This document shows positions 1 to 64,000 of a stretch of 64,000 nt of DNA, piece by piece. Positions within the stretch are counted from its first letter, which is position 1, and every line of letters begins with the position of its first letter. The notes beneath the pieces are model-generated. The model was given only the letters and a program-made list of their open reading frames with translations. It did no database searches and was not told where the DNA came from. This DNA is from Monocercomonoides exilis PA203. Its lineage: Eukaryota; Protista; Preaxostyla. Location of the stretch: positions 682,001 to 746,000 of the forward strand of contig LSRY02000032.1 in the NCBI GenBank assembly GCA_001643675.2. The letters are read 5' to 3'. Position numbers and translations under genes: made by a program.

Positions 1-1046
1 CTTTCCTTTTGGTGAATGATTTGTTCTTCAAGTTCTCTTTCTTTCTTTCTTTTCTCTTGCTCTTTTTCACTCACCATCAATTCATCATTATTGTCAAACG
101 TTTTATCAGACGATAAAATTTCCATTTCGCTACTCGAACTGTGGAGCTGTGCATTGATATATTGCTTATCATCGTCAAGACACACACCATCCTCCCTGAA
201 TTCTTGCGTTCCATAAGAGTTAGAATTACTGTTAGTGGGTTCTGTTTCTTGTTCTGTCTGAGAATTGGATTTTATATTGAAAATTATATCGTTCTTTTCG
301 ATTGCCGTCTGAAAATGTTTTGAATTTTCTCTTTCATCTTTTTCTTCTTCTTCTTCTTCCAAAATTGTTTCATCCTTAAAGACATCAAGTTGAGATTTCC
401 CAAAGATCTTGACCGATGTGATGGCTGCATATTTATGCTCTCCATATAAAGATAGCACATCAATTCGTACTATTGTTGCCCATTTTGGCTCTTGAATATT
501 AATTACCTGTGGAGATCTTGTATATTTCAGTGAAGAATTTATTAATTCGATCCAATTTTGTGTTGGATAATCTTTGGCACCAAAAATTCGAATTTGTGAC
601 GGAATTGTTGCAAAATACTCGCAACATTCGATTATTATTGTGTCAATCAGAACTTCGTCACTGAAAAGAAACGACGGCTTATTTTTATTCAAATTTAAAT
701 AACTTTGCAGCAAACCTCAACTCAATAACGACAAAAAAAGGTTGATTCCCACGTGAAAGAAGATATTTATCTTTATCTTCTTTTAATATTGAAGCTGCAT
801 GCTGAACATTTTTAGATGAATCCAATATTCTTCCGCCTGTCGCCGAAGAAGCATAATCAAAATGAGTCTTAAGCTTTTGAGCAATTTTTCCAGATTGCTT
901 CAAGTTTGTTTCGTTTTGTTGCGGAGCTGGAAAAAAGTTATTGAAATTTTCAAATAGAAAAGCGACATACATTTTCGGATTTCTCTGATTACAAAAAATC
1001 CAAAAATAAAGAATGAAAATAAAAGCAATGATGATTTCTTTTTCAT
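1..1046 (-). CDS. Mid-SUN (Sad1/UNC-84-like) domain protein, SLP1/SUCO type; 3' end runs off the window
   Basis: ATG at 1046 gives the hydrophobic leader MKKKSSLLLFSFFIFGFFVI. GT-AG introns 927-970 and 661-715 join it in frame to FDYASSATGGRILDSSKNVQHAASILKEDKDKYLL...FVVIELSDEVLIDTIIIECCEYF...YPTQNW...SLYGEHKYAAITSVKIFG, which matches the mid-SUN signature. Confidence 0.85.
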
Positions 1047-1518
1047 TCACGATTTTTCATCATTAAATGATAATCAAAATAATATAACGGGAAAGTGAAA
1101 TGATGAACAAAACAAAATTTTCAAATTGATAAATAGTTAAAATTTTAGAGAAACGAAAAGTTAATAAAAGTCAAACAAAATTATTAATTTGATGATGGAA
1201 AATCATAAAAATATCTTCTTTTTTATAAAAAATGAAACAAAACGTTTAATTATTTAACGATAATTGATTCGTTATATTGATACTTTACTAATTAATAATC
1301 TTAAAATAAACGTTCTTGATAAATTTGATAATATTGCTTTTTCTTAAATTGAAATACAGCAAAATTTTGTGAATAATTAAGAAATAATTTTAGAAATCAC
1401 AAAAAATTGAAAAGTTATTAATATTCATAAATATAGAACAACGAAAGTTTTTCATTTAAACTCTTATAAATTACTCGATATTCACACTCAAAAATTAAAA
1501 GTTCTCATTCGTGTAAAC

Positions 1519-2608
1519 TCAACTTTGTTTCGTTTCTTCCTTTTCCAAATTCCTAAAACAATAATCAGTGTGAAAATAAAATTTCATGATAAAATAAATA
1601 AACCGCAAGTACACACTCTTTTCTGGTGCTGTCTTCCATCGGGGTTATTTTCGGTAGAAGTGTTTTTTGTAAATATTCTTCTTTTTCTTTGCATTTTTCT
1701 TGCAGTGCGCTGACTTTTGCAATCTGAGTGTCAACGAAATTGATTTTTGTTTGAGCATCTTTTCCTAGATATTTCATCACATATCTGTCATTATTGATGT
1801 AAAAAAATAGTTCGAACATAAAAGCTTTCAATTTATGAAAATATGCACACTCCTCGATAACAGGTTTTTCTGATCCGAAAAGTTTATGAACAACTACGAG
1901 GGCAATTCTCCCAGGTCTTATTAAAAAACACAAATCAGTAAATAATATTATCTTTAGCATTGGCTGAATTGTTTGTAAAAATTGTTCTTCTGACAACAGG
2001 TTTGCATTAACTGTTTCAGGATTAGAAGGCTGTGCAGATGTGGCTGGATCAACAGTTAGTTGCTTGGAAATATATATCTGCATATAAAAATTCAAATTTT
2101 ATAAACAAAAATGAAAATATTAAAGTTTTAGACAAACATTAAGATCTTGCAAAAGTCCTTTGGCTGATCGAAACGGATGCCACAAAACAAGATGAAAAGA
2201 AAGTGCTGAAAGAAGTACAACTTCAGCTTCTGCAATACTTTCTACACTTATGTGAAACACTTTTGAAATATGACGAGCTGGAAAATGAACTTCTTCGGTC
2301 TTTGACGCAAGAAATATACATGAAGCCATGATTGAGAACATATCGTGAAAGTTAAGAGGGGTTGTGAGCATATATCGTTTTAGATATACTATTGCAGTGC
2401 AAATTGTTTGAAAATTTGCTTGAAGCTCTTCACATTTTTTGTATAAATATGATTCAAAGTAAAAGCGCAATAATTCCTCTTCTTCAGCTGTAAGAATAGT
2501 TGATAGCAAAATCTTTTGCCTTTTTTCTAAAAGCGTTAATTCATTAAATGTCCATTGTGTTAGTTGAGTGCTGTTTTGGAAGAAATGAAGCCAATGACTA
2601 TCTTCCAT
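1519..2608 (-). CDS. CCNH: Cyclin H (CAK/TFIIH cyclin)
   Basis: Motifs FQNSTQLTQWTF, LTAEEE, TAIVYLKRY, IMASCIFLASKTEE and E-VLLSALSFHLVLWHPFRS form a cyclin H/C-type cyclin box. ORFs 2120-2608 and 1565-2095 are separated by a short intron. The inferred last exon ends at TGA 1519-1521. Confidence 0.85.
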
Positions 2609-2668
2609 GAATTAATAATGGTAACAGAATAAAACATAAAAACACAAAATTTCAGCCAAAGCGCACAT

Positions 2669-5600
2669 ATGGAAAGCTCTGATACTCATGGTTTGATTTT
2701 ACAATATTTGTTATTAAATATTTGACTCAATAAATTTTATTAGAAGCTGAAGAGTCTTGCAACAGGCAAACAATTGTTATGGATGCTTTATCTATGACTA
2801 GTGAGCGAAATAAAAAAATTTCAACAATTCCAATATGCAAGGATATTTCATTGGTTGATTTGTCCGATAAATGGAAAAATATATCTTCGAATTGTTCGGT
2901 GCCATTTCCATTTGTTTCTTCTATTTTTCATTTGGAAGTGATGAGCACGGCCTTGAAAATAACTTCAGAAGTGTCAGAGCTTTTAACAATAGATGCTATT
3001 GTCAAGAGAGCCATTGATTGGAAGCTGAGCATGCCCGCTCAGGTTTGGTTGTTACAATTAATTTTTAAAAAATGATAATGATTTTTATTTTAAAGATGCT
3101 TTGGATGTGCCTTATTAAGTGCTGTTCCGCACTAATTCATTTTCATTCAAATGGTATATATTTCATTGGGTTATCATCATCAAACGTTCACATGGATGAG
3201 AACGGCAAAGTGGTTATAGGTTTTTATTGCTTGATAAATGTGAAGTTCATTTTATTGTGTTACATAATTAAAACAAAGACGAATGGTGGGTAAACTATTT
3301 TTCTAGGGAGGAAGAAAGCAATTCTCTAGGGTTTTCTATTATTTTTATTTTTATAATTTTTATAAGAAAGAGCATTACAGATGTAAAAGAGATTTGGTTT
3401 TATTGGGTCAAATTCTAAATCAGTGCTTGCCAATAGTTAATGATAAACACACAAGCTTATCATTTGTTGTTAACTCACTCGTTTGCCTTTCATTGCATTT
3501 TAGCTGATTGATGATTTGAATTTTTATATTTATCTTAACTAACCACTTCAATGAACTTTTTGCTTTCATTTTACGTATTTTGTCGAACCTAACTTCAACT
3601 GCAACGCAATTTTTCTCAGTTGTCCGGAAAATATGCGGATTATTGGCAAGTTTTAAAAAGCGAAGAAGTGATGGAAGAAATGTTGACTTATAGGGAAATT
3701 GATCATGATCTTCAGATTGTTCTTAATCAACTGTTTTGTGAGGATCCCAAAGGAGAAAAAATTCTTTTTCAACATAGCCATGATGTTCGAGAAATGGAAA
3801 GTTGCACCACCGTTCAAAACATGAAGGCAAAACTTAAGCAAACACATTTACCTTCTCAATCAAAGAAAATAAAAGAACTGAAAGAACGTCTTGTTAATTT
3901 ACCAAAAAATTACTACTCTGGTACGAATGATACCATATTATATGAAGACAATCAAATGGATGATGCAAGAGAAGAAATTTCAACTTCACCCTTTCATCAA
4001 TCTGGTGAAAATGTTGATTCTAATCAACGGCCTTTGCCAGTACAAAAGAATGCTCAAAATTTCACAACAGAATTTTTAAAAACAACGTTTACGAGAAGGC
4101 TATATGGTATGCAAAGAGTTGTAATCATTCGAAGAAGTTGAGGATGAGAAACTTATTTGAGTTGAGATTATCTTTAAGTTTTTATTAAAGTTTCAGTTAA
4201 AAATGATGTTTATGTAAAATTATTTTTATGTATTTTCATGTGAATCATCTTGTTTACAGCGCAATCTTCAACGTTGCGAAGCTTCAATAGCATGTCTGAC
4301 ACAGGACCTATCCTGAATAAATTGACTCAGCTTATAAGCAAACCACAATCACAACAAAGAAAGAATATAAATCAGAGTACCAATTTGACGAAAGAAATGT
4401 TACAAGCAGAGGAATCAAGCAACGCTGATGAAAAGGAAGCATTTATTACTGTTAATGAAAGAAAAGACATGATATGCTTCAAAAGCAATGTGATAAAATC
4501 TATCGAATCGATCCTTTCGAAGCATTATTTAAATCAAAATGTGACTGGCGAAAAAGAGGATGCCTCAAACAAAAATTCAACGTTGACTTTGTCTTCTTCA
4601 CGTTCTGCTTCATCGCCAGATTATGCAGCTCTATTGCCTGTTGTTAATTTCTTCATTGCCCTTCTCTCAGATAACAGCAACTGCAAACAGATTATCAAGC
4701 AAATGACTTTTGCCATTTCTTTTTTCTGTATGATTTTGCAGCGACACAGCAATGTTCTTCCTGCACCTGTAATTGAGGGAATATTATTTTTACTCCTTAT
4801 CCTTGCAACGCAGTCAGACAGCAGGGGAATATTACTTCTGGCGCAATGTGGAATTCTTGAAGGGTGCTTGACGGTGATGGCGATGATGAGATACCGGTAC
4901 AACGAGAAATGTGCCGCAATTATATTGGTTTTGATCAGGAAAAGGCAGAAGGATTGGATAAAAGAAAGAGTTTTGAGTATTCTTGACAGCGATGCTAAAG
5001 AGCAAAAAGCGAGAAAAGCACAATGGGAGACCAAACATCGCAATCGAATTGATGCAATCCATGAGCTTCTCAAAAACAGCGAAGATTTGTTTTGTTTTGA
5101 AAATAGTATAAATCGCATTGATGAAGTCGAACTGTTTGAAAAGGAGGTGGACGAAGAGGATACAAGAGAGGCAGCAAGAAAGGAAATAGAAAAGAGCGTT
5201 ATTCTCAATACTGTCGAGGTTAAAGATGGCCATCATTTTCAGTTTATTTCTGATTATTATTATGAAAGCAAAGTGGATCTGCGGACAACAAAGACAGAGA
5301 ATATCTTGCAACCTCTTATCAGTGCATTCCATCCCTGCAATTCTCCTTTGCTTTCTGGAGCAGATATTTTGTCTGCAACCGCAGTTGCTCCTGCCTGGAT
5401 GCCCGAAAGCGGATTGGTCCTCTCCTCTTTCTCTGGAAAGGAACCCCAATCTTTGCTGGCAAAAATATTTGCTTCACTTGCAATGCTGCTGCTCAACGAA
5501 GGGAAAGTTCTGAATGATGCTACCCTGAAAATGATGCAAGTGGCAAAGACAATATTCCGCAGTACGTTGCGAATACCAGCTTTTAAAGGAATTGAAACTA

Positions 5601-8600
5601 TAATCGGAGAAGTGTTTTCGAAGATTGGAAAAGTTAAAGGTGTGTATGACATGAATTGAGTTAGACTGAATTTGGAGCATTGCTTAATAAATGTAAAATA
5701 TATTAAATTCATTTTTATTTTATTTTATTTTATTTTTGTTAATTATCATAATATTTGAATGATTATTGTTCTTTGATTTATTTTATATGTAAATGATACT
5801 GGCATTTGGCGATATATAACTTGCATAAAAATGTTTATTCAAATGTTGCATTTTCCTTTCTGTTCATATCTTTGCAGAAAATTGGGCAATTTGCTTTGGT
5901 GAAAACGGAGAACATGCGCTCAATGAATTGAAGTGTGTTTCTTGAGTGAGTTGAAATACTTGGCTTTTATTTATATATTTATCAGTAATATTCATTTTTT
6001 ATATTGAAAAAGATCTTATAATGTGTTTATAATATATTTCATAACCTCACTTTGTGCTTTTCTTGAATGTCTTTCTGCTTATAAAGATTTAATTCACACA
6101 ACCATGTGTTTGAGATTCTCCTTCATTTGAGCTATTTTGATCCGCGAAACAATCCTGAATTTGCATCACTGCTTGTTCATCGTGGTAACATGATTTCAAT
6201 AATTTTGGCTATTATCAAGCGATCGCTGGATCTTCTCTACAAAAATGTCAAAGCGGATGAAGCAATCCATGAAAGACTTCAAAAGCAATTGGAAAAAAAT
6301 GAAAGTGATCTTTCTTTATATTCAACACCAGATCTCTCGAATCACTGCTTATTTAACACTAATTCTAATGCATTTTCAATTATACCTCAAACAATTCGTT
6401 ATCAGATAATTGGAAGATCACGCTATTTCAATTACATTTGTTCCTCTAAACGTCGTAGTGCAGCTGATGCTCAACTTTTGAAGTGTTCAACAAATTCGAA
6501 TAGTTCATTCCCAAAAGTCTCTTCATTGGATTGCTCGGAAGATGAGTGCATTTCCTTGATAAATACTTTTGCAAAGCGGAATCCAGAAGACAAACTCACT
6601 TACGTGATAATGGAACTGCGATTTGCGCTTTCTGTACTGTATTTGTACTGCCGTAACGAAAAAGATGTCATCAGCAGCCTTATTGATAAAAATGGCATCC
6701 AAATTCTACTTGATGTGAAATATACAGCAATGCTGCACTTGAAAAGTCTTGAATATGTATCGAAGGATTTTCATCGTTATGTGGGAAAGGTTTGAAATAT
6801 TGATCGATATTTATTGTATTTCTTTTGTAATATTTTTTCCTTCTTTTTTTGATTCTCCTGTTGATAATGTGATTCATTCACAAAAACTATAAAATTAGGG
6901 TGATATCGTATCGATGAATAAATTAGCAACTGACTTAAGAGAAGATAGAATTGAATGGAGCATCATTGAATCCTTCTTGGATTCTGTGTTTAATGCACTT
7001 TCACTTTCAAATGTTAATGAAGCATGCCTTCATGTTCTTCATCTAATCCCTTATTGCTTTTCGAACATGACTCATCCTTATTTACTGCCAGAGACTTATG
7101 TTCATAAAGAAATGGCCAGCGTATTTAACATTGTCTCTCGCCCACAGTTTTTTTCTTTCTGGCATTTTTCTCCTTCTTATACTTCATTGCAACGTTCTGG
7201 TTCTGCACATTTGTTAAGTATGCAGAATATGCATTTTGCTTTATTATCATCCTTTGCATCAGACAATCGACCTCCTCCAGTCCACATTTTGTACTGCTAC
7301 TTACAGGATCCAACTGTGCGTACATCTCTTTTAAGTTCTTTTGCTTCTTCAATTATTTCGTTTTACGAAAAAATGATGAGCTCAAATGACCGTTTGCGTA
7401 TGATCATACCTTCTTCAACAACTGCATCTTCATCTTCCTTTGCAGGAACGAATGCTACACATTTTCCTTGGTATTTTAACTATCCTTATGCTTTCCTCTA
7501 CTCACTGCCTCACAGCTCAATATTCACAAATGAATTACTTTCGATTCTATCGCTTGTATTCTTATCAATGAATCAATCTCTATTGGATGTCATTACTCCT
7601 CCTATAAACATGTACATTTTCCCTTCACTGTTATATCAACTAGCAGCTGAAAACTTTGATGAAAATGTATTACTAACTGCCATAAATGTTCTTTGTTTTC
7701 ACCCTGACAATCTTGCCCATTTGATGCAGATAAATGGACTCAAATGTGTAATGAGATTTATTTCTGTGCCGCACAGACTGTCATGGATTATGAGAGACAA
7801 ATACAGAATGCAAAGGTATTCTTTTGTTCCATCAACAGATTGCACTCGCAAACTGCCAAATGAAACTGAATCACCTCTAACTCCTTTTGGAAACAAAGTG
7901 ATACTCCCACTATTTCCTTATTTGCTGAAAGAAACTCCTGCACTCGCTCTCTTTTCGAGTTTTGTTCATTTGATCTACATTCATTCTGATAGACACATTC
8001 AGTCACTTCTTCGTAAAAGCCCTCCATCTCTCTTTGTGGGAGGTTCGTTTATGTCTGAAGGTCCATCGATTACTTTTGAAGATGCTGGGTATGGTGAAGA
8101 TTCCAATGAAGATGATGAGAGTTTTGATGATACTCAAACATATCCACAAGATACCCAAGAAACAGATTTGGATGCTAATGAAGAAGGACATTCTTGTTCA
8201 GAAACATCAGAGATGTCATCCAAAGATAGCATAAAATCACAACATTTGCAACAAAACAACAGTTATATGGAAACAGAATTGTTAGACAATGGTGTCAATC
8301 CTCTGATGTATCGCTTTGTGTCGGACTGTGTAAGTAATGAACGAATCGAAGGATTGGAGAATTGGATAATGTGGATTGCGTACAAGAATGGTTATGTTTC
8401 AAAGGATTGCTTTGATGAGTTGCAAGAGAATTACAACTGCAATAAGACTAAAAAAACTTCCTGTGAATCAATAAAAGAGGAAATGAAGGCGAATTCAACT
8501 GATGAATCAACGAAAAACACTACAAGCGATAAATATATATTTGATTATGAGGATCCTGTCGATACAAAAGATTTCGAGTTTCTTGCATTTTCAATTCCAA

Positions 8601-9133
8601 TGGTTTGTCAAAGTTCTCCGGTTGATATGGAAATCGCACTTTGCTTTATTCAACGATATCGTTGCAAGAAAGATGATGATGATTTGGATTATCCGTTGAT
8701 TTCATTGTGGAACCAATCGTACTGGTTTGCAGGTCATTGCATGGTTAATGAAGGAAACATGGCACCAATCTATGATAATCGCGTCTATGTTCTTCATATT
8801 CCTCCTTCAACAACAGAGAAAAATGTGTACTCGGCCTTTAAGGGGTTTTCGGTTGTCAACGTTGCAGTTTATCAACGTGATTGGCAATTTCCTATTCGCC
8901 AATGTGTGGAACAATCATACAATAGACTGCTTTTGCTGTTAAAAGACGAAGATAGAAAATTGTTCAATGAGAAAGCTAACTGTGATAATTTGCGCACAAA
9001 CTGTTCATTTGCATGGGTCGAATTTGAAACAGATGAAGAATGCAACAGAGCACTTTGTGAGTTAAATGATGTTGTGATAAACTCAGTCCATTGTGAGCTG
9101 AGTAAAACATGTGACAGATGGAGAATAACTTGA
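2669..9133 (+). CDS. Large multi-exon protein: N-terminal degenerate kinase-like (pseudokinase) domain, long helical region, C-terminal RRM
   Basis: ORFs 2779, 3072, 3620, 4250, 6106 and 6914 appear to be exons of one gene. In-frame GT-AG joins were checked for most junctions (e.g. TAT G|GTATGC...ACAG|CG CAA; GGA AAG|GTTTGA...TTAG|GGT GAT); the small exons at 3040-3620 were not fully resolved. The kinase-like segment is LIHFHSNGIYFIGLSSSNVHMDENGKVVI...RDLVLLGQILNQCL. RRM motifs are RVYVLHIPP (RNP2) and SFAWVEFET (RNP1). Confidence 0.6.
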
Positions 9134-9652
9134 ACTGTGTAATACATCTTGTACTTTATTCAAATATACTTATCTGATTTATTTATAGTCAATTGGTGCA
9201 AAAATAAAGATTCGAAAATTATTATTTTGCAACATAACAACAATTATAAGCCATTGTTTTGACTCTGTGAAGATTTTCGAGAAAAATGCTTAGCTGCAAT
9301 TGATTCTATATGCTCTGCAGATTGTTAATCCATATTCAACAATATTTTGCAATGACAAAACAGTATTTATTCGAAATAAGTGCTTGCATACAGACTTTTA
9401 ACTGTAATTTTTTGGGATAATGTTTGTTTCAGCAATAATTTTTGATTGTTTTTTTGACAAAAAGAATGGTTCTAACATTAGTGTTTTCAAACCTGTTTGA
9501 TTTTATAAATGAGGTGAACATTTTTTTTTTCGATGAAGTGAAATTTAAACTTTTTAAAAGGAAATGAAAATTGTTTCTTCTGAGCATGAAAGAAAGAGAT
9601 AGAGAGGGAGAGAGAGTGAGAGAAAGAGTAATTGAATAAATCTCCCGCTTCT

Positions 9653-12317
9653 CTACAGACCAAAGAAATCGCGAATTGGCTTAACGGTAGGCAGCTTGCG
9701 GGCGGGCGGAGGATAGCTTTGGCGAACTCCAGATGAGTAAGAGCGCGAAGAAGAGTAAGGTGAAACATAGCGGGAATCGGATGGCCTTTGAGAAGATGGG
9801 CTGGGAGATGTTGAATAAGATGATAAGCCTGTGAACATTTGAGGTGTTGTAATTGATGACGATGACGATGTCAAAGAAGATGACGAAGATGTGGAAGGAG
9901 ATGAAGAAGGAACAGAAGAGGCTTGATGAGATGCCACTTGGGTGTGAACGAGATAGACAGAGCCATTTTCTGTCAGTTCTTTCTCCTTTGATTTTTCATT
10001 CGCCATCATGTCTCTTCTCCGAAAAAACTTCTTTTCTGGAACACGAATGTGCAGGTCAACATCATTTGAGTCATCTTTTTCTCCTTCGTTCTCGCCATTG
10101 CTTTCATCTTTTTCATTCTCTTTTTCTTTTTCTTCCTTTTCGTCTTGTTCAGATTCGTCGTCTTCTTCAATGGTCTCTCCCATTTTCGCAAGAAGTTCTT
10201 TGAGCCCTTCCTCTTTCTTCAGCTTTTCTTTCCTTTTCTGCTCCTTCAGCTCCTCTTCTCTTCTTTTCTCTTCCTCTATTTGTTCTTTCAAAAGGAGTGC
10301 TTTCTCCCTCTCTCTTTCTTCTTCTTCTTTCTTTTTCTTCTTTTCCTTCTTTGATGTCATCGCAATTGGATTACCGTTTTGATCGAGCGTGTACTCTTCT
10401 AACTCGAAAAAATGGCGTCCGTATTGTTTGCCTTTCTTTTTCCCTTCTCCTTTCTCCTCTTTCTCCTCGTCACTGCTTTCCTTTTCGTAGTTGCTGTCTT
10501 TCAAGTTGTCTGCTGAATCATCATCATCATCTTCTTCTTCTTCTTCTTCTTCTGAATGAGACAAAACATCTCCCCATTCATCCTCAATTTCTGTATCACT
10601 AAGTTCCTTTTCCTCATCCATATTTTCTTTAACTTCGTCTTTTTTGGCTTTTTCATTTGAGTCAAGCTTGTTTTTTGTCTTGTCTTTGCCTTCTTCATTG
10701 TCAGCACTTCCACTTTTATCTTTCTCAATTGATTGATTTTCATCATTCTCCTTTCCATCCTCGTCTTCTTCCTTCTCATCTTCCTCTTCCTTCTCATCAT
10801 CATCAACATTATCTTCATCTTCACTGCTGATATCACCTTCTTCTTCCTTCACAGGCCTTTTCTTTTTATTTAACTCAGCCAGCATTTGTCTTTTCTTTGT
10901 TTTTGCTTCCAGTTTTGCGTCTTTCTTCTCCTTTTCTTTGATTGCCTCTTCAATTCGAAGCTTTCTTCTTTCTTCTCTTCTCTTTTTCTTCTCAGAAACT
11001 TTGTCTGCTCGCTCTGCTTTTTTAGCCATTTTCTGTTTTAATTTCAACGCTTCTTCTTTCTCCTTCTGCTTCTTTTCTCTTTCCTTTTCCTTTTTCAACT
11101 GAAGAAGATATTCCCTGTGCTTTTTAGCAATCTCCACTTCCCATTCGTCTTGAACAAGGCGGTAAAGCGCCATCGCTGCTTGCGCATCCACAACCTAATT
11201 ATCATTGCAATACATTCAAGATATGAAATTATCCGCAAAAATGTTTATTTTTTAGATCATTCAAAAAAAAAGATTATTTAAAACCGCAATGAGTCAAAGC
11301 ATGAGCAGAAAAAATAAAACAGTGCCTCTCAATCATTTTCTCATTTCTTTCATAAAAACAGACATCAATTTCGAATTTATTGAAAAATTTCTCGTTTTTA
11401 TCTCAAATCCTATTGAAGCATACTGAACTATGTTCACCTTCCTGGATTTCAAGTCCCAATATACGTTGGGTCATTGATTTTAAACCTTCTCTGTGCCTGT
11501 GATCTGGAACAGGATACTTCCCCTTTTTAGCTTTTTGTTGAGTTCGTGTTTTTGATTGAGAACTATCCTCGTCCATCGCTTCATCAGGCTTTTCCATCAA
11601 AAATGGGCATAAACTAACATCACGCCATAAATGACGTGGATGAACAATATCCATAACATTTAAATCTTTGTGAAGTGTATGTCCAATAAGGGTCTTTCCT
11701 CGTAGAATTGTTATAACACGATTTCTGATGGAATTAAATGAAGGAGCTTAATAAAATAAGATTTAAAGAAAATGAGAAATTTTTCAGAGTTAAAAATCAT
11801 TGAGACAAACCGCCCACAAGATCTTCTGGACGAATGCCACTAACTTCTGTTCTATAATCAACAATCGGTACATCAACTTGAACAAAAGTATCTATAATTG
11901 TGTGCCCATAGTAATTGACAATGCTACATCTAGCAAGAGCATCGTTCACTCCATGGCTGTCAACTCCAACCATTTCGCAATCAATCGATAAACATGGAGT
12001 TATTTTTGTCCTGAGAAAAGCATAAACATTATTCTTTAAAAAAGATAATTGTAATAAAAAGCAAACGTTCCTGGAATAAGAAGTTGTGCTTTTGGGATAG
12101 GCCTTCCAACTTCTGCTAAAATTTTCAGCATTTCTAATGTTTCTTTATCTGTTTTCTTTGTTGAGACCATTTTTTTAACTATTTCAGTTTTCTTCTTTTC
12201 AATGAACTAATAAACAAATAAATAGAAATATGAAAAGATGGCTTTGAATTTTTCACATACATTCTTCCTCTTCTCCCAGTTAGGTGAAGCTTTTATTTCC
12301 TTTTTTTCACCTTCCAT
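9653..12317 (-). CDS. REX4: RNA exonuclease 4 (DEDDh family) with long charged C-terminal tail
   Basis: Spliced exons give CLSIDCEMVGVD...ALARCSIVNYYG...VDYRTEVSGIRPEDL...TLIGHTLHKDL...LWRDVS...GLKSMTQRILGLEIQEGEHSS...DAQAAMALY, the REXO4/Rex4 signature. The last exon is the 512-aa K/E/D-rich ORF 9653-11191. Confidence 0.9.
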
Positions 12318-12436
12318 TAAAAAATGTCAAAAACAATGGGAAATAAGCCCTTAACATTTATTTCACTATTAAATTTTTTTATTGAAATGGAGATGGTGGA
12401 ATTATAAAAACAATATTATAAATTTAAACATAAACA

Positions 12437-13666
12437 TTAAGAATGTTGAGGAGGTGAAGGAGTCATTAATGCAAATGCTTTACTCGTAGATGGAGGAGGA
12501 CTATAAAATGATGTTGGTTTAGTATCAGCAGAAAGTGATTCAAGAGATGGAGATGGATTCGGTGTTGAAAGAGATTGAATTGATGATGGAATGCATGTTG
12601 GAGAAAATATCGTTGGAGAAGAAAGACAAGAAAAGGAAGATGGAACAAGGCATCTTTGTGAAGGGATTGGTTCGACAAGCATCTTTCGAACACGAAATGC
12701 ACTTTTTATTGGAAAAAGTTGGAAAAAAATAAAGAAATTAATTATAAAAATCCAAATTGTTATTAAAAGAAAGATAAATCAAAACGGATAAAGAAAAAGC
12801 ACGAACCCTGTTCTCCTTCGATATTTTGGTTTTTCTTCATTTACATCTGCTTTATCTTCGCTTCTCTCCAAATCAATATCTAAATCTGATGATGTTGAAG
12901 ATGTTCTCTCCTCTGAATTTCCTCTTGTTCTTTTTGCTCGCTTGTGTGGCCTCTTTTTATCATACATCATGCATTCTTTTTGGAATCTTGCATCAAACAT
13001 TGAAACATGGACTGCTTCGGGAACGAAAAATGGCTACAAGTTTGCGTTAATATTGTTAATTGTTTTCATTTCAATAAAAACAGTTACAAACAGTAAATTT
13101 TCTATATTGACAGAAAAAATCGTGATAGCCTCCTTGTAAAACAAACACTTGAGGATAATACAATGATGGATAAACATTCATAGAGCGATCTGCCGTTCGC
13201 AGAATTGTAGCCATAAGTGGTCCTTCGTTCAACAAAAATGCAACAATTGAAAGAATTGGTAAAAAAATGTGAATAACAAAAAAATTCAGAAAACTACGGA
13301 GAACCTCGTTGCCTTGAAAATTCGCAATGAAAAATAAGAATAGTTTTATCACCATTCTTTGAAGGATGTTCCAAGAACACTTCTTCAAGTTGATCTTCAC
13401 GATAGATATTTATTGCATTCACAATATGGCCTGCGTCGTACTCATATGGGAATCTACAATCTATAATAAGATAATTGTACTCTGAATATTCTCCGAGTAG
13501 CACAGAAATAAGCTGAATTTACAAATTCAAATTCAAATTTTTCATTTTTAAATAGTTCAATGCAAATTTCAATTGTCGTTTGTCATACTGTCTCAGAAGT
13601 TATGAACCAAACACTTTCATCTGCAAATGAGGGAAGTTTCGGAGCATACTGTGATTCGGGGTCCAT
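12437..13666 (-). CDS. CDC25: Cdc25 M-phase inducer phosphatase (rhodanese fold)
   Basis: YLIIDCRFPYEYDAGHIVNAINI, catalytic HCEFSRQRGP (CX5R, joined across an intron) and YPSLYYPQVFVLQGGY. ATG at 13666. The 3' exon structure is approximate. Confidence 0.9.
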
Positions 13667-13997
13667 GAGAATGAAATGAAAAATTAAAATTTGTTGACGA
13701 TAAAAATTTAAGGGTTCGTTTAAAATTTTTTTGTTAGAAAGAAACATTCGCAGATAATTGTTGATATGATGTTGAATCTGATTGAAATGATTTGGATAAG
13801 ATGCTGACTTTTTTTCGCTTTCAAAAATTTGTAAATTTTTTCTAAATACAGCAAAAATAATCTATTGAAATAATTTTTCTATTTTTAAAGTCGATAAAAT
13901 TCAAAAAAATTTTTTTAGAAATTAATTAAAATAAAAATACATTAATTTTCAAAAAAATAAATAAATAAAAATAAAAATGCTTAATCGCTTTGTTCTT

Positions 13998-16900
13998 TTA
14001 GTTTCTACGCTGCGAAGACCTCGTCAATCCGCGAGAAACTGGATATTCATCTGCACCATCGGGTTCAGGAGGAGGGCGAGACCTAAAAATTGAACAATAC
14101 AGAAATGATATTTCAATCATTCATTGATTTTCATTTTGAAATGATTCGTATGAGTATTTTCAAACATTGTTGAATTCAACAATGTTTTTGAGGTATAGAA
14201 AAATTAAACAAAAACAAAAATAAATAAATAAATGCATAAATACATAAGTCAAAATGCATAAAATCTTTTCCAAACCTTGCACTTCCTGGCCTCCCCATTG
14301 TTCCGCTGCCTCCTCCACTGCCTGCACTTCCAATCATCGGGCTTTGCTTTCTCTGTGACTGTCTCGTCATTCCGCCAGCAGACGGCGGTGGTGAATTCAT
14401 TCCGATCCCTCCTCCTCCTCCTCCTCCTCCTCCAACATCTGCTTTTGTTCTCTTTGCTGATTCTGGTCGCATTCTACCAGAATGCCCAGACTGTGTCCGT
14501 GCGCCTTCTCTGCTCCCCATCCTCGCCTCCATCTGCCTTCCTCCTCCTCCTCCTCCTCCTCCTCGATAGTCTCTCCTTCCATCCATCATTGCCTGCGGAT
14601 ACCCTCCGTAACCGTCTCCATCGCCTTCATATTCGTCCCCTTCGTCCTCTCCCATCATCCCTCCTCTTCCATCGCTTCCTCCACCACCACCACCACTTCC
14701 TCCTCCTCCTGAGAAGACATGAGGAAGCGACTCAGCTGGCTCCAGCAGCTCATCGTCCTCCGGCACATTCAGCGTCTCCTCCACCAGCCGCGAAATATGC
14801 TCCTTCGTCTCTATCCCACTGAAGTCCATCTCCTGCGTTGTCTTCCGGTGCATCTCCATCGACGGGCGAATCAGCGGCCGCTCATCTTCTCTCCTTCTCT
14901 GCACATTTGAAGCAACTGCTGCCGGTGCAATTGGAGCAGCATGGCGCAGCGTGGATGCCATTGAAGGTGCACCTGAGCCAGATGCCCCACCTGAAGACGT
15001 GGGCCGTCGGGTGCCTCCCATCGAAGAGCGCGCTTTCCTTTGTGCCCCATCACCTCCAGACGCTGACTGGAATGGCGAGGCGGATGAAGACGGTGGAGGA
15101 GTTGGCGAGCCACCTGGTGGATTGGAGGAAGAAGAGGCTGAGTCTGATGAGTATGCCGCACGCACTGGCATCATCATCTCGTCGAGGGGCATTCGAATGG
15201 CACGCAGCGCGTTTCCTGAGTGCTCGGCGCCTTGGATGTCCCACACCTCGTCCTCCTCGCTCCACATCGCCCGCTCCCGGATCTTCTCCACTTCGTGTGG
15301 CGGGATGAACAGTTGGATGATCGTCTGCGCCAGCTTCAGCTGCGTCTGCAGCTCTGCAATCGAGTCAATCATCATGTTGCGCTCCATCTCAAACTCCGTC
15401 TGCAGCTCCTCGTTTTCGTCTTCCAGGCGTTTGATCTCGTCTTCCGCCTGCTGCTTCAGCTGGTTCATCTCCTCGTCCATCACCTGCACCTGCCGCCTCG
15501 CCTCTTTGTACGACTGCAGAATCTTCTCCAGCTGTTTGTTTTTGTGTGCCACTTCCTCTTCCAACGACTGGTGCTTCCGCCGCAAGTCAATCTCCAGCGT
15601 CTCCTTGTCTGCCAGCAGCCGCTTCCGCTCCTCCTCCAGCTCTCTTTCCTTCGCCTTTTCCATTTCCACCCTCTTCCGCTCTTCCTCTTTCTTCTGCTCC
15701 TCCATCTTCCGCTTCATCTCTTCCATTTGCCTCTTGTGCTTCGCCTGCATGTCCTGCAGATGTGTCCCTCCTTTGATCACTTTCTCCTCCATGTGCTTCA
15801 GCTTCCGCGCTGTTATCTCTCTCTCTGCTCTTTCCTTCGCTGCCTCTTCTTCTCTCCTCCTCAGCTCTTGCTCAATCTTCTTCCGCTCTTCTTCCAGTCG
15901 CTCCTTCTCACTCTCCAATGCACTTTCTTTTTCCTTCGCTTTCTCTTCCATTTCAATCTGCAGCTTCTTGATGATTTCTTCATCAGCCACCACAATTTTC
16001 TCTGTGTTGCGCTCTTCCAGCATCTTCTTCAGCTTCGCTATTTCCTCCTGCATCTTCAGCACCATCGCATCCTGAGCACAGTTCACCACTGGCTTGTTCT
16101 TAATCTGCTTTGCCCTGTTTGCATACCTCAATGTCGAGAATGTCTCTTCATAGTTGTATTCAGCTGGGCCGATGTTTGCAATCATCACTGTTCGGCTGTT
16201 CCCGCCAAGCGAGTCCTGCAGAAGTCGCGTCAGCTTGCTGTTTCTGTAGGGAATGAATTCTGGGTTCTTTCTGGTCAGCTTGTTGATGACCTCTCCCAGT
16301 GTTGACAGCGACTTGTTGATGTTTCCAGCTTCCACAAGCTGCTTGCCTGAAGCATCTGTTTTTGACTGACGCTCAGAACCAGCCAGATCGACAAGATTCA
16401 GCCTGCCCACTTTCACAAGAGGCTTCCCATCAGCATCCAAAATGGCTACATCTGCACATTCTATCGAAATAATGAAAATACCATGCGAACGAGAAGACTC
16501 TTGGTTCATCTTTGTCGCTGCTACTGTTCGTCTTTTTGCTCCACGATCCATCACTTGCTGCATCGATGCGGAATTTTCGCATAGAAGCGCTGTCAAATCT
16601 GGAACATGAATCCCAAGCTCTGGCGATTCGTGAATTTTTAGGTTATCTGATCCTGGTGCTTTCGACAATAAATCCTTTACTTGTTCGTTGTAAATTTCAA
16701 GGTACGAAACTGTAACAAGAAATTTTTTTGTATCGTCTGCTTGATTTATTGCTGCAAAGATATGATCAAATGAACGTGGTGTGACACCTGGTAGTTCGGG
16801 TGTTCCAGCCATTGTAAATGTTTTTCCTGTTCCTGTTTGTCCGTATGCAAATATGCACCCATTAAATCCATTCATCACACCATCCACAATTGCTTTGCAA

Positions 16901-17332
16901 GATTCTTCGTAAATAAGTTTTTGCTCGGTGCTGAGAAAAAAAGAAAAAAGTGCAAAAAATAGCAAATGTCAAAGGTGCAAACTCTGGTGGGTATATATGA
17001 TCAAATGTGAATGTATGAATTGGATCGCCAGAAGTTTTTGAGTTTTCTGGCTTTGTAAGTTTTATCATTCCTGTTCTTCGATTCATTTCAACACAACTTT
17101 AAAATTTTGTGGTTCATCACGAGCACAAATAAGAAAATCAATATCATTTTTATAAAATTGATTGCAAACGATTTATATTTCAAATCAACTTCTTTTGAAC
17201 TTAATGGACGACATCGCACCATAACCTTCAAGATTCATTAAAAAAAATCAATAAATCAAGTGCAAATTACTCAACAAAAAAGAATCTTCAAAATGTTCGT
17301 ACCTGAACATTATCTTGAGAATCAGCTGACAT
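13998..17332 (-). CDS. Kinesin-2 motor subunit (KIF3B/FLA8-like, anterograde IFT)
   Basis: P-loop GQTGTGKT, switch I SSRSH, switch II LVDLAGSER, IPYRNSKLTRLLQDSLGGN and a coiled-coil stalk. The spliced final exon encodes YPVSRGL, matching the KIF3B-type C-terminal motif, then TAA at 13998-14000. ATG at 17332. Confidence 0.85.
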
Positions 17333-18168
17333 GTCCCCTTTTCAAAAAATCGCTTTTAAAACTGAAAAAGATCAGTTATCCACCATTATAAAACAAATGA
17401 GAGTGCTTTTTCGTTGAAAGAAAATATTGAATATGAAATACATACAGAATAAAAAGGTTATCAAAGTTATTAATTTTGATGTATAACGCTTTTTTTAATT
17501 TATTTATGCAATTTGTGCTGTTATTTCAAAATTCGAAGTATTTTCTTTATAAACAATTTATATTTCCGTGAAAAAGTCAGAGATATTGGCGAAAAAAAAT
17601 TATTAGTGTTTCAAAAGCAAAGAATTTACTGTGAAAATTATTTCGAGTTATTTCCTCATTGTTTTTTTAAGCCTGAAGAGAAAATTGAAGATAAAGAAGT
17701 TGAAATCAATTTTCAATTTTCATTTGTAAATGGTGTTTTTCATTTGTTAGATTCAAATATTTCTGAAACATTAAAAATGACAATGATGAAACAAATCGTA
17801 AATATCTGATGACAAAAATTTAATTTATCAGGTTGTAGAATATCAAACAGTTGATATCAATTGTTTGTTGGAATCAAAGTTACCTTTTTTCTTTTTTTAA
17901 ATAACAATAACCTTTTAAAATTACAATAAAGAATTTTTTTAATTTCTGAGATCTTCTTTGAACTATTAAATGTGTGAAAAAAATTGCACATTTTTGTGAA
18001 ATTTTCGTTTTATCACAAAAATTTTAAAAGAAAAGAAAAATGATATCGAAAGAGATTCTCAATTTAAAAAATGATTGGATGATTATAATTGAAACTAGCC
18101 CTGGGTGACGTGGTGACTTCTGACGTGACCTTTTCGATTTTTGACGGACGTGACAGATTTTTCCCCGT

Positions 18169-18171
<3 letters not shown>

Positions 18172-18236
<65 letters not shown>
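18172..18236 (+). repeat. Poly(A) tract, 65 nt
   Basis: Uninterrupted A run just inside the left end of the hAT-like element. Confidence 0.95.
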
Positions 18237-18238
<2 letters not shown>

Positions 18239-18272
18239 TAATTATTAATAAAAATTACCATTATTCAATTTT

Positions 18273-20654
18273 GGCATAGGTCTAAATTGTACCAGTAGTG
18301 AATTTGACATTTTTTTAAAAAATTTCGTTTTATTATTGATTATTATAATTATTTAACACTATATTATCGAAAAAATTTCAAAAATTTTAGCTTCAATAAT
18401 AAAACAAAAAAATTTGATCAAACCTATAATAATATTTGTTTCTTTTTCATTTCGTATTTTATGAACGTATATGAGCTTTGTATTGATTATTTTCTGCATT
18501 CATTGTTTTGTTGTTTTTTCAACATTTCAGTTTCTTTAAAAAAAAAAAGAACAAATCAGAGTATAGAAGAATAATTTTTATAAATACAAAATGCAAACAC
18601 TAAAAAGAAATGCATTGAAAACGACGTGAAATATCACAAAGGTTTTAATTAAGTTTTCATTTGTATGTAGTATATTTTATCCATAAGAATTCAAAATCAT
18701 TCCGTCAAACGAAATTGAGATCCAATTCTAACTTGGATTGTTGTATCCTCCAACACAACCTTTATTCCCCCTCCATTCCAGTTCGCACATTCACACGCTT
18801 TTATTATTGTATTCCACACCGCAAATGCCTCTCCTCCATTCACGCTTTTTGTCATCACCACTCCATCTCCTCCTGTCCGATTCACATTCCGAATTGTTAA
18901 ATTCCCCAGCAAACTCTCTCCTGATGACGATTCGGCTGATGATGGATCTGCAAATAGTGGTTGGCTAATTTTCATGTTTTCAATCTCCACATCAATCATT
19001 GCCAGCTGCCTCAGTGCCGCTTCAAACACAGATTACGAGATTCCATTCCCACCTGATGTTGAAGAGTCGATCACCACATCCTCCAGCGAAAGAGCCCCGC
19101 TCCTCAGTGACACCACAAACACACTCGGCGATGAGCTTCTTGTCGCGTTGTGGTCGATCCCCACATGCCCCACCTCCAGTTGACCAGTAGATACGCTGAA
19201 CAACGATGCCGAAGAGGTAGAAAGCGCACTTGTCCCAACCACACTCACTGCTTTCCCTTTCCCTGTTATTATTATCTTCTTTTCCCCAACACTGATTGTT
19301 GCTGCTTCGCTCACATGTCTTCCACTCAGCAATGTGATTGTCGAGCTCAGCCACAATATGCTCTCCCTCACTGCATGCTCCATTGTCTAACAAGGTGTTG
19401 ACTCACTCATTCCACACAGATTGATCGAGTCATCCCCACTCACCCCAACATAAATCGTTTTGTCCATTAGCCAATCCTTCTTTTCTGTATGCTGTTCGTT
19501 CCAACTGCCTAATTTTATACACGCATAACATAATCTCCTATCATTTGTATTCGTTGTGTACGATTCAAAGAACGGATTGTTCGACGAAAAGAGATACTTA
19601 TTATCCAGAAAATACACATCCTGACCATATGGAATGGAATTACTGCAACTGCAATCGTGGAAAAAGAGAAAACAGCAATGAAAGTTATCTGGAGCTTTTG
19701 ATTGAAATGGATTAAAAAAGAATCCTCCACCTTTTGATGTTGCGTTGCACGAAATAAACTGGATATTTCTCATTTTGAACTCAGCTGGAACACTTTGGCA
19801 ATACATCCCTCCGCCACTTGAACCTGAAAGTGAGCACGAAGTGAATAGACACTCAAACACGCAAGCACTCTCTCCGTTACCATTTTCTGTTCCAATGCAG
19901 ATAGGTCCAGAAACTTGAAAAGATCCAAAATAAAGCCCTCCTCCAGCACTATTTGCTTTGCAATTCTTGAATTCGCAACCACTGATCCTGACACATGATG
20001 AAACAGACCTGGCATACATCCCTCCTCCGTAATCTGTTTGGGCAGTGCATGAGTCGAATGTGTTATTTGCAATGTCAACTGATGAAATATTGAAGCAATT
20101 AATTCCTCCTCCAGGATAATATGCATTACATCCATCAAACACATAATGAGAAACAGACACAAAGGCAGACGATTAACTGTTCATGCAAATTGCTCCACGA
20201 TTCGATATCCCATCAGCAAACGAGTCACTTTCTCCTATTGTCTTCGATCTGCTCCATTCACACCTAGCAAATGAATTTTCTTAACAAAGAAATCTTCTCC
20301 CTTTTAAAAGCTTCTAATTATCAAATACGCATTATTCTTCGAACATAATTTGATCACAACTTATAAGAAGCAAGTTGATGGAAATAAATTAATGAGGCAT
20401 GAAGAAATTTATTTTATGTCCACAAAAAATTGGTTATTAACAAATTAATTGTCACAATACGTTCATAAAATACGAAATGAAAAAGAAACAAATATTATTA
20501 TGGGTTTGATCAAATTTTTTTGTTTTATTATTGAAGCTAAAATTTTTGAAATTTTTTCGATAATATAGTGTTAAATAATTATAATAATCAATAATAAAAC
20601 GAAATTTTTTAAAAAAATGTTAAATTCACTACTGGTACAATTTAGACCTATGCC
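18273..20654. mobile_element. Nested non-autonomous long-TIR element carrying a host gene fragment (Pack-type; Merlin- or Mutator-like)
   Basis: 198-bp TIRs at 18273-18470 and 20457-20654 with about 2 mismatches, starting GGCATAGGTC. 8-bp TSD TCAATTTT at 18265-18272 and 20655-20662. Confidence 0.9.
18697..20280 (-). pseudogene. Truncated pseudogene fragment of the pectin-lyase-fold (GGG[AM]Y repeat) surface-protein family
   Basis: One reading frame runs NSFARCEW...GGGINC...GGGMYA...GGGLYF...GGGMYC...KKDWL...TPC*T. It has three in-frame stops, no start or leader, and is collinear with the paralog at ~62650-64000. Confidence 0.85.
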
Positions 20655-21629
20655 TCAATTTTCACTGACGCAAAAGCGGAAATCGGAATTTCGAGACGTC
20701 AATGACTTCAGTGACTTTTGACGTCACATGCGGTCATTAAATAAATGAAGCATAAAAAGGAGCAGACGATCAAAACAAACTAGCTAAATTTCTTATTTGA
20801 TAGCTTTAATTATTTTCAATTCACACAACCATTACAATTTCAATTAATATTGGTAATTCTCTTATTTTTTATGAAAGAACTGAATACAAATCTCAAAATG
20901 ATGCTGAAGAATGCTCATTGATTGATTAAAAAATAGATGATTGTTCAAAGTTGTGAATTCGACTCTTTTGTTGTTGAATAGTTCTTTGTTTGATCAACTC
21001 ATCAAACTTTTCGCTTCGTGTGATACGACAATTTTCATCGGAAAAAGATGAAACTTATTAATATCAAAAACCATCTTTCTACAATTTTTTGCACTCATTC
21101 GGAACCGTATGTGACGTTACAGAAAAAAATTACTTTTTTAATACCAAGAACACCAATAAGATTCACAATTGCTTTTATGAAGAGAATAAAATTTTTGTTT
21201 GTGGGCACAGCAGGCGAAGGTTTTCAATCAGGGTGTGTTGAAATTGCTGTTGAATAAGTTGAGCCATCAGGAGAATATTAATAATGAAAGGAATAATACA
21301 AAATAGAACAAATTGAAGAAGATGAACGAAACAATTCATTTTAGGAAAACAACTTTGAAGAGTCAATGAAAATAAGAAAGTTATTCATTCATAAAGAGCA
21401 TTTTCAACTTTGTATTATTATCACCGTTTTCCTTTTTTTTTAAAATAATGAAAAACAGTCGCTTTAAAAGAAGAAAATGATTGTTTTCTTTTTTTACGAA
21501 ATAATGAAAATGGAATAATATCATTTTTAAGTAATTAGACTCAAAGCATTTACTCAATAATTCACAAAATAATCATAGAATTTCAAAATCAAAAAACAAT
21601 TATTCTTTCTGAAAAGAAAATCAAGAAGA

Positions 21630-22850
21630 ATATGAAAGCATGAGATGATATCTTCATATCCTTCTTCTACCATCTTTTCAAGCACTTCGCTTTTCTTTGT
21701 CTTTTTTCACTTCTTCGTCAGCTTTTTTCAATTTTCTTGAAATATTCAGTCAGAAATTCAAATAACTTCAAACAAGTTTCATCTTTCATAATTAATTGAT
21801 TCGTTTCCTCCGAAAATAGATTAATAGTGCCTTCATTTGCAAAAGTATCAATTTTCACATATCAATTTTTTGCTGCTACTCTGATTAAAAAAATGAATCG
21901 TTATCTTATTCCTTTGTAATTATCCTTCGCTGCTCGAAAGACATTCACAATGCTGCTGATGAGTCCAGCAAGTTCTTCGTTCCACAATTTGCAAAAGAGA
22001 AAATGCAGCTCCAACGTTAGGAGCTATTTAAATAAAACTAGTTTTTCTTTCACTTCTTTTCCTCCATTTTTCTCTTATTTTTCTCTCCTCCAATATGCTT
22101 TTCCATCAACTCTATCAATTTTTTGCTTCCTCTATTGTGAAATGTGATTCATTCACAATCCTCCTTCAAGGCTTTGATCAATACAAAATCCTTCAAACAA
22201 AATCCGCCAAGAAGACTGATGCTCAAGCCATGTCAGATTATGATGTTGCTAGTGATATCTGACGATTTCTTTGATTTCATCCAGGAAAACTTCTTTTTCA
22301 ATTTTCTTTTGAAAAAATACAAGAAAAATACAAAATCATAAAAAAGAAGGAGAAAATGAACAATCATTATATCCATTATTGCAATTCAAAGCAAATAAAA
22401 CCATTTTTTACTTCTTTGAATGGTTCTTCGCTTTCATCATTGTTCAAAGCTGTTTTCAAAAGTCAAGACACACGTATCGAAAGCAATTCCTGGCAGATAT
22501 TTTCATAACTGTGAAGCATTATGAAGCATTTGCATAGGCCAAATAGCTATCTTTCATTCTTTTCTTCTTTTTTCTCATTTTCATCAATAATTGTCTTCTC
22601 AAATCTTTTTAACATAACGAAGATTCATAAAAAGAAAGCTGTTAAAGTGAATATAATAATTTAATTATATCCAACACACTTCAACAGCAAAATTGCATTT
22701 TCCATCGTAACTTTCTTTTCTCCTATCATATCATCAATTCCATCTCCATTTCTCTCTTGAAAATTGATCCAAATTATTCTTCATTCATTTTCTCGATTTT
22801 CTGTTTTTGATCTTTATCTTCGCACTGTTCCACTTTAGCCACCAATTCTT
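21630..22850 (-). pseudogene. Decayed copy of an expanded helical/ARM-like lineage-specific gene family
   Basis: Minus-strand translation gives EQCEDKDQKQKIEKMNEE*...EKKVTMENAILLLKCVGY...ELLSIRVS*LLKTALNNDESEE...KMVEEGYEDIISCF, with many stops and frameshifts. Confidence 0.6.
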
Positions 22851-23244
22851 TGATGAAAAAAATAGATAAAAATTGAAATTTAAAAATTAAACACAATATT
22901 ATCTGCAAACCAACATGTTTGCAACAGATGTTCTTCCCTCATTTCTTTGAAAATGCATTGTATTCAGAAAACAATGTTGTTTTCATATAAATATTGGATA
23001 AGCATATGCTTAAGCACAACTATTCCAGGCGAAAGAATAACTATAAAAAGCAACAAAAAGTCTGCACTCAAGCCATCATCTTATGCACATGAATTTCTTA
23101 TTTGATTTTGATACAAAGAAAGCTTTATTTTCTAATTATATAAAAATGGGATTTTTGATATAAAATATCTTTAATGTTTTTCAAAAAAAATTATCAGAAT
23201 TCAGCAAAAAATAAATAGGCAAATTATTAAAACAACAACCAATG

Positions 23245-23245
<1 letters not shown>

Positions 23246-23281
<36 letters not shown>

Positions 23282-23358
23282 GAAGTGGAAAAGTGGTGAC
23301 GGACGTGACGAATTTTTAACCTCACGTCACCCAGGGCTAATTGAAACAAAACATTTAC

Positions 23359-23398
<40 letters not shown>
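23246..23398. repeat. Poly(T)35 (23246-23280) and poly(A)35 (23364-23398) tracts bracketing the right hAT-like end
   Basis: Homopolymer runs read directly from the sequence. Confidence 0.9.
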
Positions 23399-23400
<2 letters not shown>

Positions 23401-23661
23401 TTATGCATTATTATTATTATAGAACATTAAAAAGTGGTGACACCGTCTGCTTGAAAGAATTGCATTAAATGTGTATCATTTGAGTTTTTGAAACATTTGG
23501 AGTTCAAAAAATATGGAAATGATAATTTCCAAGCAATTTCCAAAAGAAAATAAAGCATTCAAAGTGAAAAAATGTTATGATTTCAAAAATAATGATCCAA
23601 ATTTAATCGCTTTATTCAGTTCATTTTTTTGAAACATTGATTTTGATTATTCGAAACAAAG

Positions 23662-24063
23662 ATACAGATATCGCATAAAATACCAGACTTCGCACAAAAT
23701 TTCCGGAAAGATCGATTTCACAATTACAGCAAGAAGAAAAATTCTGACAATTTTCCTCAAAATATATCTCATCAATACAAACTTATTTGCAATGCAAAAC
23801 AATCAAAATAGCTTCATTTGTGCTAAGAGAGAATTATTTTTAAAATCTCGGAGAAACTCAAATCCAATTTTTCAGAGAATAAAATAATAATTTTTTTTTG
23901 AGCATAAACGAGGAAGTTTTGAAAGTCTCGTTTACAAAATGAGTTTGTATCATTGAGATATATTTTGAGGAAAATAATCAGCATTATTCCTCTTGCAGTT
24001 ATTGTGAAATTGATCTTGTCCGGAATTTTGTGCGATGTCCTGTATTTTTTGCGGTATCTGTAT
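23662..24063. repeat. Degenerate ~125-bp inverted repeat pair (foldback/MITE-like relic)
   Basis: The arm at 23662-23788 (ATACAGATATCGCATAAAATAC...TTTTCCTCAAAATATATCTC...ATACAAACT) is a diverged reverse complement of the arm at ~23938-24063. Confidence 0.7.
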
Positions 24064-25150
24064 TATTTGCTAATAAATGGGTGATTATTTTAGAAATCAT
24101 ATTTCTTCATTCAAAATTTTTGGTACAAAAGCATTTCTTGAATATTAATTAAAAATAATTTGAAAAGTGAAAAGGCTTATTGAACACATTTTAATCTTCA
24201 ATTCGTTAAAAAACATTTGTTTCAAAAAACAATTATCATTATTTTTCTCTTTTGAATTAAAATTTTCTTTCAAAAAACCAACAATCATTGAAAAGTCAAC
24301 ACCCCGAAAAAAGATATGATATCAAAAATAATCACACAAATTTTTTTCGAAATTCTTCACCCGCTATCTCAAAATTTTTATCATTCATATTCTTTGTATT
24401 ATTCGGTTTGATCATATTGGAATATATCCCGAATAATATTATTTGTTGATGCAATAATATTTTCATCAAAAAATTTATTAAGAAAAAGATTTCTTCAATA
24501 TCAACAAAAATAAATTCCCTATGGATATAAATTTAATAATTTGATTGTTTTTGTTTGTAAAATAATCAATTTCAATTTGTTTATTAAAAAACAATTCATG
24601 GATATATTTATTATGATAGAACTTTCACATTGTTGTTCAGTGATAACAACTGAATTACATTCTCGAAAATTACAAGACGACTGTTTCTTCAGAAAATTCA
24701 TCCACAAACTCATAAATAAACACTCATTATTCTTTCGAAATATATGAATTTATTTTTATTCATTTTTTTTTATTATTTGATGACAACTTAATTAAAAAGG
24801 ATCTGAGTTTCGTTCTTTTTTTGGAATTGATATTTTTCTTCACGCTTAACATAACAAATAAATAAATGACAAATGAATTTTTCAAAAAATTCAAAGTTAT
24901 AGAATCGTTAGGATTTTAACTATATTTCAAACTTTTTTTGCAAGAAAAAAAGAATGAAATTGATAATTCTTTCAAAAAAATGAAAAACGCATCGAAAAAA
25001 TACAAACTTGAAAATTGAATTAGTTCAATTATTCATGAAATAATCAATAAAATACAATGAATAAAGTTCAATTTCAAAAAACGAAATAAATCAGAATTTT
25101 AGAAATCAAAATTTCTATTATACGACAAATGGTTTAGACAGATCCAAATT

Positions 25151-28100
25151 ATGAAAATCCACCGAAACAGGCTTATAAGATGGATTCCGTCAGCAGTACA
25201 TTCCATAGCTATTGACCCTTCTGGAAATTTTGCTGCTGTCGCAAGAGAAGATGGATCAATTGAAATCTATTGTTCTGGGCCAAACAAATCTTTTCATCTT
25301 GATAGATGCTTTCCTCCTCGAACATCCCTTCACATTAGAGGAATAAAATGGATTAGAAAAGATCCATCATCATATTCCTTCGAAAAAAATCCAGATTCTG
25401 AAAGCATTATACCTCAATATCGACTTATTTGTGGAACTCTTGGTGGGCAAATTATTGAATGGGATCTTGAAACTCTTAAAGAAAAACAAATTGTTGACAC
25501 TCACGGAGGCGCAATATGGTCTATTGCTGTTTCACCTGATGGAAAATTGATTGCTGCAGCGTGTGAGGATGGTGCAGTTCATCTAATTTCAACGGGAATT
25601 TCTGCTTCAAAAGATGAATCATTCGAAGCTGCCATGTATAATATGAAAAATAAACTTTCATATCTACAAATGCTCCCCAAAAGGAAAGGAAGAACATTGT
25701 CTGTTGCATTTTCTCAGGATTGCTCAGTCGTTTATTCAGCTGGAATCGATGGAATGATACATGGAACTCGAATAATGGGACAGGGCACACCAGAAGCAGT
25801 TCTTAAAATAGAGTTAGATCGAAAACGCGGTGAACGCCCTTGTGTTTGGGCTTTAGAAGTTGTGAATGGAGGTACAATTGTTTCAGGTGACAGTTGTGGA
25901 AGAGTTATATTTTGGTCTGCTACAACTGGCACACAACTCCAAGTCTTTAAGCAGCACGATGGAGATGTTGTTACATTTGCAAAGGATACAAATGGAAAGA
26001 GATTATTTGCGGGAGGAGTTGATGCAACAATTTCAGAATATAGACTGTCAGAAATGAGAGGAAGCAGCAAAGTCAGAGAAGAATGGCAGTTTGCTGGAAG
26101 ATCAAAGGAGCATACGCACGATGTGCTTTCTGTAGCATTTTGGGATCATTTTCAAGAGAAAATTATTTCTTCCATGTTTCGAGAAATACAAATGAAGCGC
26201 CTTGAAGAGATGGAAGAAGAAAGAAAAGAAGAAGAGGAAGAAGACGATGATGATAGCGAAGATGAAGCTGAAAAAGAGAACAGACGACAGAGATGGGAGA
26301 AAAGGCGAAAAGAAGAAACAGAAAGGATGGAGCTATTTCTTCAGGCAATGGAGCATCGGATGCAATACAACTCAGCCCGTGCTTTTGTGATAAGCGGCGG
26401 CGTTGACACGATTCTTGCGAAGCATTTCGTGACTGAGTCAAGAGCGGAAGTGCGTCCAGGAAAGGGATTTTCTGGAAATTCTGTGTCGAAAGATGCGCTG
26501 TACATTTCACCAATCGAAGGGCGCGTTGTGATGAATTGCTCAGCAGGGCAAGTGCGGTGGGCGATAATAAATGAAATGAAAGAGAAAGTTAAGTACAGAG
26601 AGATGCAAGTCGTTCTTGCACAGGACAGATACGAGCTGACACTTTGGGGGCTTCCTGAGAGTGCGAAATTGTCTTCGTCGACTTTGCCTTTTCCTGTCAG
26701 GCTGCTGCAGATAAAAAGGAAGAAAGCGGAGGAAGGAATGGCGTTTGTGTGTGCAGCACTTTCACCAGATGCTTCGCTGATCGCAGCGAGCGATGCTGAG
26801 GGAGTGACTTTTTATGTTGTTAATATAACGGGAAAGGAAGAAGGCCAAGAAGAAGAAGAAGAAGAAGACGAGGAGGAGGAGGAGGAGGAAGAATTTGATG
26901 AGTCAGAGATGGAAGAAGAAGAAGAAGAAAATGATGATGATGATAATGAAGATGACGTTGAAGAAGAGAAAGAAATGGAAGAAGACGAAGAATTAGAAGA
27001 AGGAGAAGATGAAGAAATGGAAGAAGAAGAAGAGGAAGATGACAAGAAAGAGGAGAATGATTCGTCAAATGAAGAAGAAGATGATGCAAAAAATAAGAAA
27101 GTAAAAGAAATAGAAAAGTTGATGAAGAAAAAGCAAGAAAAGGAAGAAAGAAAAACATCACCAAAAAGACGAAAGATTGAAGATTCAGAAGATGAAGATG
27201 AGGATAAAGAGGACAAAAGCATAGAAGACGATGCAAATTCCGTCAGTGAACAAGAAAGTGAAGGTGATGCTTCACTTGATGAAAACGAACATGACGAGTC
27301 TGAAGAATCACCAGAAAGTGACGTTCAGCCAGCCAAACACTCCAAAAAGAAGCAGAACACAAAGAAAGAGGCGAGCACTTCACAGCCACACACACTCACA
27401 AAGAAACATAACCACAGGCGATTGACAGCGCCTCTTGTTCCTCTTCCGCCGACAGCTGAGCCAGCAGAGTGGAAGAACACACTGCCACTGGCTGTGTCGT
27501 CCACACCCATCCACCACCCAGCCATCACAGACAGACTGCCTTATTCTTCTCATCTGCTGTTCTCATCAGACTCTTCTAGGCTCTTCTGCTGCTCACCTTC
27601 GGGTGAGTTTGCGGTCGTGTCGTTTGGCGTTGAGAGAGATAAAAAGGAAAGTTCGAATGCAAAACAAGAGACTGAAAAACAAAAGAAAGAGAAAGGAAAA
27701 GAAGGAAGTGATAATGACAAGCTGATGGATGACTCTGGTGAATCAGAAGCAGACGAAAAATTGCATCTTGAAAGATGGACAATCTCATCGCTTCAATTGA
27801 GCTGGCCTTCAACAGAAAAGAGAGGTTTGATAATTTTTTATGATTTTCTTCTTTTTTCGTGTTATTTTGAGTATTTACATTGCTGGATGTACACTTTTGA
27901 GTAGTATTTTGAATTTTCTTTGCATTTTCTTTTGAAGTTCCAAATTCCTCATTCTTTTTTCCTTAATATTTCTTTTTTTTATTTTATCTTCATTTCAAAC
28001 AACCCCTCCCCTCCTTTCCTCTACCCCCTTCATTTCCACAGCGCCCATCTGTGAAATGAAGCGGAATGTGCACAACACCCTCGTTGCATTGAAGGACAGC

Positions 28101-29160
28101 ACAAATCTGCTCTTCATTGTGGATGTGTCATCACCCACTCCGAAGCAGCTGGCGTGCATGCCCCGCATCCAGTCGTGCCCTCTGTTTGCCATCGATTCAT
28201 TGTCACACACGTCATTCACACAGCAAACACTTCAACCTTCTTCTGTTAATGACTCTTCTTCTTCTGTCTCTTCTTCTTCTGCTTCTAATTCTTCCGCCGA
28301 CAAGGGAAAGACAGCATCTTCTGAACAGCAATCTTCTTCTTCTTCTTCCTCCTCCTCCTCATCTTCTTCAACATCACCAGCAAAAGAGCAATCGACTCAA
28401 AACAGCAAATTGCCAAAGAGGAGAACCGTTCGGGATCCACCAGATCTTCTTGCATTCACTTTTGTTCCATCGCCCAAAAACTATTCATCAAAGACAAACG
28501 TTCCGTTGAATGTGATTAGAATAATCACAACAACTGGGAGCATTGTGGATTATGACATTGACGTGTGCACACTTCTTATTATTCTTCTGTTTTGACATAT
28601 ATTTTTAAATGAATAAATTATTTCTTTCCTATTTGAACTAATTTTTGTGATTGCAAAATTTCACTTCCTTTATAGTCGAATATGTTCCACTTTTGGAATC
28701 CAAAGATATCAACTCAAACACCATTAGAAGAGCTCATCAGCAAAATGAAAAAATCGTTTGAAATAACTTTTATTTCTGATTTATAACTTTACCAAACTGA
28801 TTTATGATTAATCACTTAATGGAAAATTTCCATTTTTCATTATTTATCATTTTTCTATATTTGTGCTTTAGGATCCTTGGGTTTGAGTATCTTTCTCCTC
28901 TGGAAACGAAATCGTCTAAGTTTTTGCTATGGACATCAACCGAGCTTATTCTTGTGAGCTACCGTTCTCCTTTTGCAAAAACCAACCACTCAAATTCTTC
29001 CTCCAAAACCAAAGGAGAAATTGTAGTTATGACTCAATTCAAACAGCTGGTGAATGTGGTTGCTCTTCTCAATGGAGACATCCACATTGTCGAGCAGCCT
29101 TGGACAAAGGTTGTACAGGCGCTTCCTGATCCTATTCGCAAGCACGAATACGGAACTTAA
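25151..29160 (+). CDS. UTP4: U3 snoRNA-associated protein 4 (Utp4/cirhin), WD40 repeats with acidic insertions
   Basis: N-terminus MKIHRNRLIRWIPSAVHSIA...AVAREDGSIEIY; WD motifs GGAIWSIAVSP, IVSGDSCGRVIFW and HTHDV; C-terminus VEQPWTKVVQALPDPIRKHEYGT. Spread over several exons. Confidence 0.9.
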
Positions 29161-29859
29161 TTCAATTAACTTTTTCTTTTGAATGAAAGTTATATGGATG
29201 GAAGTCATGAAAAAAAAAAAACAAGGAAAATTATTATTTATGATTCAAAAGTTACAGCAGACGAGAAGACTTTTCAACGTGTAAAACACTGTTTTTTTGA
29301 GTTTAGTTCGTTCGTTTGCTTGTATCTAATATTCATTTAATCATAATCTTCTCATTTCAACATTCATTTCATTTCATTTCAAATATAAAAACAAAAACGA
29401 AAAGATGTTGCTAATAGCATAATATACAAGCGAAGAAAGGAGAGGCAGCATTTGAAATAGGTATTATTTTCCATTAAAAAAAAAGAGAAGAAATAATTTT
29501 GAGAAGTCCTTTCTTCAACCATTGGGGATAAACATTGGAAAACTTCAACAACAAAACTTCGAATAACTAAAAAGCTGATAACACACACAAGAATTTAACA
29601 AATAAAGCTTCAAAAGCTCCATTTTCAAGCAATGAAAAAATTTGTTACTCAGTTAAAAAGCACTTATATTCATTTAAATCATCGTCTTAATACTTTAAAA
29701 TCCACAAAGCATTAAATTTCTCGAATTATAATAAAAATTTATTTTTTTTGATAAAACAATCTTTTCGAAAAATTGAGACTTTAATTCACAATTCTCAAAA
29801 TTGGGAATAGAACTCAAATAAATGGTCTAAAACATTCCAAAAATTAAGAAGCCTTAAAA

Positions 29860-32800
29860 ATGAAAGTTGTCTCATTCGATTTATTCGGAGAAAAAGCTCT
29901 AAATGTATTTATTGATAAACTATTAATGCAATTTGGGATGCAAAGATCATCCCATTGCTTCGACTCTTAAACATGCAAAGATTATTGAAGGAAGAAGTCT
30001 GTCTACAGCGATTGTCTTGTTGCGCATATTGCTTTAAATATTTTATTATATTTGTTTATTTTTGTTGTATGATGCAAACATTTTAGAAATATTTTGCAGA
30101 GCCAGAAATCTTGAAGAGCCAAAGCATTATTGATGTTCTTCTTGCTCGTTCTTATTTATCAACTGATAAGTTAGCATTTATATATCTTGATGATGGAGAG
30201 CGTATTGGACAACAATTATCTTATTTGCAACTTACCGAGCGTGCAAAGTCGATTGGAGCATATATTCAAAAGAAAAAATTGACTCATCGTTGCTGCTTGA
30301 TGCTTTATCCACTCGAAAGACTTCATTTTGTTGAAGGTTTTATTTTCATTGAAAATATTTTTTTGCACTAGCACCTTTAATTCAAATTGTATTGACTTTT
30401 TTTTAATCTTCAACAATATTCAGCATTTTTCGGAGTGATTTTTGCAGGATGCATTGCAATTCCATGCTATCCTCCAGACCCTAGTCGTCTAAAGAGAACA
30501 ATGGCTCGTTTCAGAGCTATCATTGAAGATGCAAAAAGTCCGGTTGTTTGCACAACTCAAGCCATGATGGGAATGCTCAAACCAGTTATTGCTTCTATCC
30601 CTGAATTTCATGACATTGAAATTTTATGGATTGTGACAGACCAAATTGATAACTCTTATGGAAAAGATTGGGTTAATCCAAATGCATCTAAAGATAGTTT
30701 AGCTTTTCTTCAATACACTTCTGGCTCAACCGGAGTACCTAAAGGTGTTATGGTGACTCATGGAAACATCATTGCAAATGAAAAGATGATTATCAACTGT
30801 TTCCATCACAGTTATGATATGGGTTCAATTTGCTGGCTTCCATTGTATCACGATATGGGTCTTATTGGTCACGTGTTTGGTTCAATGTGGTCTGGAGCTC
30901 CTTGCTATCTTATGGCTCCAACAGATTTCTTGAAAAAGCCATATCGGTGGGTGAAGGCAATTTCAGATTATAAACTTTCGGCTACAGGAGGACCAAACTT
31001 TGGATATGAGCTTGTTGTGAGAAAAACTACACTTGAAGAAAGAAGCAAGCTTGATTTGTCACATTGGAAATTGGCGTATTGCGGATCAGAGCCAATTCAT
31101 CCAGCAGTTGTTGAGCGTTTCTTCAGCTACTTTGCTCCAGTGGGAATCAAAAGAGACATATTTATCCCTTGCTTTGGTTTGGCAGAAGCAACGTTGATTG
31201 TGACTGGACATGAACTTGGAACAGTTCCGCGTATGCTGATGCTTGATCAAGATAAGTTGGGAAAAGGAGAAGCAGAAATTCTGTACTTCCCACCTGGAAA
31301 AGAAGAGGAAACAGGAATGGAAGCAAAATCCTCAAGCGCATCTGCAGTAATTGTCGATAAAGACTCAAAGAAGAGAAATGTGAAGTATTTGATGACAGCA
31401 GGAAAAGTTGTATGGGCAGCAAACATTCGAATTGTTTCCACTGCACCACCTTTTGTTGCACTTCCTGAAGGAAAAGTCGGAGAAATATGGACGAACTCGC
31501 CATCAGTGACAATGGGATACTGGGGAAGAGAAGAGGCAACACGCGAAACATTCAGAGCATTTCTCGACAATGGTGAAGGTCCCTTCATGCGAACAGGAGA
31601 TTTGGGCTTTTTGAATGATGGAGAGCTTTTTGTGTGCGGAAGATTGAAGGATGTGATGATTATCGGAGGAAAGAACATCTATCCACAGGACATAGAAACA
31701 ACCGCTGAGAAAACAGTGGATGCTTTGAGAGCTGGTTGCTCGGCTTGCTTTTCGATTGATTGTGACGATGTGCGAAAGTGGACAGAAAAGCAGATTATCG
31801 AAGAGAAGAAGCTGAATTACCTGTCAGAAGAAGACGCCCAGAATTCTCTGTCTTCGTTGGCAATGCAAAAGAAATCTAGTTCCTCAGAACGAGTCATCTA
31901 TGTTGCAGAAACCAAGACTGATGTGCTTCAAGAGGAAGCGAAAGAGATTGTGCATGCAATCCTCGACAGCGTTTCCACACATCACGACCTGTCTCTCTAT
32001 GCCGTTGCACTGATCAAAGAGAGAACCATCTTGAAGACCACATCGGGCAAAATCCAGCGAAGAGGCACAAAAGCCGCCTTTCTTGATTTTGAGCTGGATT
32101 CTCACTACATTTGGCGCGAGGGGGTTCCACTTCCATCGACAACAGGAGGAAAAGACGGAGCATCCAAAGCCAGAACTGCATCAACATCATCTGCATCATC
32201 ATCTTCTTCTGATGGAAAAGCAGAAACAATGACAAGACAGAAAGCAGCACATCATCTGTCGCAGCCAACAGCTCGCAATGCTGGTTCTCAACAAGCAGGA
32301 GACGGGATGAGAGAGTCATCACCTTCACCAACACCTTCTCCATCTCTGTCGCCTTCGATGTCTCCCTCTCTTTTTGAGCCTGTTTATGGCCAGCAAGCAG
32401 CACTCGAGTCGGAATACGTGTCTTTCCTGCAGAAAAAGATAGCCGAGAGAAAAGGATGGGATCCGTCGACAATCGATTGTGAGGAGACGTTCTCTGCCTT
32501 TGGAATTGACTCAAAAGAAGGCTATGGGCTGATTGGAGAGATTGAAGAGCACACAAATGTGAGGTTGGACAACACTGTTTTGTTTGATTATCCAAACATC
32601 GGCTCGCTTGCAGCATATCTTGCTGGAAGGGCAATCGAGGAACAGGACGAAGAAGCAATAAAAGGCAGATTGGAAGCACAACGAGCAGAAAGAGAAGGAC
32701 ATGAGGGAAACAACGAAGAGATGAGATCAATCAACAGACCCGACGAGTGCAGTGCCAAACAACTTCTTTCTTCTGAGGTGTCAAAAGCACGAGAAGCACA

Positions 32801-35800
32801 ACAGAAGGAGTTGATTGCGATTGTCGGTATGAGCTGTCGTTTCCCCGGCGCCCACTCGACACAAGAGTTCTGGAACAACATCTGCAACGGAGTGGATTCC
32901 ATCACACGCGTGCCTTCCTCTCGTTGGGATGCTGATGCATTCTATTCGCCTGCCCCGTCCACACCTGGCAAGATGAACACACGAATGGGTGGCTTCATCG
33001 ACGGCATCGACCAGTTTGACAGGCGCTTCTTCGGCCTGTCAAACGAAGAGGCAGCAGCGATGGATCCGCAACAGCGCCAAGTTCTGGAGGTGGCTGTGGA
33101 AGCAATCGAAGATGCTGGAATAACACTCAATTCACTAACAGGCTCACCAACTGGTGTCTTTGTTGCAGCTTCTGGATCAAGCGACTATGCTGCAATGCAA
33201 CACAATCCTCATTCATATCAGATGATGGCCAACCAACACAATACCGATCCTTCCTCATCTGATTTGCCTGCTGCCAGCGCCAGCTATTCAGCAACAGGAT
33301 CTGCCATGTCCATTGTTGCAAACAGAATCTCATATCTTCTGGATCTCAGAGGCCCATCAGTTTCAATGGACACAGCTTGCTCATCTTCACTGGTTGCATT
33401 AGATGCAGCTGTCTCTGCTTTGCGTTCTGGACGATGCTCTGTTGCACTGACAGCAGGTGTGAATGTGATCTTGTCTCCGCTGGTGTCTGTGAATCTCTCT
33501 CAGGTTGGTTTCCTCTCACCAGACGGTCACTGCAAAGCATTTGATGCCTCTGCGAATGGCTATGTGCGGAGCGAAGGGTGTGGGTGCGTTGTGCTGAAGC
33601 CGCTGTCTGCTGCTCTGCGAGACGGTGACCGCATCTACGCGTGTGTGCGCTCGACAGCAGTCAACCAGGACGGCAAGTCGAATGGGCTGACTGCACCCAA
33701 CCCGAAGGCTCAGGAAGAGTGTCTGCGGGCAGCTGTGGCTGGGGCGTTGATGGACGGTGCAGCATTGCAGGTGATTGAGGCACACGGGACAGGCACAGCA
33801 CTCGGCGACCCTATCGAAGCCAAAGCGATTTCACACGTTTATTGCCCACCGAACAGAAATGCGAAGAATCCCCTGCTTGTAACTGCAGTGAAGTCGAACA
33901 TTGGCCACTCTGAAATTGCTGCTGGAATGGCTGGGCTGATCAAGACAGCGCTGTCTATCTACACAAAAGTGATTCCTGGTGTTGCCCTCTTCAGAGAATG
34001 CAACAACGCTATCGACGAAGAGCAGCTCAAAATACAGATCGTGAGAAAGACACAGCCATGGCCAAACACAAATGCATGCGGCATCCGATTTGCTGGTGTG
34101 TCCTCATTTGGATTTGGAGGTACCAATGCACACACTATTTTGCAATCGGTTCCAGTTGAAGCTTGCAGAGAAACCGAAGAAGATGCAGATGCTGTGACCG
34201 TTTCGAAGGCATCTGCAGCTGGAATGGTTGCATCACCACCACCTGAATCATCCTCATCTCCAAGTGGAAACGAGAATGAGAACTCACTTCCTGTTGTGCT
34301 TCCTCTGTCTGCAAAGACACAACCATCGCTGAAGCTGCTTATGTCTGCCTTCAAAAAGTACCTGAAGGAAATGGTACAGAACAACTACACATATTCTCTC
34401 TCATCGCTTGTCTCTCCTCTGTTCTTCAACCGCAATCACCATCCAGAGCGTGCAGCTGTCACTGGACGGAATGTGGAAGAGCTTGTCGGCTCGATCGATG
34501 CACTGCTCAGCGACAAGCCACCAAAAGTGGGCGGAGCAACAGGCAGAGCAGCACGAAATGTGGGTGCAGGCACAAAAGTTGGGTTTGTGTTTGTGGGACA
34601 AGGAACAGCATATCCACACATGTGCCAGGAGCTGATGAAAGTGGAAGGACCATTCAAAGACACGATGACAAAGATACAGAAATTGATTCTGGAAATCAAT
34701 CCTAAATTGGACATTTTGAAAGAGATGATGGCAGACAAAGAGAACAGCCGATTGAGCGCATCTACAGCAGTGTCACAGCCATGCATATTTGCAGTGGAGG
34801 TAGCACTGGCAGAGCTGGTGAAGTCGTGGGGTGTGGAGGCGTCGGCGGTGGTGGGGCATTCGATTGGGGAGATTGCAGCGAGTGTGGTGTGTGGAGCGAT
34901 GAGCATGGAGGAGGCAGTGCGTCTGGTGGTGATCCGTGGGGAGTGCATGAGCCGAGCGAAGGAAGGCGGGGCGATGGCGGCAGTGGAGATGTCAGTGGAG
35001 GAGGTGATGAAAGTGCTGGAGAAGTGTGGGGTGAAAGAGAGCTCGGTGACGATTGGGGCGTGGAACAGCCCAACATCGGTGACGCTGTCAGGAGAGACAG
35101 GAGCGATGGACAAAGTGCTTGGGGAGCTGGAGAAGACAGGAGTGTTCTGCCGGAAACTGGATGTGTCGTCAGCGTTCCACACGTGGTACATGGACTCGGC
35201 GCGGGAAGAGCTGGAGAAGCGACTGGGGGTTGTGAAGAACACACATGGGAAGATTGCGTTTGTGTCGACAGTGAGTGGGGAAGAGATTGATGGAGAAGAG
35301 CTGACTGGAGAGTATTGGGGAAAACAAATCAGATCTCAAGTCAAATTCTGCAAAGCTATCGAAACGATGGCAGAAAAAATGAAGATTCGCACTTTCATTG
35401 AAATTGGACCACATCCAGCACTCATACGAAACATTGCAAGTTGTGTAGAAGCAGCTGCCACTTCATCTGCTTCAGCATCAGCCACAATTATTCCAACTCT
35501 TATTCGAAATGAAGACTCATCAGTTGCCATCTCCACAACTATATGCCATCTTTACACCGCAGGAATCCTGCTTCCACAGGCTGTCAGCGCCATCTTTGGA
35601 ATTGTGCGCAAGCCATTCTATGAAACGCCGTTTATTGCATCTCATCCACTTCCACTCACTCCATGGAACCACGAGCGATGCTGGGTGGGCACAGTCTCAT
35701 CAGAACCCTTCAGAGCAGCTGCGCTTTTCTCAAAAACAGCAAGTGCAGTTGATCCACTGGCTGAAGATGCGTCATATGAAGAGCATTTTGTGCCTGCTGC

Positions 35801-38800
35801 ATTGCCAGCCACAAGAACAGGATCAAAGAAGGACAAGAATTTTGTTGTGCTGCTGCCGCAGAAGGAGATGACAGAGCCGATGAAGCATTTGGTCGAGCTG
35901 TTTGCCAGAAAAGGAGACAGAGTGGTGTTTGTTCTCCCACCAGCCACTACACATCACTCGTTCAGCAAATCAAACGAGAAAGGCAAGCAGGAAAAGAAAC
36001 AGGCAAAGATCGAAATTCTGACACCACAAACAAATGAAGTTGTGAGAAGCTATCTGTCTGGATTGAAGCCGAAAGGAAGATCAACTTCAGCTTCAGCATC
36101 ATCCTCTTCTTCTTCTGTTGTGGAATGCCCAGATCAGTTTCTGTTTCTGCAGAGCCCGTCGGATCCGTCTCGGTTGCCGACGCTGTTTGAGATGATGGGC
36201 ACACACTTCATCGGAGGAAGTGAAAGCGAAGGAGCATTCTCTGTGGTGTATGGCTGGGCACTCGACGGAGTATCGTCTGATTCGAGTGAGTTGAAAGCAC
36301 CCACATCAGCCGTGGCAGCCACCTTCCACACGTTTGTGTCGTCGTGGATTGCACACTTTTCGGGTGTGCCTCGTCTGTTTGTGCTGACAGCGGGTGTGGC
36401 ACCTGTGGACTGCACAGGAAATGCTCTGTCGAGCACAGCTGGATGCAACCACTTGACACGCGTGGCTGATCTACAGAAGGAGAAGACAGAAGACGCGAAG
36501 GATGTATCAAACACACTTTCTGAGGCGCCTCTGTGGGGATATGCAGGGAGCATTGGAGTTGAGTATCCAGACTCACACTGCAGTGTGGTGGATGTGAGTG
36601 CTGCACCTGAGGCATCAGCTGAGGATGTGGCTGCATTGTATGCTGAACTCCACTCAGCTACCGAGCAGAGCGAAGATCGAGTGGCCATCCGCGAAGGCAG
36701 CAGGCTGGTGGCAAGACTCAGAAAAGGAGCAGTGTTTGGGAGCGAGTTGGAGAATGAGGAGAATAACTTTGAGGCAGAAGAGCAGAAACAGCATGGAGCA
36801 AGGAAAGGAGAGAGCAGTGGGGCATATGTGATCACAGGTGGATTTGGTGGGTTTGGGCGAAGAGTGGCAGCGTTTCTGGCGTCGTCTGGTGCGACAGCGA
36901 TTGTTCTGGTGGATGTTGCGATTCCGCCCCCATCATCGCCAGCAGGCACAGCCGTTGCTACTCTGAAGTCGGCCTTCAGCCGGTGTAAATTCGATGCGAT
37001 TGCATGCGACGTGGGAGATGCACAGACGCTGCGGCAGAAGCTGATGGAGGTGCCATCCATTGGCCCCAAGCTGCGCATCCGCGGGGTGATGCACTGTGCA
37101 GGGCTGTTGTCGCAGAAGCTAATTGTGCAGTTCAGCGAGGAAGAAATGGCAAAGGTGATGCGTCCGAAGGTGGAAGGAGGATGGGCGCTGCACGAGATTG
37201 CGTTGGAATCTGCGCGTCTGTCGCCTTCTATGCTGAAGCACTTTGTGGTGTGGTCGTCGATCTCTGCTGTCGTTCCAACACACGGCGAGGCTGCATATGC
37301 ATCAGCCAATGCGTTTCTGGATGCGCTGACACAATACAGACGATCAATTGGACAGCCATCCACGTGTCTGAACTGGGGTGTGATTGGAGATGCAGGAATG
37401 ATCACCACACAGTCATCAGCCACGCTGAATGCGATGAAAGACATCGGACTTGGATCCACACCAATCGACACAGCAGTCAGAATTCTATCACACACACTTC
37501 AGTTCCCTCCAGCGAATGGGCAGCAGCAGGTGTATCGGCTGGACTGGCAGAAGTGGCTGGAGCTTCACCCAGCAACAAGAAGATACGATGAAGTGAAGCC
37601 ACGTCCAATATCATCAGCAGCCAGTCTGCTGGATGCATACGAGCAAGCAGGAGCATCCGATGCATCAGCCTCAGCATCTTCTGCATCTGCTTCGAGTTCA
37701 GCGTCTGCCTCAGGAGCAGCAGGAGGCATTGCACGAAGCTTTGAGGAGATCAAAGAGTGGCTGCTGGATGCAGTGAGCGAGCATCTGGGAATGAAAGCAG
37801 AGGAGATTTCGCCTGAAGAGCCGCTGATGCAGTATGGCCTGGACAGCATGGGAGTGATGTCACTGACACGGGCACTGTCGTCATATCTGGGTGTGACTAT
37901 CTCACCCACACTTTTGTATTCATACAGCACAGTCACACAGATCGCGTCACACTTTGCAGCTTCTGATGAAGAGCTGGCTCAATCATCTGCCTCTGCTTCA
38001 TCATCATCGACATCTGGTTCATCATCATCAATTTTGAAGAAGGAATCATCGCTTGGCAAGTCATCTCCACTCGACTCGTCTCTGGCGATTGTGGGGATGA
38101 GCTGCAGATATCCAGGCTCGTGCCACTCGCTGGCCGAGTTTTGGTCGTTCCTTCAGACGAAGAAGGATGGAGTGATTGCAGTGCGTCCAGACAGATGGGA
38201 CATCGAGACATACTTGGCAAAGGACAACGACACGCAGGCGCCTGGGAAGATGGTGTCTCCTTGTGTTGGGTCATACGACGAGATGGACAAGTTTGATCCA
38301 CACTTCTTTGGGATCTCTCCGAGGGAGGCAGAGCGGATGGACCCACAACAGCGTTTGGTGCTGGAGTGCAGCTGGGAGGCGCTGGAAGATGCAGGAATTG
38401 TGCCAGAGTCGCTGAGCGGGAGCGACACGGGGGTGTTTGTGGGCATCTCGTACTCAGACTACGGGATGATGCAGAACGGGAGCATCAATGATGTGAACCC
38501 GTACTCTTCGACAGGCGGGGCACTATGCATGGCAGCCAACAGGCTGTCGTATCTGCTTGATCTGCGCGGGCCGTCGGTGGCGTGTGACAGCGCGTGCTCG
38601 TCTTCGCTGTCTGCGCTGCATCTGGGCGCAAACTGCATCAAGCAGGACGAGTGCAGCCTGGCCATTGTGAGTGGTGTGAACTCAGTGCTGCTACCACACG
38701 GAGCCATTGCCCTGACGAAGACAAGTGCTCTGTCGCCAGAAGGAAAGTGCAAGACATTCGACTCCTCTGCCGATGGGTTTGTGCGTGCTGAGGGGTGTGG

Positions 38801-41800
38801 TGTGGTGATCCTGAAGCCTTTAGCACAGGCACTGCGCGATGGCGACCGCATCTATTCGACGATCCTGGCATCGCTGCTGAACCAGGACGGAAGAAGCAAT
38901 GGACTCACTGCACCGAACGGACTTGCACAGCAGGCGCTGCTGAAGGGTGTGTATGCGAAGGCAGGAATCGATCCGTCGGAGGTGTCGTTCATCGAGACAC
39001 ACGGAACAGGTACGAAGCTTGGCGATCCAGTGGAGGTGCAGTCGCTGTGTGCTGTGTTGTGCCAGAAGGGCAGAGACGCAGAGACAGCTCCACTGCATTT
39101 GGGATCAGTGAAGTCAAGGATTGGGCATTCAGAGTCAGCTGCTGGTGTGGCGTCGCTGATCAAAACGAGTCTGACGTTGTGGAAGAGGAAGCTGACACCG
39201 AATCTGCATGTGAAGGAGCCGAACGAGATGATTGCGTGGAAGGAGTATCCATGTCTGCATGTTCCGGTGGAGTGCAGCACACTCTATTCGCAGGAGTATC
39301 TGAAGCAGTTGAAGAAACAGCATCTCCCTCTTCCGCAATACGATGTGCCTGAATCGAGTGAGAAGAGCGACGAGGAAGAGGAAAGTGCAGCAGGAGAAGA
39401 CAAAGGCACTTTGTATGCAGGATTGTCTTCATTTGGATTTGGTGGGACGAATGCACACATTGTGGTGCAGAGCCCACTTTCGTCGTGGGAGCCAAAAAGA
39501 CACAGTGGGAAGCAGTCGAAACGGACACACTTTATGCTTCCTCTGTCAGCACGCTCAGACAGCGCATTGCAGAACCTGGCAGGGAAGTATCGCGACTACA
39601 TCTTGTCATCAGCATCTTTGAGGAAGATGAAGAAGAGCCAGGCGAAGGAAGAAGGAGAAAAGCGGATTGAATTCTTTGATGCACCTGCTGATCTCCAGGC
39701 TGCTGATTTGTGCTACACAGCTGCCTTCAGAAGACAGCATCTGTCGCATCGTGGATGCTTCTGTGCATCATCACTCGAAGAGCTGGCAGAAGAGCTCGAC
39801 CGCTTTGCACGACAGGCGCCTGCACCAGAAAGAGCGAAGGGAGAACCAGCAAAGACAGCCACTGTGACGGGAACGCTTCCTGTTTCAACAGTTCAGAGAC
39901 GTGTGGGATTTGTCTTCACTGGACAGGGATCTCATTGGCTTTCGATGGGAAAGAGATTGATTGAGAGCGAGCCTGTGGTGAAGAGGACAATTGCACAGAT
40001 AGATGCACTGGCACAACGTGTGTTTGCTTCATTGAAGGCAGAAGATCCAAAGAGGAAAGTATTTGAGTTCTCCATCATGGAGGAGCTGATGAATGAAGAT
40101 GAGAAGGAATCACACATGAAATCTACAGCAGTGTCGCAGCCATGCATATTTGCAGTGGAGGTAGCACTGGCAGAGCTGGTGAAGTCGTGGGGTGTGGAGG
40201 CGTCGGCGGTGGTGGGGCATTCGATTGGGGAGATTGCAGCGAGTGTGGTGTGTGGAGCGATGAGCATGGAGGAGGCAGTGCGTCTGGTGGTGATCCGTGG
40301 GGAGTGCATGAGCCGAGCGAAGGAAGGCGGGGCGATGGCGGCAGTGGAGATGTCAGTGGAGGAGGTGATGAAAGTGCTGGAGAAGTGTGGGGTGAAAGAG
40401 AGCTCGGTGACGATTGGGGCGTGGAACAGCCCAACATCGGTGACGCTGTCAGGAGAGACAGGAGCGATGGACAAAGTGCTTGGGGAGCTGGAGAAGACAG
40501 GAGTGTTCTGCCGGAAACTGGATGTGTCGTCAGCGTTCCACACGTGGTACATGGACTCGGCGCGGGAAGAGCTGGAGAAGCGACTGGGGGTTGTGAAGAA
40601 CACACATGGGAAGATTGCGTTTGTGTCGACAGTGAGTGGGGAAGAGATTGATGGAGAAGAGCTGACTGGAGAGTATTGGGGAAAACAAATCAGATCTCAA
40701 GTCAAATTCTCCAAGGCAATTGAGTATATGATCAAGTCACCACTTCACATCAACACATTCATCGAGCTTGGCCCACACACATCGCTGCTGGGCTATATTA
40801 AGCGTGTTGCTGCTGTGGCTTCATCAGCACCATCATCGATTCAGCTTGTGGGATCATTGCGCAAAGGAGAGAATGAAAGTCTGTCGATGCTGTCAGCATT
40901 GGGACATTTGTTCTGTGGAGGAATGAAGCCGAAGTGGAGCCAGGTGGGTGGATACGATGGAGTGTTTGTCCGAGCACCAACATATGCATGGGATCACGCG
41001 AGCTATTGGCTGAACGACTCGATCATCAGCCACTCAATCAGTGCGAGGATGTCACCAATCACAGGAAAGATGGTCAGCGGACGATCGAATTCAGCAGAGC
41101 TGGCCAAGATGCAGGGAATGGACTCACTCTCCATTCTGAACGGAACACCCACAACGCATCCACTTCTCCGCTTCCACACAGAATATGCAGGAGGCATCCA
41201 CATCTGGGAGACTCCGCTGAAGAAGGACGAGTCTGCTCGTCGCTTCATCTACGACCATTATGTGATTGGGGCAGTGCTTGTGCCTGGTGTGACATACATC
41301 GAGATGGGTCTTGGACTGTCAGCACTTCTCAATGGAGACGGACCGCACACAATCACAGACATCCGATTCGACAAGCCGCAGTTTTTGAACGTGGAAGATC
41401 CACGACACTACCAAATCCATCTGGTTCCAGTGCCAACCACATCAAGCGAGGCTGTTGGAACAATCGACATCTATTCACGTGCACCAGTTGCAGAAGACGA
41501 TGCCAAATCTTCTTCTGCCTCTGCTTCGGCATCATCATCATCAGAGAAATCAGGTGCCAGTGGTGAAGACAGCTCGAAGGTGCAGTGGACACATCACGCA
41601 TCGATGACAACACACTTTTTGAGAGAAGACGGTTGGTATTCTGCTCCCAAACAGGCCCAGCTGCAGAAGAAAGTTGATCTGAAGAAGCTGAAAGAGCGAT
41701 GCCCGAACGAGCTGACAAGAGCAGAGTATTACGACGAGCTGTTTGAGAGAGGACTGCAGCTGCGAGATCGGTTCAAGGGGGTGACGAATGTGTATTTGTC

Positions 41801-44800
41801 AGACACAGAATGCTTGGCAAGGATTCAGCTGGCAGAAGGAAACGACCGAAGAGGAATGCATCTGCACCCGACGATGCTGGACTCTTCGCTGCAGTGTGCA
41901 GGAGCAATGCTTCTGTTCCACCGGACGTTGACCGACAAGCGGGGCATCTACTTGCCAGTCTCGCTGGACAAACTGCATTCGTGGCGCCAGTGGCCAGATG
42001 TGGTGTTTGCGTGGGTGCGTCTGCTGTCCTTCCAAGAGAACTCGCTGCTGGTGGACATCACAGTGTATGACGAAGAGGGGCTGGAGGTGGCTGACATCCA
42101 CCACTTCCGCTGCAGATACGTGGAGGACACACGAAATGTGGAGGACGACATGTATAACGTGATCTGGACAGAAAGCTTGCTGAAGGCAGAGGACGAGATT
42201 AAGCACAAGGAAGCAGAGGATGAAGACGGAAATGCCGAAGAAAGAGAGAAAGGAGATGATGGTGAGATAGAGAAGATTGTGCCAGAGGGAGAGAAGAAAG
42301 CGAAGGAAAGCTATGTTGTGCTGCTGTGCGGCGACGAAGAGACTCCACAGAACAAAAGAGTGAATCGACTGGCAAAAGCGCTGACAGAAAGCGGATTCGC
42401 TGTGTATAGAATATATTTCAGTGAAAATGGAGCCGGATTTGATGGAAAGAAGAAGATCGCTCGGGTGAGGATGGTGGAGAAAGAAGACTACGAAAAAGCG
42501 CTGACACAAATTGCAGAGGCTGCTTCGAAATCTGGACGAAATGTTTGTGCAGCCATCATTCATGGAGCATTGCTGAATGATGAGACACTTCTTGCAGCTG
42601 AAGGCGCAACAGAAGCTACACTTCACAAAGTTCAATATGATGGATGCTTGTCTGCGCTTCAGATTGTGCAGTCCATAATGACTCAAACTGCTCCTCCTCG
42701 TCTGTTTATTCTGACAGCAGGAGCACATGATATCAAGTGCAGAAACAATGAAGCAGCAGCACTTGTTCAACCAGGTGCGTTCTCTATGTGGGGCTTTGGA
42801 GGAGTTGTGCAGAGCGAATGCCCGACACTGCGTGCAACGTTGATTGACTTCACCAACACCGGAAAGGACGAACTGGACGAAGAAGAAGCTAAAACATTTG
42901 CACAGCTGGTGACAGTTGGCTCGCTTCAACAGAATGTGATTGCATCGATTGCAGCAGCAGACAGTGAAGCGTTGAGAGAGGAAGAAAGTTCATCAGCATC
43001 GAATGAAAAGAAAGAAACAGCCAACAACGGAACAGCATCATCACCTGCAATGCTTGCACTCGAACAGAATGTTGCTCTCTCGCACAATCGTGTCTTTGTG
43101 GATCGAATTGCAAAGGCACAACGTCCAGTTATTCCAATTTCAACAGAAATGGCTGGATTCGATTCACCGCTAGCATGGAGACTGGAGATTGGCAAGCCAG
43201 GCAATCTGCAGACTCTCCGTGCTGTGGAGATTCCTCCAATTTCAGCAGATAAATGCGATCCAGTTACACACAGACGAAACCCAGAAGCTGAAGAGCTGGA
43301 GCTAAAGGTGTATGCAGTTGGAGTGAACTTCCGAGATGTTCTGAAGTCGATGGGGCTGTATCCAGCAGAATTTGACGAGACACTTTATTTGGGAGCTGAA
43401 TGCTCAGGTATTGTGACAAAGGTTGGAAAGGATGTGAAGAGCGTGAAAGTGGGTGATCGTGTTGTTGTTTGTGCATCTTCGTGCTTTGCGTCATATGTCA
43501 TTGCGAAGGAGGCCTACACAGCTGTAATTCCAGAGAACATCTCGTTTGAAGAGGCTGCATCGCTTCTGGGTCCGTTTTTGACCGCACATTACGGACTGGT
43601 GACTGAAGCTCGCATCAAAAAGGGAGAAAAAGTGCTGGTGCATCTGGGATCTGGTGGTGTTGGTATGGCAGCGATCATCATCTGCAACTACTTTGGATGC
43701 GAGGTGTTTACCACAGCTGGGTCGCCAAAGAAACAAGAAGTTGTGACGAAACCTCCATTCAACGTGAAGCCTGAAAACGTGTTCAGCTCTCGAACACTGG
43801 CATTTGTGGATGGAATTCGTGAGAGGACAAACGGAAGAGGAGTGGATGTGGTGTTGAACTCACTGACTGGTGAAGGGCTGGAAGAAGGCTTCAGATTGTT
43901 GGCACCACGCGGACGATTTGTGGAGATTGGCAAAAGAGACATTTACGATAATTCAAGAATCGGAATGCAACCATTTGCTGAGAACTGCACATTTATTGGA
44001 GTTGCAATGGACGATTTATTTGGAGATGACGAGGAGGTTGGATCAGCTGTCATGAAAGAAGCAATGGAACTGTTTGCAACAAAAGCTTACACTCCAATTC
44101 CATACATTGCATATCCAATAAGCGATGTGACGTCCGCTTTCTTGCTGATGGCTGGAGCAAAGCACATTGGAAAGATTGTGTTGACGTTGCATGATGCTCC
44201 TGCTATTCCTGTGGAAATGCGTCCAATTCGCTCTCTGACTGCGAAGGAGGATGTGGATGACGGTGCATTCGTTGTGACAGGAGGATTGGGTGGCCTTGGC
44301 CAAGCTCTTCTTCGATGGCTGGCTCAGCGAGGAGCCACACAGCTGGCTGTTCTGGAGATGCGAAGTGAAGAAGAGATGAGAGAAAGAGACAAGACAAACA
44401 CGATTGGTCGGTGCTTGGACTCTCTTCGTCACCACGGATGCCGAGTGGAGGTGTTTGTGACAGATGTGTCAGACAAAGCGAAGTGCAAGGCAGCAGTTGA
44501 TGCTGCACGAAAATCATTTGGAAAGATTGTTGGAGTGTTCCATCTGGCTGGCATCATCGACGACTGCCTCATCGACCAGCTGGATGCCAAGCGATTCCTG
44601 CGTGTGTGTGCCCCTAAGATTTCAGGAGGATGGAATCTGCACGAAGCAACACTCCCCGACAAGCAGACACTGCGATACTTTGTGCTGTTTTCTTCGGTTG
44701 CAGCTATTCTTGGACAGCCAGGACAGACAAATTATGCTGCCGCAAACTCATTCTTGAACGGTCTTGCACAATATCGAAGATCTGCTGGTCTGCCTGTGAC

Positions 44801-46373
44801 ATGTCTGAATTGGGGTCCGTTGAGTGGAGCTGGAATGATGGCGCGAAATGAGGAGCTGACAAAAGCAACAGAAGCACAAGGCATCCACATGATCACAATC
44901 AAACAGATGCTGACTGCAATGCACATCATCATTGACAGAGATCTGAAGCTGCACAAAGAACCAGCAAAGAAAGAGAAAGGAGAGAAGAGTGAAGAGACAG
45001 CAGAAAGGAATTGCTCAGAGTGGTCGACTGGAGTGCTGCAGGTTGACTGGGAAAGGTGGTTCAGCCGCAACCCATTTGCTGCGAGATCACCTCGTTTCTC
45101 GTATCTTTCATCGAAGTCTGCGCAGGCAAGCCATTCAGCCGCGCTGAAGCTGAGGAAAGCGGTGCTGAGTGAGCAGAACGAAGAGAAGCAAATAGCAATG
45201 CTGGGAGAGGTGCTGACACGACTGGTGAGCGGAGTGACTGGACTGGCTGAATCAGCAATTCCGGCAGAGCGACCTTTGAACGAAATGGGCTTGGATTCGA
45301 TGGTTGCAGTTGAATTGAGAGCACGGATGGACCAGGAGATCGGATATTCAGTTCCAATTGTGACATTCGTGCAGGGTGCATCTGTGAAGGCTGTGTGCGA
45401 AAACATTCTGGAGCAGATGAAAGGCTCTTCACAGTCTTCATCTTCCTCTGCCTCCGCTTCATCATCTGCTTCATCATCTTCTGCTTCGAGCAGCACAGGT
45501 TCCAAGAGCGAAGCGATGGTGGAGCTGACGAAGGGATCAGGAGCAGTCTATGCTATTGTGTGCCAAGCAGGTGGAGTGGCATCTTCAATGAACGGACTTG
45601 CAAATCATATGACACAAATGCTGAAGAGAGGCGTAGTGGCATTTGAAGATCCATCACTTTATGGAACGGCAGCTCCATTCAAGTCAGTGAAGGAAATGGC
45701 CACGCAATACATCGCACTGCTGAAGGAGAAGCAACCGAAAGGCCCATATTCATTGTGCGGATTCTCATTTGGTGGCTTTGTGGCACAAGAAATGGCACAT
45801 CAGCTGATCGAGAAAGGCGAAGAGGTGGCAACACTGTCGCTGGTGGATCCTCCATCACCATCTCTGTGTGGTGCAAAGACAACGAGAGGAAGATCAGAGA
45901 CATGTGCCGTGCTGTTGATGGCAGCTGGAGTGAAGGGAACAGCAAAGGTGAACGACAGCGTGGCAAAGCGAGTGATGAAGCGGTTGAGCGAAGTGAAGGA
46001 GGACAGCAGCGAGGCAAGATGGAGCGTGTGTGTGGAAGAGCTGAAGAAGATTGGAGTGATCACAAGGCCAGGAGAGGAAACAGTGCTGAAGAAGACTTGG
46101 ACAGTTATTGCCAACGAGATTGAACTGCTTCCATCACATCACCCAGGTATCATTGCTGGAAGCAGCGGATCAACAACTAAGTGCGTATTGTACCAGCCGC
46201 AGCAGAACAAGAAGTTTGTGAAGGATTTGTTGCTTCTGGACGAGGCAGAGAGCGAGTGGCGCAAGGTTATTCCATCTCTTCAGGCTGTGCCTATTCCTGG
46301 AGATCATTGGACAATCATCGGTGCAGAACTCATGGATGAGACAGCTGATCGGCTGGCTAAGGCTGAACAATGA
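29860..46373 (+). CDS. Bimodular type I polyketide synthase with FAAL loading module: FAAL-ACP-KS-AT-KR-ACP-KS-AT-DH-ER-KR-ACP-TE (~5,414 aa)
   Basis: Exons 29860-29904, 30087-30336 and 30424-46373 splice in frame. FAAL: FLQYTSGSTGVPKGV, WLPLYHDMGLIG, FGLAEATL, RTGDLG, KTTSGKIQR. ACP serines: GIDS, GLDS, GLDS. KS: DTACSSS/DSACSSS, HGTGT and IGHSE (twice). AT: GHSIGE and SAFH (twice). DH: DHYVIGAVLVPG and HPTMLDSSLQ. ER: NFRDV and GSGGVG. KR: TGGFGGFG...YASAN and TGGLGGLG...IIDD...YAAAN. TE: GFSFGG...GDHW. Confidence 0.95.
34760..35349 (+). repeat. 590-bp direct repeat, copy 1 (core of AT domain, module 1)
   Basis: Matches 40121-40710 at offset 5361 with one mismatch seen (34775 A vs 40136 G). 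The off-frame 169-aa ORFs over both copies are identical. Confidence 0.95.
40121..40710 (+). repeat. 590-bp direct repeat, copy 2 (core of AT domain, module 2)
   Basis: Near-identical to 34760-35349. Confidence 0.95.
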
Positions 46374-46775
46374 GGGAGAACAGAGGGGACAACGATTGCC
46401 AAGGTTCCAGAACGATTCGTTGGATTACAGAAAGCACACTCTATTCAATTATAAATTTTTTGTTCTGTATGTTTTGAAATTTCTGTTTGTATTTATTTTT
46501 TTAGACAGTTTTTGTCATGAATGAATTTGTGCAGAGGAGCTACAGCTGCTTCAAACGAAAAAACAACACATCACTTCCTTCAAATTCTTGACAATTTCTG
46601 ATCTATTCCTAACACTCACACACGTCTTTTGCATCTCATATTTATCTCATGAATAGCCATTATATTCTCTTCACCTTCTTTTGTTTTGAAGTGTTGAAAT
46701 GATGAAATGAATACAAATCATTAAAACAACGATTTTAAAAAATAAACACTAAAAGAACTACAAAATAAAGGAAAA

Positions 46776-47712
46776 TCAATATATTTCACCTCCAAGTTCT
46801 TTAATTTCTTCATCTAACTTTTGAATTTTTATTAATATTTTACTTAATTCATCGTTTTTTCGTTTTTCTTTCCATAGTGTGAAATCTAAATATTCTCCTC
46901 TCGTACGTATGAGATTCGAAATACGTTTTGTTTCTTCAAGCAATTCGTTATTCTTCGTTTCAAGTTGCTTTATGGATTTTTGAAGTGGATTAAGATCATC
47001 ATTTGGCTCATCTTGAAAAATCAAACATTGGCTAACACTTTCAGATACTACTGGAGGATTATCAATTTTTTTGGTCGGTAAATAATCGTGCAAATCATCT
47101 GGTTGATCACTTTTCGACGTTTGGCTGTCTGGGCTTGGCAACTGCTCTTTCTTATCATCTTTTTTTAATAATGCCAAATCAACCTCTTTTATTTCCAGTC
47201 GCATGGACAAATGTGAATACTGATTGTTTAACTTTGAAAGACGCTCTTCTGCTTCGCGGATTTTAACTTCAATTCTATTTAACTCTTTCTTTCTTGTTTT
47301 CAATGTTCTTCCTATTTCTCCATGACTTTCAACTACACTTTCATAAGCATCGATTAAAGCATCCATAAATGCTTCCTTTAGAACAAAATTAAAAAAATAA
47401 TGTGTAATTTACAGATTCATACTGCAGATTCAAATGATGATTCCTTAATATCAGCTTTTGAGGAAGACTTAGTCTGTGAATCGTTAGATTTTGAGCTAAT
47501 ATCACTAGGTATAAGGGATTCAATCTTTTGCTAAAAACGCACATCATTTATTTTTTTAAAAATGTAGATTAATATATTTTTTTATAATTTTCATTTCAAA
47601 CTTGATTCTGCTGTAGTGATGGAAGGTGTTGAGGTTTTATAGGTTCTGGGCCAATTTCTTTTTGTCGAATCTCAAAGGTTTGCGATTTAGAAAAGTCTTG
47701 TATCTCGCACAT
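46776..47712 (-). CDS. Hypothetical coiled-coil protein (3 exons)
   Basis: ATG at 47712 (MCEIQDFSKSQ...). Two phase-0 GT-AG introns lead into ORF 46776-47366, which has heptad-like K/E/L-rich segments. Confidence 0.6.
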
Positions 47713-47971
47713 TAAGGATTGAAAAAATTATTTCGAAAAATGTGATCTAAGAAATAAAAAATTTTTTATTTATTAAATACTTAATGTTTCACAAAAAAGA
47801 ACAAAACAAATTGAATAATAATTTACACCTTTCACAAATGGCTATAATTTCCGAATTTTTCCCATTTAAAAAGGGAAAAAATGAAATATAAATTATAAAT
47901 AATTAATTTGCAACTTCAAGAGGAATTCGATAGTCACCAAATTTTAAAACTCTACTCAAATTGAATCTTGT

Positions 47972-50900
47972 TCAAACATCTGTTACAGTGTCCTCCTTGT
48001 TACTGTCTTTTTGATTTGCCAAATCATCGTTATCTAAATCTTTTTGTAAAGGCTTCTTCTTCTTCTTTCTTTTTCTTTTTCTTCGCACAGAAGGAGAGTC
48101 AGCATCTCCAACCTTTGAATCAAACTCTTCCCCAACAATAAAGTCTTCTTCCATCGTATTGCGAGATCTTCCTGAGCCATCCTTGCCTCTGGACGTTATT
48201 ATAACATGGGACGTGCGATACGGAGAATCTGACCCATTCCTCTCCTTCAGTAGTGGATAAAGCATCGCTCTTTCTTCTTTGTCCATGCTGCTGTCATCTT
48301 CCTCATACTCTGAGCCATCTTCATCGTAGCCTTCTTCTTCTCCTCCGTCTTCATGCTGCACATCAGCACCTCCCATCTCTTCTCTCTCCAGATCTGACAG
48401 TCGAACTTGGTGCTGGTGCATCTCATCTCCTCCTTTATGCTCATTTGCCATTGAAACATCATTCTCGTTCTCTGCGTAATCCATCTCTTCTGCCCCTCTT
48501 CTCCTCATTTTCCTTCCAGAATTCCGCTGCTGCTCGTCCCTTCCTTCTGCTTTTCTCTCCTTTGCAGCGTGTGCCAGTCTGCGCGGAGTCATCCAGTTGA
48601 GAAAGTTGTGCAGTCCAGTCTCCATCATTGAGGTGTCGTCGTTCATCTCCTCCACCAGCGCTGTAGCTGCAGCAGATGTGGGCGTGTCAAACGTTGACAG
48701 TGCCTGTGCATTTCTCCGAGTGCGCGAAGGAGTAGTGAAAATTGGGATGTTGGGATTAGTCTGCGAGAGATGGAACGAGTGGGAGACAGGCAGTGCGTGC
48801 ATTGAAGGTGACAGTGATCTTTGATGGGACGATGAATTTGTGAGAGAAGGCGTAAGAACAGAGCCATCGACTGATATCTCCATGCTTGGCACCAAGCCAT
48901 TTTTGCTGCCAGAGCGAATTTCGTTTCTGCCTCGAGAAGGAGTCAGCAGCATCACTGGCTCATTCCGCTCAATTATCCCTTGTGACAGCGGAGGTGTGAC
49001 AATCATTTGCCTCCTATCGTTTTCTCTCTCTTTCCTTCTGGCTGCTTCACTTCCTCCGTCTGTCATTTCAGCAGAGGAAGAGCGTGTTGGAGTCGGATGC
49101 TTTGAGCGATTGCCCTTCGAATGACTGTGTGACGAAGGCGATGAGTGTGCTGAATGGTCTGCATTGTCGTCAGTAAACGAGTCAATGACAGGAAGAAGGC
49201 GCGATGTTCGAAGTGTGTTGGTTCCGAGCCGAAATGAAGGAGAAAAAATAGTCTGCGGAATATCTTCACCGTTGTTTGTGTCTGAATGAACGGGAGTGAT
49301 TGGACGAGACGGTGGCTTAGAGCCAGAATGTGACTCATTGGAAAAGGACAATTCTGGTGAGAGCTTTGATGAAGTGGAAGACGATGCGTTTGCAGACGAG
49401 CCTGAAAATGAAGAGGACAAGGAAGTCAGAGACGGGTTGAACGATTTTGGTGAGAGATTTGTGTCTGATAAGCTGGAAAGGTGTTGATGGAGCGGTGAAT
49501 TGAACGAGTCGATGTCTGAGAGCTGCGAGTTTGGCGAGGGTGGGATTGGTGTCAGAGGAGCATGTGTAGATAAGAAATGACCAGAAGGTGAAGAAAGTGT
49601 GGATGTTGGAGGAGGATACGGAAGCGTTGGAGAGTCAAACATTGTATTCATCATCCGGTTGGGGCTCAGAAAAGGTGTCGCATTTGACGTGTAAGTTGCA
49701 TTGGAGAAATTGTTGGATGAAAGCATTGAAGATGTTGATGGAGTCTGCTGCACTGGATATCCCAATGAAAATGCGTCTGATGTGTTGAGCATGCCCGTTC
49801 CATTGTTGTTCACTCTGGGTGTGAATGAGGTGGATGGGGAGAACAGAAGGAGCGGACGATTTGAGGTGAAAGACGGGGAAACGGTGCCGAAGGATGATGG
49901 AGATGTTGGAGATGTTGGAGGAGTGATCGCATGGAACGAACCATATTCGTTAGAATCGGAATAATATGATGGAATCGACGTAGTCAGTCCAGTAGAAGAG
50001 TATATCGTAGATGGCTGTGTGGGATGGAAACCAGGTGTTGTATCAGTCATTGATCTTGAATTGAAAACAGATGGAGTATAGGTAAATGCTGGAGTGGTGT
50101 GATAAAAGTCCTGATGAAGTGATAATGACTGGACCGATGCTGTTTCTGTGTATCCGAAAGGATACTGCAGTGAAGAATGCGAAGAAGGTGTGTCAGAAAC
50201 AGAAGAAAGCATTCCTGCTGGTATGATTGATGGAGATGTTGATGATTCATTTGAAGGGGCAATTGTGATTGGCGGAAGAGGAGCAGGCAGAATTGGATGT
50301 GGAACGACTGGGATAAGTGCAGGTGTTGTGATGGAAGGCGACAAAGTCGAAGACTGCTGGCTGAGTGTGGTCTGGCTGTCTCCAGTTACAGTTGGTGATG
50401 GCTGTATTGAAGGTGTGAATCCAGAAGGTACACCATCATAGTAGTGTTTGAGTGAGGAGGTCGATGGAGAAGAGAAGTTTCTTGTGCGAGGCGTTGAGTC
50501 TACCAATAATCCGTCACTTTGTGCTGTGGGGAAGGAAGGCATGGCTGAGACGGTTGGGACAGTTGAGATGACTGTGCTTGATGCTTCTGGTGAAGACGCA
50601 AAAGCAGCAAGGAAAATGTTCATCAGCTTGACTGAATCGAACGAAGAAAGAGAGCATGTTTCGAAGTCAGATGCATCTGTGCTTGAGCTCTCATCTGCAG
50701 ACAGCTCAGCTGCGAGTGCCTCTTCCTCAGCTATTCGCTCATCGCGTGGAATCTTCGACAGATCATTCGAATCCGCATTCGCACTCGATGAAGCCTCAAC
50801 ATTCTGGTCTTCCTCCATTTTGATGTCTATGTGTGCATCGGTGGTTTTTATTTCTTCTTCCATTTGAATCGATGCTTCGCTTTTGACAAATGTTTCTGCT

Positions 50901-53900
50901 TCATCAGAATTTTCGTTGTTTTCTTCAATCCCCTTTTCATATTCATTCAGAATCTCCTCAGAAAGCGGAAGGTCGTTTTCCAGCAGCTCCTCGACATCGT
51001 CGCAGTCTTCGTCAAATCCCACCGGAAAGTCAGAAATAACCTCGTCTTCGATTCCGGCAAACACAGCTGACTCAGAAAAAGGACTGCCCACTTCTGCATC
51101 TTCATCCCTGGCAGCATCGGCTGATGCTGCACTTTGTGTGATTCCAGTCTCTTCTTCACCAGATTTCTTGTCTTCTACATCCATTCCACCCTCAGCTGCT
51201 TTCGAATGCTCCTCATCTTCTGCTTCCTCTGCCTCTTCTGCCTCTTCTGCCTCTTCTTCATCGTCCTCAGTGCACTCAGCCAGAAGCAGGCTCATCTTGT
51301 GCTTCATCCGGATGGCATCCCACAGATCATACAGCACATTCATCACCTGCTGCAGACGCGCCAAGACGCCATCGAGCGAAAAGTTGATCTGCGGCAGCGG
51401 CTGAAACAGCGAAGAAGAGCTGCCACTCGAAGCGAACTGTGCGTGGGAAGAAGGAGAGCGAGGGGAAGACGGGGCAGAGTCGAAGGAGCCTTCTCGTTTG
51501 ACTACTGATGGTGTGGAAGGGAAGGTCTGTGTAATCAGAGGAGGATGGGTGAGGCCAGCGATTCGCGCCTGTGGGTGCTCAATGGACGGTCCATTTGAGG
51601 TGTTTGCAGTAGAGGAAGAGGAGGAAGAGGAAGAGGAAAACGAGGAAGAAGAAGAAGAAGAAGAAGAAAGCAAAGAAGTTGATGAGACTTCAGAGTTTTC
51701 TTCTTCTGAATTGTTCACACTGCGCGAAAGCTTCGATTTTCTGCGTTCACTGAGGACAGGTCCCTTTCCGAGAGCCAATCCTTCAGTGCTCATTGAATAC
51801 TGCCCTTCATCAAACTCGTCAATTCGCTCCATCCTCTGCATAGAGCTTCTCTGCATCATTCTTTTCCTTCTTCTTTCTTCTCTTTCTCGCTGCTTCATCT
51901 TCCTCTTCGCCATCTTCCTCTTCTTTGCTGTGTCTTTTATTCGGTCCTTCCTCTTTATCCTGTCTCTCAGCTCCTTCAGCACTTCTCTTCTTGCTCTTTC
52001 TCTTTCGTTGTGCCATAAAACGGCTGCAAAGTCAGCATCAGGTAGGACAGCAATGACAAGCAAGGAGAACAGAGGTATCTTGTCATACAGCACAGACTCC
52101 AGTGTGTGGAGTGGGATGAATGGAAGAAGCGGATCTGTCGACTTGAGCAAATAAGAGTTCTGAGACTCCACTGAACTTTGCTGTGATGTAATATTTCCAG
52201 AGGGAAAAGAATCGTCCACCATTTTGTTAGAGCCATCGAGTGTGTTGATGAGCTCATTATGTTCTTCACTTCCTCCATTCTCATCCAACACAATCACTCG
52301 TGTGATTGTTCCAGAGACTGGAGGTGTGACAGGCGATGGCAGTGTGTCCTCGACATCTGCATCAAGAAGAGTGTATCTTCGTTGGAGAATGGATGATTGA
52401 GGAGAAGGCGCAACAGGGGCGTTTGTGTCTATTTCCATTGAAGATGAGTCAGAAGTGATGGATGGAGGAGAGTGTGCTAAAGATGATTGGTCTGTCATTG
52501 ATTGGTGATGCTGCTGCTGCTGCTGTTGTGAATCAAAACTTTCTGTTTGATTTTGCTTTTGGTCAGCAAAAGTGTCAGTAAATGGCTGATTTGTTGATTG
52601 GGCATTTGGATTGTTGTTTGATGAAGAAGAAATTTCTTGTGAAATGTTTGAAGGTTGCTGATTGATCGAAGATGAGGCAGAAGAAGAAGAAGAAGAAGAG
52701 GCTGAAGTGCTTTGAGATAGAGGAGAAGGAGCAGAAGGAGGAAGCACTGAATTTGATGGAAGTGAATTGGATGTTGTTGAATTGTTGTTTGAATTGAATT
52801 GATCAGAAGTCGAAGAAGTCGAAACAGTATTTTGCACAGAAAGTGGAGAAGAAGAGGAGGAGGAAAGAGAAGAAGAAGAAGAAGAAAGTGAAGAAATAGC
52901 AGAAGAAAGATGTGTTCCGCTTTGTATCAGTTTAAGCTGGGCCTTTGCGTAGTCATTCAGTTGAGCAGTTGAAGAGGAAGACAACGAAGAAGGAAAAGAT
53001 GAATGAAAAGAAGGAGACACAACAGAATCTTTAGAAGAAGAAGAACGAGAAGGAGAAGAAGATGCTTGTTCTGATGAAAGTGCATTTGAATTTTGTGGAA
53101 GAGAAGTTGCAGACGAGCCAAACGAAGAGGCAGAAGAAGAAAGACTGAGCTGAGGGAAAGAAGGAGAAGGCATAGCTTGTGGAGAAGAGGAAGGAGGCTG
53201 AGGCGGAGGCGGAGGAAAAGCAGCAAAAGAAGGGAAGATCTGCTGGGGAACAGGAAACTGGCTCATGTAATTGGACTGCTGCTGCCCTTGTTGTGTTTGT
53301 GTGGCAGGGTTTCCTTGGAGAGAGGCAGGCGAATAAGGAAACGGAGTGGCTGTCAGAGCAGAAAGCGCTATCGAAGGCGATGTCTGATGTGATGCTGCTG
53401 TGTTTGCGGCTTCTTGATCACCGTCGCTCAGCTGAGGCAGAGCATTCACATCTGAAATTTGGCTGTTTGCCTGTTTTTTTCTCTCTCTCTCTTCTCTTTC
53501 TCTCTCCATCCGCTCCATTTCCCTCTGCCGCTTCATTTTTTTCTCTGTTTCTTTCCGCTCAAAGCGCTCGACCTCGTTCCACTCCTCTTCAAAGCTCTGA
53601 ATGGCGCTTTCAGACCCGAAACGTGAAAGGGCATCGCGAAGAAAGAGGCAGCGGACGGTGAAGAAGAAAGAGAGGGAATCTCGTTGGAATGCAGCATATG
53701 CAGATGAAAGAGAGGCTGGCTTTTGTGTTTGGAGTGGGATTTGCTGCTTTGTTTTTGTTGAGGAAGAAGAAGAAGAAGAAATCTTATTCTGTTCCATCGA
53801 ATTGGATGAACTTCCAAGTGTAGATATTGTTTGCTTGCTTGCTGAACACGCAGAATTTTCATTTCTCGTTCTGTCAGAAGATGTCTGTGCGTTTGAGATG

Positions 53901-56900
53901 ATACAAGACATGGCAGGCGACAGCTGAGGAGATGTAGCAAATGGAAGCGGAGAATGCTTCAGATGCTTTTGGGCCTCTGGCGAAGACAATAAGCATTTGG
54001 ACAATTTGCTTACCTCTTCTTTCAGTTCATTCATGAATGACGGCTTGCTTCCATCTTTGTTCAGAGGATCTGATAATTCACTCACTTTCATGTCTGTTTG
54101 TGGCATTTCATCTGGTAAATGAGTAGATTGTGATGACTGTTCTGAAGAAGATGCATTTGAATGGCAAGAGCAATGTGAGTGGATTGAAGGAAGCAAAGAA
54201 ACAGGGGGAGGAAGTGGATGTGATGAAGAGAAATAAAGTGAAGGTGACGGAAACACAATCACAGAATTCGATTTCGCTCTTCTCTCTTCATCATCTTCAT
54301 CCTCGTCGTCATCATTATCGTCTTCTTCTTCCATTCTCTTCTGCACGCTTTTAGCAGAAACCCCCGTTTTCCCCTCAAATTCCTCCAAAGTCGGCACTCT
54401 TTCAGCTCTTGCCTGTGCCAGCACTGCAATGTCAGTCGATGTGGATGCAACTGTCATGTCAATCTGCTTCTGAATGTCTTCCTCTGTCAAATCCATGTCC
54501 CTCATGTTCCGCCCTGCCCGCCTCCCTTCGCCCCGATACCACAGCGAGTCTCCACTGCCAAACCCTCCATTCCCCTTTCTGCTCTTCCTTCTTCCTTTCT
54601 GCGACGCCATCAGATTTGCCGCAGCAGCAGACGCGATTGCTGCTTTCCTCTGGCTCTTTCTGAGAGACAGATGCTCCTCGGCATCCACATGCACATGCTG
54701 TCCTCTTCGATGGCTGATTCCTTTCTCTCTCGCAAATTCAGCTGTTTCTGAGCCAAACGGAGAAGGGCTTGTCCTCCCCCCTCCTTCTGAGTGGATGTCG
54801 CTTGCGTCTCTGCCCTCACGCAGCGCTGCTTCTTCTGAGCTCTTGTGCTCTTCTGAATGAGCAGTTGAGCCTTCTCCCTTTTCATCAGCGGCTGATGAAT
54901 GAGAGGTGCCCGCAACAGAAGAAGTTATATTTCTCATTGATTGATTGCTTAGCCTGCTTTGACTTGTGTCTTTTTCTGGCTTTTTTGGGATTGAGACATA
55001 AAATGACGTTCCCAGAAGACGCGGCTGTGGAAGGTGGATGGGCAGAAGTTGAGAGGAAGGAGCAGAAAGAAAAGAAGACAGCGAGAAAAGTGTTGAAGGT
55101 GAGCAGAGAGAGTTGAAGGAAGGCAAATCGGTTGAAGAGGAAGCTGATGATGAAGATGAGGCTGAAGAAGAAGAAGAAGAAGAAGAAGAAGCTGATTGTG
55201 ATTGCATTTGAGGTTGTGTCAAACTGTGTAATGGATTAAACCCTGCTGATGCTGATGAGTTTGTTGAATTAATAGAAAAAGAGTTTGCTTTTTGTGTTTG
55301 CGACGAAGAAATAGCCGAATTTTGAGTATTTTGATTATTTTGTGGTATTTCCTTCTTTGCAGTTGAAAGGGCATTCAACAATTCGCTCCGAAATTGCGGT
55401 GTGGTCACTCGTTTCACTTCACATTCGATGTCTCTCAAAATAGCAAGAGCATCTGCTGCTTTGATGGAAAGGGTGAAGCCATCGGTACTTGCTGCTTCAT
55501 TGGCAGTGTCTGAAGAAGAAAGAGAAGAAGAAGAAGAAGAAGAAGAAGTGGACGATGATGGATTTGTATTTGTATCACTTGATGAAGCATCTTTGTTGAC
55601 TGAGGCAGATTGGCTTGTCGATTCTTGAGATGAATCACCTGCTGTTGATGTGGATGATGTCAATGGCAAAGGCAATGCCAAATCGCCTTCAACTTTCTTT
55701 GAAGATAAATTTATAGATGCAGACGATGATGTTTGTGCATTCAACTTGTCTGTTCTGTGCTTTTTGTTCTGTCTTCCCAAATGAAGCTGCTCAATCTGCT
55801 CGACAAGCCGATCGAGTAAAAACGACTTCGTAGACTGCTGAAACAGCGAATCAACAGCAGAAATGTCGATTCCTTCTCCTTCCGTGCTTTTCCTCTGCTG
55901 CATTTGCGTTGTGTTCAGCTGGACATCCTTAGAGTAACTGGCAATCGACTCATCCTTTTCATCATCCTTTTCTCCTTTCTGGTCGCTCTCTGCTGTCAGC
56001 GAGCGCAGAATCGTAGACAGCAATATCGCACGCAGCATGTCTTCGCTTGTGGGCCCTTTTATCCTCACGTCGAAGCGCTTCTCTGCAGAAACATTGGTTT
56101 TTTCTGTTGTCTGAGCTGTTTGTGAAGCAGAATGGCTCTCCTCTTTCTGCTCGTTCTTCTCGTTCCATTCGCCTCCCCCTCCTCCCCCGCCTCCTCCTCC
56201 TCCTTCCTCTGTTGTCATCTCTCCTTCCTTCTCTTTCATTCTATCTTCCTTTTCTTTCGCCTTCTTTTCTTTCTCTTTCGCGTATTCTTCCTTTTCTTTG
56301 TTTCTTTCCTCGTCAATCGTGCTAAACAGTACTTCCACATTAATCGGTGTAATTCCTCTGCGAAATAGAGATCTGCTGAGGCTGGCGGACATTTGCAGAG
56401 TTGGGCGCGACCTCAGCTGCACTACCTGCGAGCCGCGCCCTCTCCCTCCGCTCACACCTGGTGCTGGATGCATCAAAGAGCCTGGCATGTCTGGCCCAAT
56501 CGCATCCCCTCCACTCCCATTTGCTCCGCCTCCACTCGCCCCATCGTAGTACCCGCCCCTCCCATTGTCCAAGAACTGGCTCGCATCCTGAGAGCTGTAT
56601 GCTGAACTTCCTCCGCCATAGCCTAAATAATCCGATTGAAAGGATGGATGAGATCCAGAACCTGATTTGCCTTCGTTATGAAAAAAAAGTTAAAGAATAC
56701 TACTTAGTTGCAACTTCAAAATGTACAAACCAGAACGAGATTGTAATGCTTGAGCAAATGAAGGCTTTCTGCTGATACCAGAAAGATGCTAAGAGTCATA
56801 AATGAAAGGGAAAAATGAACAAGTTTGCAAGAAATTCTCATGCAAATCATCACAACAATCATTGCACACCCTTCCATATGATCCTGTCCCTATGTCTCCA

Positions 56901-57329
56901 GTATTGCGGCAGTCGACGCATTGACAACGGTCAGTACATGGAATTCCAGCTTGAAAGCACTCGCAATATTTCTTCTGGCAGTTGCTTTTTCTACAATGAC
57001 ACCCCTTAGAGTGTTGAGCTGTCACATATCCCCCTTGCCCTGTTTCGCCAATTTTTGGAAGAAAAGCAGAAGGATTTCTTTCTCGAATCGATAATTTTGT
57101 TTGTTGAACAATGTCTGTATGCTCGGGCGTATTCAAGCAATGCTGACAATTACACGTAGATTTGCAAAAACTTCCTCTCCTAAAGCATTCGCAATATCTG
57201 AAAACAGTAAATGAAAGAGTTGATCCATTTTGGATAAGTCAATTCAACAAAAGTTCAATAACTTAATTTCGCACACAATTTTATGCACCTTGAATTTTTG
57301 CAATTGCAAGGTGCGAACGATTGTTCCAT
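47972..57329 (-). CDS. Tesmin/TSO1/LIN54-type tandem CXC (CRC) domain protein with a very long Ser-rich low-complexity tail (~3,000 aa)
   Basis: The spliced N-terminus reads [40 protein letters not shown]...IRERNPSAFLPKI...HSKGCHCRKSNCQKKYCECFQAGIPCTDRCQCVDCRN (two CXC motifs plus the RNPxAFxPK hinge). A small exon (HLSGISRKPSFAQALQSRS) links it in frame to the 2866-aa ORF. Confidence 0.8.
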
Positions 57330-57467
57330 CAGCAAATAAAATCGGTTCGATAAATTTGTTTAATTTTTGAAGTTTTTTAAACACTAAAATAATATATAGG
57401 ATCAGTGTGAAATTTTCAATCAAATGGAAATATAAAATCTGTAATTGCTTCAAATAATACATTCTAT

Positions 57468-58855
57468 GGTAGATGTCACCTTTGGTGGACCTGCTTTTTT
57501 TTGCATATTTTTAATGATAATTAAAAAGAAGCAATTTATATATTATTAATACTTGTTAAATGTGTGCGGAAAGTTGCTATAATCAAAAAAATAAAAATAA
57601 ATTTTTTTCAAAAAAAAATTATATAAAAAATAATTATTCTGTATATTCTGAAGCTGATGCGCCATCACCAGCTCCAAATTCATCAGAACTCGAAAGAGAG
57701 TAGTTTTCAGAGTTGTTCTCAATAATGTCATCAATATCTGGCAAATTTGGTTCCTCGTTATTTTCATCATTATCATCGTCTTCATCAATTTCTTCATGTT
57801 TTTTGTAAACCAACTCAACAAATTCAGAAAAGGTCAAATTGAAGCAATTTTTGACAATGAATGAAGAAATATAGTCTTGAATAAATGCATCTCTCATTCC
57901 AGAAACAGGTAGAAACTCTCTGAAATGATGCCACATCCCTTCAACAGTGTTAGTGCATGCTCCAGTTGCAGGATCCACATAGTGTCGATCGTGCACAACA
58001 ATTTTATGAATATAGCCTTCTTTTGCTAATGTTCCATATGCTCTCCAAGAATCACTCATTACAGTCGTTCCAGGCAATATGTGCTGTTTTATAATTGGCA
58101 ACAAAGAGTTTCGAGAACGATCTTTGACGATCCATAGCATTTTTTTTCCAACTTGCAGACCCTCTCTTCTTTCAATTGCTCCAAAAATCCATTGTTGCCT
58201 CTTGTATCTTCCTCTTCGATATTTTCTTCGACGTAATAAGCATTCATCTATTTCTACTGTCTTGCCTTCACCTCCAAGTTGAATGGGCTTGTTTATAAGG
58301 TATTGTGTGCAAGCATATCTGCATGCGCTGTACCAAAAACCGACTGAGTGCCTGTGAATATTGAGTAGAAGACTTCCATGTTTGATGGTCATTCCAATCC
58401 AAAAAAAGAGAATAATCATCAGCACTTTTCCTATTTTGATGTGCATTTTGTGAAACTGACTTCCATGGAATAATGAACGTTTCACCCTACATTTTTGGCA
58501 TCTCCAATACTTCTTCCCTGTTTTCTCTCTGATAAAATTCATTGGAGTTCTGTGTCTCCTGCATCGAGGGACTTTTCCTTTCAGTATGGTTCCAAACATC
58601 CATTGCCACGCTTTATTTTCGTTCAAAAATGTCTTAAATAGCTTATGAACTTCTTTTCGATTCATTTGAAGTTTCGATCAAACAGAAGAAATAATGATCA
58701 CATACATAAATTCGAAAATTTTTCCATTATTTTTTTTATTTATAAACACATTTCCGCACTTCAATTCACATTAAACATCACATATTAACACTTTTTATTA
58801 GTTAACAATACACTTTATTCAAAAAAAATTAGGTCCACCAAAGGTGACATTTGCC
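57468..58855. mobile_element. Merlin (IS1016/IS1595-family) DNA transposon, apparently complete
   Basis: 25-bp TIRs GGTAGATGTCACCTTTGGTGGACCT (57468-57492) and AGGTCCACCAAAGGTGACATTTGCC (58831-58855), 2 mismatches. 8-bp TSD CATTCTAT at 57460-57467 and 58856-58863. Confidence 0.93.
57634..58665 (-). CDS. Merlin/ISXO2-like DDE transposase, 343 aa, uninterrupted
   Basis: Zn-ribbon CRRH...WRCQKC; GGEGKTVEIDEC; WIFGAIER; ILPGTTVMSDSWRAY; VVHDRHYVDP...TNTVEGMW (DDE_Tnp_IS1595 motifs). Confidence 0.92.
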   Translation of the reverse strand: MNRKEVHKLFKTFLNENKAWQWMFGTILKGKVPRCRRHRTPMNFIREKTGKKYWRCQKCRVKRSLFHGSQFHKMHIKIGKVLMIILFFWIGMTIKHGSLLLNIHRHSVGFWYSACRYACTQYLINKPIQLGGEGKTVEIDECLLRRRKYRRGRYKRQQWIFGAIERREGLQVGKKMLWIVKDRSRNSLLPIIKQHILPGTTVMSDSWRAYGTLAKEGYIHKIVVHDRHYVDPATGACTNTVEGMWHHFREFLPVSGMRDAFIQDYISSFIVKNCFNLTFSEFVELVYKKHEEIDEDDDNDENNEEPNLPDIDDIIENNSENYSLSSSDEFGAGDGASASEYTE

Positions 58856-58886
58856 CATTCTATGATATTAAAAATGGAAAAAAGCT

Positions 58887-58894
<8 letters not shown>

Positions 58895-58939
<45 letters not shown>
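58895..58939 (+). repeat. Poly(T) tract, 45 nt
   Basis: Homopolymer run read directly from the sequence. Confidence 0.9.
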
Positions 58940-58940
<1 letters not shown>

Positions 58941-59231
58941 TTATGTTTTATTTCAGTTTTAAACGAAATAAAGTCTCACATCGACTTGATCAATTCTGTT
59001 TCTGGAAAAAACCAAAATAGGACAGAGCATTTATTCAATTGCTAAAACAATAATCTCATTACATGATATCAAAGTTTCATGCATCGAAATAACTTTCTTG
59101 TTGATATCACAAACAATTTTTTCTGTTGGCATGAATTGAAAATAAACACTTTAATTTGACTTTTCAAATGAATTTGTTCAGAAAATGTTTATTCCACATG
59201 TTTTTCACAGTTTTCTTATTAGCAATGAATA

Positions 59232-61289
59232 GGGTCAGTTATTTATCGGGACCCTTTTTTTTTATTGGGACCTTTTTTTTTTGATGTGAAAAAAAATTAA
59301 ATAAAAATTAAAAAAACACAAATGACGAATCCAATTTACGTATAACTTTTCTTTTTCCTTTTTTTCTTTCAATTACATTGATTTCTTCCTTTTCATTTTC
59401 ATGATCATCATCTTTCACTTCAAATTTTCTCTTTATTTTTTTCATTTCAACTAAAGACTTTAACTCATTATCGTCTTTTTGCTCTTCTTTTTTCATTTCT
59501 TCAGAAGAATTCTTTTCATCGTCAACTTTTTCTTCTTTTTCTTCTTTTTCTTCTTCTTTAATTCCCAAATGTTCATACCAATCATTCAGTAGCTTCTCAT
59601 CAGTAATTAATTTGCCATAGAAGTCGAATCTGTTTGAATGAGTTGAAGGTTGATATTCCGATGTTTCTGGCAGCTTCATGAGAATCGGCCCAGATTCGTT
59701 ATGAAGAACTCCACTCGTTGCGAAGGCTTTTTAATGACAGCAGGTGAGAGGGCAGTATGAATTGCTTGAGGGAGAACATCCACAAGAGCTGTTCTTTTCG
59801 ATGAAGATGTCGATGAAGATGGAGGTTCATATTTTGTTTGCAACTCTGTTTTCAGAACAGCGAAGACTCCTCTGTCAAGAGGCTGTGCGATATGTGTGCT
59901 GTAAGGAATGAAGGTGATGACGTCGATATTTTCTTTTTGAAATTCTCTCCAGATTGTTGGATCTGCGCGAGAAATGTGTGAGTCGATGAGAAGCAAGCAG
60001 CGAGAGTTTTCCAGTGACATGCGCTTTCTGCGATCGATTATTCCTTGAAGGAGTGTTGAAAGTGCGTATTTTTTGAATTGATTGCAGCCCATCCAACCAC
60101 TTCCGTTCGGCCAGATATCCAAAGTCTGTGACAACAGCGGCTTCATTTCATCAGGTAGACTTTTGCTAGGCCATAGAATCACAGAAGGAAGTGCAAATCC
60201 ATCAGCAGCCACAGCAGCGACCAGAGTCGAATTCGCCATTTTCGGTGGTTCTTTGCGAAATCCTGGATTTTCATTTTTTGGATGAACCACGCTCAGCTTA
60301 GAATTGGTAGGAACTCTCAGTGAAGACTCATCCATATTAAATATCAGTTCTTTGCAGTATTCATTTTTTTCATGTAAGCCGTCCAGCAATGAATACCAGG
60401 GCTGCAGAACACTTTGGCACGACACCGCAAGGCGATTAACATCAACATTTTTCGGCGAACTTCTCTTTAGCTCTGGATGGCGCTTAACAAACTGGTAAGC
60501 CGTAGCCATTGAAACGTTAACGTATGGGGCGTCTTCGTCGTCTGTATCATTTATTACATTTTCCATCTAATATATTTATTAGAATTATTAATTATTTAAC
60601 AACAACAAACCAGTTCGCGAACTTTCCGTATAGGCAAACAGCTTCCAGATCTTGATTCAATGATTATTTCATCCAGAACAATTTGTTCTTTGTCTCCTAT
60701 AACAAATTGCGGTCTTCCCACTTTTGAAACCAGCCTTTTGCTTCTCAGCGCCCGAACAGCGTTTTTGATCCTTTTTCGTGAGAATTCCATGGAGTTAATA
60801 GCGTCTGTAATCCTGACAACTCCATCAACCACAATGCGCGCCATCCGTTCCAGCCGATTGTCAATCCTTCTGTAGTCGAAAGATTTCATTGCAGCACGTA
60901 ATTTCCTTTGTCCAGCAATTCTCTTTTGTTCCACAGCAATTTTCATTTTTTTATTATGGTTATGATCTTATGTCCAATTTATTAATTAATTAATTTTAAT
61001 TTTCAATTTTCATTGAAATTAAATTTTTATTTACATTCAATACGAATTTAAATGGTTTTATACCCCTTGTTACCCACCTATTTATTTATTTTTTTCGATG
61101 GAAGGGATTAACCCCCCCATCTCCCCCCCATTGGAAATAGGCTTCGTATTCAAATGTAATTATCCTAATTTTCAGGGTTTGCTTATATACTGATAATGTT
61201 TATAAATATATAAAAAGTGGGAATTTTAATTTTCTTTTTAAAAATTTCGGCACCGTTAAAAAAAAAAGGTCCCGATTAATAACTGACCC
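59232..61289. mobile_element. pogo/Fot1-like (Tc1/mariner superfamily) DNA transposon
   Basis: TIRs GGGTCAGTTATTTATCGGGACC (from 59232) and GGTCCCGATTAATAACTGACCC (to 61289), one mismatch, flanked by TA on both sides. Confidence 0.88.
59308..60946 (-). pseudogene. DDE_1 (pogo/Fot1-type, DD35D) transposase with one intron and one frameshift
   Basis: IFNMDES...AAVAADG...SGWM...LLIDSHISR...STHIAQPLDRGVF, with 35 residues between D2 and D3. Intron 60567-60610 (GTTTG...TTAG). One base appears missing in the T5 run at 59728-59732; restoring it gives IKKAFATSGV... continuing into ORF 59308-59679. Confidence 0.8.
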
Positions 61290-61590
61290 TATCCTTCAAT
61301 GAAAGTTTCAACAAATGAAGTTGACAGTGCTTTTCCTCATATTCTTTTATAAAGCTTTTGCGACGGAACATTGCAATTGTTAGACAGAATCAACAAATAA
61401 TTAAAAAAGAACATGTCTTTTTTTCTTGTTTTGCCAGAATGCCAATTACGGTAATTTTTCATCTGAACCGCACGAAAATGATAAGCGCAAATTTTCGCAT
61501 CTAATTCCAAAACAATTATTCAAATTAATTTTGAAATGAAATGTTAACTGTGAATTATTGAAAAAAATAGTGAAAGAGATCATATCCCAT

Positions 61591-64000
61591 ATGTTTATTA
61601 GTTTGGAAAAGGAGAAAACGAAAAGAAAGATTTGCTTTCCAAAAATGAGCAACATCGTTTTGCTTGCTATAGCCCTTGGATTAAATTTGCAGTACCAAAG
61701 CATGCGCACAGAAACTTCATATTTTGGGGCTTCCGAAAATAGTCAGGGAAAAGATGAGAAAAAGATTATTGAAGATGAGCCTTTGTCTTTTAACAACAAG
61801 TGTTCTATGGAAGCTACTGACGCAAATTTTGGGAATACGTTTTATCGGTATGATTCTTCCATAGAAACAAGAAAAGAGGGGAAGCACAATGATTTGAGAA
61901 AAGAGAAGAATGCACTTGAAAAAGGAGCTATAAAAAATTTTTTCGAAGATTTTGAATACAGCACAAATAAATATGAATATGTTGGCAGTTTAAAGGAGAG
62001 TAGGATCAAGGGATGCATGATTCTGATGAACTCGTCAGTTATATTGAGTGAGTTTGTGATGATTTCTGAAAAGGAAAGGTGTGCAATCGGAGTTTGCAAA
62101 GGGAGCAGTGTTGTTGTGGATGAGTGTGAAGTGGCAATGGAGAGTGGAATTTCACCATTGGAGTTGCAGGGAGGTTGTGCAATATTGGCTAATATTTCTC
62201 TCGGTTCGACAACTCGATTTTCATCTTTTAATTTTCCGCCTCTTTTTGGATCAAAACAGTCTGAACACAAAGTTGCGGGTTTCGGACGTGTTTGCGTGTA
62301 TTTGTCATGTTTCTCTTCTTTTTGTGTATCTTCAGCTCCATTCCTCTCGGCTTCATTCATTTCCCTAATATCACTCTCCCAACTGATCTTCTTTAACATT
62401 TCCACTAGTCCATCGAAAACAGCATATATGGCTGAAGGGCTGAGCCAAACCTCGTTTCTGATGAGTGGGTGTGAGTTTGTATCAGTGTGGGATGTTTATG
62501 ATGGGGGCATTGTCCCGTCACTCAACAGCCCCTCATCATCCTTGGCTGCCTCAAACACCTCATTTGTCAGGTGCTATCGATCACAGAATGTTGCAGTCAG
62601 CGGGAGTGAGGGGAATCCATCGAAACAAGTGAGACAGCAGATTACAGAAAATGGGGCGAATTCATTCACTTGGTGTGAGTGGAATGGGTCAAAAACAACA
62701 GGAGAAAATCGTTCATATGAAGATAGCGCTTCAAATGGAGGGGCAATATACATGCATAACATGGTATCGGGAACACTTTCGGTACAATATTGTTCATTCA
62801 ATGACTGCTATGCGCATTATGCTGGAGGAGCAATCATGTGTCATACTCTAAAATCTGTTCAAATCGAAAATAATTCATTCAATTCTTGCATTGCAAAAAA
62901 TATGGGTGGAGGGGGAATGCTTGCTTATTCTATTTCAACATTTGTCAAGATCAGTGGGTGTGAGCTCCAAAAATGTGAGGCTAGCTTTGATGGAGGTGGC
63001 ATTCATCTTAATTTTTTCCCGAACATAGAAATAGAATCTTTTGGAACAGAAAATGATGTTGGCGAGAACTCGTACGTGTTTGAGTGCTCATTCTCTTCGT
63101 GCTATCTAACACATTCAAATGGCGGAGGCATGTATTGTTCAAATATTCCGGCTAAATTTAAAATGAGGAACATCCTGTTCATTTCGTGCAACGCGTCAAC
63201 AAATGGCGGAGGACTGTATCTCAATCCATATCAAACAATTGAGCCAAGTGATCATTATTATTGTGTTTTTTTATACTTTCAGTTGTGTACAGTCACAAGT
63301 TATTCGTCATGTGGAGGCTTCAACGTTTGCTATATAGATCACTTCAATCAATATTTGGATACAGGAAGCCCATTCAATGAATGCTATACAACGAGTTCAA
63401 ATAATAGAAGATTGTATTATGAATATACAAATGGGACTTCTAACAAATTTCAGGAAACAGAAAAGCAAGATTGGTTGAAATTTGGAATAAGAGATCTTTT
63501 TGTTGATGCACTTGAATACAGAAACCTTGAGTATTGCGGAGCAAAAAAAACTTCCCCATGCAAAACATTTGCAACTGCAATTAAAAATAGCATGAAACAA
63601 ATGAATTGCACAATTACTGTTCTAAGCCGGAATCATGGGGTGGATAATGCAACAATTGTTATTGGAGAGAGAAACTTTGTTATTGTCGGAGGTGGCAGTT
63701 CTGTGAGTTTTATTGGAATGAATTCACTTTCTTCGCTTTCGACAACGCTATTTAGTGTGTCAACGGGCCATTTAAAAGTGATGCATCTGGGAATCGATCA
63801 GAATTCAACAAATATTCCTTCGCCTAATGTATTTATGGTATCAGGAGGGAATGGAATACTTTCGTTGGAAGATATTCTGATAAGTTCATGTTTAGGTGGA
63901 AATGCATTCTCCTCCTTTGTACTTGTTGAGCATTTTTCACAGCTATTAATTAATGGAGTTGAGATCAGAAACATGAATTTTTCACAGTCGCTATTATCAG
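61591..64000 (+). CDS. Pectin-lyase-fold/parallel beta-helix (GGG[AM]Y repeat) putative surface protein of an expanded family; 3' end runs off the window
   Basis: Frame from ATG 61591 or 61645 (MSNIVLLAIALGL leader) has no stop in the stretches translated by eye and appears open to the window end, which would explain its absence from the ORF track. Motifs SVWDVYDGGIVPSLN, NSFTWCEW, NGGAIYM, GGGMLA, GGGIHL, GGGMYC, GGGLYL, QDWL and SPCKT. Confidence 0.8.
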   Translation, partial: MFISLEKEKTKRKICFPKMSNIVLLAIALGLNLQYQSMRTETSYFGASENSQGKDEKKIIEDEPLSFNNKCSMEATDANFGNTFYRYDSSIETRKEGKHNDLRKEKNALEKGAIKNFFEDFEYSTNKYEYVGSLKESRIKGCMILMNSSVILSEFVMISEKERCAIGVCKGSSVVVDECEVAMESGISPLELQGGCAILANISLGSTTRFSSFNFPPLFGSKQSEHKVAGFGRVCVYLSCFSSFCVSSAPFLSASFISLISLSQLIFFNISTSPSKTAYMAEGLSQTSFLMSGCEFVSVWDVYDGGIVPSLNSPSSSLAASNTSFVRCYRSQNVAVSGSEGNPSKQVRQQITENGANSFTWCEWNGSKTTGENRSYEDSASNGGAIYMHNMVSGTLSVQYCSFNDCYAHYAGGAIMCHTLKSVQIENNSFNSCIAKNMGGGGMLAYSISTFVKISGCELQKCEASFDGGGIHLNFFPNIEIESFGTENDVGENSYVFECSFSSCYLTHSNGGGMYCSNIPAKFKMRNILFISCNASTNGGGLYLNPYQTIEPSDHYYCVFLYFQLCTVTSYSSCGGFNVCYIDHFNQYLDTGSPFNECYTTSSNNRRLYYEYTNGTSNKFQETEKQDWLKFGIRDLFVDALEYRNLEYCGAKKTSPCKTFATAIKNSMKQMNCTITVLSRNHGVDNATIVIGERNFVIVGGGSSVSFIGMNSLSSLSTTLFSVSTGHLKVMHLGIDQNSTNIPSPNVFMVSGGNGILSLEDILISSCLGGNAFSSFVLVEHFSQLLINGVEIRNMNFSQSLLS

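Follow-up and report, generated by a model that had tools for sequence, protein, structure and literature searches.

The first half of Ols, a cyanobacterial olefin synthase, carries the domains FAAL-ACP-KS-AT-KR-ACP (FAAL, fatty acyl-AMP ligase) and converts a fatty acid into a beta-hydroxy intermediate; the enzyme ends with a sulfotransferase-TE pair, decarboxylating to a terminal alkene. Mycobacterial FAALs are separate proteins, with mycolates or phthiocerols as the products, and CpFAS1 and CpPKS1 of Cryptosporidium parvum have an acyl-ligase-ACP loading unit for a pre-made fatty acid. The type I fatty acid synthase (FAS) of animals has just one module, which works iteratively and is loaded from acetyl-CoA by its MAT. 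Monocercomonoides exilis, the source of the DNA described here, is a gut protist and the model eukaryote without mitochondria. CpFAS1 has been predicted to be a fatty-acyl elongase (PMC2995488, PMC6568194). In the metabolic reconstruction of M. exilis, short-chain fatty-acid synthesis is absent and polyketide synthases are unmentioned (PMC6759080). A 2026 survey has 'Preaxostyla (FAAL-PKS)' among its entries, with M. exilis and P. pyriformis given as holders of FAALs (PMC12820801).

The window analyzed in the current study is a 64,000 nt stretch of the M. exilis PA203 genome, and all positions given below are counted from its first letter. It includes a gene (nt 29973-46373, + strand) specifying a protein of 5,407 aa (by count over the exons), with an uninterrupted ORF of 5,312 codons at nt 30435-46373. 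With good confidence, this can be regarded as a functional, transcribed oxymonad nuclear gene, whose product is a cis-AT type I polyketide synthase (PKS) with FAAL priming and two modules. The domain order according to Pfam is FAAL-ACP-KS-AT-KR-ACP-KS-AT-DH-ER-KR-ACP-TE (Table 1). An earlier note on this DNA had described a nuclear, intron-containing gene for a FAAL-primed bimodular cis-AT PKS in an apparent oxymonad/metamonad, and this is borne out by the Pfam domains, spliced RNA and PDB matches, and by the best full-length homologue, which comes from the oxymonad Blattamonas nauphoetae. The catalytic motifs that it reported as intact (KS, AT, ACP, DH, KR, TE) were all found, as were the domains it listed; the ER, which bears on the predicted product, had been overlooked. 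Expression, a KS phylogeny, an Sfp-type PPTase and a malonyl-CoA source had been put forward there as checks, and each is dealt with below.

Table 1. Exons, introns and domains of the M. exilis PKS gene, in window coordinates.
Feature	Position (nt)	Strand	Remarks
Exon 1	29973..29996	+	ATG at 29973; MQRLLKEE; RNA-supported
Intron 1	29997..30086	+	90 nt, GT..AG
Exon 2 (N-terminal FAAL part)	30087..30336	+	RNA contigs of X1-X3 and X5 start or join at 30087
Intron 2	30337..30423	+	87 nt, GT..AG, phase 1
Exon 3	30424..46373	+	stop codon TGA at 46371-46373
FAAL loading domain	30087..32114	+	split by intron 2; Pfam AMP-binding 1.4e-43
ACP0, loading carrier	32427..32621	+	PP-binding 6e-12; Ser in GIDSK
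KS1	32808..33983	+	ketoacyl-synt 3e-89; DTACSSS/HGTGT/NIGHS, Cys-His-His intact
AT1	34584..35561	+	Acyl_transf_1 1.4e-61; GHSIGE; SAFH, malonyl-like
KR1	36819..37385	+	TGGFGGFG, YASAN; without LDD motif
ACP1	37755..37949	+	PP-binding; Ser in GLDSM
KS2	38079..39212	+	ketoacyl-synt 3e-82; DSACSSS/HGTGT/RIGHS
AT2	39909..40925	+	Acyl_transf_1 4.6e-61; GHSIGE; SAFH
DH	41157..42131	+	HYVIGAVLVP; DSSLQ
ER	43287..44183	+	ADH_N, ADH_zinc_N, ADH_zinc_N_2; GSGGVG NADPH site
KR2	44262..44825	+	IIDD, B-type-like motif; YAAAN
ACP2	45210..45401	+	PP-binding; Ser in GLDSM
TE	45564..46322	+	Thioesterase (PF00975) 1.5e-18; GFSFG Ser, Asp, GDH His

The 5' 5 kb of the gene is transcribed and spliced. Assembled RNA contigs were compared over nt 29000-34900; the spliced contigs derive from three runs of one study, and a second study adds fragments at 95-99% identity. 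The RNA contigs contain 15 variant letters, each of which matches a paralogue in the same genome, so both copies are transcribed. Intron 2 is removed in RNA contigs from X1, X2 and X3, with 248 nt sides, and its position is kept in the paralogue. For intron 1, the joint 29996->30087 is seen in an X3 contig, with 23 nt on its upstream side, and the loose end of an X2 contig spells nt 29987-29996. Both introns had been predicted in the earlier note, and its intron 2 as well as its acceptor for intron 1 proved correct. Its donor at 29904 did not, as 29996/GT is the sole intron 1 donor observed in RNA contigs, and the first exon it had proposed (nt 29860-29904) has zero RNA contig coverage. A donor at 29996 in turn fixes the start codon at 29973. 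Exon 1 is likewise short in the paralogue (MQ..., then GTATGT), and the Blattamonas N-terminus is similarly short. A Pfam search of exon 2 alone gave no match, and its assignment to the FAAL domain is based on alignment to the Blattamonas N-terminus and to exon 2 of the paralogue (54% identity).

Both KS domains display the Cys-His-His triad of modular cis-AT type I PKSs, an in-line AT with GHSxG is present in each module, and the three carrier domains have the DS motif for the phosphopantetheine Ser. Starting about 22 residues ahead of the active-site Ser, AT1 and AT2 are identical to the end of the segments compared, and their SAFH motif differs from the canonical HAFH. KR1 also has no Trp signature. 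Within the 413 aa that separate AT1 from KR1 in module 1, neither DH nor ER could be detected even at E <= 1. The loading domain is of the FAAL type: its best 15 PDB matches are all FAALs (15/15, E 1e-104 to 1e-47), whereas CoA ligases reach at most 1e-19. FadD32, FadD23 and FadD28 are strong matches. The top PDB match (E about 1e-104) is 7R7E-G, the FAAL domain of Ols from Picosynechococcus/Synechococcus sp. PCC 7002 (PMC11837247). NCBIfam FAAL models (1e-98 to 1e-65) rank top among the enzyme-specific models. In a sequence alignment, 49 residues (ORF aa 270-319) remain unaligned opposite residues 347-369 of the PCC 7002 FAAL, which would be consistent, at the expected place, with the FAAL-specific insertion that blocks CoA ligation. 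ACP0 lies within about 100 residues after the FAAL, with KS1 next, and from this order the FAAL is predicted to hand its acyl group to the adjacent ACP0.

A search of the genome (82,301,135 bp, 101 contigs) revealed a single Sfp-type PPTase (G000:C51), a 349-aa ORF with AASDHPPT_N and ACPS domains and PDB matches to human AASDHPPT (4e-29) and Sfp (2e-10). Six type I PKS genes are present, and these contain all ten of the PP-binding matches found genome-wide, so that the PKS genes are predicted to be the only detectable carrier-domain clients of the PPTase. The picture of a stand-alone system, given in the earlier note, does not agree with a genome carrying six such genes. Three ORFs of about 1,270 aa match Carboxyl_trans; the one that was examined has Carboxyl_trans, ACCA, HMGL-like, PYC_OADA and Biotin_lipoyl domains. 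These transcarboxylase fusions, of the ACC/pyruvate-carboxylase type, are the likely source of malonyl-CoA.

An orthologue, P0005 (5,117 aa), is found in Blattamonas nauphoetae. It is colinear with the M. exilis enzyme over 13 domains, with the same order from FAAL to TE and 41-73% identity per domain, and its KS1 and KS2 pair with their counterparts in the KS tree. It belongs to another genus, and its GenBank name, 'putative Long-chain-fatty-acid--AMP ligase FadD26', covers the first domain only. DH and ER matches are absent from its module 1, and a KR-only module 1 is therefore conserved. The KS tree was built from database matches in two length windows, with non-oxymonad eukaryotes represented by four KS domains of one protein. 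Seven KS domains of oxymonad FAAL-PKSs form one clade in it among bacterial KSs (UFBoot 97, SH-aLRT 95), and the KS1 and KS2 sub-clades each contain both genera. The oxymonad FAAL-PKS family is older than the split between Monocercomonoides and Blattamonas. The tree points to no particular bacterial donor, as the bacterial sister group of the oxymonad clade had support of 74/78 and differed between the quick and the careful trees. A protein-representative search with KS1-AT1 was headed by giant bacterial PKSs (<= 46% identity), in a ranking that sums scores over many KS domains and so favors giant PKSs.

The paralogue, one of the six PKS genes, is a near-twin on the same contig, at a distance of about 300 kb. 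The two copies are 91-99% identical between KS1 and the stop codon, while the FAAL-ACP loader shows only 65-70% identity. The loader (FAAL-ACP0 and part of KS1) is old and divergent, and KS1 to TE has been kept nearly identical, which suggests two starter specificities feeding a single extension chemistry. Between the copies, dN/dS is 0.02-0.19, covering all catalytic regions; the gene is under purifying selection. Such a mosaic gene pair is a natural experiment, in which loading specificity may diverge while the extension modules homogenise. A wider reading, which we hold to be possible but somewhat unlikely, is that a lineage-specific family of FAAL-primed megasynthases was inherited by oxymonads and expanded in them, and that these enzymes turn scavenged fatty acids into needed lipids, with the twins kept by gene conversion. 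In M. exilis, two bimodular genes ending in a TE may belong to this family, along with one FAAL-PKS that is fused to an aminotransferase, and the products may be hydroxy-lipids, lactones or sphingoid-like bases needed by an amitochondriate cell. The twins may then be a 'two loaders, one chassis' pair, where gene conversion ends as KS1 begins; if true, they would represent a natural case of recombination diversifying starter units in a eukaryote.

For a FAAL-primed two-module PKS, a concrete and testable product can be predicted. The FAAL would adenylate a free fatty acid (Cn) and load it onto ACP0 without CoA. KS1 and AT1 would add one malonyl unit, and the putative activity of KR1 would leave a beta-hydroxyl; a second malonyl unit would be added by KS2 and AT2, and fully reduced by KR2, DH and ER. 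The TE would release a 5-hydroxy C(n+4) fatty acid, or cyclise it to a delta-lactone. The carriers would be activated by the single Sfp-type PPTase, with malonyl-CoA probably coming from the transcarboxylase fusions. Substrate, non-iterative use of the modules, product and biological role are all predicted here by colinearity, the rules of which are frequently broken, as when modules act iteratively or are skipped.

An ordinary type I FAS, a description that the earlier note had recognized as fatal to its own, can be discounted, as there are two modules with two KS-AT sets, a FAAL-ACP loader, and a module 1 without DH or ER. A fatty-acyl elongase, i.e. a CpFAS1-like FAS lengthening scavenged long-chain fatty acids for membrane lipids, perhaps iteratively and with the module 1 hydroxyl lost or irrelevant, is improbable yet is the best surviving alternative. 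The published analysis of M. exilis found ER elongases only, and no short-chain fatty-acid synthesis (PMC6759080), so that the host needs fatty acids as primers; the combination of an acyl-ligase-ACP loader with downstream reducing modules follows the logic of CpFAS1 (PMC2995488), and module 2 is fully reducing. However, the absence of DH and ER from module 1, a feature common to Blattamonas, means that a saturated product is not expected, and release is by a TE rather than by a C-terminal reductase as in CpFAS1.

It is very improbable that the gene was transferred long ago and is now a decaying relic, still transcribed while its product is no longer made. The product is not known, and a literature search found no paper describing a PKS pathway in metamonads, both of which would suit a relic. 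The long ORF is free of stop codons, however, the catalytic motifs are all intact, the dN/dS values relative to the paralogue are low, and every domain is conserved in Blattamonas, so that a pseudogene is rejected; a PPTase whose sole visible clients are PKS genes has also been retained. On the 1.19 Mb contig the gene is embedded among UTP4 (the upstream neighbor; human UTP4, E 3e-30), a kinesin gene further upstream, and transposon ORFs, and its immediate surroundings revealed no tailoring genes. Its exon G+C content (50-54%) equals that of the neighboring kinesin exon. A bacterial contaminant or chimeric assembly can be dismissed with near certainty: the nearest non-oxymonad relatives are indeed bacterial or metagenomic PKSs (about 50% identity for single KS domains, 29-48% in wider searches) and the gene, at about 50% G+C, exceeds the intergenic 30%, but its two introns, at positions common to the paralogue, are spliced out in RNA, which refutes this reading, and the eukaryotic neighbors, the equal G+C of their exons, the orthologue in a second oxymonad genome, and a scan of 185,579 prokaryotic species with idiosyncratic peptides as query (no near-identical sequence, one irrelevant match of 24% identity) all stand against it.

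What the locus encodes is a real and intact polyketide synthase whose type is already known and whose host is unusual. In M. exilis, the six type I megasynthase genes, all of them intact and two shown to be transcribed, add up with the dedicated PPTase and the probable supply of malonyl-CoA to a specialized branch of lipid metabolism. The view of the earlier note that the pathway is uncharacterized still holds, but novelty was overstated in light of the GenBank annotation in Blattamonas and of the entries in the survey (PMC12820801). Since the enzyme kind is known and the survey already includes a Preaxostyla FAAL-PKS, the value of the finding is organismal and evolutionary, not mechanistic.

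Among described systems, CpFAS1 and CpPKS1 are likewise giant, single-polypeptide, modular eukaryotic megasynthases, a likeness drawn from their descriptions. They differ in having 3 and 7 modules and a C-terminal reductase (PMC6568194, PMC2995488), compared with two modules and a TE in M. exilis, and the CpFAS1 ORF is intronless (PMC2995488) while the M. exilis gene has two introns. No Pfam match to a C-terminal NAD-binding reductase was found in the PKS, which sets it apart from apicomplexan-type release. In the mycobacterial pairs FadD26-PpsA-E and FadD32-Pks13, a type I PKS likewise receives a long-chain fatty acid that a FAAL has activated; the M. exilis enzyme has a fused FAAL and a different set of modules, and the best NCBIfam match of its TE is the Pks13 model, far below cut-off. 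Ols provides the closest solved structure to the FAAL domain, and the logic of its first half is common to the M. exilis enzyme. No sulfotransferase families occur among the Pfam matches of the PKS, placing it outside the Ols/CurM type, and it has a full second reducing module between ACP1 and the TE. The order of this second module, KS-AT-DH-ER-KR-ACP-TE, equals that of animal type I FAS, to which the M. exilis enzyme adds a FAAL-ACP loader and an upstream, KR-only module.

A single frame of 5,312 codons runs without interruption through the window gene. Pfam matches occur along it in the order AMP-binding, PP-binding, KS, AT, KR, PP-binding, KS, AT, DH, ER, KR, PP-binding and Thioesterase, the DH being represented by PKS_DH_N and PS-DH. 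This agrees with the domain list of the earlier note except for the ER, which had been left out and is found as ADH_N, ADH_zinc_N and ADH_zinc_N_2. Between AT1 and KR1 lie 413 residues in which Pfam detects neither DH nor ER, even at E <= 1, and the predicted modules are KS-AT-KR-ACP (module 1) and KS-AT-DH-ER-KR-ACP-TE (module 2). Judged from its domains, the gene is a modular cis-AT type I PKS with a fused FAAL loader. The full set of catalytic motifs is present, as had been claimed: KS1 has DTACSSS, HGTGT and NIGHS; KS2 has DSACSSS, HGTGT and RIGHS; both ATs have GHSIGE and a SAFH motif; the loading carrier ACP0, ACP1 and ACP2 have GIDSK, GLDSM and GLDSM, respectively; DH has HYVIGAVLVP and DSSLQ; ER has GSGGVG; and TE has GFSFG, an Asp and GDH. 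KR1 carries TGGFGGFG and YASAN but lacks LDD; KR2 carries YAAAN and IIDD, which is B-type-like and expected ahead of a DH. By the known HAFH/YASH rule, the Phe in SAFH suggests malonyl specificity for both ATs. In the parts compared, which start about 22 residues ahead of the active-site Ser, the two ATs are identical in protein sequence, although the whole domains share only 70% identity. The identical stretch points to homogenisation of the two modules within the gene.

The FAAL identity given in the earlier note is borne out by the PDB, where the best 15 matches of the FAAL domain are all FAALs. The best is 7R7E-G, the FAAL of the PCC 7002 PKS (PMC11837247), followed by LpFAAL, FadD32, FadD23, EcFAAL and FadD28. 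Acyl-CoA ligases match at least 30 orders of magnitude more weakly in this search. In the sequence alignment, a 49-residue stretch of the domain is unaligned at what we take to be the expected site of the FAAL-specific insertion. By colinearity, the FAAL would adenylate a free fatty acid and pass it to ACP0; module 1 would add malonate and stop reduction at the 3-hydroxyacyl stage, and module 2 would carry out a second extension with full reduction. Release by the TE would give the product, for which the same grounds predict a 5-hydroxy C(n+4) acid or the corresponding six-membered lactone.

The two GT..AG introns proposed previously are visible in the upstream sequence. This stretch is represented in five RNA runs from two studies, and the evidence used here consists of assembled contigs of four of the five, placed on 29000-34900, i.e. 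only the first 5 kb of the gene. Intron 2 is confirmed, being spliced out in contigs of three runs (shorter side 248 nt). For intron 1 the proposed acceptor was right, since contigs start or join exactly at 30087 in all four runs, but the donor after 29904 was not: the sole upstream partner of 30087 seen in RNA is 29996|GT, of which 23 nt occur in one contig of run X3, and the loose end of a contig of run X2 matches 29987-29996. The first exon of that model (29860-29904) has zero coverage in the RNA contigs of four runs. With the donor at 29996 the frame begins at the ATG at 29973 (MQRLLKEE, then KYFAEPEILK...). This model is supported by the second bimodular FAAL-PKS of the contig, which has the same layout (ATGCAAGAACCCAGACTC|GTATGT ~95 nt ahead of exon 2, with a phase-1 intron likewise following ...FIE), and by the N-terminus of P0005, the Blattamonas nauphoetae orthologue, MDERLKSSIPEPEILK. 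By count the corrected model has 5,407 codons, in line with the ~5,400 aa first proposed; its exons were searched one by one.

In RNA contigs of three runs a stretch of the KS1-AT1 linker, where the paralogues differ by indels, is skipped. The skip has sides of only 30 nt and non-canonical AA..CA ends, and is probably an assembler cross-join, not an intron. Run X5, a metatranscriptome of the second study, contains fragments (30087-32891) with 95-99% identity to the window gene and few substitutions, which suggests a related strain expressing the gene in a natural sample.

Coordinates of features in the window (no prefix) and on contigs of the M. exilis genome (contig prefix)
Feature	Position	Strand	Remarks
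Exon 1	29973-29996	+	corrected model
Exon 2	30087-30336	+	corrected model
Intron 2	30337-30423		87 nt
Exon 3	30424-46373	+	corrected model
Uninterrupted frame	30435-46373	+
Rise in identity to twin	32823		first KS1 codons
Skip in RNA contigs	34064-34233		168 nt
AT1, part compared	34791-35234
AT2, part compared	40152-40604
Long open frame	47972-56572	-	2,866 codons
Transposase-like ORF	57634-58665	-	DDE_Tnp_IS1595, 3.9e-19
Transposase-like ORF	59676-60566	-	DDE_1, 2.9e-12
Twin	C28:1017376-1033086
Third FAAL-PKS	C5:about 1334955-1347969	-
PKS gene	C2:1835460-1846376
PKS gene	C31:868444-879042
PKS gene	C23:881480-892495
Carboxyl_trans ORF	C6:1440148-1443957
Carboxyl_trans ORF	C6:about 1309813
Carboxyl_trans ORF	C5:about 1149584

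Contamination as the origin of the gene is excluded by the spliced transcripts, and UTP4 directly upstream (human UTP4, E 3e-30) likewise agrees with the nuclear gene described in the earlier note. The oxymonad host named there is supported by the best full-length homologue, which comes from the oxymonad Blattamonas nauphoetae, by the 1.19-Mb contig and by the neighbours UTP4 and, farther upstream, a kinesin. G+C is ~30% in intergenic DNA and ~50% in the long exons of the window, including the kinesin exon at 14-16 kb. Two transposase-like ORFs lie downstream. Directly downstream of, and convergent with, the PKS is a long open frame that has no Pfam match whatever, and no homologue of it was seen next to the paralogue.

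The twin shares the contig of the window gene, ~300 kb farther downstream, and has the same 13 domains and a last exon of 5,237 codons. Across FAAL-ACP0 the two genes share 65-70% nucleotide identity (FAAL dS about 2). Identity jumps at the start of KS1 and stays at 91-99% in gap-free stretches until the stop codon, right after which it collapses again, and the flanks do not align. KS1 is 91-92% identical where gap-free (dS 0.47), and AT1 to TE 94-100%, with one 300-nt block at 84% (dS 0.09-0.14). In every catalytic region dN/dS is 0.02-0.19. Both copies are transcribed, since the variant letters in the RNA contigs are those of the paralogue in 15 of 15 cases. The sharp boundaries fit gene conversion or loader replacement in one copy, and the pair would then combine a common extension chassis with two loading units that are old and divergent. 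Two starter preferences are the obvious reading, yet one that we infer.

The Blattamonas homologue (P0005, 5,117 aa), which databases name only 'putative Long-chain-fatty-acid--AMP ligase FadD26', is colinear in 13 of 13 domains at 41-73% identity. The remaining homologues found are bacterial or metagenomic, with 29-48% identity in wider searches and ~50% for single KS domains. The earlier note had called for a KS phylogeny. In a maximum likelihood tree of 72 KS domains, the seven from oxymonad FAAL-PKS genes group in a single clade (UFBoot 97, SH-aLRT 95). Six of them are the KS1 and KS2 domains of Blattamonas and of both bimodular genes of M. exilis, and the seventh belongs to a third FAAL-PKS of M. 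exilis. KS1 and KS2 form separate sub-clades with both genera in each, so the second module arose by a duplication older than the split of Monocercomonoides and Blattamonas. It looks as if the family was acquired once, long ago, from a bacterial-type PKS lineage; with support for the sister group of only 74/78, and non-oxymonad eukaryotes represented by four KS domains of one protein, the donor, and indeed which way the transfer went, can only be inferred.

Eight KS matches, spread over six genes, occur in the genome (82,301,135 bp, 101 contigs). The third FAAL-PKS consists of two ORFs (2,393 and 1,935 codons) with a GT..AG intron between them. It reads FAAL-ACP-KS-AT-DH-KR and ends in a class I/II aminotransferase that is alpha-oxoamine-synthase-like, so that its product could conceivably resemble a sphingoid base. 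The other three genes (about 3,500-3,700 aa) have KS domains that are mutually 89-92% identical and form a clade apart from the FAAL-PKS KSs. Those on C2 and C31 read KS-AT-DH-methyltransferase-ER-KR-ACP, then a second acyltransferase at the C-terminus, an order presumably shared by the C23 gene. By domain content the three are FAS- or HR-PKS-like, and they may be relevant to the published conclusion that short-chain fatty-acid synthesis is lacking in M. exilis.

Searches suggested in the earlier note for a PPTase and a malonyl-CoA source each gave a candidate. PF01648 has one match in the genome, within a 349-aa ORF carrying AASDHPPT_N and ACPS domains; its PDB matches, human AASDHPPT (4e-29) and Sfp (2e-10), mark it as an Sfp-type PPTase. 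The PP-binding matches of the genome, at least ten by a lower-bound count, all fall inside the six PKS genes, and M. exilis is reported to be without mitochondria, hence without mitochondrial ACP (PMC8767320). That the PPTase has no other visible client speaks for use of the PKSs. A Carboxyl_trans match occurs in three ORFs, each about 1,270 aa long, and the one examined, C6:1440148-1443957, combines Carboxyl_trans, ACCA, HMGL-like, PYC_OADA and Biotin_lipoyl. The same domains make up the transcarboxylase of Entamoeba, Giardia and Trichomonas, a fusion of acetyl-CoA carboxylase and pyruvate carboxylase types that makes malonyl-CoA, and the ORF is a likely source. Elongases of M. exilis using malonyl-CoA have been published (PMC6759080).

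The novelty proposed in the earlier note stands in part. Apart from one 2026 FAAL survey, the literature searches gave no paper that deals with PKSs of Monocercomonoides, Preaxostyla or metamonads. That survey names 'Preaxostyla (FAAL-PKS)' and remarks on the FAALs of P. pyriformis and M. exilis (PMC12820801), so such genes are already on record. New in the current study are the correction of the gene model, the evidence that the gene is expressed and constrained, the complete architecture including the ER, the six-gene PKS family with its mosaic twin, the PPTase-client argument and the single KS clade. An ordinary FAS, the alternative identity raised in the earlier note, was rejected for the window gene. 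The kind of enzyme is known: mycobacterial FadD-PKS couples work in a like manner, as does the olefin synthase of cyanobacteria in its first half, and among eukaryotic systems the gene resembles Cryptosporidium CpFAS1 and CpPKS1 (PMC2995488, PMC6568194). Unlike these, it has two modules, the first of them KR-only, contains introns and relies on a TE for release.

Follow-up and report, generated by a model that had tools for sequence, protein, structure and literature searches.

In Monocercomonoides exilis, a gut protist that serves as a model eukaryote without mitochondria, we read an intact nuclear gene, with moderate confidence, as encoding a reducing type I polyketide synthase (PKS) that has two modules and is primed with a fatty acid. 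The predicted protein displays thirteen domains in the order FAAL-ACP-KS-AT-KR-ACP-KS-AT-DH-ER-KR-ACP-TE, with intact catalytic residues, purifying selection on every domain and a design that is conserved among its relatives. Because module 1 has no DH, its KR is intact and the order is conserved, the best colinear prediction is a 5-hydroxyacyl chain, which would be freed as an acid or as a delta-lactone.

In the proposed mechanism, the fatty acyl-AMP ligase (FAAL) would adenylate a free fatty acid and load it onto ACP0 without CoA. KS1 would condense this starter with malonyl-ACP1, for which AT1 is the predicted loader of malonyl, and KR1 would reduce the 3-keto group to a hydroxyl that no activity of module 1 is predicted to dehydrate. 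A second malonyl unit would be added by KS2 and the new keto group would be fully reduced by KR2, DH2 and ER2. Since a KR-only module is followed by full reduction in module 2, ACP2 would end with a 5-hydroxyacyl chain consisting of the starter and four further carbons, the carbinol carbon being the old carboxyl carbon of the starter. Release by the Ser-Asp-His thioesterase (TE) would most simply yield the 5-hydroxy acid, or a saturated delta-lactone if the C5 hydroxyl is the attacking group. Oxygen is not needed for this hydroxyl, which would stem from NADPH reduction. The identity and length of the starter, a single pass through each module, the mode of release and the existence and role of a product are what we infer from this arrangement. 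The initial annotation had already proposed a 5-hydroxy acid or delta-lactone; its chemical logic is upheld by the conserved domain order and by the precedent of DEBS1-TE, but its term "mid-chain" overstates a hydroxyl at C5.

Within the window (the whole stretch of DNA analyzed, 64,000 nucleotides), Pfam confirmed the domain series in order along a plus-strand open frame at 30435-46373 (Table 1); position 32800, at which the initial annotation had begun, corresponds to the start of KS1. Upstream, a tblastn alignment with the N-terminus of the Blattamonas ortholog covers 30099-30336 and picks up again at 30424. The gap relative to the Blattamonas protein coincides exactly with an intron, and the junction restores the frame as HFVE-A-FFGV. 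The exon ahead of this intron has a weak NCBIfam match to an NRPS/PKS N-terminus. As its open frame contains no ATG and a stop lies ahead of it, a putative exon 1 is placed further upstream; 29904 is followed by a GT donor, and the matching AG acceptor precedes 30087. We considered whether the main exon conceals an in-frame intron and rejected this as unlikely, since only one 60-nt stretch in the whole long frame falls below 30% G+C.

Table 1. Features of the PKS gene, with positions in the window, strand and supporting matches or motifs (Pfam values are E-values).
Feature	Position	Strand	Matches, motifs and remarks
Putative coding exon 1	29860-29904	+	ATG, 15 codons; predicted from sequence only
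Exon with FAAL N-terminal part	30087-30336	+	tblastn with Blattamonas ortholog N-terminus
Intron	30337-30423	+	87 nt, GT..AG, phase 1, 22% G+C
Main exon	30424-46373	+	15.9 kb stop-free, closes with stop codon; rest of FAAL and all other domains
FAAL (fatty acyl-AMP ligase), main part	30435-32114	+	AMP-binding 1.4e-43 and AMP-dom_DIP2-like (Pfam)
ACP0, loading carrier domain	32427-32621	+	PP-binding 5.5e-12; Ser in GIDSK, 32502-32516
KS1, condensing	32808-33983	+	Pfam 3.3e-89 and 6.4e-35; Cys-His-His; DTACSSS 33369, HGTGT 33783, KSNIGH 33891
AT1, malonyl-type	34584-35561	+	Pfam 1.4e-61; GHSIG 34854-34868, Arg at +25, SAFH 35169-35180
AT-core tract, copy 1	34760-35349	+	590 nt
Structural (pseudo-)KR subdomain, module 1	35685-36818	+	low-complexity loops, no dehydratase
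KR1 catalytic subdomain	36819-37385	+	Pfam KR 2.1e-43; TGGFGGFG; K/S/Y/N present; HCAGLLSQ from 37092; Lys in RPKVEG 37161-37178; Ser/Tyr/Asn 37254-37310
ACP1	37755-37952	+	PP-binding 1.3e-16; GLDSM at 37836
KS2, condensing	38079-39212	+	Pfam 2.6e-82 and 1e-35; Cys-His-His; DSACSSS, HGTGT, KSRIGH
AT2, malonyl-type	39909-40925	+	Pfam 4.6e-61; GHSIG 40215-40229, SAFH 40530-40541
AT-core tract, copy 2	40121-40710	+	590 nt; single base differs from copy 1
DH2	41157-42131	+	PKS_DH_N 2.3e-10, PS-DH 1.5e-25; HYVIGAVLVP 41256-41285; DxxxQ partner (DSSLQ) 41880-41903
DH2-ER2 interval	42132-43286	+	presumed structural KR subdomain and acidic low-complexity linker
ER2	43287-44183	+	ADH_N 1.7e-11, ADH_zinc_N 5.5e-14, ADH_zinc_N_2 5.8e-15; GSGGVG NADPH site at 43647
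KR2, B-type (IDD)	44262-44825	+	Pfam KR 3.3e-57; K/S/Y/N present; HLAGIIDD from 44541
ACP2	45210-45401	+	PP-binding 2.7e-10; GLDSM at 45288
TE, alpha/beta-hydrolase type I thioesterase, four-helix lid	45564-46322	+	Pfam Thioesterase (PF00975) 1.5e-18; GFSFGG 45759-45776, GDH 46299-46307

The closest relatives are two predicted synthases, a second M. exilis copy and the Blattamonas nauphoetae protein KAK2944744.1. The M. exilis paralogue lies on the same contig about 335 kb away (G000:C28:~1017376-1033089) and has the same 13-domain order. Its DNA identity is 95% from mid-KS1 to 330 nt beyond the stop and just ~50-77% in FAAL and ACP0; the two FAAL heads share 61% identity. This head is, as a new finding, the main difference between the paralogues. 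At a dS of ~0.13, dN/dS ranges from 0.01 to 0.27 over all domains. KAK2944744.1, which is annotated as "putative long-chain-fatty-acid--AMP ligase FadD26", aligns colinearly in one piece at 52.8% identity, with the same domain order and Pfam set. Relatives were sought with residues 1700-2520 as the query. The metagenomic protein P0016 (65% GC) has the same domain order at 33-38% identity; for its family, a scan of GTDB genomes with low-complexity peptides as patterns gave distant single-domain matches only, and the neighbours on a second contig were uninformative. A quick KS tree groups KS1 with KS1 and KS2 with KS2 across relatives (aLRT 92 and 89), both KSs being closely related inside one clade.

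Module 1 had been described in the initial annotation as carrying a KR only, a reading vulnerable to a cryptic DH or to an inactive KR1; neither was found. Between AT1 and KR1, where the linker LPLTPWNHERCW is located at 35649-35684, Pfam gives no DH family at E<=10, the matches there being noise only, and the single HxxxGxxxxP instance in the whole protein lies in module 2. An AlphaFold model of frame residues 1700-2330, the AT1-KR1 interval (pLDDT 71.7, pTM 0.75), presents pseudo-KR1 as an alternating beta-alpha structure, and Foldseek matches it to whole KR didomains (AmpKR2, DEBS KR1, TylKR1) over 540-560 columns with a target-normalised TM of ~0.7. On the Pfam searches and this fold match, we reject the idea that module 1 or the linkers conceal a DH or a methyltransferase.

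In KR1 itself, the previously reported replacement of LDD by LLSQ was located, as were the four catalytic residues. These (K546/S576/Y589/N593) are invariant across 28 KRs in alignment A2, used in place of A1, which was discarded because bacterial rows with a DH upstream of the KR could bias the model. With its NADPH site and K/S/Y/N intact and a dN/dS of 0.049 against the paralogue (0.126 for pseudo-KR1), KR1 is, by its sequence, not inactive. The LLSQ variant is also present in Blattamonas. As both LDD and the A-type Trp are missing (SSISAVVPTHGEAAY), neither of the bacterial A/B stereochemistry fingerprints is applicable to KR1. Its lid is unusual (VVPTHGEA), which we count, together with the missing fingerprints, against the 5-hydroxyacyl prediction.

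All components assigned earlier to module 2, namely DH, ER and KR with a TE behind them, could be placed by Pfam and motifs. A B-type KR, marked by the LDD motif, is expected where a KR feeds a DH, and KR2 carries an LDD-type motif with a conserved second Asp, in agreement with the IDD reported before. The DH2-ER2 interval contains no Pfam family at E<=1 and no methyltransferase; from the customary layout of DH-ER-KR modules, it is presumed to be a pseudo-KR. The Cys-His-His condensing triad is present in both KSs, and each of the three PP-binding domains retains its phosphopantetheine Ser.

One AT lies inside each module, with the carboxylate-binding Arg 25 residues after the GHSIG Ser. The GHSIG and xAFH (here SAFH) motifs for which the initial annotation had assigned malonyl specificity were found in both; however, they are not independent observations, since both fall within a near-identical 590-nt tract. 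The two tract copies differ by one base inside each paralogue and by 18-19 between the two genes. Such a near-identical AT tract in each gene, maintained by gene conversion, is a new finding, and homogenisation of the ATs is seen at the protein level in Blattamonas, too. Mis-assembly as the source of the repeat was rejected: the repeat recurs in the paralogue with copy-specific substitutions and in Blattamonas at the protein level, a pattern that an artefact would not make.

The similarity of the two modules bears on the possibility of programmed iteration or stuttering, which we consider unlikely. Reuse of a module, for which module 2 with its full reduction is the likeliest candidate, would place the hydroxyl at C7, C9 or farther, or repeats of module 1 would give a polyol, so that longer hydroxy or polyhydroxy lipids would result. 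Eukaryotic type I PKSs and FASs often iterate, nothing in the sequence forbids reuse, and, with identical AT cores and KSs that lie close together in one clade, inter-module substrate gating is not evident. However, Monocercomonoides, Blattamonas and the P0016 family have all retained two modules with unlike reductive sets in colinear order, as would be expected if each module works once, and a separate KR-only module would be superfluous for an iterative enzyme.

The step after chain assembly is release. The Ser-Asp-His triad of the TE (frame residues 5111, 5138 and 5291) is conserved in alignment A3 as S82, D109 and H262, and the structure model (pLDDT 85.5) has a large helical lid of ~80 residues. 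Its neighbors, the NocB TE, the human FAS TE and the Pks13 TE, are a mixture of hydrolase (FAS TE), cyclising/epimerising NRPS TEs and acyl-transferring TE (Pks13), so several release modes are possible. Pks13, whose TE moves mycolates to trehalose, is the top NCBIfam match (6.3e-13) as well as a close structural neighbor, and the size of the lid would also suit an acyltransferase. With the same chain chemistry, such a TE would pass the 5-hydroxyacyl group to a sugar, polyol, amino alcohol or other lipid and yield an ester lipid. This outcome has only a small chance in our assessment, as identity is only 17-19%, the NocB and human FAS TEs score the same or better, and no partner transferase or acceptor pathway adjoins the gene.

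The nature of the starter depends on the loading unit, in which a FAAL-type adenylating domain at the N-terminus is fused to a carrier domain. A scavenged long-chain acid of C14-C18, which would give products of C18-C22, is the presumed starter. Its best NCBIfam matches are fatty acyl-AMP ligase/FadD32 models (1e-97 to 5e-94), with FadD CoA ligases at ~1e-30, all under the curated cut-offs for a query that is N-terminally truncated. Among solved structures, its nearest matches are without exception FAALs, the closest being the FAAL domain of a Picosynechococcus PCC 7002 PKS (5e-104), which we take to be the olefin synthase of that strain; a review gives the substrate of this FAAL as unknown. 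A longer Ser-rich segment lies in that general region of the N-terminal subdomain where a FAAL-specific insertion, which would block the use of CoA, is to be expected.

It is improbable that the starter is a carboxylic acid of short or medium chain length, or one that is unusual in another way, leading to a small delta-lactone or hydroxy acid that might act, for example, as a diffusible signal or deterrent. Characterized FAALs span C4-C18, phylogeny does not predict their chain-length preference (PMC12820801), and the divergence of the paralogous FAAL heads suggests different starters. On the other hand, long-chain FAALs such as FadD32, FadD23 and FadD28 match best both by family and by structure, along with the Picosynechococcus PKS FAAL, and M. 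exilis is published as relying on preformed fatty acids, short-chain fatty acid synthesis not having been found (PMC6759080). The genome holds further megasynthase genes, so scavenging of the long-chain starter would not be obligatory. It also contains a PPTase candidate, with one ACPS-family match over the cut-off, and three carboxyltransferase (ACC-like) genes for extender supply. That the gene yields no product, being a relic that is silent or in decay or else an artefact of assembly (a suspicion that the internal 590-nt repeat could raise), is very improbable given the 15.9 kb stop-free frame, two genomic copies, the dN/dS range above and the recurrence of the repeat in the paralogue, with its own substitutions, and in the Blattamonas protein.

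Tentatively, and with more doubt than assurance, a wider proposal can be made. Oxymonads may keep a lineage-specific, oxygen-independent route to 5-hydroxy lipids or delta-lactones, in which gene conversion, between ATs and between paralogues, would hold the chain-extension body uniform and selection would hold two old, different FAAL heads, so that the same four-carbon, one-hydroxyl edit would be made on two different starters; membrane or signaling lipids that have so far gone unrecognised would be the products. The published metabolic map of M. exilis mentions no PKSs (PMC6759080), neither PKS nor fatty acids occur in the text of the Preaxostyla genome paper, and the only mention of FAAL-PKS in Preaxostyla that we found is a passing note (PMC12820801). 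In a literature search, nothing pertinent emerged on a PKS making 5-hydroxy fatty acids or on a system that combines a FAAL with a delta-lactone. For lipid chemists, the prediction provides a defined target, namely a delta-lactone or 5-hydroxy acid that exceeds the supplied fatty acid by four carbons. With AT cores that evolve in concert and a head-versus-body mosaic, the paralogues offer a clean eukaryotic case of gene conversion shaping modular synthases.

Several known systems share parts of this design. The cyanobacterial olefin synthase (FAAL-ACP-KS-AT-KR-ACP-ST-TE, architecture from a review) has the same first six domains in the same order. Among the Pfam matches of the M. exilis protein there is no sulfotransferase before the TE, and a second, fully reducing module stands there instead, so decarboxylative olefin formation is not expected. 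In the mycobacterial phthiocerol system, FadD26 is a FAAL that passes a long fatty acid to the KR-only modules of PpsA-PpsC, where the hydroxyls are retained; a fully reducing module comes after these. Unlike the M. exilis synthase, this system is divided among separate proteins and has more modules, later methylmalonyl units and condensation-type release; identity is only ~30%, and some matches of the homolog search bear such source names. CpFAS1 and CpPKS1 of Cryptosporidium parvum are likewise megasynthases of a protist. Their loading unit, an acyl ligase-ACP at the N-terminus, accepts preformed fatty acids of medium or long chain length, which are elongated on PKS-like modules (PMC2995488). 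They differ in having three or seven modules, a reductase end that gives alcohols or aldehydes, intronless genes and an unrelated lineage; the M. exilis protein ends not in a reductase but in the PF00975 thioesterase with its Ser-Asp-His triad. A mechanistic parallel is an engineered DEBS1-TE of the erythromycin PKS, in which the loading unit is followed first by a module with KR only, then by one with KR+DH+ER and last by a TE. After the module 2 KR was swapped for KR+DH+ER, a triketide delta-lactone with a fully reduced C3 was formed; its release goes through the C5 hydroxyl that module 1 makes, as predicted here (PMC6264292). DEBS1-TE is bacterial and engineered, receives a propionate starter via AT-ACP instead of a FAAL and uses methylmalonyl extenders, so that the resemblance is one of mechanism only and not of family; the M. 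exilis enzyme would be a natural counterpart to the engineered bimodular lactone synthases of PKS engineering.

The studied gene lies in eukaryotic DNA: the spacers are AT-rich (26-30% G+C), the introns are short and of the GT-AG type, and genes for WD40 and kinesin proteins are present. A single frame on the forward strand is free of stops from 30396 to 46373, and its Pfam matches, with E-values from 1e-10 to 1e-89 across the domains, follow the order AMP-binding; PP-binding; KS-AT-KR-PP-binding; KS-AT-DH-ER-KR-PP-binding; Thioesterase. The DH is recognized as PKS_DH_N plus PS-DH, and the ER as ADH_N plus ADH_zinc_N. The start at 32800 proposed by the initial annotation is the start of KS1. 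Upstream of it, the AMP-binding match begins only at profile position 68, and alignment to the ortholog of Blattamonas nauphoetae (KAK2944744.1) adds an intron and an exon; an ATG exon before these is plausible from the sequence and, if counted, gives a predicted product of 5,414 residues. Just one 60-nt stretch of the long exon falls below 30% G+C, which makes it unlikely that a domain is spliced out with a hidden intron.

Exon-intron structure at the 5' part of the polyketide synthase gene (window positions)
Feature	Positions	Strand	Basis
Putative ATG exon, 45 nt	29860-29904	+	sequence
Upstream exon	30087-30336	+	alignment to Blattamonas ortholog
Intron, 87 nt, phase 1	30337-30423	+	alignment to Blattamonas ortholog
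Main exon	30424-46373	+	

The head of the protein is of the FAAL type, as fatty acyl-AMP ligase and FadD32 models match it far better than CoA ligases and the solved structures nearest to it are FAALs without exception, with the FAAL domain of the Picosynechococcus PCC 7002 PKS in first place (5e-104). The motifs quoted for the two modules were all found where expected. The post-AT linker LPLTPWNHERCW of module 1, described as leading into the KR without a DH motif, is located at 35649-35684, and the sole HxxxGxxxxP of the protein lies at 41256-41285 in module 2, together with its DxxxQ partner; the assignment of DH, ER and KR to module 2, followed by a TE, agrees with the Pfam order. GHSIG and SAFH, taken as a malonyl-type fingerprint, are present in both AT1 and AT2, but count as one observation and not two, since both copies fall within a near-identical 590-nt tract (see below). 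KR1 carries LLSQ in place of LDD and retains the NADPH loop together with Lys, Ser, Tyr and Asn, and KR2 contains the IDD motif. Furthermore, Cys-His-His is found in KS1 and KS2, the Ser in all three carrier domains, a glycine-rich NADPH site in ER2, and GxSxG and GDH in the TE, for which an alignment of 11 sequences shows no variation at Ser82 and Asp109 and almost none at His262.

The product proposed in the initial annotation, a 5-hydroxy long-chain acid or its delta-lactone, would be at odds with a cryptic DH in module 1 or an inactive KR1. Sequence, BLAST and structure-model tests all speak against such a DH. The stretch of 420 residues that separates AT1 from KR1 has no dehydratase-family match, even at E<=10. 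In a 631-residue query from frame residue 1700, BLAST similarity to bacterial KR didomains starts about 190-320 residues in, and the segment before it, which includes Ser-rich low-complexity loops, is too short for a DH, a domain of about 280-300 residues. The AlphaFold model of frame residues 1700-2330 (pLDDT 71.7, pTM 0.75), built from an alignment without DH-bearing rows, consists of alternating strand-helix units and not of a double hot-dog. Its best PDB matches are whole KR didomains, namely amphotericin KR2, DEBS KR1 and tylosin KR1, with 540-560 columns aligned and a target-normalised TM near 0.7; lacking a family match and modelled with the fold of a KR didomain, the region was rejected as a cryptic DH. 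The DH2-ER2 interval matches neither a methyltransferase nor any other family at E<=1. The evidence points to KR1 as an active domain: its Lys, Ser, Tyr and Asn do not vary in an alignment of 28 KRs (KR1 itself among them), the unusual LLSQ and lid sequence are also kept in Blattamonas, and dN/dS against the second M. exilis copy of the gene is 0.049 for KR1 and 0.126 for its structural subdomain, at a dS of about 0.13-0.19. The configuration of the C5 hydroxyl is not predictable, as KR1 has neither LDD nor the A-type Trp fingerprint.

On a colinear reading, the head would transfer an acyl chain onto ACP0 for extension with malonate, KR1 would reduce the 3-keto group to a 3-hydroxyl, and a second extension would be followed by full reduction of the new keto group, leaving a 5-hydroxyacyl thioester that corresponds to the starter plus four carbons. 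A hydroxyl at C5 is ideally positioned for closure of a six-membered lactone, as classically exemplified by DEBS1-TE. The same reduction programme has been engineered in that enzyme, where exchange of the module 2 KR for KR+DH+ER yielded a triketide lactone with a fully reduced C3 (PMC6264292). The modelled TE (pLDDT 85.5) has a four-helix lid and neighbours the NocB TE, an Acinetobacter NRPS TE, the human FAS TE and the Pks13 TE at 16-25% identity; release may be by hydrolysis, lactonisation or transfer to an acceptor. The M. exilis genome encodes a PPTase candidate and, for malonyl-CoA, three carboxyltransferase (ACC-like) genes. The published analysis of this organism, which is kept in polyxenic culture, describes malonyl-CoA-dependent elongases in the ER but neither synthesis nor degradation of short-chain fatty acids (PMC6759080), and the lack of such synthesis is compatible with a preformed starter. 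The starter may be scavenged, as first suggested, but need not be, because other large KS-bearing genes occur in the genome, and its chain length is not readable from FAAL phylogeny (PMC12820801).

The two-module design is also found outside this gene. M. exilis has a second copy about 335 kb farther down the contig (G000:C28:1017376-1033089), and its open frame spans 5,237 residues. The Blattamonas ortholog aligns as one colinear segment at 52.8% identity with an identical Pfam set, and P0016, a protein of 4,888 residues from metagenomic contigs of 65% G+C, has the same domain count and order at 33-38% identity. A quick maximum-likelihood tree built on 82 KS domains groups, with moderate support, the oxymonad KS1 with the KS1 of P0016 (aLRT 92) and the oxymonad KS2 with the KS2 of P0016 (aLRT 89), and it joins both pairs to the KS from a further M. 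exilis PKS (aLRT 94). This fits a two-module arrangement that is older than the oxymonad and P0016 lineages and has been retained since, and such retention would be expected of modules that each serve a separate task.

The 13-domain order is shared throughout the P0016 family (about 4,890 residues, on contigs of 65% G+C; L014 and L038 in the ENA metagenome assemblies ERZ15609969 and ERZ15610578). Proteins of this family contain runs of poly-Asp and poly-Gln, and on one contig the gene is divided in two (3,128 and 1,757 residues). A scan of GTDB genomes found no close relative of the family, the patterns being low-complexity peptides and the matches distant and confined to single domains. Another M. 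exilis megasynthase, P0092 (L012, G000:C5:~1338000-1348000; 4,251 residues), combines, by precomputed Pfam, a FAAL-like head, KS, AT, DH and KR with an aminotransferase-family domain (PF00155), and in the KS tree it is the sister of the clade formed by KS1 and KS2.

The two M. exilis copies are mosaics. In a comparison of the segments 30435-33400 and 33400-46701, their DNA identity is 53-77% across the FAAL and ACP0, where dS is saturated, and uneven over KS1; from about position 33400 up to 46701, which is 330 nt beyond the stop, it reaches 94-99%. The two FAAL heads share 61% protein identity, and each is 58-60% identical to that of Blattamonas. The simplest account would be an old duplication in which the chain-extension body has been repeatedly homogenised and the starter-selecting heads have been kept distinct. 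G+C amounts to 42.5% in the FAAL part (30435-32100), 51.4% in the homogenised body (33300-46373) and 26-30% in the flanks, and the higher value of the body could reflect GC-biased gene conversion. An isolated patch at 43935-44234, the C-terminal end of ER2, has 84% DNA and 83% protein identity within a surrounding body of 97-99%; ER2 also has the highest dN/dS among the domains (0.27).

Homogenisation also occurs within each gene. The 590-nt tract at 34760-35349 is repeated at 40121-40710 with one mismatch, and the flanks are unrelated in register. The paralogue contains a corresponding pair (positions 5971-6560 of its stretch L011 and 1329-1918 of L013), likewise with one mismatch, and 18-19 sites differ between the two genes. 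One difference within against 18-19 between genes rules out mis-assembly as the source of the repeat and demands that conversion go on within each of the two genes. The AT1 and AT2 of Blattamonas are identical over a run of 216 residues (1434-1649 and 3096-3311 of the protein), although this run has just 59% identity to the tract of M. exilis; homogenisation has thus persisted across genera, and its boundaries are similar. Judged from these sequences, the AT cores owe their likeness to intragenic gene conversion of long standing, the boundaries of which are conserved. AT1 and AT2 of P0016 are only 38% identical.

Directly downstream, the reverse strand carries a 2,866-codon open frame (47972-56572) with a G+C of about 45-48%, like local coding sequence, and zero Pfam families at E<=0.001. 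Two transposase-like frames on the same strand match ISXO2-like DDE (57634-58665; 3.9e-19) and DDE_1 endonuclease (59676-60566; 2.9e-12).

FAAL-PKS fusions of Preaxostyla and the FAALs of M. exilis received a passing mention in 2026, without architecture or product (PMC12820801), and the searchable oxymonad genome papers, including PMC6759080, do not mention such fusions. The gene leads to the prediction of a specific product that can be tested for, and its record of concerted evolution is unusual. In its starter loading, the M. exilis enzyme is like the FadD26-Pps system and olefin synthase, but has no sulfotransferase and therefore does not belong to the olefin synthase family. It also recalls the fatty-acid-primed megasynthases of Cryptosporidium, but falls outside the CpFAS1/CpPKS1 type, since a TE stands in the place of their reductase. 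In its working, the enzyme would resemble the engineered bimodular lactone synthases, of which it would be a naturally occurring form.
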